Assembly: GCA_044892525.1 (NCBI GenBank)
Contig: CM097886.1
Span: forward strand, 36,456,001-36,520,000
Length of the DNA stretch: 64,000 nucleotides
Direction: 5' to 3'
Source: Schmidtea polychroa
Lineage: Eukaryota
Part shown: piece after piece, positions 1 through 64,000 of the stretch
Layout: the number at the start of each line of letters is the position of its first letter
How positions within the stretch are numbered: position 1 is the stretch's first letter
Program-made: the position numbers and the translations under genes
The notes under the pieces: generated by a model
Database searches by the model: none
Told to the model about the DNA's origin: nothing
What the model saw: the letters and a program-made list of their open reading frames with translations, nothing else

Positions 1-2
1 AT

Positions 3-1001
3 AAGCTTCCGTGTGGTCTATTTTTACGTCTCTTCGAATACACTGTTAAGAAAAATCCTGAGCTGGCTCGAATCATTAAAACGATTCCCAAAATTGCCAC
101 GTACACATCACCTCGAATTCAAAATGAAATTATCGCGTTAATGGCATCAATAGTGCAAGAGTCAATTGTTAAGAAGTGCAAGTCTGCGGATGTTGAATAT
201 TTTACTCTGAAGGTGGATGGTACCAAAGATCGAACAGGGACTGAGAATGTGTCGATTGCCATAAGGTTTGTCTCAGCAGGACAACCTCAGGAGCACTTAA
301 TCTGCATTTCCCGAACAATTGCTCTCAATGCAGAGGCCTTCACAGATGTAATTTTGACAACCTTGAAAGAGGCTCAGTTGGATCCTAAAAATATAATTTC
401 CCAATGCTATGATGGAGCCGCTGTTATGTCTGGACAGCATGGTTGGGTGCAGGCCTTGCTTCAGGAGCGTCTACAAATAGAAATTCCGTATGTCCATTGC
501 TTCAACCACAAGTTGCATTTGGTTGTTGTGTGTGCCGTTTCTGAGTGCCAAAAACTGCGGGACTTCTTCGACATATGCAGAAACTTATACACATTTTTGT
601 CATATCCTAAGGTTGCGGTCATATATCAAGGCGATAAATTGACACGGCTCATGGAACATCGTTGGACAGGACACTTGCAGACGACTCAGGCAATAACAAC
701 TAATTATGATACAATTGTGAATTTGCTTGAGATGTGTTCTAGTAGACATTCTCACTTTTCAATTGATATTCAATTGGAAGCTACTGGACTCTTGCATCGA
801 GTCAATGAAGTGGAGTTTCAGTTCATTGCACACATGGTGCTCTCATTGCTGACTATCCTTGAAACAGCCAACAATAGCTTGCAGGGTCAAGCAATGGACC
901 TTTCTTCAGCATGTGATGTTATGGATGCCGTCATAGAGCGCATTCGCAGCCTACGCAATGAAGAGGAATTCCAAGTTCTTTTTGGGATCTTTATAGTATA
1001 A
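3..1001 (+). pseudogene. hAT-superfamily transposase fragment (ZMYM1/DUF4371-like), runs off the window start and is truncated at the 3' end
   Basis: Frame is open from base 3: YTSPRIQNEII, then FTLKVDGTKD, SQCYDGAAVMSG, YVHCFNHKLHL and EHRW, all typical hAT motifs. The C-terminal dimerization domain is absent, and Gypsy sequence follows. Confidence 0.85.
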
Positions 1002-1004
1002 CTG

Positions 1005-2415
1005 ATGCATCTAGAACAGGAAATTGACGATATGATAAAGGAGTTAACAAACGCTGGAGTTATAAGACGCTGTAAAAGTCCATGGAGCTCCCCATTGGTT
1101 GTAATAGGAAAGAAAGACGGCTCAATAAGAATGTGTGAAGATTATCAAGTTGAATAAGATGACAGAAAGAGAATCTTTCCCTATGCCCAACATATCCCAA
1201 TTACTCGATAACCTATCAGAATCTAAATTCTTTTCTTCTTTAGATCTTGGACAGGCATACTATCAGGTCGCATTAGCAGAAGAAGCACAAGAAAAAACGG
1301 CTTCTAGTTCCAAAGAAGGTCAATTTTGTTTCAATCGACTTCCATTTGGATTATCAACGGCTCCAGCAACATTTCAGCGATTAATGCACACGATGTTAGA
1401 GGGTATATTGTTTAATGGAGCAATTGTTTATTTAGACGATATTCTGGTATATGGCCAGGACCAGTCTGAACATGATGAGCGATTGCGAGAAGTTTTCAAA
1501 AGAATAAAAAAAACAGGGCTAAGAATAAATCCGGAGAAGTGCGAAATTTACAAAACCAAATTAAAATTCCTTGGTCACACCGTCACATGTACAACATAAA
1601 CAAGAAAGATCAAGAGTAAGATATATCAATTTGATACAAAAAACATAGATAATGTTAGAAATTATGGAAGAACAGAAGAAAGTTAAATTGTTCCAGGAAG
1701 TGATGGAAATTCTTAAGAATCAGATAGATGTTCGGAAGGAATCGTTTCTAAATAGTTTTTTATTCAGATATAAAGATCGGTTAAAGATATCGCATGATAT
1801 GCTTGTATTGGAATCAGACAAAATAGATCTAGTGATAATCCAAAAAAGCTATCAATCTAAACTAGTGATTAAAATACATGAAGATTTATGTCTTGTTGGA
1901 ATTAAGAAATTGTTTCATTATTTGGAAGGGATTATTTTCTGGCTGAAAATGCAAGAAACAGTTAAACAGTTAAAGAGATAGTTAAACGATGTGTCACGTG
2001 TGCAAGAAGGAAAATAGACCAATGGAAATTTTAATTCCACACGAAAGTTCTGAATTTCTAGAACAGATTGTGATGGATGTTGCTTTCATGGAGAGAACTT
2101 CAACCGACAAAAAATATGTTATCATTATTATTGATAGGTTTAGCAAATTAGTAAGTCTAACGGCTACATCAAACCAAGATGAAAAAAACTATTTTGAAGA
2201 CGCTAATGAACAATTGGATTTACAAATATGGTAAACCTCAAAGTATATTGACAGACAGAAGGCGAAATTTTGAAAGTAAATATTTTAAGGAAAAATTAGA
2301 ACAACTTGGAATAAAGCAAGAATTCGCCTCGCCATATCAACATCAGTCGAATGGCTTAGTGGAAAGAGCTATCAGAACAATGAGAGATTTACTTGTGACG
2401 ACGATGAAATATTAA
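1005..2415 (+). mobile_element. Degenerate Ty3/Gypsy pol: RT, then an internal deletion, then the integrase zinc-binding and core domains
   Basis: SPWSSPLVV, LDLGQAYYQV, LPFGLSTAPATFQR, YLDD and FLGH mark RT. IIDRFSKL, TDRRRNF and PYQHQSNGLVERAIRT mark integrase. Several frameshifts and stops; no RNase H motifs between the two parts. Confidence 0.88.
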
Positions 2416-4397
2416 TAAATCTTTAGATGGAACCAATTGTTGTAACTAACATGATTTCACAGTTTTCCCTGCGACCGAGTTATCTTTGACAGCTGTCGCA
2501 ATATTTTATAATTTTTTCTTTTGCGGCTCCAGCCTATTTTTGTTTTGTTTCCCTTATCTCTGACAAGCTGTCGAGATAAGAATATTGTTGTTTTTCCGTT
2601 TTACCGATTTCGAAATTCCTTTTCCCTTTTTGTACTAATTAATTAGGGCTGACCTTTGTTTTTGCTTTCATGTCTGATTTCTTTTGTTTCATTCCTCTTT
2701 CTCATTTCTCATTTCTTTTTACTTTCGCTAGTCAAAAAATTAGTACACAAGTATCTCGCATAGATGAAAAAGCTAAAGTTAAAAGACAAAAGATTATTTA
2801 GCGACTAATTTTACAGTTCATGGTACAATAAATGCTATATTATGTCGTGTGGTTGATGGATTTCCAACGGGTATTCGACGTATGACTCTTGACGGAATTA
2901 TAGAAATGGTAGCAATAACGAAAACATTGACCTTCGAGAACTCTATTTTGATGGCGGAGGTAGTTCGCTATGCTGGTCTCATCAATGATGTCATATTTGG
3001 ACAGTCGATAGAAGTTGTCAATGTGGACAACTTTGTTGCAATTTTAACTTTGGGTATATAATGTGAAAGAGTAAATGCTTACAAATTTCGATAAAGAAAT
3101 CATAGTGTAGATTTTAAATGGTTGGTTGAGTGTATACAGTAGAACTCTATTGGTACTAACGGAATTAAACAAAGAAAAAATGCGGCTATTTATTATTTTC
3201 AATAAATCGAACTAATATCACATGGGGATGATGATGTTAATTTAGAAACATTCAGCCATTGACAGCGATTTGGAAATGAATTATTTTTTCATTTTTGAGT
3301 ATCGTATAAAAATTATTATTTTATTTTATAACATGTAAATCACGATCCATTAAAGAAATTTAAAACATCACAAGTTACACTGGAAATAAGAAATGAAAGT
3401 AAAGTTTCATGACAAGCGAAAATACTCAAATATGAAATGTTTTATTAATGATGAAAAATAACTCATAAGTTGCATGGTTCACATTTCAAAGAAGTTCCAG
3501 AAATAAACAATTACGATCGACCAAAATTATTGCAAAAGCACTTAAAAAACAGTGCCTAAAAATTCGTGTTAAATAAAAAACATCAATATAAATGTCTTAA
3601 AAAATAAATGTATTTGGCGATTACTTTATTTATTAATAGTTAAAAATATATCTAACTTAAATTTTAGCGAAATAATTCCATATAAATGCATAAAATATCA
3701 TAAATTTCCTAAAAACACCTGAAATTTAATTATCAATATTTTATATTATAAATGATGACTACAAATAATATTTAAGAGCTTGAATAATGATCACATAATT
3801 ATATAAAATCAAAATTCAAGTCTTAAAAGTTACTTAAAATTAAAAAACTTACCTGAAAACGAATTTTCAAAAATGAAGTTAAGTAATAATTTTCACATAA
3901 ATAGTGACTCACATCAACTGGTGTGCACACCAACGTATATTATAAACAATTTTAACTTTCGGAATTAGGTGTATTAAATTTCGGAACAATAAATTTCTAC
4001 ACAGGTAAGTTTGTGTGTTCCTATATTATAAATTTATTGATTTTTTTAGATCATAGAAGTTACTAAATTTCGGAATTAGATGTATTTTTAGCATATTAAT
4101 GAAAATACACTTAGCACGTTGTGCATAAAATTTCCATTGGTAGGCATTTCTTCTATTCCTGTAGTAGAGTCAATGCACTCACTAATGGGTATTTCGAACC
4201 ATGATTTTATTGTCACATGTCAAGCAATGAGCACCATTTACACTGAATCTGTATTTAAATCCATTTATGATATTTCGACGAGTTAATTATCTATAAAATA
4301 GGTACATGACACAAAACTGAAATGCTATATTTAACAAATTTTTCATCAAGCACTTGTGCAAAAAAAGTAAAATATTCACAATGGGAATCACCTAAAC

Positions 4398-4776
4398 CAG
4401 GGCTTCTTTAACTTTTTTATGTAGCGACCCCCCTCAAGCCTAGAAATTTTAAACGACCCTTTCCTCCATGTAATGAAATTTATATAGACCGTAGATGTAG
4501 GTGTAATATCGATACATTGTAGAATCCACCGAATAGATTTTGATTTCAACGTAAAACTATAATTTTAGTTAAGATCAGATAGAAAATTAATTTGCCGCCT
4601 TTTTCAAAACTAGTTATAATAAAACTACAATAATATTTTATATGATTTTTATTTATATTTATATTTGTACGTAGTGTGTATACTAATTCTAAAAATTTAT
4701 TTATAATGACTCAAAAGTAGCAGATCTTTGCGACCCCCTTTCAGTAGTCTCGCGACCCACAGTCTAAGAAGCCCTG
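4398..4776. mobile_element. hAT-type MITE
   Basis: Termini CAGGGCTTCTT...AAGAAGCCCTG, flanked by a perfect 8-bp TSD, ACCTAAAC (4390-4397 and 4777-4784). Confidence 0.88.
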
Positions 4777-6330
4777 ACCTAAACAATACAGAACATAATA
4801 AAATTAAAATCAAGAAAAAGTTTCCTTATATTTAACCCTTAAATACTTAAATGAATTTTGTTACACGAAACGCAGAGGCCCCCTAGTATAAATTCAATGT
4901 AAATAAAAAGAATTTTATAAGAGAACTTACGCGTTTTTTCACTCATGAAAGAACAACATCGTCAATTCAAATTTTACCAAAAATCCAACAATACAGCTCA
5001 ACACTCGTTTTAACAAATGCTAATGCTTTGGTAAAGAGAAAAATCTAATGCTTCATAAATTGTGTAATTTTTCAATTTGTTGTTTTTGATCTTAATTTTT
5101 TTGTTCACTAAAATGTTGAAATGATTTGTAAGAGATTCTTAAGGTTCTAATAAGACGAATAATTACAAAAAATTCATTGTCAAATTTTTTAAAAAATTTA
5201 TTGTCAAGGTTGAGATTCGTGTGATTATAGGTTTTGTTATTACTCATATATGATTAGGGTTATCACCTCTCCTGGTTTCAGTGAGTTATTTCCGGGCTAA
5301 ACTATTATTTCTCCGACGACTTGAGTAAAATTGAATATGCACAAAATTATGTCAACTCCTTCTCGCGGCAGCCGTTACAACTAACACGCTTTCGCTCCAA
5401 GACATCACTACTGCGGAGACGATCGACGCGCACATTCGATTGCACCGTTCATATTTGCACGACGCACGAAATCACGTGGACAGAGAATCTCTTTTGTATC
5501 TGTTCAGTCAGTGCTACATTGATGAGTCTAGTCTGATAATCCGTGTTGATTGATGATAAATGGTAAGTTATATTTATAGTTACTTTACGCGTAATTAAAT
5601 TGATAATGATTTTAATATGCTGATAGAAAATTTATTCTATTAATTATAGTGCAGGCTAGGGTAATCTCCGGGGGAGACCCAGATCTGAGGTGACAACCAT
5701 ATATTACTCACATGGTCATCAACGTGTTATGATTATGGAAATTGAATTATTTATTTTTAAAAAATATCATAATTTATTATCCAAACAATTTCTGTCACTC
5801 TGTTAAATGAAATTTATCATTGAAATTATTCAACTAGTCGTAACTCAAAACTATTATCAAACTGTTATGCAAAATTATGGTTCTGATACATTGTTAAAAA
5901 TTACGTAAGAAAGAAGACATTCAATTATATATATTTTAAAAACAAATAGAATTGAAATCTCTGGTTTCGATAGCACGAATAAATCAAACTAGCAAAAGCA
6001 GTCAATTGAATCCCGGTATTAAAAATGTGAGTTTATTGAGAGTATCGGTAGTAGTAGTCCTATCCAATCTTTCAGATCCTTCAAAAATCCCAATCAAAGG
6101 AACAATTGAGCACATTAAATAATCCAATAGGGTCGATTCTATTCCAAGTGTTCCTACCGCACCCTGAAAATTAAATTTATATTTTTTTTTCTTTCGAATA
6201 TCGAAGATACTTGATGTGAAGCTATTTGAACAGACAATTTACTCATTCCTTCTCCAACCGTTTTTAAATAACACGCCAAATCCACCAGGTTGTGATCAGT
6301 TAGCTATATTTACAAAACATCGATCAATTC

Positions 6331-6657
6331 CTATCTTATCCCATCATATAAATTATTAACTTTTGCTTTATCAATGTTTTCCTCCGCTTTTTTTAATGCG
6401 ACTCTTCGTTTTTCTTTTTTAGAGGAATCTTCAATAATTTCATTTTTACGTTTATTGTCAATTTGTTTTTTAATCTGTTTTGCTTTTATTTCCCAATCCC
6501 TTTTATTTCTATCGGGCATTGTTGCCCAGTTTTCTTGGATTTTCTTATAAGATTGATTATCTTGAACTTGGGCTTCCGACTTCTTTTTACTAACAATATT
6601 ATACAAAATATATCCTGTCACACGCGTGTATCTTTCCAGCTCCTTCAAATGTATCAT
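6331..6657 (-). CDS. Lys-rich ORF with a possible HMG-box-like segment; origin unclear
   Basis: TGYILY...KKIQENWATMPDRNKRDWEIKAK resembles HMG-box helices 1 and 3. No flanking context confirms a gene. Confidence 0.3.
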   Translation of the reverse strand: MIHLKELERYTRVTGYILYNIVSKKKSEAQVQDNQSYKKIQENWATMPDRNKRDWEIKAKQIKKQIDNKRKNEIIEDSSKKEKRRVALKKAEENIDKAKVNNLYDGIR

Positions 6658-7627
6658 AAAACTGTACTTAAGACATCAGTGAAAACTTTACTTCCATATT
6701 TACACCAAGTCCAATCACATCTTTGATTGTTTCAAGAGATTTATTGACTTTAGAGACAAGGCTTTGATTTTTAGTCTCAATTTTCATTTTAAATCGTTCT
6801 AAAATAAAAAATTTCCAAGTTATGGAAAACTTCTGTGAAATTATATCTTAGCAATCCATTAAAAAAGTTTCGGAGTATGACATATGAATAATATATGAAT
6901 TTAAAATTAACTATCATTAGTTGTTTGAATATTTGTATAGATTTATTAATATCTATTAATATAGATTTTGAATTTAGGTTCATTTAATTATTCTTTAAAT
7001 GTAAATATAACATGGCATCTGATTTGATTTTAATGAAGAAAATTTTGAATTTTGGGAAATGTGAGAAAAATGTCCTGATAAATATAGAAGAGCATTTACA
7101 GAAGATAATAGAATTAAAGATCTAAAAATCAATCTTTTAGAAGTTCTTCAAATGACAAAATAACCCACAAAATAGGGTGTATCGTATGTGAAAAATATGT
7201 AAAATTCAAAAAATTAGTAATTTATTGATTGTCATGTAAATAACTTGTAAAAGCACAGTGGATTTTACTAACAGATCAAAAATTTTTATTAATAATTTGG
7301 CTTTGAAAAATATCGGTGATGCATGAAAATATTTTTAACCTAAATCCTTGAATGAAGTTACCAAAATTAAAGATGATATTCAAGGTGAAAGGAAAATGTC
7401 TCCGGGAAACTTGAGAAAACTTTAACACGTGAAGAAATTAACCAATTAATGGAGCATTATTCAAAACTAGCCTTTGATTTTATAGTTGGAAAACAAACTA
7501 ATTCTAATTAAAACTGGCAAAATAGACGAGCAAAATAAGTTCGATGTTTTGAATACAATAAGTTAGATCATATAAAAAAGAACTCAGTTATACAAATTAT
7601 ATACAATTTTATCAATGTAATAAATAT

Positions 7628-8319
7628 TGTTGAGGATACATAAATAACAAATTTATAAATAAATAAAATTACTAGGGAAAAGATCGTCATGATAAAGGAG
7701 ATGATCTATTGGAACTCGTAGAAAGAAATGAGAAAGATAGATCAAAACAACGAAAGGGGAAAACAGAGCATATCTCGACATCTGTCAGAGATAAGGCTGA
7801 AATAACGTGGAATACAGAGAAGAAAGTAAACAAAATTATCTCAAGTATTGCAAATGGGGCAAGCTATAAAAAAGAAGACACAGAAGTTAAGTTAGCTATA
7901 AGAGAGTTAGAGTTAAATTTAGAGAATAAAGAGAGAAATTAACAAGAGTTAAAAGAAGAATTAAACAGAGTTAAAATAAAGTGAGCCCAAAGTAACAGAA
8001 TTGAACTAGTTGATAAATAATTGATTGGGAGAGTGACGAGAATCATCTATAAAATTGAATTAAAAGTGGAGTGAACAAAGCTGTGGTCAAAGCAAATAGA
8101 ACAATCGATCAACGTACCATGTAATTGAGTTGGTTGACGGTTAGTGATTATTGTTGTTTTTACAGAAACTATACGTAGTGTCGCAATAAGTTCTGTGTAA
8201 TTAATTGGTTGTAATTGCAACTTGTACGATCTATTGTGAAGATTAATAAAGCTTATCTGGTTTGGAAGTTAATTTGTAAATTTATAAAACACACTTTGGA
8301 GTCAACTAAGACTTTAACA
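7628..8319. mobile_element. Solo LTR, copy 1 of a local family
   Basis: Begins TGTTGAGGATA and ends AACA; flanks ATAT/ATAG are a near-match 4-bp TSD. Shares blocks (GCATATCTCGACATCTGTCAGAGATAAGG, TGGTCAAAGC, TTGGAGTCA) with the copies at 49140 and 62241. Confidence 0.6.
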
Positions 8320-8764
8320 ATAGAACTACCAAAAAAATAACTTATTTTAACTAGTGTGGTATAAGTAGCCAAAGTAAAAAAAACTTTATTCCTGGTCAAG
8401 TTGCTGATGAGTTAGATTAAGAATCTTCTGAATATATAGGATTGTATATTTATTCCAAGTAGAGAAAATTTTGTTGTAGCTGATTCATTAGTTAATTGTG
8501 GGTTAGAGTTAATAGTGGTAAAACTAAACTAGGTCATATTGAAAATGACTACGACATTGATATGGAATGTGGCGGAGAAATCCTACATAAAATGTCAAAT
8601 ATTTAGTACAGGTAAGTTGGGAATACTCAAGACTCATCATGTTTAAATTAAGACATATTTTAAAATGAGTTGAATTAGAAAAGTATTTGAATAATTACAG
8701 CTTTAGAGATCATCATGGAATTTTCGAGAATAGTAAATGAAAAATTGAGATAAAAATATGCGTA

Positions 8765-8958
8765 CTTTCCGGCTATCTCGACATTATCAAAAAATGAACA
8801 GTTTCAATTATAAAAATCTTTTTAAACCGACCAAGTAATTATATAGTCATAGACATTTACATATAGTCTGCGTTTATCTGACAAAGTATTTTGACCCCTT
8901 AAGGGTTTCAGGTCAATGGGGACTGATCGTTTTTGATGAGGTCGAGATAACCGGAAAG
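8765..8958. mobile_element. Tc1/mariner-type MITE
   Basis: Imperfect ~40-bp TIRs starting CTTTCCGGYTATCTCGAC, with TA on both flanks. Confidence 0.65.
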
Positions 8959-10877
8959 TACCAAAATATGCATTGATTACATATCGTTAAATGTAAAGAC
9001 AGATCGATATTCCTAATACTAAGAAGCTAAGAAATATTTGACTCAAAAGGAGCACTTTTAGATATATTTTAAATAACGATTTTCTTTCTTAATGCTTCTT
9101 AGACTTTTATATATTATAATATAATTTAAGAGCAATGTAAATAAAATTAAAGAAAAAATCAAGAGGAAAAAAAATTAATTTTAATAAATAGGAAATTTGA
9201 AAATATCGACTAAACCTTTTAGTAAAACTATGCGTTAAAATAATCAATTTTCATGAATTTATGTATTTCGTGGGAACAAAATCCTAATTTATACGTCTGT
9301 AACATAAATAGTGCCAATAAGTAGAAAACTAAAAATGAAAGTTTAAACTTGTTGAAATTGTGTTGTAACAAGAACGAATACGGCTTGTACTGAACCAACC
9401 ATAGAAGCATATTGCATCCTGATATGGGATGTGTTTGAACGAGGCGCAAGCTTTAATATGGTGTCAAGTATCACCTGAATTTCCAATCTCAATAGTACTC
9501 AAGAGCTAACTCCTTGACATATTGAGTGTCGTCTGTAACTCCGGCTGTCATGCATTAAAACGATAAAATATTGCCACTTAATGATTATATCGTGCAACTG
9601 TATGGCGATATTCAACGTTTTAATAATCAATCTAACCAACAGTTCTACAAGTTAATATTTAAATGCAATTATAACCCGATAAATGAACAGGACCGCGGCC
9701 AATAATTTGGAACCTTATTGATTTCATATAAAATATCAAATTAATTCAAAATTAAAATTATGGTTTTTTAATAAATTAAAATAACTGTTTTACCATCATT
9801 CAATAGATCTAAAATTGGTAAATTGGGATCAAATTGTTTTATTGATTTATCATCAAACAATTTTGGAACAACCTACGAATGAATTATCTATGAAAAAGGT
9901 TAAATAATAATTACAAAGTTTGGTTTATTTAGAGTCTCTTGTACATGAGCATAAAATCTTGATCCGGGATCGTCTTTGACTAGTTGTAAAAACATACTAC
10001 ATAATAATGTATGTAAATTAATAAAAACCTTCGACGATTGGAGTAGGTTCTTCTTCAATATTAGAAATACCTAAAATTTAATAGTCAAGTTTAAATTTAG
10101 AAAAAAATTAACATTTTTGTCTAGAACGCTGTTTACCAGGTATAGAATGACTAAGAGATTGAGCAGTCGGTGCCACGATTACTAATTTCCCATCTTTCCA
10201 TGTTAACTCTTGACTATTTCCCTGTGTGCGATTTCTGCGACTCCATCTTGACACTCGATGCCCACCACCATCATAATTTATGCGCTCGTCTTCAATACTC
10301 TCGTCTTCGGAATTGTTGTCAGATTCAATATTAAAATCTCCATCCTCTTCTTCACTTCTGTTTATTAACTTAAGATTGTTATTAACTAGATTTTCATTAA
10401 AATAAATACTAAATACTTCATCGTCAAATTCATCTTCCATTTCAAGAAATTTTGAAGATCTTTTAACCGCTCTGCCACTTCGAGTACGTTCTTTAGAAAA
10501 ATTTTGATGGAAAAAAGTAATATTATAATTAACTAACCCATTTACATAAATTTTTAAAAAAGTTTAACTAATATATTATTTAAACAACTACTTTAATTAT
10601 ACACCTAATTCGGAAATTTAATAACCTATACAATCTATAAAAAAATTTCGAAATTAGGTCTATAATAAATATTTCGTTTGGTATTACAACTAATTCTATA
10701 TCATGTGATGTAGCAAATTTATGTTGGCAATTTACATAAAAAAGTAACAAAAAATGAATAAAATATTATACATTTAAATAAATTTAATTTTAACTTCACG
10801 TTAAAAATAATAACAACTCCTGTCTAATTTCATTGCATCAGTCAAAAACTTAAAGATTTGAATGTAATATACTAGAA

Positions 10878-11150
10878 CAGCGATTCCCAAACTTTTAAAA
10901 TCTTTTTAATGGCAATAATATAATTTTTTGAGATGTCTCACGGTATCCTTAAAATTTCAAATTGATTTTATTTAATTAAAAATTTTTTCAGAAAACTTAA
11001 ATTGATTGTATTTGTTTAGTCAGAATCGGGTAGTCAATGTTTGGTTTGGTTTTGGATAAAGTCATTATTATGATATCGTTTTCCTCTAATCTGTTTCTGT
11101 ATTTTCAAAAAAGAAAAAGAAATATGTAGACCCCAGTTGGGGAACCACTA
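10878..11150. mobile_element. hAT-type MITE
   Basis: Termini CAGCGATTCCCAAAC / GTTGGGGAACCACTA with a perfect 8-bp TSD, TACTAGAA. Confidence 0.82.
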
Positions 11151-12479
11151 TACTAGAAGATAATACCAATTGACGGGTTTGGAATAAGGAAACATTTCAT
11201 TACAGTACTTGTCTTATTCTGTCAAAGCTTTTATTACATCTCTTTTCCGCTCGAAAACGCGTATAAATATTTAGTTGACCAATAAACACACATCGAAAGC
11301 AACGTTGATAATGCAATTTAGTTTGTCTGTCAAAAAATAGTGAGCCCTTCATAAGGACTGTTAATGGTTGGACGGGCCTTTGAGTTCATGATCTTGCATT
11401 AGAAAGTGTAGCGCTCTATTTCCTCTTGACCTCCCATAGTTTTATTATTCACCTTAACTTGTCGTCAATTTTTATTCTGACTTTTGTGTTCAAAATTTTT
11501 ACTTAATGAGATTTTAAAGAATTCGAAATACACAATAGTGCGATCAGTGATTTCTGTTGAAAATTTTACGATTACGTGACAAAATGTATAGAACTAATCC
11601 AAATTACGAAAATCTTTTTAGCAGTCTCTTTCAAATTACTTTCCACTCGAATTCGTTAGAAATTATGTCGAGAAATTCAAACTCTCTCTTTGCTTCAAAA
11701 TGATACAAATGATACAGAATTCGATTTGGTGCGGTTTTATGCTTATGTTTTTCGAAGCGTAAAAATTAATTCTCAAATCTCCAGTTCTAGCTCAACAACT
11801 TCCAAATTTCCAATTTCTAACTTTTTTACTGTTATTAATATTTGGCAGATTCAAAGACTTAGTGGTATAGCTTAGTTGATATGTTTTAAAGGATACTAGA
11901 CCTAAAAATTCTGTTTCATAAAACTTTATTTTTTTGAATTTTTAAGACTATCTAACATAATATGATTTTAAACTTCACAATCAAAGATCTTTCACAACTA
12001 AAAGCATTAACCCCGCTTCGAATTTTCCTGGGGAAAATATACTTATGTCACAAGTTTATCCCGCATATATCAGGAACTCTCGCTCCATTACCCACACAAT
12101 CTGATTACTCAAGTATGCTCCAATCATATTGAATATTACAGGTGTTCATTCCTTTTCCATAATAAAACTATTCTTAACATATTATAAATAAATAAATCGA
12201 TATCTAATTCTTTTGGTAAATACAACTTTATTTTATTTTTCCATGGTTGTTAAACAAACTAAATTAACCAAAAAAAATTATACATTATAATTTCTTACAT
12301 TTTTACATTTTATTTACAAAAACTAATTAAATTCTTTTTATTTGATGGACTGTCTTACACAATTTAATTTATGCCGGCTTTTAGCGTAAGTTAAACATTT
12401 GAGATTTTTTCACAATAGCCTAAAAAGGTCTTCTCGTAGCATCTAGACTCTAGCCTACCAACCTTCTAGTGATTGACTC

Positions 12480-12600
12480 ATGCTAACTAGAGAGGTTTCT
12501 GACATTGTCATTGGTCCAGTTATGTGCCAAGAACAGAAAGAAATTAATAAACCACTGAAATTCTTTTCAAGAAAACCCATCGATCGTGAAAAGTCTAGAA
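12480..12600 (+). pseudogene. Possible Gypsy RNase H remnant
   Basis: Broken reading SDIVIGPVMCQEQ...FSRK resembles the DASxxxIGAVLxQ...FxSRK motif. Short and disrupted. Confidence 0.35.
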
Positions 12601-12734
12601 GAGTCGATCAAATATTTCAAACTTTTTCTTGATGTCGCAATTTTAAAATCAAAACTGACCACAAACATCTATTACACAGAAACTTCCTTGCCTCTCATTC
12701 TTTTGTCATTAATCTAAAAAAAACATGGATATAA

Positions 12735-13699
12735 TTTTTCACAAATTGGAAATATGGATGAAACTCCAATGACCTTTGATCTGCCTGGAAATCAAACATT
12801 TGATTCAGTTGGAGCAAAAACAATCATGATCAAAACAACAGGCCATGAAAGAACACATTTTACCGTTGTGTTGGCTTGCATGACAGATGGAGTAAAATTT
12901 AAGCCCGTTGTCATCTTTAAACGAAAAACTCTTCCTAAGGGTAACAAATTCCAACCCGTAGTTATTGTTCAAGCACATCCTAAAGGATGGATGGATGAGA
13001 AAGGAACATAATCTTGGAAAAGCAACGTCTGGAACAAAAGGCCGGGAGGGATGCTCAATAAAAGATCAATGTTGGCATGGGACATGTTCCGTGCTCATCT
13101 TACAGATGGTTGTAAGAAAACAGCAGCTAACCTTAAAACCGACCTTGCTGTTATTCCAGGAGCTCAACAAACCTTTTAAAGATCGAGTTCGCAAGATGTG
13201 GGCTGAATGGATGAGTTCCGGTTCAGCAACTCTCACTAAAAGTGGCTATTTACAGAAACCCGATATAACTCTTGTAGCTGGTTGGGTTGATGAAGCTTGG
13301 AAATCGATCCCAGAAGAAATAATCAAATATTCATTTCTTAAATGTGGCATCAGCAATGCTATGGATGGAACTGAAGATGATGTTTTGTTCGTAGACGATT
13401 CTGATGATCAAGCAGATGTTGAAGTTTACTCTGAAGATAATGATCACACAGATGACCATGTTGGAGATGTTTCAGAGGAGGTCTACAATGAAGTTTTTGA
13501 CGACTAATCAAACAATCACAATTTATTCATCCTATTAAAAATATTTTGTGTCATTATTTTTCAATAAATTTTTTCAATTTTTTTGTTTAATTTTTTACTT
13601 CGACTTATACCTGGGTTTCCAAATTAGGACTTAAAAACCTCTTAAAATTTTCACTTCGACTTATACTAGGGGTCAACTTATACGCGACTATTTACGGTA
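12735..13699 (+). mobile_element. pogo/Tigger-like transposon 3' fragment (DDE_1 transposase pseudogene plus right TIR)
   Basis: QIGNMDETP, KTTGHERTHFTVVLAC, HPKGWMD and SFLKCGISNAMDGTEDD. Frameshifted; acidic tail; repeated CGACTTATAC; ends TTTACGG-TA. Confidence 0.85.
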
Positions 13700-14681
13700 G
13701 GTCATAATTTACAATAACCAAGAAACTTACGAGCTCCGAAAAACTAAAAGTTGTTGAACTGCTTGTGCAACCTGTCCAGATGTTTCACAACTACAAAATG
13801 TATCTTTTGAAAGAAGAAATCAATATTAAATTGATAAATTATTTCATAAAGAATTTTATAATAAAACCTTTGAAAATAGTAAAAATTAAAAATTTTTGGG
13901 CTGACTTACATAAAAATACTAGTGACCTACATAAAATTATTAAGCTGAGATTTTTAGCGTAATATTTTTTTCACAGGAGATAGCGAAGTGGGAGGGGATA
14001 GTGTCCTGGAAGGTTCTGTGTCAAAACTCCACTGTATGTATTACTCAAAATTTGGGGAGAAAATGTGTCTTAATAATACATACTGTTACGTAACAACAAA
14101 AACCATTATACAAACATTTTATAATCTCAGGGTCCTACAGGATTCTAAATTTATTACGTAATGTTAATTATCGACTGTGATTTGGCAAAAGCTGTGTTGT
14201 AAGAGTCGGTTAAAGTGACTGTTACAGTCATTGTGGTTGAAAGAATTTTGACGAAGGCTGTGATATGAGCATTGGTTACTGAAAGTCGGTAAAGCCATGG
14301 TTAAGTTTGTATAAGAGCGAGTGGCTAAGGTTATATATAAAATTTAACTTTATATAAAAACTAAAATAAATAAATTTTATACTTTTATTAAAATACTATC
14401 GAAATTTCATATGCTTTTAAAATCAAAAGAAATAATTTCTCCGCAAACATAATTTAAATGAAAAAGATAATTATTCAAATAAATAATTATATAAACAATT
14501 ATAAAAAGACTAAATTTTAAACAGAAATGATTTTTCGGCAAGCATAATGTTTTATTTGAATAATAATCATTAAATCGGTTAAATTTCACAACAAACAGAA
14601 ATAAAGGTTTTTTATTTTTAATTTTTTTCAATCATTTTTTTCTAATTACATTTATTAGCAAAATTTATTTATAATTATTAA

Positions 14682-14741
14682 CACATTGACGGACAGATGG
14701 AAAATTATATATGGCTATAGACGCAAGTGTCCGTCAACGTG
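14682..14741. mobile_element. 60-bp micro-MITE with TTAA flanks (piggyBac-like)
   Basis: TTAA-CACATTGACGGACA...TGTCCGTCAACGTG-TTAA; the TIRs match at 13 of 14 positions. Confidence 0.6.
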
Positions 14742-16361
14742 TTAAAAAAAACTTTCTCACAATAAATTGATTAACAGTATCAACAAAATAATAACTACCA
14801 CATTCATTATAAATAATAATGAAAAAAAATAACAATTATAATAAAAATTATTAAAAATTAATAAAAATAAAAAGTCAATATTAATAATTATTATCATTTA
14901 AACAAAACACAATTCAAAATTTCCACTAATACTCATTTGCGCGATAAGTGATAGTGATACATATATAATTTTTCAGCAATATACTTCTAAAATAAAATAT
15001 ATTTTATTAAAATTTAATATTTTCAAATCATTAAGTATTTAAACTAGTTCAAAAGATTAATTTAAAAATAATACATATTATAATTAAAGATATTATTTAT
15101 TTAGCATATTAGAAACAAATTTTTCTTGGGAATTCTTTAAAATTATAATATTCATTTCTCAATTTCCTGGAAACAAAAGAAAATGTCGAGAAAAGCAAAT
15201 CACTACATGCAATTTGACTTCAATTTATTATTTAAATTGCTTGTTTTTTAAAAATAAAGTTTCTAATACTCACTTATATAAAATAAAGTAAAATGAAAAT
15301 GATTATTTTATTGAAATGAAGCAGCATAAAGATGAATTAATTGATTAATAGAAATGGTAATTAAATCTCTCCACAAAATATAGGAAACTAATTCTGAAGA
15401 TTTGGTCGGCAAAATAATGACTTTAATTAATACTTTGAAAGTATTCAGGTAAATTATAATAATACATTTTTAATGGATTCTCTCAATTTTGATTATTAAC
15501 CAATTTATAAAAATTTATAAGTTTTCTTTTTAAAACAAATATTATTTTTTATATATTTTATGGAACTCATTTTATAAATATTAGCATATCCGGATACTAT
15601 TCGCTATTGGGTATGCAATTATTTTTATTTAATATTTTTTATATAAAATCAATTGAAATGAACAATTTGTATTTTATTATTTTGTTTTCAACAAATTTTG
15701 GTGGATATCGTTAATATCGTGGTTGTTGTCCAACCTAGTGGGAGGCCTCAGCAAAGCTCTATTTGAGTTATAAATAATAACATAAAATAACCGTAGGGCC
15801 TACGACATAGCAATATGTCCAATGAACTAGTTACTGCCGAAAATGACTATGGCACGCAAGGCTTAAATATTCGTGTGGAATCACATAGTTTAAACGACAT
15901 CATGATATATCTATTGTTAGGGTGTTATATCTAACAAATAAAAGCGAGCTCTTCGTCCCACTGAAGTGTTTGGTTCTTAGTAAAGACATTTTTAATCTTG
16001 TTTCATTTTGTCTTTGTGAGATGTTTTCAGCTGAGAATTAAATATTTTAATAATTTTTTAAGATAATTTTAAATGATAAATAATTGACTATTTAAAATAA
16101 CTTTTAAAAACATTTTTAAATTGAAATTTTTAAATTAAAAAATTTAAACAAGCTTTTTATTAGTAAGTCATTTTTAAATAAATATATTTTAAATATCAAA
16201 ATTTTAATAAATAGTTTTTAAAATATTTTATTCAACGCTGAAAATTTGTTTGGAAATTATACAAATAAATACTTGGAATTATGACGTTAACTTTTGAATC
16301 GGATTTAAAAAATAATTTAGAAGATGTGTTAGCAGCTTCTAATATTCTTCATAGGGTCTTT

Positions 16362-16521
16362 NNNNNNNNNNNNNNNNNNNNNNNNNNNNNNNNNNNNNNN
16401 NNNNNNNNNNNNNNNNNNNNNNNNNNNNNNNNNNNNNNNNNNNNNNNNNNNNNNNNNNNNNNNNNNNNNNNNNNNNNNNNNNNNNNNNNNNNNNNNNNNN
16501 NNNNNNNNNNNNNNNNNNNNN
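16362..16521. other. Assembly gap (N run)
   Basis: Run of N. Confidence 1.
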
Positions 16522-16655
16522 TTTCACCTCTGATTTCTTTTCATTTTCAATTGACATTATATTTATTAAAAAATTGACTACGAATCAGTAGAGATATCAA
16601 TATTTATTTGATATATCTACTGATTCATAGTAAATTTTTTAATAAATATAATGTC

Positions 16656-16724
<69 letters not shown>
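16656..16724 (+). repeat. (AAT)n microsatellite with two ACT interruptions
   Basis: Read directly from the sequence. Confidence 0.97.
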
Positions 16725-16816
16725 AGTATAAAATGATGATTGCTTGGTAGCAGCATTTATTATTTAAAACAATAAAATGATAATTTAAGCCTTTTGCTGC
16801 AAATAATGTATTTAAT

Positions 16817-16855
16817 GAAAGAATTTTCGACTATACGATAGTCCTTGTCAATCTC
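16817..16855 (-). ncRNA. Minimal type-I hammerhead ribozyme-like motif in the Penelope 3' region (left-arm copy)
   Basis: Reverse complement of 30627-30665. Confidence 0.55.
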
Positions 16856-17249
16856 CTGGAATTTAGCAATGTTCTTCCCCAAAATACCTTTCAATCTTTC
16901 TTTTATTTCCTTTCTCTTAATTCTCATTGGTTGTAAATATAATGAATTGTTTTACTAAAAACTTTTAAAATTTTTACATTTAAAATTTCAAAATGACACA
17001 AACTAAAAATTTTTAAATTTTTTACAGCTTCTATAATTAGCTTCTAGAAGCCTAATAAAATATTTGAAAATATTTTAAATAAAGCCTCCAATAACTACTT
17101 ATATATGCTATTTAAATATTTCCATAAATGTGTCAATTTTGATTTTCAAACCCTATTTTTTAAAATTTTTTTTTATATTATTCTAATTATTACTTTTTAA
17201 TTTATTCTATTTTTTTAATTTCTTTATATATTGTCAGTTATTCTCAAAG

Positions 17250-18311
17250 TCAATGACAACAGATCAAATTCATGATTTCATTGATTTCTTCTTTAGTGTT
17301 GATCTTTGGCTGTCTGTTTATGATGAGAATTGCTTCTTTGATTCTGACATTTTTCTTTTGGATGTTTCCATTAGCTATGATTTCTATTGAAATATTTTTT
17401 CTTTCTTCTGTTGGCTGACACTGCCGGAGATGTCTACCCAACGGGGATGTTCCACCAGGATCTAGATGTTCTTTAACTCTTTGGTGCAATGTCCTGAGGG
17501 TACTTCCAATGTAGATTTCATTGCATACATTGCACGTGATGCAATAGACGATGTTTTTTCTAAAGCACATATCTTTCGGTGTCTGGCAGTTTTTCATTGT
17601 GCAATTGTTTTCTCTATTTATGTTGCCTGCCAGAGCCCTTCTCAATGTCCAAGATTTATGTGCTATCCGAATTGGAAGACCGGTACGTTTAAGTTCTTTC
17701 AGGATCTTGAAGTCGAGTATGTCACTGATGAATGGGATATTCAGATAGAAATATTTCTGATTCTTTTGTGTTAATTCCCTAGATCTTCTTGGGGTAGAAT
17801 TCATTCTTTCAATGTCCTCACCTTGGTATCCGTTTCGGTGTAGGATTTTATTGAAATTTGATTGCTCTTTAAAGTTTTCGTTTTTCTCCGTGCATCGATT
17901 GGCTATTCTTCGTTTCTCGTTTCTTATGACATGTACTTTCTGTAAGTATGGAAGCGCTGATCTTTGGTGCATAAATATTTCTTTGCGAGCTGGTTTTCTG
18001 TAGAACCCGTATGTTGGAGTATTTTCTTCTATTTTGATTCTCAAATCCAATAAATTGAGGGATCCATCTTCTTCCGGATATTCGATTTCGAACTTAATAT
18101 CTTGATGAGCCGCATTGAATTTATGAAATATTTCCTCCGCTTCTTTTTTGTTTTTGGTCGTGATGAAGATATCATCTACATATCTTGCATAGAAACCGAT
18201 GGGTTGTATGGTCCTCAGTGTCTGTCGTTCGAGGTTATCCATAAAGATGATTGCTAGCAGTCCTGATATGCTAGAACCCATAGGCAGACCTTTAACTTGT
18301 TTATAGAACAT
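17250..18311 (-). mobile_element. Penelope-like element, C-terminal RT plus GIY-YIG endonuclease (left arm)
   Basis: FYKQxKGLPMGS, ARYVDDIF, LNLLDL and FYRKP mark RT. NIVYCITCNVCNEIYIGST.RTLHQRVKEH and KEAILI...PKIN mark GIY-YIG. The ATG is created at the junction with the filler. Confidence 0.93.
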
Positions 18312-19356
18312 ATCTCGACATCTGTCAGAGATAAGGCTGAAATAACGTGGAATACAGAGAAGAAAGTAAACAAAATTATCTCAAGTATTGCAAATGGGGC
18401 AAGCTATAAAAAAGAAGACACAGAAGTTAAGTTAGCTTTAAGAGAGTTAGAGTTAAATTTAGAGAATTGAAAGAGAATAAAGAAAGAATTAACAAGAGGT
18501 AAAAGAAGAATTAAACAGAGTTTAAATAAAGTGAGCCCAAAGTAACAGAATTGAACTAGTTGATAAATAATTGATTGGGAGAGTGACGAGAATCATCTAT
18601 AAAATTGAATTAAAAGTGGAGTGAACAAAGTTGTGGTCAAAGCAAATAGAACAATCGATCAACGTACCATGTAATTGAGTTGGTTGACGGTTAGTGATTA
18701 TTGTTGTTTTTACAGAAACTATACGTAGTTTCGCAATAAGTTCTGTGTAATTAATTGGTTGTAATTGTAACTTGTACGATCTATTGTGAAGATTAATAAA
18801 GCTTATCTTGTTTGGAAGTTAATTTGTAAATTTATAAAACACACTTTGGAGTCAGCTAAGACTTTAACAATAGAACTACCAAAAAAATAACTTATTTTAA
18901 CTAGTGTGGTATAAGTAGCCAAAGTAAAAAAAAACTTTATTCCTGGTCAAGTTGCTGATGAGTTAGATTAAGAATCTTCTGAATATATAGGATTGTATAT
19001 TTATTCCAAGTAGAGAAAATTTTGTTGTAGCTGATTCATTAGTTAATTGTGGGTTAGAGTTAATAGTGGTAAAACTAAACTAGGTCATATTGAAAATGAC
19101 TACGACATTGATATGGAATGTGGCGGAGAAATCCTACATAAAATGTCAAATATTTAGTACAGGTAAGTTGGGAATACTCAAGACTCATCATGTTTAAATT
19201 AAGACATATTTTAAAATGAGTTGAATTAGAAAAGTATTTGAATAATTACAGCTTTAAAGATCATCATGGAATTTTCGAGAATAGTAAATGAAAAATTGAG
19301 ATAAAAATATGCGTACTTTCCGGCTATCTCGACATTATCAAAAAATGAACAGTTTC
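18309..19356 (+). repeat. ~1.05-kb filler matching 7769-8805 (partial LTR, flank and MITE TIR), left arm
   Basis: Colinear with 7769-8805 from CATATCTCGAC to GAACAGTTTC, with about ten substitutions and a short indel. Confidence 0.93.
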
Positions 19357-20148
19357 GGGAACAAAAGAATCAAGAAAACATTTTGAAAACGTATTTGAAT
19401 AACCACCCAAAAGAATTGATCTACGAGGTACAAAGACAATCCTTCATGACAGCAGAAGCACATTATTCCTTGCGATTTGACAAAAGAATCAAACACCTTT
19501 TGAGAAAAAAGGAGCTCAAAGCAGGCCTAGTTATGAACAATGAAACACTGGACGGAAACGAAAGCATTACAGTGAACAAAGAACTAGTAACCGACCTCAC
19601 AAATTGTCTATCCAAAGGTGAAAAAGGATTACTTTCACTAGGACCAAAGTTCAGTATAAACAGAGAAATAGATGACGCAGCCATCCTCAATTTCAAAACA
19701 GCTCTTTGTCGCATTGCGTACCAGATCAAATGGAACAATACAATACCGCATGAAAATGAAAATAGCGAAAACCAGCTCCCAGTATACATAAACACAGATA
19801 AACTCTATCAACCAAATCCTGATGCAGAATTAGATTCAACACTCTCAAAGGTCTGTCACAAAATCATGGAGATAGTTGAGAAGGAAAGAAGAAAACCATA
19901 TCTCTCAAACCTAACGAAAGACGAACAGGCAATATTAAAATCCCTTAAAAAGAAACCGTACGTTTACTTACCAAGTGACAAGGGGGGAGAATTTTGCATT
20001 ATAGAGAAGAATCGTTACTGTGAAGCTGGTTACGAACACCTCGGCAACATCGAAACATACAAGAAAGTCAGCCGCATGTCACCAAACACCATCGAAATGA
20101 AGATCAACAAAGTATGGAAAGCCATAGCTTTGGAAATAAGGCTCAACA
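19357..20148 (+). mobile_element. Penelope-like element N-terminal fragment, inverted relative to the RT/GIY-YIG part (left arm)
   Basis: LLSLGPKF, SNLTKDEQAILKSLK, LPSDKGG and HLGNIETY are typical of the region preceding PLE RT. The stop codon comes from the adjacent TIR. Confidence 0.85.
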
Positions 20149-20394
20149 AGTAGTGAGGAATCTATGCACCCCAGCACCCCCACCCTAAAAAAAAACAGCG
20201 CTATTGACCCATATTTTCCACATTTATATGCTTTTTTACCCCATATTCTTCACTTTTTTTAACTTTTAAACTTTGTCCCCTATTGCCATTAACCCTTAAT
20301 TTCTTCCCTTAAAAGTAAAAAAGTTCGGAATAGATGTATTTATAGATTACTAATTCCGAGAAAAGGTAACGGGGTGCATAGATTCCTCACTACT
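20149..20394. mobile_element. 246-bp element with 24-26-bp TIRs (AGTAGTGAGGAATCTATGCACCCC), left-arm copy
   Basis: Perfect inverted repeats at 20147-20172 and 20371-20396; no direct-repeat TSD visible. Confidence 0.8.
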
Positions 20395-20538
20395 TGGTCT
20401 TAAGGATTTAATGTTATAAGGATTTAATGTTATAAGAATATCAGATTACCTAATTCATAATGATCTAGGTCGCCTGATCACCTTAAGGTTTTGAAAGTTT
20501 TAAAAATAAAAAATTTTATGAAAATAGTAAAACTGCTC

Positions 20539-20910
20539 TGAGGGGACAGTGGTTTTTTTTTTTTTTTTTTTTTTTTCACTGTCCCCTCAACAGTTTTTTT
20601 TTGATCCGGATCATTTTTTTTTTTTATTTATCAACCTCTTTCGTTTATCAAATCTCTTCCAATATACAAGCTGGCCAGACTCATACATCAGAATCAATCC
20701 GATAATAGCAGCACGCCTTATTATTCGCTTCTCGCTCACGAAGTCGATTTCAACGGCGTTTTAAGTGTGCTGCTCGAAAGTACAAATGAATTCGAAAGCG
20801 AATCCGAAAGAGGTCCGAAAACAACTGAGAAATAAATGTGCACATTACCGGGATCGATCCGGGGGTGTTCGAAAGACAGGTGGCGATAATTACCGGTTCG
20901 CCACCATCAC
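20539..20910. promoter_or_regulatory. CpG-rich non-coding block with hairpins (left-arm copy); function unknown
   Basis: 13-bp stem TGAGGGGACAGTG/CACTGTCCCCTCA around a T24-containing loop, a GATCCGGATC palindrome, several CGAAA motifs, and a GGTGGCGA/TCGCCACC stem. Confidence 0.4.
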
Positions 20911-21077
20911 CCGTTTCAATATTTTTTTTTTCATATTTATGTTTAAAAAATAATTAATTAATAAAAAAATAAAATAAAATAAAATAAATAAAATAAAATA
21001 TACAAGTACTTTATAAATATAAGATACCCACACTATTTTCAATATTATTTTCAAATTTTTAATATTATTTTATGTTG

Positions 21078-21885
21078 AAAAAAAACTAACCTCAGATGTG
21101 ATTTGAACCACTATCCATTTGAACCACTGTGCCAGTCTATTCCCACTGCGCCATCAAGGTTTGAATTTTTGTCATTTTTTAGACTATAAATAATCGATAC
21201 AAGTTCTTTAACTCTTTCCTGTAATTGTTTCATTTTCTTCAATCTTATATCAGCAACATCTACAGCCTTCATATAAAAATGTCGATACTTTTCATTATCT
21301 ACCATCAACTCTTTGATGTATTCTAATGGTTCTTCTTCTCTTCTTTTCATTCTCTTATGTCTAACTTCATTCAATTCATTTCTCATTCTTTCTTTTAACT
21401 CATCCATTTTTATAAATATTTTTTTATTGGATATATTAATTTTTGGTAGTTAAAACGTTTTTGATCTTAAATTTCCAAGAGTTGCCGTTGACCAATCTCC
21501 TTAAAAATTTGTACAAGTACTAAATCGAGTATGCTGATCAATATTTCGTTAAAAAAAATTTGAAAAAAAATGACAGAAATGGGATTTGAACCCATTGGTA
21601 TTGGCAATGCAGTCGAGTGCTATTACCACTAAGCTATTAGAGCTATACTCAATATAAAATAAGTTGTTAATGTGTGACTATTTATTGATGAAATTAATAA
21701 TTAATTATTCATTTTCTCGACAACTACCACTCAGATCCATCTGAAAATTTAAATATATACTAAAATCAGTACGCTGAATCAGATTCCGTTGAAAAAATAT
21801 CGATAAAAATTGACCAAAATCGAAAATTGAACCCGGTACTCCCGGTGATAAAATTGAAGCCTATTCCCACTCCGCTATAATGGCT
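21078..21885 (-). ncRNA. Three tRNA-like Pol III (A-box/B-box) units, left-arm copy
   Basis: Mirror image of 25596-26405. Confidence 0.6.
21111..21407 (-). CDS. 98-aa orphan, predicted helical/coiled-coil protein (left-arm copy)
   Basis: Open in both arms, with TATAAAAATG start context like the capsid gene. No family recognised. Confidence 0.45.
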   Translation of the reverse strand: MDELKERMRNELNEVRHKRMKRREEEPLEYIKELMVDNEKYRHFYMKAVDVADIRLKKMKQLQERVKELVSIIYSLKNDKNSNLDGAVGIDWHSGSNG

Positions 21886-21940
21886 TACATAATATATTTA
21901 ATTAATCCTATTTTGTGTGTGTAAATTTTAATATATAAAA

Positions 21941-22157
21941 ATGAATAACATAAATCTTAAAATTCAAGAAAAAAATAAAAGTATCAGACCAAGATGATCG
22001 ATTAGCCATAAATAATGTTGATGTTACACTTCATGTAACAAAGGATTCTAATTTTAAAGCTAAAGTATATACATTAATATTAGAAGAAAAGAAAATAGAA
22101 ATGAAATTATATGGTGGAAAGATTTCAATAATCGAAAATGTTAGGGGAGATTCTTGA
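21941..22157 (+). pseudogene. Internally deleted copy of the major capsid gene
   Basis: MNNINLKIQEKNK is joined to the region encoding VSDQDDRL by a 1076-bp deletion relative to 24248-25540, causing a frameshift and an early TGA. Confidence 0.93.
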
Positions 22158-22175
22158 TATTTTCAACCTTGTGAT

Positions 22176-23732
22176 ATGGTTGATTGGTATAAGGAAAAGA
22201 TTTTAGAATCAGATATTAGTAATAAAAATGATTATATTTGTGAAGAAGGGCAGGAGGCAATTCAAGTTTTATTCTCTAATAAACCTGAAGATGTTTTACA
22301 TTGTGATTTACTTCCTAAAGATAAAAAGAATAATAAATATTGGAGATGTGAAAGTTGTAATTGTCAAGTTACAAGACATAATAAAGCAAGTCATTTAAAA
22401 ACTAAAAAACATACAGGAGGTGATCTAATTCCACGAGCTGGAGGCGATTTGCAATCTTCAAAAACAACATCTTCAATATTAAAACCTTGTACTACAGAAA
22501 AATATCCAGGTGAAAGACATTTATTTAAACACAACTATACTGGACCAGGAACACGTCTAGATATTAGATTAGATGAAAATAATAATCCCAAACAAGGAGA
22601 AGAACCAATAAATAGAATTGATCAAGCAGCTTTAAAACATGACATTGCATACAATTCAACAAATCTTAGAGATAGACATGTTGCAGATGTGAATTTAATA
22701 CATGATTTAAATAGTATCCAAAATCCATCAACCCAAGAAAAGATTCAAAGAGCTCTAGTTAAATTAGCAATGAAAGGTAAGATTTTCATAGGCTTAGGAC
22801 ACAGTCCGATCACCATGGGTGCAAGACTTCCTAGAATAGCAAAAGATGTTGCTTATAAAAAGATTATCGAACAAGCAGACATTGAAAGATCCCTCGAGAG
22901 TACAGCCAAGACTAGTTTACAAACCCCAACAGAATCAGAAATAAAATACGCAAAGGAATTACACCATGAATTTAGAAAAAATAAAAAATATTTAAAAGTT
23001 CAAGTACATGAAAAAGATCAAACATGGTCTGCAGATTTAGTCTTTATGCCCAAATCATCAGACCCTGAAAAATATAAAATAATTTTAACTGTAATAGATT
23101 TATATACAAGATTTGCTTTTGCAAGATGTTTAGAAAATAAAACAGGATATTCTATTACAGAAGCATTTGAAAATATATTTGAAGAAAATCAAAGAATCCC
23201 AAAATATTTATGGTGTGATAAAGGAACAGAATTTTATAACAAAGTTTTTACAAAGTTTTTAAATGAAAATGATATTAAATTATATTCAACAGAAAACGAA
23301 GGAAAAGCAGTCGTAGTTGAAAGATTAAATAGAACATTAAAAAATAAAATGTGGAAATATTTTACTGCTATTGGAAAACAAAAATGGAACAATGAATTGT
23401 TACAAAAGATTGTAAATGAATATAATAATGATGTACATAGTTCTATAAAATTAACACCTTTAAATGCTTCCATGAAGCCTGAAACCATTAAAGTGGTAAA
23501 TATTGAAAATGATGTTATTGAAAAACCAAAGTTTAAAATTGGTGACCGAGTAAGAATATTTAAATATAAAAATAAATTTGAAAAAGGATTCACAGCAAAA
23601 TGGACAAATGAAATTTTTATTATAAATAAAATACATTATACAACTCCAATAACATATAGCATCTTTGATTTAAATAATGAAAAAATATTAGGTAGATTTT
23701 ATAATAATGAACTACAGAAAACAGATTTTTAA
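22176..23732 (+). CDS. Polinton/Maverick-type integrase with an N-terminal zinc finger and parvovirus-like PLA2 domain; the first 52 codons are copied from the ATPase ORF
   Basis: Zinc finger CESC...HLKTKKH. PLA2 motifs YTGPGT and DQAALKHDIAY...AD. Integrase core WSADL / VIDLYTRF / WCDKGTEF / VERLNRTLK. C-terminal FKIGDRVRI...KWTNEIF...GRFYNNELQK. Confidence 0.9.
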   Translation: MVDWYKEKILESDISNKNDYICEEGQEAIQVLFSNKPEDVLHCDLLPKDKKNNKYWRCESCNCQVTRHNKASHLKTKKHTGGDLIPRAGGDLQSSKTTSSILKPCTTEKYPGERHLFKHNYTGPGTRLDIRLDENNNPKQGEEPINRIDQAALKHDIAYNSTNLRDRHVADVNLIHDLNSIQNPSTQEKIQRALVKLAMKGKIFIGLGHSPITMGARLPRIAKDVAYKKIIEQADIERSLESTAKTSLQTPTESEIKYAKELHHEFRKNKKYLKVQVHEKDQTWSADLVFMPKSSDPEKYKIILTVIDLYTRFAFARCLENKTGYSITEAFENIFEENQRIPKYLWCDKGTEFYNKVFTKFLNENDIKLYSTENEGKAVVVERLNRTLKNKMWKYFTAIGKQKWNNELLQKIVNEYNNDVHSSIKLTPLNASMKPETIKVVNIENDVIEKPKFKIGDRVRIFKYKNKFEKGFTAKWTNEIFIINKIHYTTPITYSIFDLNNEKILGRFYNNELQKTDF

Positions 23733-23743
23733 GTCGACAAGCC

Positions 23744-24229
23744 CTAAAACAAACTTTTCCATATTTCAGCTTCTTCTCTATCCAAATAAATATAATTATA
23801 TTTTTCTTTCCAATGATTATCAACAAACATATCAAACATATTCTTATCAGGTTCAACATTTGAAAATAAATCATTATAAATCATATTCTTATCACGGCGA
23901 TCTAATTTAAAAAATATAAAACAATTGGAATTATTTCTTATTGAATTTTTATCTAAAGCATAATATGTTTGAGATATATAAATAACATTACAATTATTAT
24001 GTCGACCTCGTGTAAAGTAACTCTTTTGAATCTCTTGATTTTTCATATTAACAACATCATCAAATATAACTAGATTCTTTTTATCTTTAGGAAGTAAATC
24101 ACAATGTAAAACATCTTCAGGTTTATTAGAGAATAAAACGTGAATTGCCTCCTGCCCTTCTTCACAAATATAATCATTTTTATTACTAATATCTGATTCT
24201 AAAATCTTTTCCTTATACCAATCAACCAT
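23744..24229 (-). CDS. A32/FtsK-like viral packaging ATPase, lacking the N-terminal Walker A region
   Basis: Walker B LVIFDD, then FTRGRHNNCNVIYISQTY and IRNN. No GxxGxGK motif. Confidence 0.85.
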   Translation of the reverse strand: MVDWYKEKILESDISNKNDYICEEGQEAIHVLFSNKPEDVLHCDLLPKDKKNLVIFDDVVNMKNQEIQKSYFTRGRHNNCNVIYISQTYYALDKNSIRNNSNCFIFFKLDRRDKNMIYNDLFSNVEPDKNMFDMFVDNHWKEKYNYIYLDREEAEIWKSLF

Positions 24230-24247
24230 ATCACAAGGTTGAAAATA

Positions 24248-25540
24248 TCAAGAATCTCCCCTAACATTTTCGATTATTGAAATCTTTCCACCATATAATT
24301 TCATTTCTATTTTCTTTTCTTCTAATATTAATGTATATACTTTAGCTTTAAAATTAGAATCCTTTGTTACATGAAGTGTAACATCAACATTATTTATGGC
24401 TAATCGATCATCTTGGTCTGATACATTTATACAAAATATAGAATATAAATTTTTGAAATCTTCTAAACTTAATTGCGGTTCAACTTTGAAATCATAACAT
24501 GTTTCAATATAATTTAGATATGGGAATATGTTTTCATTATTTTCAATATTAAATTCCATTCTATTTATTGGATAATAAGAACTATTTAATTGAATTTGTA
24601 TTGTTTTTAAATTATCAACTCCAATCTTTTGAATAAACAAGTTGTTATTTTTTTGGAAAGATGAATCTGTTTCTTTGAATCCAATCAAGATATATCTTGG
24701 TCGGTATGCTAAATTTGCTACCTTTATAGAATATGTTGAACCCTCTGTCATACTAAATTCACTACAGATTCTATTTAAATAATTTACATTTATAGACTTG
24801 TTGGAATTTAATCTTTCAAGGAGTTTAATCTCAGAATGTGGGTTTAATGTCCATTCAGGTATATGTAATTCAAGTGTTGATAATTTTAATTTAGCTTTTG
24901 TATCTACAGCTCCATAGAACAATCTTTTATCACCTTCTACTCTATTACAGATGAATTCTATAAAAACATTATGAAGTATACGATTATAGTTTTGAAGGAA
25001 TCCAAACAAGTGTTTTAATTCAAAATAACCTTCAAATTTTTTAGATTTATAAAGTTCAGCTCTTTTATGGTAACCATGGTTTACATCTAAACCATCTTTA
25101 TCTAAATCCCCTTTATTAACATCAGGAATCCAACCTGTTAATTCACCATATTCGTTTTTATAATCACAACCAGTCAAAATAAAATTTAACATTGTAGAAT
25201 ATACTCCCGGATGCAAAACAGTTTCAATTTCTGATGATCCTAGTTTTAATCTCATGTTGGAGAATAAATTTGGAAAGAAATTATTTTCTAGGGTTATATC
25301 TTTGTTTGCTTCAATTTCTAATTCGATTTTATAATATAATTTGGCATTACAAATATCTATAGGGTTTGATGTTTGAAGAGATTGAAAAACTATATCACCC
25401 CTACGATTTAAGTTTGCAATAGATCCTGAAGTTGGAGAGATTTTTAAAATATCATTTTTTTTAATTTCATGAGTAAATTCTTTATTATAATCAAGATTTA
25501 ATTTATTTTTTTCTTGAATTTTAAGATTTATGTTATTCAT
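24248..25540 (-). CDS. Polinton/adintovirus-type major capsid protein (double jelly-roll, hexon-like)
   Basis: Uninterrupted 430-aa ORF with LFSNMRLKLGSSEIE, RPRYILIGF, IQIQLNSSYYP and FKNLYSIFCINVS. It sits next to a packaging ATPase and an integrase. Confidence 0.8.
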   Translation of the reverse strand: MNNINLKIQEKNKLNLDYNKEFTHEIKKNDILKISPTSGSIANLNRRGDIVFQSLQTSNPIDICNAKLYYKIELEIEANKDITLENNFFPNLFSNMRLKLGSSEIETVLHPGVYSTMLNFILTGCDYKNEYGELTGWIPDVNKGDLDKDGLDVNHGYHKRAELYKSKKFEGYFELKHLFGFLQNYNRILHNVFIEFICNRVEGDKRLFYGAVDTKAKLKLSTLELHIPEWTLNPHSEIKLLERLNSNKSINVNYLNRICSEFSMTEGSTYSIKVANLAYRPRYILIGFKETDSSFQKNNNLFIQKIGVDNLKTIQIQLNSSYYPINRMEFNIENNENIFPYLNYIETCYDFKVEPQLSLEDFKNLYSIFCINVSDQDDRLAINNVDVTLHVTKDSNFKAKVYTLILEEKKIEMKLYGGKISIIENVRGDS

Positions 25541-25595
25541 TTTTATATATTAAAATTTACACACACAAAATAGGATTAATTAAATATATTATGTA

Positions 25596-25691
25596 AGCCA
25601 TTATAGCGGAGTGGGAATAGGCTTCAATTTTATCACCGGGAGTACCGGGTTCAATTTTCGATTTTGGTCAATTTTTATCGATATTTTTTTT
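25596..25691 (+). ncRNA. tRNA-like Pol III unit 1
   Basis: A-box TAGCGGAGTGG (25604-25614), B-box GGTTCAATT (25648-25656), then T-runs. Confidence 0.5.
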
Positions 25692-25839
25692 CAACGGAAT
25701 CTGATTCAGCGTACTGATTTTAGTATATATTTAAATTTTCAGATGGATCTGAGTGGTAGTTGTCGAGAAAATGAATAATTAATTATTAATTTCATCAATA
25801 AATAGTCACACATTAACAACTTATTTTATATTGAGTATA

Positions 25840-25920
25840 GCTCTAATAGCTTAGTGGTAATAGCACTCGACTGCATTGCCAATACCAATGGGTTCAAATC
25901 CCATTTCGGTCATTTTTTTT
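25840..25920 (+). ncRNA. tRNA-like Pol III unit 2 (tRNA-Cys-like, not a full cloverleaf)
   Basis: A-box TAGCTTAGTGG, CTGCA in the anticodon-loop position, a perfect T-arm ATGGG-TTCAAAT-CCCAT, and T8 at 25913-25920. Anticodon and acceptor stems pair poorly. Confidence 0.65.
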
Positions 25921-26075
25921 CAAATTTTTTTTAACGAAATATTGATCAGCATACTCGATTTAGTACTTGTACAAATTTTTAAGGAGATTGGTCAACGGCA
26001 ACTCTTGGAAATTTAAGATCAAAAACGTTTTAACTACCAAAAATTAATATATCCAATAAAAAAATATTTATAAAA

Positions 26076-26372
26076 ATGGATGAGTTAAAAGAAAGAATGA
26101 GAAATGAATTGAATGAAGTTAAACATAAGAGAATGAAAAGAAGAGAAGAAGAACCATTAGAATACATCAAAGAGTTGATGGTAGATAATGAAAAGTATCG
26201 ACATTTTTATATGAAGGCTGTAGATGTTGCTGATATAAGATTGAAGAAAATGAAACAATTACAGGAAAGAGTTAAAGAACTTGTATCGATTATTTATAGT
26301 CTAAAAAATGACAAAAATTCAAACCTTGATGGCGCAGTGGGAATAGACTGGCACAGTGGTTCAAATGGATAG
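26076..26372 (+). CDS. 98-aa orphan, predicted helical/coiled-coil protein (right-arm copy)
   Basis: As for the left copy. The C-terminus overlaps Pol III unit 3. Confidence 0.45.
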   Translation: MDELKERMRNELNEVKHKRMKRREEEPLEYIKELMVDNEKYRHFYMKAVDVADIRLKKMKQLQERVKELVSIIYSLKNDKNSNLDGAVGIDWHSGSNG

Positions 26373-26405
26373 TGGTTCAAATCACATCTGAGGTTAGTTT
26401 TTTTT
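26323..26405 (+). ncRNA. tRNA-like Pol III unit 3
   Basis: A-box TGGCGCAGTGG (26330-26340), duplicated AGTGGTTCAAAT B-box, ACCTTG/TGAGGT acceptor-like stem, and T8 at 26398-26405. Confidence 0.55.
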
Positions 26406-26572
26406 CAACATAAAATAATATTAAAAATTTGAAAATAATATTGAAAATAGTGTGGGTATCTTATATTTATAAAGTACTTGTATATTTTATTTTATTTATT
26501 TTATTTTATTTTATTTTTTTATTAATTAATTATTTTTTAAACATAAATATGAAAAAAAAATATTGAAACGGG

Positions 26573-26944
26573 TGATGGTGGCGAACCGGTAATTATCGCC
26601 ACCTGTCTTTCGAACACCCCCGGATCGATCCCGGTAATGTGCACATTTATTTCTCAGTTGTTTTCGGACCTCTTTCGGATTCGCTTTCGAATTCATTTGT
26701 ACTTTCGAGCAGCACACTTAAAACGCCGTTGAAATCGACTTCGTGAGCGAGAAGCGAATAATAAGGCGTGCTGCTATTATCGGATTGATTCTGATGTATG
26801 AGTCTGGCCAGCTTGTATATTGGAAGAGATTTGATAAACGAAAGAGGTTGATAAATAAAAAAAAAAAAATGATCCGGATCAAAAAAAAACTGTTGAGGGG
26901 ACAGTGAAAAAAAAAAAAAAAAAAAAAAAACCACTGTCCCCTCA
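26573..26944. promoter_or_regulatory. CpG-rich hairpin block (right-arm copy)
   Basis: Mirror image of 20539-20910. Confidence 0.4.
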
Positions 26945-27088
26945 GAGCAGTTTTACTATTTTCATAAAATTTTTTATTTTTAAAACTTTCAAAACCTTAA
27001 GGTGATCAGGCGACCTAGATCATTATGAATTAGGTAATCTGATATTCTTATAACATTAAATCCTTATAACATTAAATCCTTAAGACCA

Positions 27089-27334
27089 AGTAGTGAGGAA
27101 TCTATGCACCCCGTTACCTTTTCTCGGAATTAGTAATCTATAAATACATCTATTCCGAACTTTTTTACTTTTAAGGGAAGAAATTAAGGGTTAATGGCAA
27201 TAGGGGACAAAGTTTAAAAGTTAAAAAAAGTGAAGAATATGGGGTAAAAAAGCATATAAATGTGGAAAATATGGGTCAATAGCGCTGTTTTTTTTTAGGG
27301 TGGGGGTGCTGGGGTGCATAGATTCCTCACTACT
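27089..27334. mobile_element. 246-bp AGTAGT-ended TIR element (right-arm copy)
   Basis: Mirror image of 20149-20394. Confidence 0.8.
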
Positions 27335-28126
27335 TGTTGAGCCTCATTTCCAAAGCTATGGCTTTCCATACTTTGTTGATCTTCATTTCGATGGTGTTTG
27401 GTGACATGCGGCTGACTTTCTTGTATGTTTCGATGTTGCCGAGGTGTTCGTAACCAGCTTCACAGTAACGATTCTTCTCTATAATGCAAAATTCTCCCCC
27501 CTTGTCACTTGGTAAGTAAACGTACGGTTTCTTTTTAAGGGATTTTAATATTGCCTGTTCGTCTTTCGTTAGGTTTGAGAGATATGGTTTTCTTCTTTCC
27601 TTCTCAACTATCTCCATGATTTTGTGACAGACCTTTGAGAGTGTTGAATCTAATTCTGCATCAGGATTTGGTTGATAGAGTTTATCTGTGTTTATGTATA
27701 CTGGGAGCTGGTTTTCGCTATTTTCATTTTCATGCGGTATTGTATTGTTCCATTTGATCTGGTACGCAATGCGACAAAGAGCTGTTTTGAAATTGAGGAT
27801 GGCTGCGTCATCTATTTCTCTGTTTATACTGAACTTTGGTCCTAGTGAAAGTAATCCTTTTTCACCTTTGGATAGACAATTTGTGAGGTCGGTTACTAGT
27901 TCTTTGTTCACTGTAATGCTTTCGTTTCCGTCCAGTGTTTCATTGTTCATAACTAGGCCTGCTTTGAGCTCCTTTTTTCTCAAAAGGTGTTTGATTCTTT
28001 TGTCAAATCGCAAGGAATAATGTGCTTCTGCTGTCATGAAGGATTGTCTTTGTACCTCGTAGATCAATTCTTTTGGGTGGTTATTCAAATACGTTTTCAA
28101 AATGTTTTCTTGATTCTTTTGTTCCC
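27335..28126 (-). mobile_element. Penelope-like element N-terminal fragment (right arm)
   Basis: ORF 27330-28100, the mirror of 19383-20153. Confidence 0.85.
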
Positions 28127-29172
28127 GAAACTGTTCATTTTTTGATAATGTCGAGATAGCCGGAAAGTACGCATATTTTTATCTCAATTTTTCATTTACT
28201 ATTCTCGAAAATTCCATGATGATCTTTAAAGCTGTAATTATTCAAATACTTTTCTAATTCAACTCATTTTAAAATATGTCTTAATTTAAACATGATGAGT
28301 CTTGAGTATTCCCAACTTACCTGTACTAAATATTTGACATTTATGTAGGATTTCTCCGCCACATTCCATATCAATGTCGTAGTCATTTTCAATATGACCT
28401 AGTTTAGTTTTACCACTATTAACTCTAACCCACAATTAACTAATGAATCAGCTACAACAAAATTTTCTCTACTTGGAATAAATATACAATCCTATATATT
28501 CAGAAGATTCTTAATCTAACTCATCAGCAACTTGACCAGGAATAAAGTTTTTTTTACTTTGGCTACTTATACCACACTAGTTAAAATAAGTTATTTTTTT
28601 GGTAGTTCTATTGTTAAAGTCTTAGCTGACTCCAAAGTGTGTTTTATAAATTTACAAATTAACTTCCAAACAAGATAAGCTTTATTAATCTTCACAATAG
28701 ATCGTACAAGTTACAATTACAACCAATTAATTACACAGAACTTATTGCGAAACTACGTATAGTTTCTGTAAAAACAACAATAATCACTAACCGTCAACCA
28801 ACTCAATTACATGGTACGTTGATCGATTGTTCTATTTGCTTTGACCACAACTTTGTTCACTCCACTTTTAATTCAATTTTATAGATGATTCTCGTCACTC
28901 TCCCAATCAATTATTTATCAACTAGTTCAATTCTGTTACTTTGGGCTCACTTTATTTAAACTCTGTTTAATTCTTCTTTTACCTCTTGTTAATTCTTTCT
29001 TTATTCTCTTTCAATTCTCTAAATTTAACTCTAACTCTCTTAAAGCTAACTTAACTTCTGTGTCTTCTTTTTTATAGCTTGCCCCGTTTGCAATACTTGA
29101 GATAATTTTGTTTACTTTCTTCTCTGTATTCCACGTTATTTCAGCCTTACCTCTGACAGATGTCGAGATATG
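28127..29172 (-). repeat. Filler matching 7769-8805 (right arm)
   Basis: Mirror image of 18309-19356. Confidence 0.93.
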
Positions 29173-30231
29173 TTCTATAAACAATTTAAAGGTCTGCCTA
29201 TGGGTTCTAGCATATCAGGACTGCTAGCAATCATCTTTATGGATAACCTCGAACGACAGACACTGAGGACCATACAACCCATCGGTTTCTATGCAAGATA
29301 TGTAGATGATATCTTCATCACGACCAAAAACAAAAAAGAAGCGGAGGAAATATTTCATAAATTCAATGCGGCTCATCAAGATATTAAGTTCGAAATCGAA
29401 TATCCGGAAGAAGATGGATCCCTCAATTTATTGGATTTGAGAATCAAAATAGAAGAAAATACTCCAACATACGGGTTCTACAGAAAACCAGCTCGCAAAG
29501 AAATATTTATGCACCAAAGATCAGCGCTTCCATACTTACAGAAAGTACATGTCATAAGAAACGAGAAACGAAGAATAGCCAATCGATGCACGGAGAAAAA
29601 CGAAAACTTTAAAGAGCAATCAAATTTCAATAAAATCCTACACCGAAACGGATACCAAGGTGAGGACATTGAAAGAATGAATTCTACCCCAAGAAGATCT
29701 AGGGAATTAACACAAAAGAATCAGAAATATTTCTATCTGAATATCCCATTCATCAGTGACATACTCGACTTCAAGATCCTGAAAGAACTTAAACGTACCG
29801 GTCTTCCAATTCGGATAGCACATAAATCTTGGACATTGAGAAGGGCTCTGGCAGGCAACATAAATAGAGAAAACAATTGCACAATGAAAAACTGCCAGAC
29901 ACCGAAAGATATGTGCTTTAGAAAAAACATCGTCTATTGCATCACGTGCAATGTATGCAATGAAATCTACATTGGAAGTACCCTCAGGACATTGCACCAA
30001 AGAGTTAAAGAACATCTAGATCCTGGTGGAACATCCCCGTTGGGTAGACATCTCCGGCAGTGTCAGCCAACAGAAGAAAGAAAAAATATTTCAATAGAAA
30101 TCATAGCTAATGGAAACATCCAAAAGAAAAATGTCAGAATCAAAGAAGCAATTCTCATCATAAACAGACAGCCAAAGATCAACACTAAAGAAGAAATCAA
30201 TGAAATCATGAATTTGATCTGTTGTCATTGA
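29170..30231 (+). mobile_element. Penelope-like element, C-terminal RT plus GIY-YIG (right arm)
   Basis: Same motifs as 17250-18311, with one amino-acid difference (QF versus QV). Confidence 0.93.
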
Positions 30232-30626
30232 CTTTGAGAATAACTGACAATATATAAAGAAATTAAAAAAAATAGAATAAATTAAAAAGTAATAATTAGA
30301 ATAATATAAAAAAAAATTTTAAAAAATAGGGTTTGAAAATCAAAATTGACACATTTATGGAAATATTTAAATAGCATATATAAGTAGTTATTGGAGGCTT
30401 TATTTAAAATATTTTCAAATATTTTATTAGGCTTCTAGAAGCTAATTATAGAAGCTGTAAAAAATTTAAAAATTTTTAGTTTGTGTCATTTTGAAATTTT
30501 AAATGTAAAAATTTTAAAAGTTTTTAGTAAAACAATTCATTATATTTACAACCAATGAGAATTAAGAGAAAGGAAATAAAAGAAAGATTGAAAGGTATTT
30601 TGGGGAAGAACATTGCTAAATTCCAG

Positions 30627-30665
30627 GAGATTGACAAGGACTATCGTATAGTCGAAAATTCTTTC
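30627..30665 (+). ncRNA. Minimal type-I hammerhead ribozyme-like motif
   Basis: GAGA-TTGACAAG-GACTA(TCGTA)TAGTC-GAAAATTC-TTTC: a variant core, stem II, a palindromic AATT stem III, and a short stem I. Located in the PLE 3' region. Confidence 0.6.
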
Positions 30666-30717
30666 ATTAAATACATTATTTGCAGCAAAAGGCTTAAATT
30701 ATCATTTTATTGTTTTA

Positions 30718-30803
<86 letters not shown>
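30718..30803 (+). repeat. (AAT)n microsatellite at the PLE 3' end
   Basis: Pure AAT tract, read directly. Confidence 0.97.
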
Positions 30804-30804
<1 letters not shown>

Positions 30805-32442
30805 TGGTTAATTATGTTTCGCGTCTGTGGACATTCGCAAAGATCTATATTACACTACAGTTTCATCAGAGATATCAACTTTAGTTCAAATTTTAATGAT
30901 AATTAAAAATAATAATAATAATAATAAAAATAATAAATATTGAACATATAACAGAACAAATAAACAAAAATAACATTGTAAAATATCATGTTTTTTGTTT
31001 TAATTCACATAAACATTTTATCACCATTTTATTTCAGTGAAATATCCATGTCCATCGATTATCAATAACTCATTATTTTAATTACTTGATTTAAGTGTAA
31101 AAATATTTTCTTCATATTGATTTTTTAAATGTGCTAAAGTTATTCATAGAAATAACAACAAATCACATTCTGTAGGAAAATAATGAAAGAGTATAATTCG
31201 AAATTCATTAAGCGTCCATAATATTCATTAGAATCAATCCCAGTATCTCATTACCATAATTACTGCGAAAGACTTCTCACAAACTAATTATTAATCTTAC
31301 TATTTCAGCATAGCGTCAAATCCCTTGACAATCTTTACATTGGCATGGACATCTACCATGGAATTCTGTAAGGAAATTCGTTTATATATTTATGATAATT
31401 TTTCCCATTGCAGTAGTCGTACAAAACGAGGACTTTCTACAGTCACATTGTTTTGCTTTTCTTTTTACTAATTACATAATATTAATATCAATAGAATTTT
31501 ACATAATAAATATTCATTATTTAATTATTTTGAAATGTTTTAATTAAAAATGTTTCACAATTAAAACAAATCTCTAATGAAATTTATTTATTTAATTTCT
31601 ATTTTCATTTGTCGCATCTTTTGTGATGCGTAATACTGAAAGAAGATTCACACGAAGATACCATAAGTACCAAATGTTAATTAATACAGTATTTAATACA
31701 CGATTTTTGTATCCTATGAAAAATTTTATATAACACCCGATTATCCCACACTTCACTGTAATCCACAGAGTTTTATGTTTTATTTTGGGATTTCAAATGT
31801 TTCATTAAATGTTAAAAAGATTTGCTTACCAAGGTGTAGTAAATTGAAAATGTTTATAAAGAAATTTCACTCTGGATTTTCAATAAAACACAAGTTACAA
31901 CTGTATTACCAGAAACAATCATTTGTATGCTTTATAACTTGAATATGTAATAACTGCCAAGAAAAAAAACTTTATCTTGTTAAAGATATATTGGAAAGAC
32001 TTACTTTAACTATTATAAATTGATATTTCTAACCAGTTATCTTTTGTACGTTAAAATATAATCAGTTATTTCTTTCATCTGGAAAATACCTTCCGAAAAC
32101 TTTACTTTAACAACCCATATTCCATGAGAACTCGACATATTAATTACATCCATATTTTAAAAACAAAACAAAACTATATTTTTAAAAACAACACAAAATC
32201 TCTCTTATTTAAAAAATCTGTTTTTAGCTTTGAGGATATTTTTGCAAGCATGAGTTAATAATTGAATAGGGAATATTCGTACACAAGCATTCAATAAATA
32301 TTTTATATTCCAATTTTCAATCATTCTTAAATATATTTAATTTATTATTTTAATTTATAATTTTATTATCTACTTTTATTATATTATTTAAATCTATTTA
32401 AATCTGGAAATTAAATACTAATTCTATTTAATTACTTTGACG

Positions 32443-33950
32443 TCCCCTCTTTTTTAAAAAGCTTTAGCCACTCTGTTTCTTATAAGCCTTTTTCCATTCT
32501 CAAATTTTACTTCATAACTTTTCTCATGTATTTGTTTTATCACTTCAGCAAGTCTAATATATCGATCCTAGTCTTTGTTGTTATCATTTCTTTTTACCAG
32601 CACTATGTCTCCTACTTTGAATTTTCTTTCTGTTATTTCGTTAAAACCCATATTCTCAACCGACATATTTGTAGACCATTCTTTATATATTCTTTTTTCA
32701 AAAACTCTTTCACTTGGAGTTTGTCTAATTGTTTTCTGAAATATAGAATTTAACATAAACTCGACTTCTGGTAATAACTCTACCCAATTCTTGTGATCTT
32801 TATCTTTTAGAGTGATATGAATGGCGTCTCTAATTGTTCTGAATTGTCTTTCGATTAGGCCATTTGCTGAATTGATTTTAACGTTATACTCCTTCATTAA
32901 ATTATTCATGGCTTTGCTCTCTCAATGTAGAAATCTCGGCGCACCAATTTTTAAAATCCAATTATTTCTTAAGATTGCTGTAACGGTTTTTTCGTCTTGT
33001 GATTGCACTGCGTGTAGTGCCACATATTTACTAAAACTATCGATAATTCCTACGATATATCTCATTCCATACTGATTTTGCTTTAGTGGACCATAACAAT
33101 CTATAAATATTGTTTCAAATAAACCTGGTTCTGGCATTTTGTAAATTTTATCCCTAGTTCGTGTTGTTGTAGTTTTCCTCTTTTGACAATTTTCACAACT
33201 TTGAACTACGTCTCGGATCGTTCGTTTCATGTGTATTATTGGAAAATTATTTGACACATATTTCTCAATTTTCATTGGTCCAGCATGGCACAGTTTCTTA
33301 TGATACTTTTTAATGAATTCAATTCTTTTATCATCCGGAATCCATATTTCATTGTTTTCTGTCAATATTACTCCATTCTTTATTATGAATTTGTTACCCT
33401 CATTTTGTTTTATGTTGTTTATGATTTCTGTAATTTCTTTTGAATTCCTTTGCCATTCTTGTTCTGGGTTTTCCGTCATTATTGCCAAAAGTTTCGTTTT
33501 GAGTTTTCTTGTCTTTGGATTAATATGGATGGATAGATTCATTTCTTGACAATGCATCTGCATTGAAATGTTCTTCTCCTTTCCTAAATTGAAATTCTAT
33601 TTCCAAACTACTTAAATAATTTATCCATGTCTGGAATTGTGGAGTGATAGGTTTCTTTGTCTTCATCATATATGTTATGGCTTTATGATCCGTGCGTAGT
33701 ATAAATCTTTTCCCATAAAAATAATGTTTAAAATGATTTGTGAAATAATATATTGCTAAGTTCTTTTCTTGTTATGCAATAACCCACCTCGTGTTTCGGC
33801 ATAGCATGCGATCCATAAGCATAGCATTTTCCTTTCCAGAACTATCTGTCTGTGACAAAACAGAGCCTATACTATCGAAGCTAATATGAAAGATTTTGTA
33901 AAATCAGGAAATTTTAATATTGGTCCATTAATCAACTTATCTTTCCGTTT
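32443..33950 (-). mobile_element. Degenerate Ty3/Gypsy pol (RNase H and integrase) with a probable polypurine tract
   Basis: RNase H: PDFTKSF, ITRKEL, FILRTDHKA and NADALSR. Integrase: HKKLCHAG...CENCQ, IDCYGPL, IIDSFSKY and NGLIERQFRTI. AAAAAAGAGGGGA on the minus strand near 32443-32456. Confidence 0.85.
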
Positions 33951-36180
33951 CAATAAGTAATTTAAGGTCCAAATTTCAAATTTAAAGTAAATTAAGGATC
34001 TGAAAAATGAATTAAAGTAACTTATCACTTAGTTAATTAGGATAAATAGGTAAATTAATGGCTAATTTTTAAAATTAAGTAATCAATGGTCTAAAATTTT
34101 AAAGTTAAAGTAATATTTTTAAATTAAGTAAATTAAAGTAAAAATTTAAAAATAAAAGTAAATTTATATAATAAGTAAATTAAAGTAAGATTTTTAAATT
34201 TATTAATAAAAAGTTTGAAGAACCAACAGCTTCTGAGAAATAAAATGTTTATGTAAATTTTTATGAAATATTTTTCAAAGATAATTTTCAATGGAAATTT
34301 TTATGAAATATTTTTCAATGTTAATTTTAGATGCAAATCTTTGTTAATTAATCATTCACTACATGAAATTATTGGTTAAATATGTAAATAAGGGTTATAT
34401 TCGGTTGTTAAGTAAATTATGGTGTAAAATGTTAAATTAAGTAATACAAGGATAAACAGGTAAATTAAAGTAATTTAAGGTTCTAAAATTTTTAATTAAA
34501 GTAAATTAAGGTTTTAATAATTGAATTACAGTAAATTATGAGCTAAATCTTTAAATTAAAGTTAAATAAGTAAATTAAAGTAATAATTTTTAAATAAGTA
34601 AATTAATGTAATAACTTTTAAATAAGTAAATTAAAGTAATAATTTTTAAATTTATTATCAAAAGATTGAAAATGTGAGCTGTACCCTTGTGAGCAATAAA
34701 CATAGTGGTCAAAACATCTTGTCGGATAAACTCAGACTATATATAATAAAATGAATTAACAATAACTATTTATTGAATGCAATTTTTACTTTGCAATAAT
34801 ATGTCAGTAGTAATCAATTAAAAGAAGAATGTTTTGTGAATTAGATTTAGAATTCTATAGTTCTATATTGTAATTCAAATTATTTTCAATTCCACGTGGT
34901 GTTTTAAAGGGGTTGACAATTATTCATTACTGATTGTAATTAAAAATATTTTTGAAGACTAATAAAAACAAATTAATTTATTTAAAAAGCATTTGATAAA
35001 ATACAATGAAGAATATTTACTTGATTGTAAGTAGTTAGTTGTAAGTATCTAATTGTTTGAGAGTTAGTTAGTACTTGGTATCTGGTACCTAGTTGGTTGC
35101 TTGTTAGTACATGTTATCATGTTGTAAGTATTTGGTACTTATTTGTTAGCACCTAGTTAAAAATATTTAGTAGCTGATAGTTGGTAACATATAGTACATA
35201 GTATATAGTTGTACCTATAGTACCCCGTTGTTAGGTATCTAGTGGTTAGCTGTTTGTTAGAAGTAGATCGTTGTAATTATCTGGTTGACTTTTTAGATTT
35301 TGACAAGAATATAAGAAATATTTTACTTGCTGAATTAAGAAAAGATTATTATAAGCAAATACTTGATGAATAAATTTTATTAAGTCTTTAATTGTTATTA
35401 TTTTATGTGTATGTATGTGGTTGTTAGTACTTGTTTGTTTTTACTTGGTTGTTCTTAGTGTATGGAACTTGGTAACTGGTTGTAAGTACTTGTTATCTAG
35501 TTGTAAACACCTGGTAGTTGTTGGNNNNNNNNNNNNNNNNNNNNNNNNNNNNNNNNNNNNNNNNNNNNNNNNNNNNNNNNNNNNNNNNNNNNNNNNNNNN
35601 NNNNNNNNNNNNNNNNNNNNNNNNNNNNNNNNNNNNNNNNNNNNNNNNNNNNNNNNNNNNNNNNNNNNNNCAAGCAATCATCATTTTATATTATTATTAT
35701 TATCATTGAAATTTACATCTAAATTTATCTTTAAAAATTATTCCATTAAAATTTCCATTAAAAATTAACTTAAAAAAATTTACATTTAAAATTAACTTAA
35801 AAAAATTTACATTTAATATTAACTTAAAAAATTTACTTTAATTTACTTAACTTTAAAATTTTAGACCATTTATTACTTAATTTTAAAAATTAGCCATTAA
35901 TTTACCTATTTATCCTAATTAACTAAGTGATAAGTTACTTTAATTCATTTTTCAGATCCTTAATTTACTTTAAATTTGAAATTTGGGCCTTAAATTACTT
36001 ATTTGAACCCATTGGTTACTTTCATTTACTTCCATTCTAAAATTATTACTTTAATTTACTTATTTTACTTTAATTTAAAATTTTAGACCTTAATTTACTT
36101 TAATTGAAAACTTTGAACCTTAATTAACTATAATTTTAAATTTTAGACCATAATTTACTTTAATTTAAAAATTTACCATG
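33950..36180. mobile_element. Foldback-like element with inverted, internally repetitive arms
   Basis: ~33950-34110 is a near-identical inverted copy of ~35845-36005. Arms are built from AAGTAAATTAAAGTAA-like modules (33955-34640 and 35760-36180). Confidence 0.6.
35525..35670. other. Assembly gap (N run)
   Basis: Run of N. Confidence 1.
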
Positions 36181-36405
36181 CTATTTTAGTGTATACCCCC
36201 CTTTTGAATTGAAATTCTCAGGACCAAGGAGACCCACCTCAATAATACTTAAAATTATTCATGCTTTTTTTAGTGATAGTCGGATTTTGTATTGAAAATC
36301 CCAAGACCAAGGAGCCCCACCTTAATTGTACTTGAAAATATCCATGCATTTTTAGTGTAGACTGATATTTGTATTGAAAATCCCAGGACCAAGGAGACCC
36401 CCTCA
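36172..36405 (+). repeat. ~82-83-bp tandem repeat, about three diverged copies
   Basis: Core CARGACCAAGGAG.CCC at 36219, 36302 and 36384. Confidence 0.8.
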
Positions 36406-39400
36406 CTAAAGTCAGAGAATTGTATCAATATATTAGAAAAATAAATAAATAAATTATCAATTCAATTTACATATATAAATTTTTAATAAAAATATTAACA
36501 CAATTAATTAATAAAAATTAGAAAAATAATTATAAAATTAAATCTAAATTTAAGCAAAAAATAATATTCTAAAAATATATTGCATATAATTAAAATTTTA
36601 ATGTTGCTAAATATATATATATATATAATTTTATTAAGATAAAGAAAAATAAACGGAATATTTAATTAATAAAAAGTCAGTGCTTTTTTATTTTCTCTTG
36701 GATGTAATTAATCAATTAGAGCACATAAATGAATGGTATCAGATCGATCACGATTAAAAAGCTTTTATCATATTCAATTAAATTAACAAAAACAAAATAC
36801 TTGCAAAATACTCGGAAAATGAAATCATCATTTTAAACTAATTTATTCAGAATTCAATTTTCCTATGCTAGAAATGTTAATTTCAATAATTTTTCAGGCA
36901 TGTGTTGAAAAATTTTATTTGCTTTTTCAAATTTCCAGATACTTTGATATCAAACGAAACTTAATTAAATAAAAAAAAAATTATTAATTTAGTAAAATAT
37001 ATTTACATAATTACAGTTTAAATATAAATCTAAATTTTTGAATTTTCAAAATTAAAATTAATTAAAATCTAATAATTAAATTTATCATGAACAATTATAT
37101 TAAAATAAATTAAAATATGATTAATAATGAATTAAAATTTAGAAACACAAATCATATTATTTAAATTTTCAAAATAAATATTATTTTACAATGTAATATA
37201 TATATATATATATAACTAAGTTAATATAACTAAGTTAAAAATAGAAAAAAGAGCTTTAAGCAAATTATAGAAAATTGCTTAGATCCCAAAAAGTTGCTTT
37301 CAAAATAAGTAATACTAATTAGAAAATTGCTGGAGAAGTGGAAATTGAAAATAGAGTAAATAAACTTGAAGATTAGCGTTGGTATAAAACAAACGGAAAA
37401 TGTTCAAAAAATTTTCGAAAAATCTTAGTCCTAAAAGTAGAAAGAAGATTAATACCAAATATGGTAGATCAGAGAAATTTCTTATCAATAAAATTGAGGA
37501 ATTAAAATAATAATAAGTAATTTTAAATAAATAAGTAAAAGTGAAAATTTGTTATCAATATTACTATAAATTATTTTAAACTATTTGTCCCAAGCAGTTT
37601 GTTTAAATAATAGAAAACACAATTTTGAAAATTGAATAAATAAATAATGATTATCTTTAGTTATTTAAACATTTTCTAAAAATATCAATAAAATATATTA
37701 AAAAAAGGTTAAATAAAGTGAGTTTAATGTAATTTCTAATGGCAGACTAGTTTTCAACTTATTTGGTCCTATCAAAATCATGTAAAATCCTGATCACATT
37801 ACATGGAATTTCAACAATCAAACATTTGAATGATAAGAAATTTGGTGTATGAAAAAATCATTTTATTCCTGCCATCAAATATCACTGCACTCTTCATTTT
37901 AGCTAAGTTTATCATTTGCTAAATCAAAATTCCTTTTAAACAATACTACTTCATACAAAAAATAATTTCCTTTTTTCTAAAGAGAATGAACATAAAATGT
38001 TAATAACAATAGTGGAAAATATGAAATCGAAAATGAAAAGAAAATTTAGACAATTTAAATTTTTATTTATTTATATTTTTCTAATTTTAAAAATAATTTA
38101 TAAATTTTTAATCATTTCCACTGAAATACATCATGACGATTTTAAAACATGTAGTAATTTGTCTGTATCTATTACCTTTACATTTTTATTACAAATAATA
38201 GAATGTCTAAATTATTTGTTATAATGAAGCTCGAGTATTTTTTATTCTAAATTTTATACAAATTCTTGTGTTTTAACGTAGATTCTATAGAATGAGATTT
38301 TGTAAAATAAATTTCAGAATTTTATTTTTATCATTAGTTTCAATTTATAAATTGCTAAATATTTTTCATTCTGAGTAAAATATAATTCTAAATGCATAAA
38401 ATGTAAGATTTATTATATACAAAATTTTAGTTTTTATTAAAAAAATCATATTTCGTTAAAATGAGTTTCTCTTACTGTAAGAATTATATAATTGTGAAAG
38501 AAATACTGAAAAAAATACACTCCTTTCCTTGGGTTCCGCGAAATATTTATTGATTATTTTAATTTAATTGATTAAATTTTCTTAATATTAACAAAATAAT
38601 TTCAGAATTCCAATATTGCTCAATTCATGGTGAAATAAGAAATTTTAATTCTATTAAAACAAACAAAACTTTCGCTTCTTTATGTATTCAACTTCAAAAA
38701 TATTTTAAAAAGATTTTGCAATTCTGAATGATTTTGTTAGTGTTACAGAAATTAATTCCTTAAATGAAATACATACCACTTTTGCATTTACAGTCAGTTA
38801 AGCAAAGTTTGGGCCATTTTAAGAGGGATTTTCAAAATTTCTTCAGCAAAACCTATAAAAATTCAAACCTAAAAACAATTAAAAATTTTCTTTCACAAAA
38901 AATAATTTTCTAAATTTCAAAAACATTACATACGAAAAGAAACTTGTATAATTAGTTGCACATCGTTAGAGAAATTAATGTGAAAGTTTATATTTTTCAA
39001 ACCAACTTGATTTAAAATTAAAAAAGAAAAAGAAAAATCCCGTTTTTCTGACAGCTGTGAAAACAGTTTGAAATGCGATACTTTGATTGTGTTGTAATTC
39101 TTCATATTAGATTGAATATTAGTTTTAATGAGTCCTTTTCTCTTTCTAGGGACTTGGCATGAATAAATCGATTTTCTGCTTTTAGAAATTTTAATTTTTA
39201 AAAGTTTTTTTAAATACACAAAATGATTCAAATATTTTAAAGACAATTTTTCAAAATTATGTTTTTATTCTAATAAAAAGACAGTGCTATATTATAATGG
39301 TCTCAACCTCAAATACTATGCGAATTAAATACACAATTTGAAAAAAGCTGATAGATCAAAGTTTTAAGAAAATATAAATAAATATTTATAGTAAATCTTT

Positions 39401-40427
39401 TCATACACGTATACAGAAAAAATACGTATTTATCAGTAATATCACATTTCTAAATTATTTAACTTCATTTATAAATTTCGTGGTACTTTTTTTGTCCTAA
39501 ATTTTAATGAATAACCAAAATTACAATTATTTAAATTTGTTGAAGTAAAACAATTTTTTCAATAATAGTGTATAAGACAAGCAACACAAATTGTTTTAAG
39601 ACTAAAACTTTATATCACTGTCACTTATAGAAATAACAAAAAATAAGTATTATTACCGCAATTAAAATGGGATAACAAACAATAATTGCATATATATGGT
39701 AAAAGATGTTTTTATTTCATAAAACACTTTAACAAGATATATTAAAAATATTTTGATTATTATTAAATCAAAATAAACTGGAATTTTTTTAAAAATAAAA
39801 ACAAATATTATGAGAACTTTTTTTTCAAATTTCACCACTGATTTTTTTTACGCTTAATTAATTAATATTGGTTTAGTTTTGAGATTTTCATGATCTCGAC
39901 TATTTACATTTTAGACGATGATGCCAACTTGGCTGCTATTCAGAAGTAGAAAATATAATAGCAAGTCATGGAACGAGAAACTTTCACACAGAATTCAAAC
40001 CGGGTCAACCTAACTCACCTTCATCTAATACAAACGATTATCAAAAAAATTAATTTTAACATTTTGTGCACATATTTCGATTTGTCATTTGCGATTGAAT
40101 AAACTAATTGATTTTATGATATTATTTATAAATAATGTATAAAATTTGAAGATTATAATTCAGTAATATATCGATGTTTTTGATACTCACAAATTTTCGG
40201 CACTGCCTTTTTCAAGTGAATTCGATCATTTTTGCATTTACCACTTATTGTTTGGGAAAAATAAATTTATTTCGTATTTTATATTAAATTTATTGGTTTA
40301 ATTATATTTCTTATTTTTTATATTTTATTTTATAATTTAAAGTTTTTTTTTAAAAAACGTTTTTTTAATTTTTATATATTTTTTTTATTTAAATTTAAAT
40401 AAATGTCTCTGGGATTTTTTTTAAATT

Positions 40428-41203
40428 TAGTTGAATGTAGATGGTTTAAGTTTTTTGATATACAGAGTCTCTGCGGCTAATCTATGCAATGTAATTTTGA
40501 ACGCATCTTGTAATATTTTGCATTTTTTTCGTGTATGAGTGATGCTGATTTATGAACTTTTTTTAGTGTTCGTGATAATTTCTGGTTTTGATTTTGATGT
40601 ATTCGTTGAGTCTTGTTTGGAACGTTCTATGTGTTTGCCTATGTACGATGCGTCGCATCTTGTGCAAGTAATTTGGTATACAATGTCTTTTAAGAAGCAA
40701 AAACATTTGGTGGAGGATTGACATATACAATCTCGATGAAATAGGTCTAATGTTAGAGATTTTTGGGACTTACGAATCTGTGATTTCAAAGGTGCAGCTA
40801 TTGTAAAAATTGGGCGAATATGAACTGACAACTCCATATTGCGAATGTAATCTCTGATTATATTACATGTCTTATTGTTTAAAAAAGAGAAGCGTAGGTA
40901 TATTACTAACTTATTGAGATGTTCCATTTGTGTATTATGCCTATTGGAGTTATATTCACTCAAAAAGTATTTTTCTACGTACTCCTTTGGGTATCCATTT
41001 TGTAAAAACCGTGTTTTGAAGTTTTCAAGGGTTTCTTGTTTTTTCGTTTTTTCCGAACAGTTTCTTATTGTTCCTATTCTCTCTCCTACTAATAGAGTGA
41101 TTTTTCGTTGGAGTGGAACGTGACATTCCCAAGGAAGAATGTGTCCACTGTGTAGACTTTTAGTGAATGTGAGTGTGTAATTCTTATGGCGAAACATATT
41201 CAA
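40428..41203 (-). mobile_element. Second, diverged Penelope-like element 3' fragment (RT thumb and GIY-YIG)
   Basis: HSGHILPW, FLQNGYP and DIVYQITCTRCDASYIG; after a frameshift, RLAAETLYIKKLKP. Confidence 0.8.
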
Positions 41204-42404
41204 ATAATGAATTTGGTGAAATTACAATTTTGCAAATTACATTTTCATCTCGATTGTTAAACTAAAGATTAATCGAAGAAAATCGACTCCGTATCAACAT
41301 TAGAGGTGAAGCAAAATATATTAAATGTCGACACTTTGTGAAAAGTCAGTAAATATTAAACCAATTGCAAATTCCTATTTTCTCTATAATTCGAGTTTAA
41401 TTCACAATGATAAAGATGAATTAGAAGATTTTGATTGTTGCGAGAGCCCAATTAGCAATGACTTTGCATACTATTCACTACCAAACACGACAATTGTAAA
41501 TTCTATATTATCACAGAACGCAAGGAAATCATTAAATTTCTGTGATTTCTGTATTGCACCTCATTTAATTACAGAATATCAATTCTCCAATTCTCCAAAT
41601 ATAAATTGCCATTTAATATTACATGCATATTTATTATCAAAATTCTTATTAAATAATTAACTATGTATGATCAAAAGGTTACCTGATTAACTTGTCATAT
41701 TAAAATATTATGTTCATCTTATTTCGTACCTAGTTGTAATTCATTTATACATTTTGCAGAAAAATTATTTATATTCATTTAATATTTATAAGTTTTTTCA
41801 CTGATTTTTTTATATTTTAAATTAAAAATATTAAATTAATTATTAAATAAATAATTTAATTAATTAATAAACTTGAACTATAAAAATAGTAAAAATATAA
41901 AAATATAAAAAAGTAAGCAGAACAATAAAAAATCTTGTAGTCAAAAAATGTTAATAATAAATAAAACTTTACAATGAAAACATAAAACATTGTTATTTGG
42001 TTTCTTAAATATATAAATTTTCAAATTTTTATTTCATTGAAAAAATCAAAATGTCAAAAACGAAAAAAGAAAAAAGAAATCAAGTTATTACAAATTATTC
42101 ATTTAACTTCAACATTTGACCAACACTGTTTATCTGAATGTTTATCTGGATTTATATCAATTCAAGCAATGATGACGGCTTCATTGACTACCCATAATTT
42201 TCTTGTGTTGAAACACATAATGAATATTTCAAAGATCTATAGATCATAGTGGAAAACATCGCGATTGAGCTTGTGATAGTACGGCGCTGCTCTGATAAGT
42301 TTGATAACCTAGGAAATAGAAAATAATGATGTATTTGAACCCTTCAATCGTGACGGCATGAAGGGTAAAAATGGAGCTTGTTAAGTCAAATTGACTTCTT
42401 AGAG

Positions 42405-42653
42405 CAGTGGTGACCAATCCAAATCAATCGAAAGGCCAAATTTTCGGAAAAATACTATCACGGGCCACAATAGATTCATTTAAATAAACATAACTAGTTT
42501 TTACGATTCAAGTAAACTTAGAATCAATTTTTTAAATGAAAAACATGCTTAATTAAAATATGAATTCTAAAAGAGACAATTATTGATTTGATGTTTAAAA
42601 TTCTGTCTGGGCCACATCAAAACGCTTCGCGGGTCACCGGTTGGCCATAGCTG
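42405..42653. mobile_element. hAT-type MITE
   Basis: Termini CAGTGGTGACCAA / TTGGCCATAGCTG with a perfect 8-bp TSD, TCTTAGAG. Confidence 0.82.
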
Positions 42654-43699
42654 TCTTAGAGAATTGATTTTAATTATAATAATTTTAATGTATTTTATTT
42701 TTAATAATAATAAGGTTGTAGTGGCAAGTTAAAACAATTATGTGACTTTTCATTTAAGAAAATTGAGGTACATTTCTTACTTTTTAAAATTCTTCTAATC
42801 AAATGTTAAAATGATCTAACTGAATATTTGACACAATAAATAGATTAGTTTAGCCCGAACCTTTTGCTCTATGTAATAATTATAAACCGATTACGTTATA
42901 ATTACATCGTTGATTTATATCAATTATGTAATATTCACCAATCACACAATTATGATATAATTATTAAATGAGTAGAAATTAATAAATTATAACTAACTTC
43001 ATGAAAAATCCCAGTCTCATTTATGAACATCATCTAGTAATACTGAAAAATATTATTAATAAAAGTTAATTAAATTGAATCTACAATGTACAATTGTACA
43101 AAAAATCAAAAGAATTATCAGTTAAAATTTTTTAATCATTTTCAAATTAATGATGATTAAAAAGAATAAATTTATTATTTTCCTTTGACACTAAAAAATT
43201 AATTTTATATATATTTTCACTAAGATATTTTATCCTTTTTATTCAATAATAACTTTATTTTTAAATTCAAAAAAATATATTGAAATTTTTATTTTGTGAT
43301 CACTTTTCTTCAGGTACTTTGCCTTATGCAGGTAAGTAGATGGATTGGGACCCGCAAAACCAGGGGCCAGCTAGACCACCCTCCGGTTATAAAAATTAAA
43401 AAAAAATTTTTTTCAAGGTAAAATTTTAAACAAAGACAATTGAGTCTTCAAGATCGTAGGACTCATCCAAGGTCATATTATTATTTTATTATTATTTTTC
43501 AAAAATATTATTAAGTGGTCTAGCGGGGCCCTACTATTTGGCATGCCAAAAGTATAAGTTCCTATTATTTCATTGAACGATGTGTCATTTTAAAGCTTAG
43601 TGCAAGACCTTTCGAATGAGCTATAGATGTCATTATTATCATTATTTCCAAGACCATGTTTCAAGGTCATATTTTAATTATTATTTTTCAAAAATATTA

Positions 43700-45087
43700 T
43701 TGTTTTTAGGGATGGTAATATTTTCTGTTCATTCATAATCACATCTTTTGCAGCTTTCATACTAAAACTACCAATACGTTTAAGAATAGGTAGTGCAAAT
43801 CTACCAATTGTTCTCAACCATCCTGATCCGTACTGTTTACCACCGCCAGATTGGCTACCACTATACATACTAATAATATCAGAATTAGTCATTTTAGTCA
43901 TAATCGCCAACAATGACTGGTCCCACGATATTACTGTAAATGAACATTTGCTGATGATGTTTAAGGATTTTCTGATTGATTGTTCCTTCACAAATTTGTT
44001 CATTTTGTGTACATGTTTGTTTTGAAAATCTTAATGTTATAGTCAAATTTGAGTGAAATTTAACTTGACTAAGATTCGAATTTATACTAAATCTAAATAC
44101 TTTATCATTTTTAAGCTCTAAAAATGTTAAAATATCGCTAAAAATTTCTGATAAATAAGTTTGTAATTGTTCGAGTTCTGTAATATATAAATCATCTTTA
44201 AAAGAATATGCAAGCTCAGTTGTTTCAATGTATGACAGCTTGAATTTGAATTCTACTAAATTATTAGTTTTTGGAAGTGCAGCGATATTTATTTTGACTG
44301 TGTCATTAAATACATTACGTAATTCAGTAAATCCAAGACGTTTAGCATCAGCAGTTGTAGAAAATAAAATTCAAATAGTTGATTCAAGCAATTCACGTAT
44401 AAATATTGACCATCATCATAAATTATGGGTTTCCTTGATTTCGATGAACTCGTTAAGTTTTAACTATTTTTATCTATAAGAACATTAATATATTCCGTTA
44501 CTGCTACTTTCTTATTATATTCAATAACTGATTGGGAATAAATTGTATACATATGTAAAATCCAACAGACCAACTTTCCAGTCACTATCCAAATAGACAT
44601 GGTTTTTGAGTTCGATTATGAATTTGCTTGCTTGATTGTCTGGATGAATTAATGGACAACTGTTGCTCAGTAAAATAGTATAAAAATTCACTTTACTAGG
44701 TGTTTTGCTGAAATCCATGACAGGTTTTAATAACCATGCGATTTGACATAATATTGTTTATCCTTACCCACCTTTTTAGTTTTCAATATTTTTTGAATTC
44801 TAAATACTTCTAATTCTTGTAATTCTTGCTCATAAAATTTCCGTTGTACAATATTATTATCATTGTCTTTGATGTGATGAGTGATTATAACTTGTTATTA
44901 TTTTTGGTAAAACATTTACCCATTTTTTATTACCTTGATGCACGAAGAATTTCTTTAACCTATCTCTCAATTTTCGGTTAAATCTTTCAACATGGGCAGC
45001 TTTGTATTGAGAATGTACCGAGTAGTGATTTATTTTCAGTTTATCGAGTATTTGCTTAACTTTGCTATTTTAGAATTCTTTACCTAA

Positions 45088-45142
<55 letters not shown>

Positions 45143-45255
45143 TTGATAATAATATTAATAATACCTAAATCTGTTTGCAAGTTATTAGGATGTCCGTCTT
45201 TAAATAAAATATTAATTGCTTTGGCCATTTCATCGGCAGATTTTGCCTTGACTAG
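43700..45255 (-). mobile_element. Second decayed Polinton/Maverick fragment: integrase with chromo-like tail, minor-capsid-like ORF and a Gly-rich core-protein-like ORF
   Basis: Integrase: LQTDLG[insert]KEF, AAHVERFNRKL and FRIQKILKTKK...YYVK. Minor-capsid-like: FYTILLSNS...PDNQASKF...LDSDWKVGL. Gly-rich: YSGSQSGGGKQYGSGWLRTIGRFALPILK. Several stops and deletions. Confidence 0.72.
45081..45169 (+). repeat. (AAT)n-rich insertion flanked by an 8-bp direct repeat inside the integrase
   Basis: TACCTAAA at 45081-45088 and 45162-45169. Removing 81 bp restores D-L-G-K-E-F. Confidence 0.9.
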
Positions 45256-47992
45256 CAACGTTCCCTCTAATTTTTAAAATTGGTGTGTGTGCTAACTGCA
45301 ATGTGGGCAAGTATATTAAATTAAAAAAAAAATTGGGCAAAATTTCAAAAAAAAAATTTTTTTTATCATTTTATTTTTGTAATATGTAAATAATAAAAAA
45401 ACTTTACACGTTGCATTATATTACATTCAAGCAAGTATTACTAATTTAATAAAAAGTTATAAATAGAAAACAAAAACAATATACCTATATTATATTCAAA
45501 AGGTAAAATAACTATTAAAAATAAAAAAAATATTAAATCAAAATTTAATGTTTGTCACGTCTGTCCTTATTAACAACCCAATGTTCATAAATACTGTCTA
45601 AATTAATATTGCCTCCTGATGTGATAAACGTTTTTATTCGCATCAAGTTATCTAAATTATTAGTCTTTAATCTGTTTCGTGATTTTGATTTTATAGCATT
45701 CATCAAGCTAAAACCACCTTCACAATCTGCACTGGATGCCTGAAATGTAGCACAAATATCTAGAAGCACTGTCAATTCTTTAAATTTTGAATCTGCATTA
45801 GCCAGCTTAACTAAATCAAATAAATTAGCTACGGAATTACTTTTCATCTTTTCAATTATTAATAACTTAAAATCGTTATATTGTTTTGAAATTGCTGTTC
45901 CAATTTGTTCGTCATATCCGGGAATTATATTTTTATATTTTTTAACCAGCTTTTCTATACAATCTTGACCAAAGTTAAAATCTTTTGAATTTATTATAGC
46001 ATTATGATCAAATGCATGCCAATCCATTACGTCTTCTTCTGGAAACCTATTCTTTAAATGTATACATAACAATTCGATAAATCGTAAAATTGCTGAAGTG
46101 TCGATACCAGGATTTTTACCAATTAGATCTTTTATATCATTATTCCAATGAACTATTTCGCCTAAATATTGGTTTTCGATTTTGTTGATCCTTGCTTTAG
46201 CAAATTGCATTGCATCCATTATTGTCAACAAACTCCTCTGAAATATTTTACAAAGAGATGACAACTCTTCAAGAACGTCATTTAAAACCATTAATGAAAG
46301 GCGATATTTTGGATCCTTAAGAAGTTTTAGGCAATATTTGCATATTGGATCATTACATTTCTCCACTTCCTCAGTGCAGTATTCTATCAATAGATCGTAA
46401 TTACGAATAAATGCTCTTACTGCAAAATGTCTTGACAGCCATCTAACTTCATTTAATGGACGAAATGCTAATACATCACATTCAGTTACGCTTGCCAATT
46501 CTTCAAAGCTTGCTTTCTTTACGGTTGATCTACTAAACATGGTATATACTGTCTTTAATAATGTTTCAATATCACACATTATTGGAACTTTTTCCAAGTA
46601 TCATCAATTCCTAAATCTTCCTTGTGTGCTACACAATGCTGCTGCGATAAATGAGGGATTCTGTTCCGTAACAATGCAGCCACACCATTATTCTTACCAA
46701 GCATTACAGAAGCACCGTCTGATGTAAACATTACCATATTATAAAATTCATAAATAGCTTCAAATATAAAGGAACTAGTACATCCAGTCAATTTTAAAAT
46801 TCCTGCAAATACAGTTTTATGGTCAGAAGAAATATTTGGCCGGTATTTTATGTATAAAATTAAAGCTTTGTGTGTAGATATATCAGTACTTTCATCAACA
46901 ATTAAACAATGAAATAACGATTCTCTTAGTTCCTCAAGAAACTTGTTTTTTATTACAAAATTAATGCATTGAACAAATTCGAATGCATAATTCTTGCTGC
47001 GCCAACTTTTGGGAATAGATATATATTTTTCCATATGCTCATGAATTTCCTGTACTGATGACATCGAAGTGTTAATTTTTATTGCAAGAATAACGTTGTC
47101 TATCAAAATTTTGGTATCGTTTTTATTAGATTTTTTAGTTCTATCAAATCTGCACGTATCTGTCGTTCTTCTGTAGAGGAAGTTAACATTTCAACAATTC
47201 CACCTTTTTTGCAATTACGTAATTTTATTACCGAATCTAAATGTACTTTTTGGCTTAAAAGCCTCTTTAAGTAGTACAACTTCCAATTCGTCCAGTTTTT
47301 GCCATTTTTAAACTCACTTTCAGCTTTTGCTTCGGTACATATTTTGCAAAGAACATCATTGGTTTCAATTTGATAATTAAAAATATCATCTAATTTAATT
47401 TTTTCTTTTATATTTGACGATAAGACTCATGTTTCAACAATTTCATTTAACCATTCTTTTTTGAATTTTGAAGATGTCTTGATTGTGGATTTTAAGCTTT
47501 CATCGAATTTTCGTTTTGACATACTAAATATATAAAAAATAAAGGGATTGCATTTTAAAATAATTTTTGAAATAAATATCACAGCCTTCTCAACATTAAA
47601 ATAAATAATCAAAATCATAGTGCAAAATTTAATTTACTGTAGATTACTTACTTATTTATTATTTTCTATCATAACGTGGTGTTATCTGTTATTTAATTTT
47701 AAATTTCACATCCACATTTATTGAATTCAAAAAAGTGAACATTGACATTTAATTTCAATGTTGCCAATTGAGACATACTAAAAAAAATAACCCAGCAAAC
47801 AAATAACCCAGAATTTAGTGTGGAAATCTATACGAAATTTTCAACTGGGTGCGTTTACGCAATGAAAATGGTGACAAATAAAAAAAATTATTGTTTGCAA
47901 TAATTTCTAGTGGGCGGATAGAAATGCTGAGAGGGCAAATGTCAATTTTTAACTGGGCGGCCGCCCGTTTGCCCAGCTTAGAGGGAACGTTG
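45256..47992 (-). mobile_element. Near full-length hAT transposon (ZNF862-like transposase) with TIRs; ORF disrupted
   Basis: TIRs CAACGTTCCCTCTAA / TTAGAGGGAACGTTG. Motifs LIVDESTDIS, FTSDGASVMLG, QHCVAHK, NEVRWLSR and SSADCEGGFSLMNAIKSKSRNRL, spread over three frames. No matching TSD. Confidence 0.88.
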
Positions 47993-49139
47993 CTCAGGTA
48001 CTTTTTCTTTAATCGCAAACAACTATTAAAATAATTAGTATTAACAATTAATAACATTTTCATTTCAACAAAATAAATAAATCAACCGTTTATTTTGAAA
48101 GTGAGACAAGCCCATTTTTTTGTTATAACAAGATATTAAAAGATTTGAGTTTCAATAAATTTAAAAAATATAAATAAATTCTATCAGCCAATTTTTGGTT
48201 TTTTATTTATATATATTGGAGACCTAAATTTTTGCTGACCTTGACTTTTCATATTTGCAATTGAGAATCTTTGAGATATTTGAAAATTTTCTTTTGGAAA
48301 ATTATAGAGAATGTCTAGATCTTAAATTTTGTTGATCTGAACCTTTTCGTATAACATTGAAAAACTGATAAAATCAAGTTTAAGAAGTTATGTTAAATTT
48401 CTAATTTATTATCATTTATCGAATTATTACCCAATGAATTGCTTTATATATGTTTAGGATGGGGTTTGGAAATTTGAGGAAAAGAGCATGAATCCAAAAT
48501 TAGAGAAACTATTATTAATAAGTAGTTAAATGTGAGCTTTCTTACTCATTTCCAGTTTATAAGCTTTTATTGAGGGAATGCCTTGTAGTGTCTTTGACTG
48601 ATGCTTCGAAAATTTTGAAAATTTATTTGGTAATTTATTGGTTGTTTTGAAAAATGTGAAAAAATTGAAAAATAAAAATGTTTTTAATCATGTTTGGAGG
48701 CATAAATCTCTGAGTAAAACAAGGTTTGACTGATTAAAATCTGCCAATTAAATCATTTGGAAATTTCAGAAATATTGAAAATTGATAATCAATTGCCCAA
48801 AATAAATCAACAAAGATTTGATCATATTTACATTAAAGGTATTTCTGATTTATTTTTGCATTTCATTACATATTTGTACCCTCAAAAATCATTAAAATCA
48901 ATACTTTGATGTGAAAAATTTAATATTTTATCAAATTTTTTAACATTTTTACTGTAAACCTCATATTTACTTAACGCAATTTTGCACTTAAAAACTAATA
49001 ACTAACAACCCTGACCATTAGACTATCTACACAACTCTCTACAAGATCGTATATAAAATTTATCAAAAAGTATTGATTTTTTATTTTTGTACTTTTTGCA
49101 CTTCAAGTTTTAAACATGTAAATCAAATATTGTACTATA

Positions 49140-49991
49140 TGTTGAGGATAACTAAATGATAAATGGTATAATAAATAAGTAAATTACCTGGGGGAAATCG
49201 TCATGACAAACGGGACGATCTATGGGAACTCAGAAAAGAAAACGGAAGTAAAAAGAAATGGAAAATGAGAAAGATAAATCAAATAAAAGAAAACAAACAA
49301 GAAATTAAAACAAAGGTCATTGTTAATAAAAAAGTACAAACGAAGGTGGAATTTCAAATTGCAGAAAAACAAAAATATGATTAAAGCCGTATCTGGGCAG
49401 CTTGTCAAAGATTGCGAAATGGCAGGAAAAGTCGGCACAACACGAAAAAAGGAAAACAAGGCATATCTAAAAATCTGTCAGAGATAAGGCTGAAGTAGCG
49501 GGGAATACAGAGGAAAAAAGAAAATGGAAAAAGGAGATACAAAACTAAAGTCAGAAAAGAGTCAAAAGAGACAAACGAGAGTTAGAAAAGTGGTTAAAGG
49601 ACAGAAGAGAATTGGTGATAATAAATAATTAATTTGGAGAGTGAGGAGAATATTTTGTGGACTTAGTAAAAAGGTGAAAGTGAAGTGAATAAATTGGTGG
49701 TCAAAGCAAATGGAACAATCGATCAACGTACTCTGTAATTGAGTGGTTGGCAGCTAGTGATTATTGCTGTGGTTACAGAAAGGGCTATTCTTCACGTAGT
49801 GTCGCAATAAGCTCTACGTGATTAATTGGTTTAGATTTAATTGGTTGTAATTGGAATTTGTACGATCTAGTGTGAATATTAATAAAGCTTATTTTGTTTG
49901 GGATTTTAAGTTGTGAATTAATAAAACACGCTTTGGAGTCAGAGTAAAAGTTTGAATTTATAAATATTGCCACCAACCCAATAACCCAACA
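49140..49991. mobile_element. Solo LTR, copy 2
   Basis: TGTTGAGGATA...CCCAACA with a 4-bp TATA duplication on both flanks. Homologous to the copies at 7628 and 62241. Confidence 0.7.
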
Positions 49992-52900
49992 TATATATGG
50001 TATTATAAGAAGTTTTTTCAATAAAAAAATTGAAAATATTTTAATATCATTCGACTTGCAACCAAACGCTTTACAAGATCATATCCAAATATTATCAAAT
50101 TTATTGATTTCCAATATTTTCACTTTAACATACAGCTAAAATTACTTATCAAAATGATTTTATTCCATCGAACTGGGCATTAAATTCCATAACAGGACGG
50201 TGTATGGTTTATAAAAATTATAAATTTTGTTTTTCGTGTAATTTTTATTTTTAATTATTAATATTTCAGCATCAAATTATCTATTATATAATAATTTTTC
50301 TACCTATTAGCAATAACTATTAAAAGATTTCAAATCATCAATTCAATCATTATTAGAACTTGTTGAACATATTGACCAAGTATTTCTACTTGAAAGACAT
50401 TAGAAACAAGCATTTGCACTGAAATATGAAAAATATGAAGTTTATACATGTGAAGTCTATACTTGTGATGTCTAACTCAAAGATTTTATTTTTACCTGGA
50501 TTTGATTATCTTTCGATGAAGATATGAACAAGACATGGTCATCAAAATAACTTGTCTCTGGAATTAGAATACATTAGCAAAAAAATCTCAAAGCATCAGC
50601 CAAGAACACTGCAAGCTATTCCCAAAATAAGAACTTAATAACTGGAACTGAATTAAAAAGCTAACATTTATAATAATTAATAGTTTGGTTCATTTTGAAC
50701 TCTTACTTTTAAAATCAAATGTTTTATGATTAAACTTTTCATTTTCCTTATATAAATCTTATTCATACAAACAAGGAAATAAAAATGCTTCTTTTTTGTA
50801 TTTTTTTCTCTATTAATTGCTGAATTTGTTAATCAACGTTGCAAATTACCTGTGAAACTGTTACGTATTATAAAACTATAGTTTTTATAAAAATTCTTAA
50901 TTTTCTTTCTTTTCAGGTCTTCATAATATTCTTATTAGTTTTATTATTATTTGCTTTATAAAAGATTTATTTTATAATCTGGATTTCCTTTACTCAGATT
51001 GAGTTTTATATAAATATATTTTAAATTATTTTTCACTCTACGCCAATAATATAATAATAAATTATAGAATATTACAATTCTAAAGTTTAATTTTTAATAT
51101 ATTGATTTAAATGAAAAATATTTTGAGTTAATTTAAACAAATGAAACAAATATTATAATACAGAAAAAAATACAATTTGAAAATTTTTTAATTCATCGGT
51201 CGAACATTGGAATAAAATCACTTTGATTAATGTGCAATACTTACCAAATTTGAATTAGTAAAACAACTCAGACGTTAAAACAGTAATTGTTTTTCCATTC
51301 TCAGACATATAAATTTCGAATTGATATCGATTTTTCTTCTAATATTATCAATTAATGACTTTTCTAAAAAATTAAAACTCTAAATATATATATATATATG
51401 CTAGCCAAAAAAATTTTATTCGAAGAATTATCTGTATTTTATGACTTGGGTGTTGGAATCAAAATTTTATTTATTGATTTTTAGAATGAAAACCGTTGAA
51501 ATTTTTTATTGAAAAAATTCTAACGGAAATTGCAAATCAGAACTTAAAAAAAACAATCTTAATAAAGGTTTAGTTGATAAAAAACATTTTTTATATAGTC
51601 TATCTTTTACTGCAATTTTTCACAATTTTTCTTATGACCAATAACTTTAAATAATTAATAAATCTATAATAATTTATTAATTAAAAAATTGTTTGAAACA
51701 TTTTTATTAAAGATTTGAACATTCCAACGTACTTTCATTTTTCTATTAACATATTCCCTTTGAAAAAACAAGAGATACAATATTATTCAATTTAAACTTT
51801 ATAAGACACACACTTTCAATATGCAGAATGGGTCAGATAAAAGAAATTAATTTTGGGGGGGGGGACAATATGTATATATTTTTTTAAAGGTTGGGGAAAA
51901 TAGGTATAATTCAGTATCATACAAATATAATATACACAAACAAAACTTGCATTTTGTTAAAAAATTGTCAGACATCCCACGAAAATTAAACGTTAAAGGT
52001 AATCATATACTCTTTCAAAAAGTTTCTATGTTTCGACTAATTTTTATTAATATGCATAGGTGAATATGATTTTTGATACGACATATTTGCAAGTTTACAG
52101 ATTTTCTGTGACAAAGCTAAAAAGAAACTAATGTGATATTCAGTGTACAAGGCAAGGTATGCAATAAAGTATACAGCCTTTTGTATAGTAATGATGAGAG
52201 CCAAAAACTCGAAACTTGTCTACTATTGGGACCTACACTGGATATCACAAACAAAGCTTGCGTTCTTTTTTTATAAACACTTGCATTGTAAGATTGGAAA
52301 GTTTGTAAATTTTTCCATATATTTTAAGTGACAGTGTTCACATTAGTATTATATTACGCAAGGGGTTTAAACCTTTAGGATGGCGGAACAAAATTTCAAA
52401 ATACATCTACGCAGAATATTTAAGCGGACATCACATTATATACTTGTTATGATGTTAGAACAAAGATAATTAAAAAATATATAATTATAATGTTTATTTT
52501 TGAGGCTTCAGAATAAATTGTTTTTGCTTTATTTCTTTCACATCAAGTCCTTTATCTTGGGTTCATATGATAAATAATCGAGAAAATTCTTTTGCAGTTT
52601 GATGAACTTCCTAACAGTGAAGTGATCTTATGAGCATGCTTTTAATATTGCAAAGTCTTAATGATTGTGTTTCATAAAATTATTATAAAACTATTATTAT
52701 GATAAGATGTCTTTATTTTCAATGAGTTTCACTTGAAGATTTGCATGTGTATTTACTGGGTTAAATAGAATTATTTTCATTTGTAATTCTTAAAATAAAA
52801 TTCTCGAACGTATAAGATTATGAAGCAGATGTGATGAGTTACCACGACTGACTACAAAATCCGGAAAGGGCAAAATTTGCATCTAATGTAATAGGAATAC

Positions 52901-53710
52901 AATCATATATTATGAGCCCCTATCAAAGAAGTAGACCATTGATTCCAAATTTTGTTGTTAACAATTAGGATGTACTTAAAAAGCAAAGAAAAGTGTCCTA
53001 AATTTAAGATGCAATGTTTCACCATGAAAATATTAGAAAATACATCATGGTGAATACTTTAAAATATAAAAGAGTTTCAGTGATGTATGCGAATAAAAAA
53101 GTCTCACAAGCTGTGATTTATTACATTCAATTATTACAGTTAAAAATAAGAACTTTTAAATTTATAAAGGTCTATAAATCTGAAATAAAGAAAACTTTTG
53201 GAAAGTATTGTTAGTTCAACCTTATTAAACTTTCCAATAAAGGGGGAAAGATTATCAGCATAAATGGAATGTTATATAAATAAATTTTACTTTTATTTAA
53301 ATAATTATTACCTTATCATTAAAATTCATTATAAACTGACCAAGACAGCTAATATTTATGTCTTTCCTAAAATTTAGAAAATTTGTCATTTATGACTGTT
53401 TTAACTTTCGAATTTTTATAAAAGTACAATTAAAATAACTACTACTATAACATAAAAATTTTAGTTTGTTAACTAAATTTCAATATAAAAAATATTTTAA
53501 TTAAAATTTAAATTAATTAATTTATAAATGTGTTGCTGTCAATATAAAAAAATGTCAAAAAAGTATTAAAAACCATAATTTAAAACAGCACTAACCAAAC
53601 ATAACATTGACAAAGTGACATAGAATTTAGTATAATTTTTATTCATAAAAAGTTCTACTTTAAATAAATTGACAAATAATAAAAATATAATTAATAATTA
53701 AATACTAATT

Positions 53711-53918
53711 NNNNNNNNNNNNNNNNNNNNNNNNNNNNNNNNNNNNNNNNNNNNNNNNNNNNNNNNNNNNNNNNNNNNNNNNNNNNNNNNNNNNNNNNNN
53801 NNNNNNNNNNNNNNNNNNNNNNNNNNNNNNNNNNNNNNNNNNNNNNNNNNNNNNNNNNNNNNNNNNNNNNNNNNNNNNNNNNNNNNNNNNNNNNNNNNNN
53901 NNNNNNNNNNNNNNNNNN
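53711..53918. other. Assembly gap (N run)
   Basis: Run of N. Confidence 1.
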
Positions 53919-54429
53919 TAAATTGAAGCATTATATTTAAAAAATATACATTAGATTTTTATTTCAAAGATAAATTTCAGATTATTTGTTTTTAGGATTT
54001 GGCAAATGAATTTGACATGCAATCTTTCATTTTAATTTTTTAATAAGTTCTTTAAATTAACTTTCAATTAGTTAATTAAATTTTTTAATATCTTCTTTAG
54101 ATAGTTAATCAATGGATTGTTTTTCATTTTCCAGTTAGTTATTTTATTAGTACAATTTCGATTGTTTTTATTTTAGAGAGAATAATGGAAAATTAAATTA
54201 AACATTAATTAATTTAAAGTAAAATAGAAGTTTCGAAAGCTTTATATTGTTCTATAACTTTGATTCGGCACTCAAAATTGCACTTAATGATTTTTGAGAA
54301 TCTTATAATAAAAGGTATTACGTAAGTTACAAACAGTTTATTATGTCAAATATACGAATTCTTGTATCATAAAACCTCATAATAATATTTTTTTGTTTTA
54401 TTAATGAGTTATTGATTTAAATAAATTTT

Positions 54430-54600
54430 TGATACCACACTTTTTAATGCACATTTTAATTGTAGCTTTCACAAAAGAAGTGATATAATTAATTTTTTTA
54501 ATCAACATGGCATTAATCGTAGCTATTCACCCCCGTATTCTCTACAGCTAAATCCTATAAAGGAATATTTTAGACACTTTAAGTCCAGGTTAAATAGCCA
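54430..54600 (+). pseudogene. Tc1/IS630-like transposase remnant
   Basis: SFHKRSDII...SPPYSLQLNPIKEYF resembles the conserved PPYSPxLNPIE motif. Confidence 0.55.
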
Positions 54601-57600
54601 AGAGAATATTATAAGCAACCGAAATGATTTTTAATTTAAAATTTTAGAAATACTGAGTGAAGAGTTTGTAGATTTTTCCGGTTGGTTCAGGAATATGCGT
54701 AGGTATGTAGTAAAAGCTTTATTAAGACAGGATTTTATTTAATAAATAGTTATATGGCTCTAAAGTATATTATGTAATAAAATGTTTTATTTAATGATCT
54801 ATGTGTAATATATACATATTATGTGTATTTAAGCTCAACATTTTTTTATTAAATATTTTGTAAATAATACTTTTTGTATTTTATTTTTTATTCAAAATTT
54901 TATATATTAATGAATAATTTTGTATATATTAATGAATAAACCTGTAATTTATCCAAATATTTTTTGAAGAATAATTCTTTAGTTTGTATAGAAAATTAGG
55001 AGCTGCCATACAAACATTTAAAATGGTTATATGTAATTTTAAATAATTAATTTTTAATTTTAAATAATTCTTGTAGTACATAAAATGTGTAGAATATGGA
55101 AAATTAAAAATAACAATAATGCTGTTTTTGTAGGTTTGATGTGGAGAATATTATATATTTAACGAATATGACCTCATTACACAAATTTCTCAGAAAATTT
55201 ATACTAAAGCGATTTCTTGTTTGAAATTTTGAATATTTTCCAAATCCAACTTATGGTTTTCTTTAGTTAAATATATAGTTTTTATAATAAAATAAAATTA
55301 CTTACTTTTTATCAAAGGTTATTAAAAAAGATTTTTAAAAAAATGACACAGATTTATCCATGAATATCAATAGCAATTGTGATAGTTGATTTCATAAAAA
55401 CGCATTAAAAACTTTACTATTAAAATTGTAATATTAAATTTTCTGTTGATTATATAGTTAAGAGCAATTAAATTCAGATCTTCTTCAACCATAATTTATT
55501 AAATTACAAAATTCAAATTCTTTCAATTTTTTTTTAATATTCAAACAACTGAGGCATTTGCAATTTTGACATTATTACAGATATATGTCACATATTTGTT
55601 CATTTATTTCCATATAAAATGTACAAAATATGAATTATTATTTCAATTACAGTAACTTCCTGATATAATAAAATGTGTTTTTCCTAATAACCAGACAAGC
55701 GCTATTTCTCAACATGAATTTTACTATATCCGGAAAATACTGTAATTAAATTGAATTGAATTAGTTTATTTAACAAAACTAGTATAATGCATTTGACACA
55801 AAAAATATGATATTAAAGACGTTTACATGTTCCAGTTCAACAGAGGCGATTAAGTTTCGAATGAAATGTTAATGTTTGTGACTGAAAATATTATTTTCGG
55901 TAAATTAGTACAAATATTAACATATTTATAACAAAAGACTAGAAAAAATATACAATAATCTAAAATGAATAAAAAATCAAAATAAATTTAAGTTGAAAGA
56001 AATCATACACATCAAATCTTCATATAATAAAATATTACAAATAAAAAAAAGTAATTCTTAATAAATGTTGCAATTATTAATTAATTCTAATGAATAATTA
56101 CTGAGTTGTAAATAAATATTTTTAAAGGTTTCTCTGATTTTTTTTCTAAATGAAATTAGTTAACATTTATGGTATCCTTCTTCGAATTAATTTGGCTTGG
56201 AAAAGTTGATTTTAATACGTCTGGATATTTATTAATTCTTAACTTTAAGGTTTACTGCATCCACATGGTTCCATATAGTGGTTAATAAAGTCTCACAATT
56301 TCGCTAATCACTTTTGGAATATAAATAAATTTCATTAAACATAATATATAGTGAACGAAAAATTAATCTTTTAACATGGGATTTATGTCAACAGTAAAAT
56401 TCATGTCAAAGTGAAAAGTGAGACGGGTACCAGTTACAGAGAAATTCTAGTATAGAAAATGATGCAATTAATTAAACATTGTTACCAAATGGTGCTCTTT
56501 TGCTACATACAATAACATACTTTATTTTAAATAATAGAAGTTCGGTTTAAACAAATTTTTAATTACAGTAATCATCGAGAATATTATTCGAAATTTGGGA
56601 ATACAAAAGAGCATTTGTTTCAATTCCATTTTTATAAAGTCTTCATGAAATAAATTTTCTGTCATTTGGAAAATTGTAATTTTTGATAAATGAATATACG
56701 AATAATATGAATGTCTAAAATTATAAACGATAAATTAAAAGCAGATTCGATATCCATATTTCAAGAAAAGTGGAAAGACGTGAAAGAAAATTATAATCAC
56801 AAGTTCATAAAAGTATTTTGAATTAAAAAAAAAGACCAGAAAGATTATATAGAAACGTCTTAACTTTTCTTAAATATAGTGAAAATATCAAAATATTAAA
56901 CGCCAAAAATCAAATAACTGAATTTTTACACTAGTTTATTTTGATATTTTTGGAATAGATGACAAGTTATAAAGCTATAAAGATATAAAGTTATTTCTAC
57001 AATAAGTTAAATATTTAAATAAAATTTAAATATAAATTCACTTGAAAAAGGCAGCGCCGAATATTCATGAATATCAAAAACATTGATTTATTTACTGATT
57101 CATATTCCAGCTTTTTTAATAAATACAATGGAATCAATTTCTTTCATAAAATTGAGAAATGTTTGATAATATTTACAGTTTCAGATTTAACTTATTGAAA
57201 TAGTCTCTGATGTCAGAAAAGTAAGTTTTAAACAAAAATACCGTTATATATTAAACTAGTTAAAAAACTTAATAGTGACTGATATAGGGATGTAATTGAA
57301 AGTCAAAACAAAGTTTTTATTCTGCCTTTCATTTCTAAAATTCTATCTGTGGTATTTCATGTAAACATTCATCGTAATGATTTCTTAATTAATTTTATTC
57401 TTCATGTTACGTTTTTAATGTTTCAATAGGAAAGATTTTGAATTTGACTCTTCCTCGTTTAATCAAATAAAAAGACCCAACTATATTAAAACTTTATTTA
57501 AATTACACAATTGCTCAAATCTATTAAATTATTTTCTTTACAGATAGGTAACACTTCCCAGAGAAAGGATGCCTTTTGTTTCAAAAGGATGATAAGTAAC

Positions 57601-58040
57601 GCTATCGCTTCGTATATATATATATATATATAGCTGTTTTCCTTTACAACTCGTCAAAATTCTTCATTAAATTTTGTTGAATTCTAACCTCCGCTTTAAA
57701 AGTCATATCATGTCAGAAAAAAATACATTATAAAACCAAAATAAAACAGGATGAATTTTATTATAATTCATTTCTCTCTTCGAATACTTCAAAACTAACT
57801 GCTCAAGTCTTCTAAGGGTTGGATTAAATAAATCAAAATTGTATTAAATGTGCATTAAATAATATAGCTGAATATACCTAATTAATTTCTCCAATAGTTT
57901 ATCTAATTTAATTAAAAATTAATTCCCATATTTTCTTGTGAAATAGGAATTTTTTAAAATAAATTCAATAATTTATACTTTAAACAATTTTATAAATTTA
58001 AATTTTTACTAAAATCTTTTCATTTTCCAAAGCCTTTTAA

Positions 58041-58271
58041 ACCTTTCAATACGATTTTTTTAATTTGGAAACATCTAGACTGACAAAATTTTATAGAAAA
58101 GAAAAAAGCAGATAGCAAACAGCAACAAAACAGACAGGTTTGGACTTGTTTACGAGTCCATGACCGTATAGTACTAAAATCCCAAACCCCAATGCATTTG
58201 TAAGCATTTAAAATATTTTAGTAATTATTAGAAATTCTCTGGGACAATATGTCCCTACAGTATTGAAAGGG
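58041..58271. mobile_element. piggyBac-like MITE
   Basis: TTAA-ACCTTTCAATAC...GTATTGAAAGGG-TTAA. Confidence 0.6.
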
Positions 58272-61200
58272 TTAAACCAAAATAAAATTGTTAATATATA
58301 GAATTTTGAAGGTTTTATTATGATTTATTTTCTAAAATGTATTACAAATATATATTTAAAATAATATATATTTTTACTAATTAAAATTATTATAAAAAGT
58401 TAATTCTGTTATAATTATAAATTATAGTTAAAAGTACTCTTAATTTGTTAAATGTATTTGTATTGTGTTGAATTATTATTTTTTTATGGATATATTGAGT
58501 AGAACAGGTTTGACAATCCATTTGGGTAAGCCATCTCAAAATGAGAAAAGGTACTAAGAAATTAAATTATTTTACATTATTTTAGAACAATCTCTTAAAA
58601 CTGTTTATAAAGCTGTAATATATTTTATTTCATTACCCACTAGCTTATTTGAAAATTATGAAAACCAAAAAAAAAACGAATTTGTTAATTATTAAAAACA
58701 CCTTTCATGGTAGTTCGAGTATTAATAGTATTCATAAATTATAATTTTAAAACATTCCAAAAAATACTTTTTATAAAAACTAATCTTTTTTAATCAAGAG
58801 GTTTTTTATAATTATGTTCATAAACTTAACAAGATTAATTTTCAATTCATTCGATCAAACCTATTACTCACTCATACTGTATTTAATTAATTGTTATAAA
58901 TTATGAATTTTTTATTCTTTTAAAATTTATAAAAAATGTTATAATGCAATATTATGAAAATTTTTAGTTTTCTAAAATTTACAAAAATGTTTTAATTTTT
59001 AAAAGTATTAATGTTCTATAAATTTAATGTTAACAACTTTCCTACATTAATTATAATATCACTTTATTTGTTTTCATTCTTTCTATCGCAAAATATTTCA
59101 GCATTACATTTATCCATGACAATTTTTTAAATGTAAATTGTCAATATAATTTTTAAATATTAAATTAAAAATTTTAAATTGATAATATTCTATAAATAGA
59201 AAAGCCAAATTAATTGTAAAATAAATTTTCCCCAGCAAACAAGGACTCATTCTAATAATTTATGAAGTTAAATAAATAAATATAAATCAATTGTGTTTAA
59301 ATTCATTCCTCACTTTTGTTTTCTAGGAAAATAATTTGCTAATAAATTCAATTTGTAGAAAAAACAAAATCAATAAAGAGAACATCAAGCAATGCCCCTG
59401 CCATTTGTTTACTGGCGCCCTATTGTAATAGAATTGAAGTTAATGCCTACATGAATTATCATAGAGAAATGCAATAATAAATCTCACCGGCAGTTAATCC
59501 GCCAACTATCTCGTTGGAAAATCAAGTTTCCTTGTTTTATTTCTAAACCGGATATTAATGATAATGTTCAAATAATTTTCCCTTAGTTCCGCTTTTGCTT
59601 TGATCTGCTTATCAAAACATTATGCTAAACAGAGAATATTGATTTGTTTGTTTTATCACATTAATGATTTTTTTTTGTAAATTGAAATTAGAATAAATAA
59701 TGCACTGGAAATCTGTTTAATTGTTAATTAATTGGGTGATAATATCGTCAGTTTGGTTAGTAGAATATTTATTGACATATCGAATTGAACGGAAAACTTT
59801 TTCCATTTTGTCTCTGGATTTCGCATTCTCTCAAGAATATTTATTTAACAATTGTCAGAATTGAAATTATGTTTTGTTAAAAAAATTTAATAATAATTGC
59901 AAATTTTGTTTTTAATGTTTTATTAAGTATTTTCTCAAAATAACATTTAATTTAAATTTATAAAATCATTTAAAAAAAATCAATGTCAATTGAAAAAACA
60001 AAATGTGAATTAAATAATAATAATACAATATTTTTGGAAATTAACAAATTTTATATGTTGTCAAGTTAATGTAAACATTAGTCATAAATTTTTTAGGTGG
60101 AACGAATTAATAAATAAATAAATTACAGAATGATTGTTTAATAATTAAATAGATCAACTGGTAAATGAATACTGAATGATTCATAATTTCATGTTAGTTA
60201 TAATGTCATTCACGCTTGAATTTTATTGGATAAAATTTTATTGGTGTCTTTGACTAACAAATCAAATGTTTATCTATAAAATGAAACTTATTGAGGATAT
60301 AAAAAAAGGTTCAAATCAAATAAAATACCTTAAGCAACTTTACAAATAAATAATAAAGAATAAAATAATGTAATGATATGAAATATCTAAGAAAATTTAC
60401 TAATTTATCATGTAAACCACATTAATCTTTAGAATATGCAAATATTTGACAGATAATGATATAATTTTTCAATAAATTACAAAATATATGTAAATATTTG
60501 TGAAACACCTATAACTAAACAGATATTATTAAAGAAATATTAATTGATATTTTGTAAAGAAATTAGATGTAAGAACTATTTGTAGCATGAGTTATTATTT
60601 AATTAGTTGATGCTTTGTTAACAAAACTGGCCAGGTACATTTTCAATTCAATTCGATCAACGAATACTGTTCTCATCCCAATAAAAGAAATGAAAACTTA
60701 AACCAAACTATATTTATTTTAAATTTTTTTATTTCAAATCAACAATGAATTTTAACAAAAATAATTATATAGAAATAAAATTTAAGGTGGTGCAATAAAT
60801 ATAAATCAAGAAAATTGTATTTCTGTATAGTTTAAACTAAGTAAAAAAATTTCAATCAAATATATTAATATAGCTAAGAATAATTATTTCTCAAAGCTAA
60901 ATAATTTAAATAATATGAATTAATTTTCACAGCTAATTATATGAGGAAAAGAAAAATCAAAGGAAAATATAATGTCAAGTATAAAGACAGACGTATTTTT
61001 TTCAGCATTCATATACACTTTTCAATAAATGTTTTTATATATAAACGATATTTTATTATATTATATTATGATTTCCAATTAAGAAACCGATATTTATTTC
61101 ATTATTTATTAATTACATTTAATTTAAATTTAATACACATTTTTACGGTGTAGTAAAAGCCTTGAAGGTTGCAATATAATACTATTATAAAACTATTATA

Positions 61201-62240
61201 TGATAATTTGTTATGGAAACCTTTTAATTAAAATTAGTTAATTAAATCTAAGACGAAATTCCTTTGGCACGAATCAATAGAAACAAGTAACTACCGTGAA
61301 AAATAAATATAGAACAAATAATAATTAAAGTTAAAACATAAAACATTTAATTAATTAATTAAAATAGTAATGATATTTCATTAGAGGCCAAAGACCAAAT
61401 GTGAAGCAGTTCAGTGAATATTGCGTAATTCAATACAATGTGTTAGTTATTGCGCAATATACATTACTATTTAAGAGTGATTACTTTGTGTTAATGAATG
61501 ATAAATCTTTAGATGGATCCGATTGTTGTAACTAAAATAATTTTGACATTAATCAAATCCAAATTTCTAAAAAGAAAAGTAGTTAATTAAATTTTAAAAT
61601 GACCACTAAGTCCTCTTAATTTAATTAGTTTAACTTCATCTTGAAAAGATGATAAATTTTCACAATAAAAATATTATATTATATAAGTAATTAAAAATTA
61701 TTTTTAATTATTTAAAATTTTGTTTATTTTTTAAATACAAAATTATGGTTCTATTTAATTTACGTTTTGTGTATATTTTTTATATAGAAATTTTGCGAAT
61801 AAAACTATGGGTATTTATTTTTCATTTCTCACTAACATTTGCTAGCCTTCTTTATTATTGGACCTTACTTAATATTAATTTTGGTAATGACACATACACA
61901 CTTATTTTATGGATAAGTTATATTTTATTTATATTAGAATAGAAATATAATAAATATATTTATATCATATTTTACATTTAAGTCAAAGTTAGGGTTGATT
62001 CTATATCAAATAAGGCAAGCATCTTAAACTTAACCTTTACTATTTTATTAATTATAAGTAAGTTAAAAAAACTCATAATATTCATCATTACCAAGAATTG
62101 ATATTTGCTTTGCAAGATAAAATAAAAGTGGAATTTTTGACAAATACTATAAACACACCATATTCACTAATGAAAAGTGTACAAAGTAATTGTTTTCAAA
62201 TAAGATGTAAATTATAGGTGAAGAAAATTTGCATTAAAAA

Positions 62241-63182
62241 GTTGAGGATATCAGAATGAGAAATAATATGAAAAATAAATAAAATTAACTGGGAAAATTG
62301 TCATGACAAACGGGACGATCTATAAGTACGCGGAGAAGAAGATGGATGTAAAAAGAAGCAAGAGATGAGAAAGATAAATCAAACAAAAGAAAGCAAATAA
62401 AAAATTAAAAAAAAGGTCATCATTAATAAGCATGTACAAAGGGGGGAAAATGAATTTTAAATTCCAAAAACAAAACAGGAGAAAATTTATATCTTGAGGG
62501 CTTGTCACAGATATTGAAAGTTTAAGAAGTGTCGGCCTAACAAAAAAGGGAAAAAGCAAGGCATATCTCGACATCTGTCAGAGATAAGGTAGGGACAGTG
62601 TAAAATACGGGAAGGAGAAAAATGGAAAAAAAATTATCTCAAGTACTGTAAATGTAACAAACTGTAAAAAGGAAAGATATAGAAACCAGGCAGAGTTAAA
62701 AAGGGGAGAAAAGGGAGAGTAAAAGGAGAGTTAAAAAGTTAAATAAAAGAGTCTACAAGTGGAGGAGAAATTTGGATTTGGTTTGAACTTAAAGTAGCCA
62801 AGAAGAGATATTGGAGTGGAAGCGCAACGGGAGCTTTGAAAACCTAATATAAGAATGCAAAGGAAGTGAAGAATTGTGGTCAAAGTAATAGAGCAATCAA
62901 GCAACATATCCTATGATTAAATCGATCAAAGATTAGTGATTATTATTGTTATTGGCAAAATTGTACACAGAGAGCTATTCTTGACGTAGTGACGTAATAA
63001 GCTTTGGATAATTTTATATACTAGAATTAATTGGCCATAATTGCAACTTGTACAATCTATTATGATTAAATAAAGGTTTAAATTATTCGAGAATTGTTAA
63101 TTTGTGAATTGATAAAACACTCTTGGAGTCAGAGATGTGAGTGTGTATTTATAACTCATCACCGATTATAAAAAACCCAACA
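62241..63182. mobile_element. Solo LTR, copy 3 (most diverged)
   Basis: (A)GTTGAGGATA...CCCAACA with AAAA on both flanks. Shares GTCATGACAAACGGGACGATCTAT and GCATATCTCGACATCTGTCAGAGATAAGG with the other copies. Confidence 0.6.
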
Positions 63183-64000
63183 AAAATAACGAAGGTTAGA
63201 CACAATTTGATAAAATTAATTCCTTTGACAAAAACACATTTTGTTTGAACAGAATAGCAAATCTATATAAATAGGATCGCTAAGAGAAATGAGCAATATA
63301 AACAATTAAAAATATTGTTAAAAAATAAAATTATTGTCCATAAAGTGAAATAAAAAAATGGTATCTCTATCATTTATATTTTCTTTTTTTTAAAAGAAAA
63401 TAATGATAAAATATTTTCAAGCAAGCATTTAAAAAAAAATTTAAAATAATTTTTAAAAACTTACAAATGAATTAATCAACCACAAATTTACAGCTGCTGT
63501 AATTTGAAAATTTTTTTAATTTGTTAAATTGTGAACAAAAAAAACAAAAATAAAATTTATTTCAAATTCAACAATGTTAATGTGAGCGCGTGTGTGAATG
63601 AATGTCAGAAAAACAATTTATTGATAAAATTAAATCAGCGGAAGTCAATTTTACAAATACGCAAAAAATAGCCTACAGCTTTGCAATAAATTATTATAAA
63701 AATTCAAAAAAATTATTGTAAATTTTATTCTCGAAAATTGAAGATAAATTAATATTTATTGGTTTTTAATTATTTATAAATGTGATTTTAAATTGATTTT
63801 ATATCAGTCTTTTAGAAATTTTAGAACCATAAAATTAGAATTTTATTTTTAAAAAATCGGCAAAATTTCAAACAATTCCAATTTGATTGAAGTATTTTCT
63901 CCCTCTATAAGTACTGGTCGTAAGGGTACTGGTCGTAAGGGTCATATTTTATATTTTTTTACTGGTGTGTTTTAATGATTTTATTTAGGCAATATATTTG

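Follow-up and report, generated by a model that had tools for sequence, protein, structure and literature searches.

A 14-kb palindrome in the genome of Schmidtea polychroa is a single-copy composite of a Penelope-like element (PLE) insertion, local chromosomal DNA and a Polinton fragment, and its right half has likely been overwritten in place with its left half by recombination. It lies in a stretch of 64,000 nucleotides of contig CM097886.1, hereafter the window, whose numbering is used throughout. The palindrome is probably a local accident of nested transposons, not a new mobile element; from its sequence we predict neither a function nor movement as a unit.

The palindrome is present in the assembly as the initial annotation described it, and its coordinates were reproduced. 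The inverted arms of about 5.6 and 6.65 kb, 16757-22331 and 30725-24074, are reverse complements of each other, with a 1742-bp spacer, 22332-24073, between them. In 10 mononucleotide shuffles of the region the longest inverted match was 18-40 bp. The arms differ by 8 substitutions (18296, 18331, 18395, 20138, 21361, 21575, 21980 and 22265) rather than the roughly seven counted by eye, by 6 indels of 1-2 bp, to which the small length differences noted earlier amount, and by a 1076-bp deletion in the left arm, which had been recognized. This deletion, at about 21975-21979, shows a 5-bp microhomology and breaks the left copy of the capsid gene. At the 7 arm-difference sites tested, the derived allele is on the right arm in 4 cases and on the left arm in 3, so both copies have aged since the duplication. 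Position 16757, formerly given as the left boundary, is indeed where the palindromic arm starts, but the element itself starts at 16725; the segment 16725-16756 is a PLE tail, which rules out random filler. The left end was also said to lie near a gap. A run of N is found at 16362-16521, about 200 bp away, but it may represent masking instead of an assembly gap. Beside the arms, an inverted-repeat comparison within the 64-kb window found no further mirrored DNA longer than 330 bp. The features are as follows.

16656..16724, + strand: left (AAT)n target tract
16725..16756, - strand: 32-nt PLE tail, found on the left arm only and identical to the opening 32 nt of the PLE ORF; positions 53-84 of natural copy L051
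16757..18307, - strand: C', PLE 3' part of the left arm, with 3' UTR, GIY-YIG endonuclease and C-terminal half of the reverse transcriptase (RT); PLE reference positions 3117 to 1566, 98.8% to L051, open frame 17250-18380
18309..19356, + strand: R, copy of local chromosomal DNA from 7769-8805, with 9 substitutions and 4 gaps relative to its source
7769..8805, + strand: local source of R
19357..20148, + strand: N2, 5' piece of the PLE ORF (reference 336-1128), sense strand, stopping at the Polinton terminus
20149..22159, + strand: a*, Polinton left end, with AGTAGT terminus, terminal inverted repeat (TIR), 112-aa ORF (21111-21449, minus) and deletion-broken major capsid gene; matches natural Polinton copy K at positions 1-1832 and 2904-3089
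22160..22331, - strand: c', 172-bp inverted copy of an ATPase segment, bounded by junctions J1 and J2, in the place of a 35-bp intergenic gap found in other Polinton copies
22332..24073, + strand: b, spacer, with a zinc finger-PLA2-rve integrase gene (open frame 22158-23732) and the 3' end of an A32-type ATPase gene (minus)
24074..24245, + strand: c, native ATPase segment, inner end of the right arm
24246..27334, - strand: a', second Polinton left end, with 112-aa ORF, left-type TIR and an uninterrupted double-jelly-roll capsid frame of 433 aa (24248-25549)
27335..28126, - strand: N2', mirrored PLE 5' piece
28127..29173, - strand: R', mirrored local DNA
29174..30725, + strand: C, PLE 3' part of the right arm, without tail, continuing into the AAT tract
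30718..30803, + strand: right (AAT)n target tract

As proposed earlier, each outer end of the palindrome is the 3' end of a PLE and adjoins an (AAT)n tract; both tracts read AAT on the plus strand. A search for the same ends at other loci, with a 27-mer across the PLE tail and 3' end, gave 3099 exact matches genome-wide, or about 3,100 tailed ends. The whole PLE is about 3.1 kb long, and most of the examined copies are truncated. The 855-aa frame of natural copy L049 matches RVT_1 and GIY-YIG in a profile search, a C-x4-C-x6-C stretch lies upstream of the GIY-like motif, where a CX2-5CxxC linker would bear on the clade, and the window carries pieces of this element. Its homologues include no named reference. 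EN+ PLEs may also have a hammerhead ribozyme in the pseudo-LTR; no hammerhead was matched in Rfam at E<=1 in L051, L049 and L044, a search that can miss minimal hammerheads. Inverted, outward-facing 3' ends were found in 20 of 38 copies, a non-random set of top-scoring long copies in which the first 20 were chosen mostly for showing inverted pieces and the remaining 18 top matches were added before this count; the one-sided tail recurs, and L051 has the direct tandem arrangement instead. Inverted or direct pseudo-LTRs and a tail of 30-40 bp, often at one end, are traits of EN+ PLEs (PMC8557442), and here both pseudo-LTR orientations and a 32-nt tail at 16725-16756 only are found. The outward-facing PLE ends are thus a routine insertion structure of this family and nothing special. 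As in Penelope/Poseidon, Neptune and Nematis, for which inverted pseudo-LTRs are described there, a single ORF combines RT with a C-terminal GIY-YIG, an inverted 5'-truncated copy flanks the unit, the tail is at one end and the target is a microsatellite. However, between the arms here lie 1 kb of local DNA and 7 kb of Polinton, mirrored throughout, and the arms have private mutations in common, a sharing that is rare in ordinary copies.

Ordinary PLE arms have independent 5' ends, a one-sided tail and few shared private mutations (4 shared versus 34 arm-specific). This pattern is expected from two independently primed cDNAs, and would be a genomic counterpart of the two-strand, two-start-site priming reported in vitro (PMC11167929). 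The ratio of shared private to arm-specific substitutions in the PLE 3' arms is 3:1 in the palindrome and 4:34 in 16 ordinary palindromes, a pool that omits L107 (two separate insertions); for the smaller pool, 3:1 versus 6:34, Fisher's p is 0.023. These counts are small, and "private" is judged against at most 38 of thousands of PLE copies. Private mutations common to both arms, rare as they are in ordinary palindromes, indicate that the arms were copied after insertion.

The virus-like core named in the initial annotation is of Polinton type: an rve integrase, a Pox_A32 packaging ATPase and a DJR-like_dom double-jelly-roll capsid were found. For the parent family, a search for an adenovirus-like cysteine protease gave only Peptidase_C39 (E 0.035) in a 174-aa frame. 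This family has roughly 3,000 copies in the genome, and its natural copy K matches DNA_pol_B_2 (E 2.8e-15) and rve (E 1.2e-12) in a profile search, while the window Polinton has only the rve integrase, without the protein-primed polymerase (pPolB) and the right end. TIRs with a 6-bp target duplication are a hallmark of Polintons/Mavericks. Copies of this family have AGTAGT termini, and the 6-bp duplication was found in 5 of the 6 copies that have both ends. The right TIR of the palindrome is of the left type and has 0 mismatches to the left TIR in 380 bp. Read on the plus strand, the left arm and spacer keep the natural Polinton order, except for the capsid deletion and for c' in place of the 35-bp gap, so a single insertion accounts for both J1 and J2.

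The joins of this composite are confined to the window. The PLE|TIR junction has 2 matches genome-wide, J1 has 2 (one per arm) and J2 has 1, all in the window. These counts contradict the initial proposal of a composite element mobilised through its PLE ends, as its junctions are present at one locus only. Segment R is found at full length only at the palindrome and at its source 8 kb upstream, and among 40 scored candidates no other locus spans its junctions. This ties the building of the composite to this locus, and R as a solo LTR or another mobile unit is ruled out by its exclusively local full-length match. The expected junction of a right TIR with M, the 437-bp PLE piece that would have followed it, has 0 matches genome-wide. 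Neither a parent nor the lost right half was found in the 60 kb upstream or the 40 kb downstream, where the two Polintons present are other copies. An empty-site paralogue was not found either: the right flank matches only an 85-110 bp repeat, and 5 loci of this kind lack left-flank sequence. Among 32 pieces listed from Logan contigs of 4 runs, compared with 16700-24070, none bridges a junction. Contigs X19 and X20 match 19085-19356 and then depart from the window over a further 8 letters, and among the pieces listed only the ancestral letter occurs at 18855; the samples behind these contigs may be without the palindrome, or it may have been lost from the contigs.

We consider it rather probable that the palindrome arose by a PLE insertion, a Polinton insertion, a 172-bp inverted insertion and a recombination between nested repeats that replaced the right half. 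The end structure is seen in the sequence, and it would go back to a PLE that entered (AAT)n in the family's usual form, as two cDNAs joined at their truncated ends, the left one tailed. About 1 kb of nearby DNA (R) would have been captured at the cDNA join, giving C'-R-N2-M-C, after which a 15-kb Polinton would have inserted between N2 and M. Behind the capsid gene, the 35-bp gap may have been broken and then patched with the inverted ATPase copy; J1 and J2 are seen in the sequence, and this repair is their putative cause. The patch would have created an inner inverted repeat, at which recombination could enter, with the outer PLE arms as its exit; the mechanism may have been fold-back synthesis following a break, or else a crossover of flipped with unflipped chromatids. 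By either route, the mirror of a-N2-R would have replaced 10.2 kb of Polinton, including the polymerase and the right TIR, together with M. The left capsid copy has lost its 1076 bp at the microhomology, presumably as the last step. The Polinton insertion, the inverted insertion and the recombination may also have followed one another in a different order. Against this series, divergence in the outer PLE arms, at 1 substitution in about 1550 bp, does not exceed that in the inner parts, at 7 in about 4020 bp, so the conversion must reach at least 870 bp into C. In addition, no intermediate was found, such as a Polinton with c' only or an unconverted locus, and a 1-kb foreign filler at a PLE inner join has no precedent in 19 single-insertion palindromes, whose inner joins show gaps of -10 to +25 bp plus PLE fragments. 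L107, a candidate precedent for a large filler, was rejected, being two different PLE copies 2.5 kb apart.

The initial annotation had also proposed a copy-back defective Polinton genome. This does not hold for the palindrome as a whole: the mirror continues past the TIR into 3.4 kb of DNA that is not Polinton, and the right TIR is followed by the mirrored left flank, which is PLE sequence, and not by a 6-bp target duplication. A reduced version, in which an 8.3-kb snap-back genome (a-c'-b-c-a', a left end on either side) arose during Polinton replication and entered the PLE palindrome, and a later loop conversion between two long stems swapped M for the mirror of R-N2, is unlikely, if the least so of the alternatives. 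A precedent is locus E, a left-half Polinton palindrome elsewhere with 7-kb arms, a 1.1-kb spacer and the 6-bp duplication GTAGAC on both sides, and the conversion it needs is short, with long homology on either side. However, conversion in place is still required, J1 and J2 were found in none of the other integrated copies, two central junctions are needed here where E has one, and divergence between the Polinton arms does not exceed that of R-N2. The term "copy-back" was not met in the papers searched, a set mostly outside the subscription literature that does not imply absence from print. A shade less plausible is transduction by the PLE. An 8.4-kb read-through RNA (b-c-a'-N2'-R'-C-tail) of a rearranged parent locus, starting at the Polinton integrase gene, would have been copied into two cDNAs placed tail to tail at a new AAT site, with J2 as the usual inner join. 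The ends do match fresh insertions of the family, J2 is blunt like ordinary inner joins, and the shared private alleles could be inherited from the parent. Extension of both target strands by the PLE enzyme has been observed in vitro (PMC11167929), and transduction of a 4-kb module by a PLE is reported (PMC6431247). The foreign DNA between PLE terminal repeats is like that of the latter case, but the cargo here is mirrored, single-copy and without a parent locus in the assembly. Moreover, the landing site would have to be no more than 8 kb from where R originates, each of the two cDNAs would exceed 6.6 kb for an element of about 3.1 kb whose examined copies are mostly truncated, and the 35-bp spacing of the J1 and J2 breakpoints would be largely coincidence. 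If true, an uninterrupted viral capsid gene and an integrase gene would have moved as a 14-kb palindrome via two-strand priming, a striking route for retroelements to shuffle DNA-virus genes.

An artefact of assembly or library is improbable, whether through a chimeric fold-back read, through chimeric amplification or through the merging of haplotypes. The structure is known from the assembly, long AT-rich inverted repeats are hard to assemble, and the N run is near. Nevertheless, the arm ends are asymmetric, with the left-only tail, normal family ends and differing flanks; each arm has derived substitutions of its own and one has a microhomology deletion; and a merge of flipped and unflipped haplotypes needs a read through b-c-a', which is present in neither. 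A chromosomal fold-back typically yields an inverted duplication around a short spacer, and such an event, of the breakage-fusion-bridge type, may have happened to end at the PLE terminus. We regard this as very improbable: the left-only 32-nt tail cannot come from the right arm, the stop at a standard tailless family end and the same reading of the AAT tract on both sides would be chance, and the mirrored DNA does not extend beyond the arms by more than 330 bp in the window. The fold-back or template-switch duplication of the initial annotation is still the closest of its models to the in-place series; the duplication, however, has pre-existing inverted PLE arms as its limits, and the left-only tail could not come from a plain fold-back of the right end.

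Large palindromes can arise from a short inverted repeat and a nearby break, and nested inverted repeats can isomerise. The in-place series resembles such cases in its short, 172-bp inner inverted repeat around a spacer, in the length of its mirrored arms and in a deletion that arose later close to the centre. It differs in that the arms end in a pre-existing outer repeat of retroelement origin, which removes the need for a dicentric chromosome. On this reading, inverted PLE ends, left by the thousands, can serve as exit points for recombination, and a short inner inverted repeat can thereby grow into a long palindrome without a chromosome break.

The parent Polinton family is like the Polintons/Mavericks and adintoviruses of PMC8502044 in having pPolB, an rve integrase, an A32 ATPase, a double-jelly-roll capsid, a PLA2-like domain, TIRs and 6-bp target duplications, while the window copy departs from them in lacking pPolB and the right end. 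The PLA2-like domain here is located in front of the integrase, in one frame with it, whereas PLA2X is described in that paper as a gene with a C-terminal pX-like domain.

The self-comparison of the window shows that segments 16757-22331 and 30725-24074 are inverted arms around a spacer of 1742 bp (22332-24073), as the initial annotation had proposed. In the S. polychroa genome assembly (781 Mb, AT-rich), the window corresponds to C2:36,456,001-36,520,000. The inverted matches found in 10 shuffles, which served as a control for the arms, were of 40 bp at most. The full alignment of the arms confirms the 1076-bp deletion in the left arm, while the roughly seven substitutions annotated earlier become 8; it also contains 6 indels of 1-2 bp. 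The palindrome is real in the assembly, where it has a single copy, and it consists of known parts joined by known kinds of events. An assembly or library artefact is unlikely, because the ends of the palindrome are asymmetric and because each arm carries changes of its own. Two short self-complementary AT-rich hairpin repeats (16024-16244 and 16550-16658), which are MITE-like, lie immediately left of the AAT tract.

The core of the palindrome is derived from a Polinton. Pfam searches identified a double-jelly-roll capsid, an rve and a PLA2-like domain encoded at 22158-23732, and a piece of A32-type ATPase that is below the curated cut-off here and above it in a full copy. Natural Polinton copies are about 15 kb long with termini AGTAGT, and a 6-bp target duplication flanks five of the six for which both ends were found; copy K, a natural copy, has a pPolB frame of 1479 aa. 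The copies run from a TIR through a small ORF, the capsid, a 35-bp gap, the integrase, the ATPase and further sequence to pPolB and the other TIR. We divided this order into segment a (TIR to capsid end), g (the 35-bp gap), b, c (172 bp of the ATPase) and d (the remainder). On the + strand, the core reads a*-c'-b-c-a', where primes denote mirrored versions and a* carries the capsid deletion. Compared with the natural order, inverted c takes the place of g, and a' takes the place of the missing d (10.2 kb), both TIRs being of the left type. Junction J1 (a|c') has a microhomology of 1 bp and J2 (c'|b) has none; they have 2 and 1 exact genome matches, respectively, every one inside the window. 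The c' insert continues the reading frame of the integrase gene and supplies an ATG. The resulting open frame (22158-23732) has 524 codons and covers the ATPase piece, a zinc finger, the PLA2-like domain and rve; this fusion may be due to chance.

Pieces of a PLE, whose frame of 855-867 aa encodes RT-GIY-YIG, are located outside both TIRs.

PLE pieces, in coordinates of the PLE reference
336-1128: N2, the 5' piece, outside the TIR
1129-1565: M, the middle piece, missing from the palindrome
1566 to end: C (C' in the left arm), the 3' arm, outside the TIR

The annotated PLE 3' ends at (AAT)n were borne out. The left arm alone carries a 32-nt tail (16725-16756), identical to the start of the PLE ORF, and the right arm reaches (AAT)n at its no-tail end. 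Inverted 3' ends that face outward are found in 20 of the 38 top-hit PLE copies, one of the 20 (L107) consisting of two separate insertions. In ordinary PLE palindromes, the 5' points of the two arms are independent. The inner join ranges from -10 to +25 bp and sometimes includes additional PLE fragments; in most cases a single arm has the tail. Inverted 5'-truncated copies, a one-sided tail of 30-40 bp and microsatellite targeting are among the PLE traits described in PMC8557442, and PMC11167929 reports a purified PLE enzyme that cuts and extends both target strands, starting at two sites a tail apart. Given these copies, traits and two-strand priming, the outer ends are routine for the family. 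Both elements have undergone very large, young expansions in this genome, with 2993 exact matches to an 18-mer from the Polinton left part and 3099 matches to the 27-mer of the PLE tail end.

Between C' and N2 lies R (18309-19356), a local piece that matches window 7769-8805 with 4 gaps and 9 substitutions. Some 35 kb upstream of the window there is a partial paralogue (94%); the other genome matches cover the first 550 bp only, to an old repeat (73-84%). R links the composite's assembly to this region. The R|C' join has an imperfect microhomology of about 3 bp and the R|N2 join is blunt. Part of the difference between R and its assembled source is allelic, since contigs from two public runs agree exactly with the R version at 18408-18553. 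Segment 5020-8563 of the window has a duplicate (96-98%) some 35-40 kb upstream of where the window starts.

Of the 7 substitution sites that were tested, 4 carry the derived letter in the right arm and 3 in the left arm. In the PLE 3' arms of the palindrome, 3 private substitutions are shared and 1 site differs between the arms over 1491 columns; the corresponding counts for 16 ordinary PLE palindromes, leaving out L107 (22 differences) and three loci with arms below 250 bp, are 4 and 34 over 13,301 columns. Fisher's test of 3:1 against 6:34 in a smaller pool gave p = 0.023, with small counts and private status judged against at most 38 PLE copies. N2 contributes 2 more shared private sites and 1 difference. 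The numbers are small, but they indicate that, in contrast to ordinary insertions, copying or exchange between the arms took place when the PLE already had changes of its own.

The simplest series of events, which we consider fairly probable, would comprise five steps in place; the parts and junctions are observed, and the steps and their order are our reconstruction. The PLE would insert as C'-R-N2-M-C, its inner join capturing R, and a Polinton would integrate at N2|M. A templated inverted insertion of c' would then replace g; this single event would yield both J1 and J2 and account for the 35-bp distance between their breakpoints. The nested repeats c'/c and C'/C would next undergo homologous recombination that replaced d, the right TIR and M with a'-N2'-R'. 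This recombination may have taken the form of fold-back synthesis that began at a break in d, or of a crossover at c involving chromatids with interiors flipped relative to each other. Last would come the microhomology deletion seen in the left capsid copy. Three points speak against this series: intermediates were not found, the outer arms are no older than the inner arms, and the 1-kb filler at the inner join has no precedent among 19 ordinary PLE palindromes. The right-TIR|M junction expected of a Polinton at N2|M has no match in the assembly, and no leftover of this Polinton copy was seen within the 60 kb upstream and the 40 kb downstream. Two other Polinton copies are nearby, one 17-28 kb upstream of the window and one 5-17 kb past its end.

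A copy-back Polinton that integrated first, followed by a short conversion, would give the same product. We regard this as improbable, although locus E (C1:98,867,493-98,882,534) shows that left-half Polinton palindromes with a 6-bp duplication exist. The PLE might instead have transduced a chimeric RNA of 8.4 kb. This reading fits the palindrome's ends, but it lacks a parent locus in the assembly and requires landing beside the source of R, and it seems to us slightly less probable still than the copy-back route.

Locus E is a gene-bearing Polinton with two left halves head to head, arms of 7 kb, a 1.1-kb spacer and a perfect target duplication. Of the 24 sites at which its arms differ, 21 fall within the outer 334 columns, and thus its two TIRs are of different types. 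At C3:112,541,633-112,567,275, two right halves from different subfamilies form a head-to-head fusion of 25.6 kb with 9.2-kb arms that are 92% alike; no target duplication was seen there. Polinton copies are about 98% alike across the left 10 kb, yet have two polymerase-side types at only 70%. PLE tail matches at C1:15.61-15.93 Mb have a similar minus-minus-plus pattern repeating each 55-130 kb, which suggests a tandem segmental array. In the window, AT-rich minisatellites at 33952-36409 form an imperfect inverted repeat centred on the N run 35525-35670, and other transposon fragments are present.

Other transposon fragments in the window
1129-1599: RT
12962-13507: DDE_1 transposase (weak)
32568-33771: LTR-retrotransposon integrase
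45545-47190: hAT transposase

Follow-up and report, generated by a model that had tools for sequence, protein, structure and literature searches.

Is a Polinton-like unit that keeps open genes for a capsid protein and an integrase a satellite that spreads with the help of other elements, or the scar of a single recent event? The question was raised by the module at 22176-25540 of the window, by which we mean the whole stretch of 64,000 nucleotides analysed here from Schmidtea polychroa. An earlier note on this DNA considered the module either a recent insertion-and-deletion product or a non-autonomous satellite. Self-comparison of the window places the capsid/integrase module at the centre of a near-perfect 14-kb palindrome (16757-30725). 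We favour, with a probability of roughly 55%, the reading that a single recent Polinton insertion was rearranged by template switching in a one-off event, the structure itself being read from the assembly.

The frames 22176-23732 (+; 518 aa) and 24248-25540 (-; 430 aa) are indeed free of stops, as had been claimed. An ORF scan of the window gave 15 stop-to-stop frames of at least 150 aa, with these two as the longest; 430 open codons would arise by chance with a probability of about 5e-17 given the window's base composition. Openness does not set the module apart from its surroundings, contrary to the earlier note, since the Penelope pieces alongside are also open (376 and 282 codons, each twice). 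The 430-aa frame is predicted to encode a full-length double-jelly-roll (DJR) major capsid protein (Pfam PF21738, 2.9e-26) and is 96-98% identical to seven full-length members of its nine-member cluster; the capsid alignment, searched against PDB sequences, gave 0 matches. The 518-aa frame does hold an integrase gene with an rve domain (PF00665, 3.6e-12), but as a whole it is a chimera. Its residues 1-52 (22176-22331, +) repeat the ATPase piece, differing by one residue from the start of the 161-aa ATPase ORF, and ORF comparison shows that they run in frame into the integrase gene across a junction, J2 (22331/22332). They align with residues 103-150 of P0162, and no such piece stands at the N-terminus in the five integrase cluster members or in the best 120 integrase relatives. 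Pfam, motifs and relatives delimit the natural gene (22332-23732, +), which joins a C2H2 zinc finger, a PLA2-like domain (PF08398, 5.1e-09) and the rve integrase and reaches 93% to P0323 and 89% to P0042, counted from residue 2 of each. The PLA2 motifs YTGPG and HDxxY are kept in the fusion, as is the DDE triad D287, D348 and E382 (518-aa numbering). PF08398 and PF00665 occur together in 110 of the best 120 integrase relatives. An origin of this fusion in the rearrangement was ruled out because it is the normal form of the family in relatives. Pfam detected no chromodomain (PF00385) in the integrase; 16 of the best 120 relatives carry one, none of them in the top 94.

Alignment with relatives shows that the A32-like packaging ATPase (23744-24229, -) is 5'-truncated at a further junction, J3 (about 24245-24251). 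Its ORF of 161 aa corresponds to residues 103-259 of the closest relatives, all ten of which measure 257-264 aa with a P-loop at residues 30-37, so that the first ~100 residues are missing. No frame of 20149-27334 contains a P-loop, and the Pfam similarity to Pox_A32 (1.6e-4) lies below the family cut-off. Only the C-terminal part of the ATPase is present, and the gene is not intact. The point where integrase and ATPase converge was considered as a rearrangement junction and ruled out, as it is spanned by two contigs from the public runs discussed below, X2 record 24 and X15 record 16.

The absence of pPolB, protease and minor-capsid ORFs was borne out by tblastn searches of the whole window (E 0.1) with 20 proteins of related loci, including polymerase, protease-like and penton-like proteins: none of these three types matched. 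Four ATPases were the only queries expected to match; three of them did, and a weak zinc-finger match (E 0.019) was added. The polymerase-type proteins of L003 and L019 had no tblastn match in the window at that threshold, and none of the 14 frames scanned with Pfam matched a polymerase. Likewise, no match in the window was obtained with candidate protease and penton ORFs from L002, L003, L012 and L019, whose labels are weak (Peptidase_C5 at E 0.046 in one of three scanned; penton by size and position only).

The arms of the palindrome are 99.75% alike and enclose a unique spacer of 1.74 kb. The outer left arm (16757-21979) aligns with the reverse complement of the right arm (25502-30725) over 5227 columns with 6 substitutions and 6 short homopolymer gaps. 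An inner left arm (21975-22331), made of the capsid tail, J3 and 172 bp of ATPase, is 99.4% identical to the reverse complement of 24074-24430 over 357 bp. The spacer (22332-24073, 1742 bp) contains the zinc-finger/PLA2/integrase gene and the ATPase 3' part and has no second copy within the 64-kb window. The window contains N gaps at 16362-16521, 35525-35670 and 53711-53918. The third inner junction, J1 (21979/21980), lies in a capsid remnant (21941-22157, +), where junction alignment shows the capsid head joined to its tail with 1076 bp absent, a 5-bp microhomology and a disrupted reading frame; of the three junctions, only J1 has clear microhomology. J3 occurs in both arms and must therefore be older than the last copying step. 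The seven arm substitutions in total, too few for firm dating or polarity, comprise three private to the right arm (18331 and 18395, judged by the third copy of repeat X described below, and 22265/24140, judged by 10/10 ATPases), one private to the left arm (21361, judged by public-run contigs) and three without polarity. At some positions the two arms agree on letters seldom found in run X1: at 20350 the other letter accounts for 642,304 of 646,524 depth, and at 17444 both arms differ from all of 606,148. The arms thus descend from one copy.

Beyond the (AGT)2 ends, which are of the Polinton type, mirror symmetry continues for 3.4 kb into a Penelope retroelement. A Penelope-like C-terminal piece at 17250-18380 (-; mirror 29101-30231, +) faces outwards and carries RT (RVT_1, 1.1e-10) followed by GIY-YIG (7.2e-06) in one frame of 376 codons. 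It is broken at ~18307, beyond which three X15 contigs continue with different letters, and the middle of the Penelope ORF is missing. The piece at 19357-20148 (+; mirror 27335-28126, -), within the open frame 19305-20153, has no Pfam match; by its GPKF and DKG motifs we take it to be the Penelope-like N-terminal part. It is cut by the Polinton end, and one X15 contig passes 20149 with different letters. Repeat X (18305-19356, +; mirror 28127-29176), which has a third copy at 7765-8805 (98%) and copies of 65-77% near 49.5 and 62.5 kb, is either a separate repeat or the Penelope 5' part; a solo LTR was rejected, as no target duplication was seen and the boundaries are unclear. Within 18308-27334 no direct repeat of the Penelope 3' part (pLTR) exceeded 15 bp, and no hammerhead ribozyme reached the Rfam gathering score. 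The repeat scan found three long AAT tracts in the window. One of them, (AAT)n at 16656-16725 (+), stops 31 bp outside the left arm; an (AAT)28 tract at 30718-30803 (+) forms the tail of the right-hand Penelope 3' end, and 40 X1 contigs run on into the same AAT repeat at the mirror site 16757.

The outer end of the Polinton-derived unit (20149-27334; 7186 bp, ~7.2 kb) is a 246-bp terminal unit (20149-20394; mirror 27089-27334) that starts with (AGT)2, finishes with (ACT)2 and has inverted ends of 24-28 bp (z -8.4). X2 record 19 continues from it into inner sequence. The (AGT)2 at 20149, mirrored at 27334, matches the Polinton ends given in the available text of PMC8097293. Since the right end duplicates the left, terminal inverted repeats with this end motif follow by construction. 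No 6-bp target-site duplication was found at the ends of the 7.2-kb unit, as the 6 bp on either side are reverse complements and not direct repeats. This, together with flanks mirrored 3.4 kb further out, argues that the unit was not inserted in its present form.

Contigs from 4 (X1, X2, X5, X15) of 24 public runs were compared over 16730-24070, a range that ends before the interior of the capsid gene and before the right arm. Their usual order is capsid, then zinc-finger/PLA2/integrase converging on a longer ATPase. None of the 32 pieces listed, of 102,780, crosses J1, J2 or J3, with the limit that contigs drop rare variants; this result leans towards a one-off relic. In X5, two contigs join 22153 to 22338, and loose ends lie before 22160 (five contigs) and before 22334 (four contigs). 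X2 record 24 departs from the window after 172 letters of the inner arm, of which the present copy has 357, X2 record 21 begins at 22332, and X15 has a loose end before 21975. The common form in X2 and X5, known from few contigs, differs from the reduced structure, and the site in the window has no target duplication, which bears on whether the same structure exists at several sites. X1 record 2 (18408-18553) has 0 differences in a stretch where the third copy of repeat X differs; its depth of 348, compared with 159-167 for single variants, weakly suggests about two copies, and summed contig depth was not read as copy number. X2 ('organism B') was not accepted as a second host, given its low even depth, its origin in the same study as X1 and possible carry-over.

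Rearrangement by template switching could have produced this map as follows, the order of steps being a reconstruction. The starting point would have been a Penelope in the (AAT)n tract whose 3' part was repeated in inverted orientation on the left, the head-to-head arrangement common in such elements. This element was then entered, as the cut in the Penelope ORF at 20149 shows, by a Polinton arranged as end, capsid (+) and zinc finger/PLA2/integrase (+), converging on ATPase (-) and followed by further genes. A break within the ATPase gene may next have led to a rebuilding of the right side with the left as template, copying having passed through the inverted 3' ends of Penelope and returned as far as the stop codon of the capsid gene; joining of the copied sequence to the ATPase stump would have formed J3 and left the large inverted repeat. 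Everything to the right of the ATPase middle would have been lost, presumably including polymerase, protease and penton. Repair of the left arm from the right arm could then have skipped 1076 bp of capsid at the 5-bp microhomology (J1), entered the ATPase for 172 bp and rejoined at the integrase gene start (J2). MMBIR/FoSTeS and one-sided invasion in gap repair produce inverted duplication and deletion with short junction homology. The frames would be open because the copy is very young and not through selection on a reduced gene set. Such a locus cannot replicate or package itself; mobilisation in trans, by way of the two mirrored ends, is the most that could be expected of it. Of the earlier insertion-and-deletion proposal, Polinton-type ancestry, recency and gene loss stand; the event, though, would have been a fold-back duplication put in place of the right half rather than a plain deletion.

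The satellite of the earlier note would be a 7.2-kb unit, bounded by (AGT)2 and carrying capsid and integrase genes, that spreads via a helper polymerase. We consider it very unlikely despite the terminal motif on either side, the intact capsid and integrase catalytic residues and the polB-less mobile polintons and 2-kb gene-containing inverted ends reported from butterflies (bioRxiv 10.1101/2025.02.07.637071). The flanks are mirrored and the 6-bp target duplication is lacking, the ATPase has no P-loop while all ten cluster ATPases have 257-264 aa, the ATPase piece starts none of the five integrase cluster members, and the X2/X5 common form is ordered differently, without J2 and J3. Alternatively, the true locus could be a Penelope holding an ordinary Polinton that was folded back among near-identical repeats by the assembler or by whole-genome amplification, from which palindromic fragments arise (PMC6218980). 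The N gaps, the share of homopolymer gaps among arm differences (6/13), the very numerous near-identical contigs in X1 and X5 and the absence of the junctions from the contig pieces listed agree with such a chimera. We nevertheless judge it unlikely, as it would need three inner junctions, one of them twice, and a clean return to a different flank; in addition, the arms differ by 7 substitutions with private changes on both, and the arm-specific stretch has about twice the single depth in X1 (weak).

A map identical to ours would also result if an 8.4-kb read-through RNA (right arm plus spacer), running from the integrase gene to the Penelope 3' end, had been reverse-transcribed into the AAT tract and the cDNA had folded at J2 to give the left arm. 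Penelope 3' ends at both outer ends, the coincidence of J2 with the integrase gene start and same-strand (AAT)n on both flanks, with one of only three such tracts 31 bp from the left end, would fit. Penelope elements are known for self-priming, inverted structures and cargo in trans (accessible text of PMC3846280), and a 4-kb module carried by Penelope has been described (PMC6431247). Still, such a retrocopy seems rather improbable: it requires a donor with J3, the inner inversion, of which none was seen, its outer ends lack a target duplication and are accounted for by a standard head-to-head Penelope without new insertion, and errors are expected on the left arm, yet three of four polarised substitutions are on the right. 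Improbable to a greater degree is the full version, in which a DNA-virus core (capsid, PLA2-integrase) served Penelope RT as cargo and was copied into a microsatellite in the form of a 14-kb fold-back palindrome, the parent being an undescribed, very high-copy Polinton lineage with a PLA2 membrane-entry domain on an integrase that may travel in the virion. Polinton genes would then move without a polymerase of their own, and there would be long double-stranded RNA against the family.

The locus resembles Polintons/Mavericks (adintoviruses) in its double-jelly-roll capsid, rve integrase, A32-like ATPase and (AGT)2 end motif but lacks polymerase, protease, penton and target duplication, and its right half mirrors the left. 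Most Polinton copies are defective, 96% in vertebrates according to the available text of PMC8097293. PLA2 is here fused ahead of the integrase, whereas the accessible parts of PMC8502044 and PMC5803895 present it as a separate virion gene, and the chromodomain typical of adintovirus integrases (PMC11071296) has no match. With the butterfly polintons the locus shares polB loss, inverted repeats that hold capsid sequence twice and mixing with retroelements; as far as the available text of that preprint goes, those recur as insertions bounded by terminal inverted repeats, whereas here the inverted repeat reaches 3.4 kb into Penelope and no recurrence was seen. Penelope-like elements of Adineta vaga likewise have RT and GIY-YIG, outward 3' ends at both extremes and nested cargo, and the available part of PMC3846280 gives the head-to-head inverted structure as their usual form; it also gives pLTRs of ~200 bp and often target duplications of 8-10 bp, in contrast to the 5.6-kb arms with Polinton sequence found here. 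Template-switch rearrangement with microhomology (MMBIR/FoSTeS; PMC2621351) likewise mixes inverted duplication with deletion; our mechanism is inferred from the map, with clear microhomology confined to J1.

A single rearranged copy is of small importance, given that most Polintons are defective and polB-less ones have already been published, although it shows that nested inverted repeats can produce a false 'minimal virus'. The parent family, with PLA2 fused to its integrase, is the better lead. It looks like a young Polinton family of many copies, where the available text of PMC8097293 gives a median of 8 copies for vertebrate Mavericks. Locus L001 has a capsid gene followed by an integrase gene, and related metagenome loci carry a polymerase (L003, L030), a pX-like gene (L002), a weakly matching protease (L003) and ATPases of full length. 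Judging by relatives whose capsids are 24-50% identical, the parent family probably has a polymerase. Pattern scans of viral_contigs returned 0 relatives among 1, 19 and 109 matches. If the family is as young and abundant as it looks, the host would be well suited to a search for free linear DNA or Polinton particles, a question of long standing. Judged by domain matches, the fusion of zinc finger, PLA2 and integrase is widespread among unnamed proteins (the 110 of the best 120 above); the accessible literature describes only separate PLA2 genes, and the maps in PMC8502044 and PMC3671162 may show the fusion. With a membrane-active domain attached to it, the integrase may itself be packaged and aid entry.

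Two small features lie within the arms. A charged 98-aa ORF from the ORF scan (21111-21407, -; mirror 26076-26372, +) has no Pfam match and no counterpart in 32 related loci, and Atlas recognition was low, with no family. A tRNA-like sequence in the end region (25840-25912, +; mirror near 21570-21643), for which ARAGORN finds 0, scores 32.4 bits with Rfam RF00005 (cut-off 29).

The Polinton-type unit at 20149-27334 (~7.2 kb) is probably a young, rearranged and unique copy within a 14-kb palindrome. The earlier note had read 22176-25540 as a reduced Polinton/adintovirus core. Its stop-free frames are real: the integrase-bearing ORF (22176-23732, plus strand, 518 aa) and the capsid ORF (24248-25540, minus strand, 430 aa) are the two longest of the 15 stop-to-stop frames of at least 150 aa in the whole window, far longer than chance at 28% GC, at which 430 open codons would arise with a probability of ~5e-17. 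Pfam assigns rve and a parvovirus-type PLA2 domain to the first, the double-jelly-roll family PF21738 to the second, and a weak Pox_A32 match to the 161-aa ATPase ORF (23744-24229, minus strand). Twenty proteins of related loci, including polymerase-type, protease-like and putative penton-like ORFs, were searched by tblastn against the whole window. Only three of the four ATPases and one weak zinc-finger stretch matched; polymerase, protease and penton are therefore absent from the window; the earlier note had stated the absence of polymerase, protease and minor capsid for the module. What did not hold was the frame of reference, since the mirror-symmetric ORF list had been overlooked.

The palindrome totals 13,969 bp, of which 1742 bp form a unique spacer. 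Positions 16757-21979 match the reverse complement of 25502-30725 at 99.75% identity, and 21975-22331 that of 24074-24430 at 99.4%; the arms differ by seven substitutions away from the junctions and six homopolymer gaps. Inwards, both arms hold an outward-pointing Penelope-like 3' piece encoding RT and GIY-YIG, the 1-kb repeat X (18305-19356 and 28127-29176), a piece that we take from its motifs to be Penelope-like and N-terminal, the Polinton-type end opening with (AGT)2 (20149, mirror 27334), a 98-aa ORF, tRNA-like stretches and the capsid gene. The viral genes are broken at three inner junctions. The left copy of the capsid gene is 1076 bp short at J1 (21979/21980), a gap bounded by two 5-bp microhomologies. 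J2 (22331/22332) fuses 52 codons of the ATPase piece to the integrase gene, and J3, which both arms carry at the stop codon of the capsid, joins the capsid end to the ATPase middle. The tRNA-like stretches of the end region (21095-21175, 21570-21645, 21815-21890 and mirrors) may represent Pol III promoters or remnants of SINEs; one, at 25840-25912, exceeds the Rfam cut-off (32.4 bits), and the other two were recognized by eye. Short hairpin-like inverted repeats lie at 20538-20600, around a long T run inside the element end, and, immediately beyond the left arm, at 16550-16658 (~110 bp).

Comparison with relatives locates the damage. The capsid is full-length and matches seven full-length members of a nine-member cluster at 96-98%. 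The ATPase is incomplete, corresponding to residues 103-259 of its relative P0162; all ten ATPases of that cluster have 257-264 aa and a P-loop at residues 30-37, which occurs in no frame of the unit. In these ten (P0162, P0324-P0332) Walker A ends in Asn instead of Thr/Ser, whereas more distant ATPases have the usual GKT/GKS. The integrase gene proper starts at J2: residues 53-518 match from residue 2 of the integrases P0042 (89%) and P0323 (93%), and the first 52 residues occur in none of the best 120 of 765 relatives. Both PLA2 and integrase domains are found in 110 of these 120, a count from a query that favors such hits, and three related loci (L001, L002, L018) encode the zinc finger-PLA2-integrase fusion, which is natural and common in the lineage. 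Polymerase-type ORFs (L003, L030), a pX-like ORF separate from the fusion (L002) and full ATPases occur in related metagenome contigs, and L003 also gives a weak protease match. The lineage therefore includes complete Polinton-like elements, the contigs examined being 24-52% relatives and not the parent. L030 and L031, longer metagenome contigs of 14-20 kb with a distant capsid (24-25%) and an ATPase, are further polinton-like elements, with the polymerase-type ORF in L030.

Part of 21990-25500 is present in 20 of 24 listed public runs from eight studies. Contigs, not reads, of four runs were aligned to 16730-24070 (110,765 from X1, 20,758 from X5). Across 20160-24070 each bin of X1 reached a summed depth of 0.84-2.07 million, vs 788 at 18935-19179, and X5 gave 46,000-434,000 over 20405-24070 vs 57; this measure is not copy number, and by our reasoning overlapping contigs may inflate it up to 31-fold. 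Even so, it points to a parent family with at least hundreds of nearly identical copies, whose common form differs from the window copy. In X5 the capsid end (22153) runs straight into the integrase start (22338), the ATPase piece being absent; at 22160 the ATPase, and at 22334 the integrase gene, has a loose end that continues upstream with other letters. A contig of X2 (record 24) follows the inner arm along the ATPase for 172 letters and departs, where the window copy would give 357, and in X15 a loose end at 21975 leads into the interior of the capsid gene. As X2 record 24 and X15 record 16 bridge it, the convergence of integrase and ATPase described before is normal for the family. None of the 32 pieces listed of 102,780 crosses J1, J2 or J3; given this number, and since contigs drop rare variants, the zero count neither confirms nor refutes the junctions. 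A shorter variant of the end region, lacking 486 bp (21437-21924), exists in two studies (two contigs of X5, one of X15). The 246-bp end unit (20149-20394 and 27089-27334), which resembles a mini-element in that each of its own ends bears the Polinton end motif, reaches a depth of 1.2 million in X1, on a par with the remainder of the element, vs 199 in X5 and 0 in X15 (next bin 148,828 and 617), so that element ends may differ between strains.

Polinton insertion leaves a direct 6-bp duplication (PMC8097293). Here the 6 bp that flank the (AGT)2 ends on the outside mirror each other instead, and the symmetry extends 3.4 kb further; the 7.2-kb unit was therefore not integrated in its present form. 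Of the earlier proposal of a recent insertion-and-deletion product or a helper-dependent satellite, the young rearranged copy survives, but these flanks speak against a mobile satellite, the least likely reading and a quite improbable one. Even a satellite would not be new in kind, because bioRxiv 10.1101/2025.02.07.637071 reports both mobile polintons that lack polB and inverted ends of 2 kb that carry genes. The simplest history of the observed map, its order and mechanism being inferred, is in-place rearrangement of one Polinton insertion (probability about 0.55). A Penelope with an inverted 3' copy would have sat in an AAT tract; head-to-head inversion is the usual Penelope form (PMC3846280). 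Sizes and a 4-kb Penelope cargo are given in PMC6431247. A Polinton would then have inserted at 20149, its right half would have been lost and rebuilt from the left by copying via the inverted Penelope ends, giving J3, and the left arm would finally have been recopied from the right, giving J1 and J2.

Letters at 20350 and 17444 are common to both arms but rare in X1, so the arms derive from one copy. A chimera of assembly or amplification, of the kind treated in PMC6218980, is doubtful: the four polarizable substitutions (three right, one left) fit two arms ageing apart, and two real arms are weakly backed by a contig of X1 that matches the arm version of X without difference (18408-18553), its depth being 348 vs 159-167 for single variants. 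A fold-back retrocopy made by Penelope, which we consider slightly less probable still, would explain that both outer ends coincide with the Penelope 3' end next to AAT tracts, and that J2 falls on the integrase start, but requires a donor already having J3.

In its integrase, capsid and end motif the unit resembles a defective Polinton, the rule among copies (96% in vertebrates; PMC8097293). An intact Polinton would also have polymerase, a complete ATPase, protease, penton and a target duplication, all of which are missing here. We do not class the unit as a strict adintovirus (PMC11071296), as its integrase has no chromodomain. PLA2 in Polintons is described as a separate virion gene in PMC8502044 and PMC5803895, with one figure-legend mention in PMC3671162; a PLA2-integrase fusion was not met in the passages of running text searched. 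The parent family, abundant and carrying this fusion, merits follow-up above the window copy.

Elsewhere in the window, a third copy of X lies at 7765-8805 and an AT-rich cluster of tandem and inverted repeats at 33952-36409, around an N gap (35525-35670). A weak RolB/RolC match (43897-44370, E 0.009, under the cut-off) is probably chance. Other element remains at 1129-1599, 12962-13507, 32922-33596, 40550-41221 and 45545-47190 comprise RT, DDE_1, a Gypsy-type integrase zinc domain, a distant Penelope-like piece and hAT.
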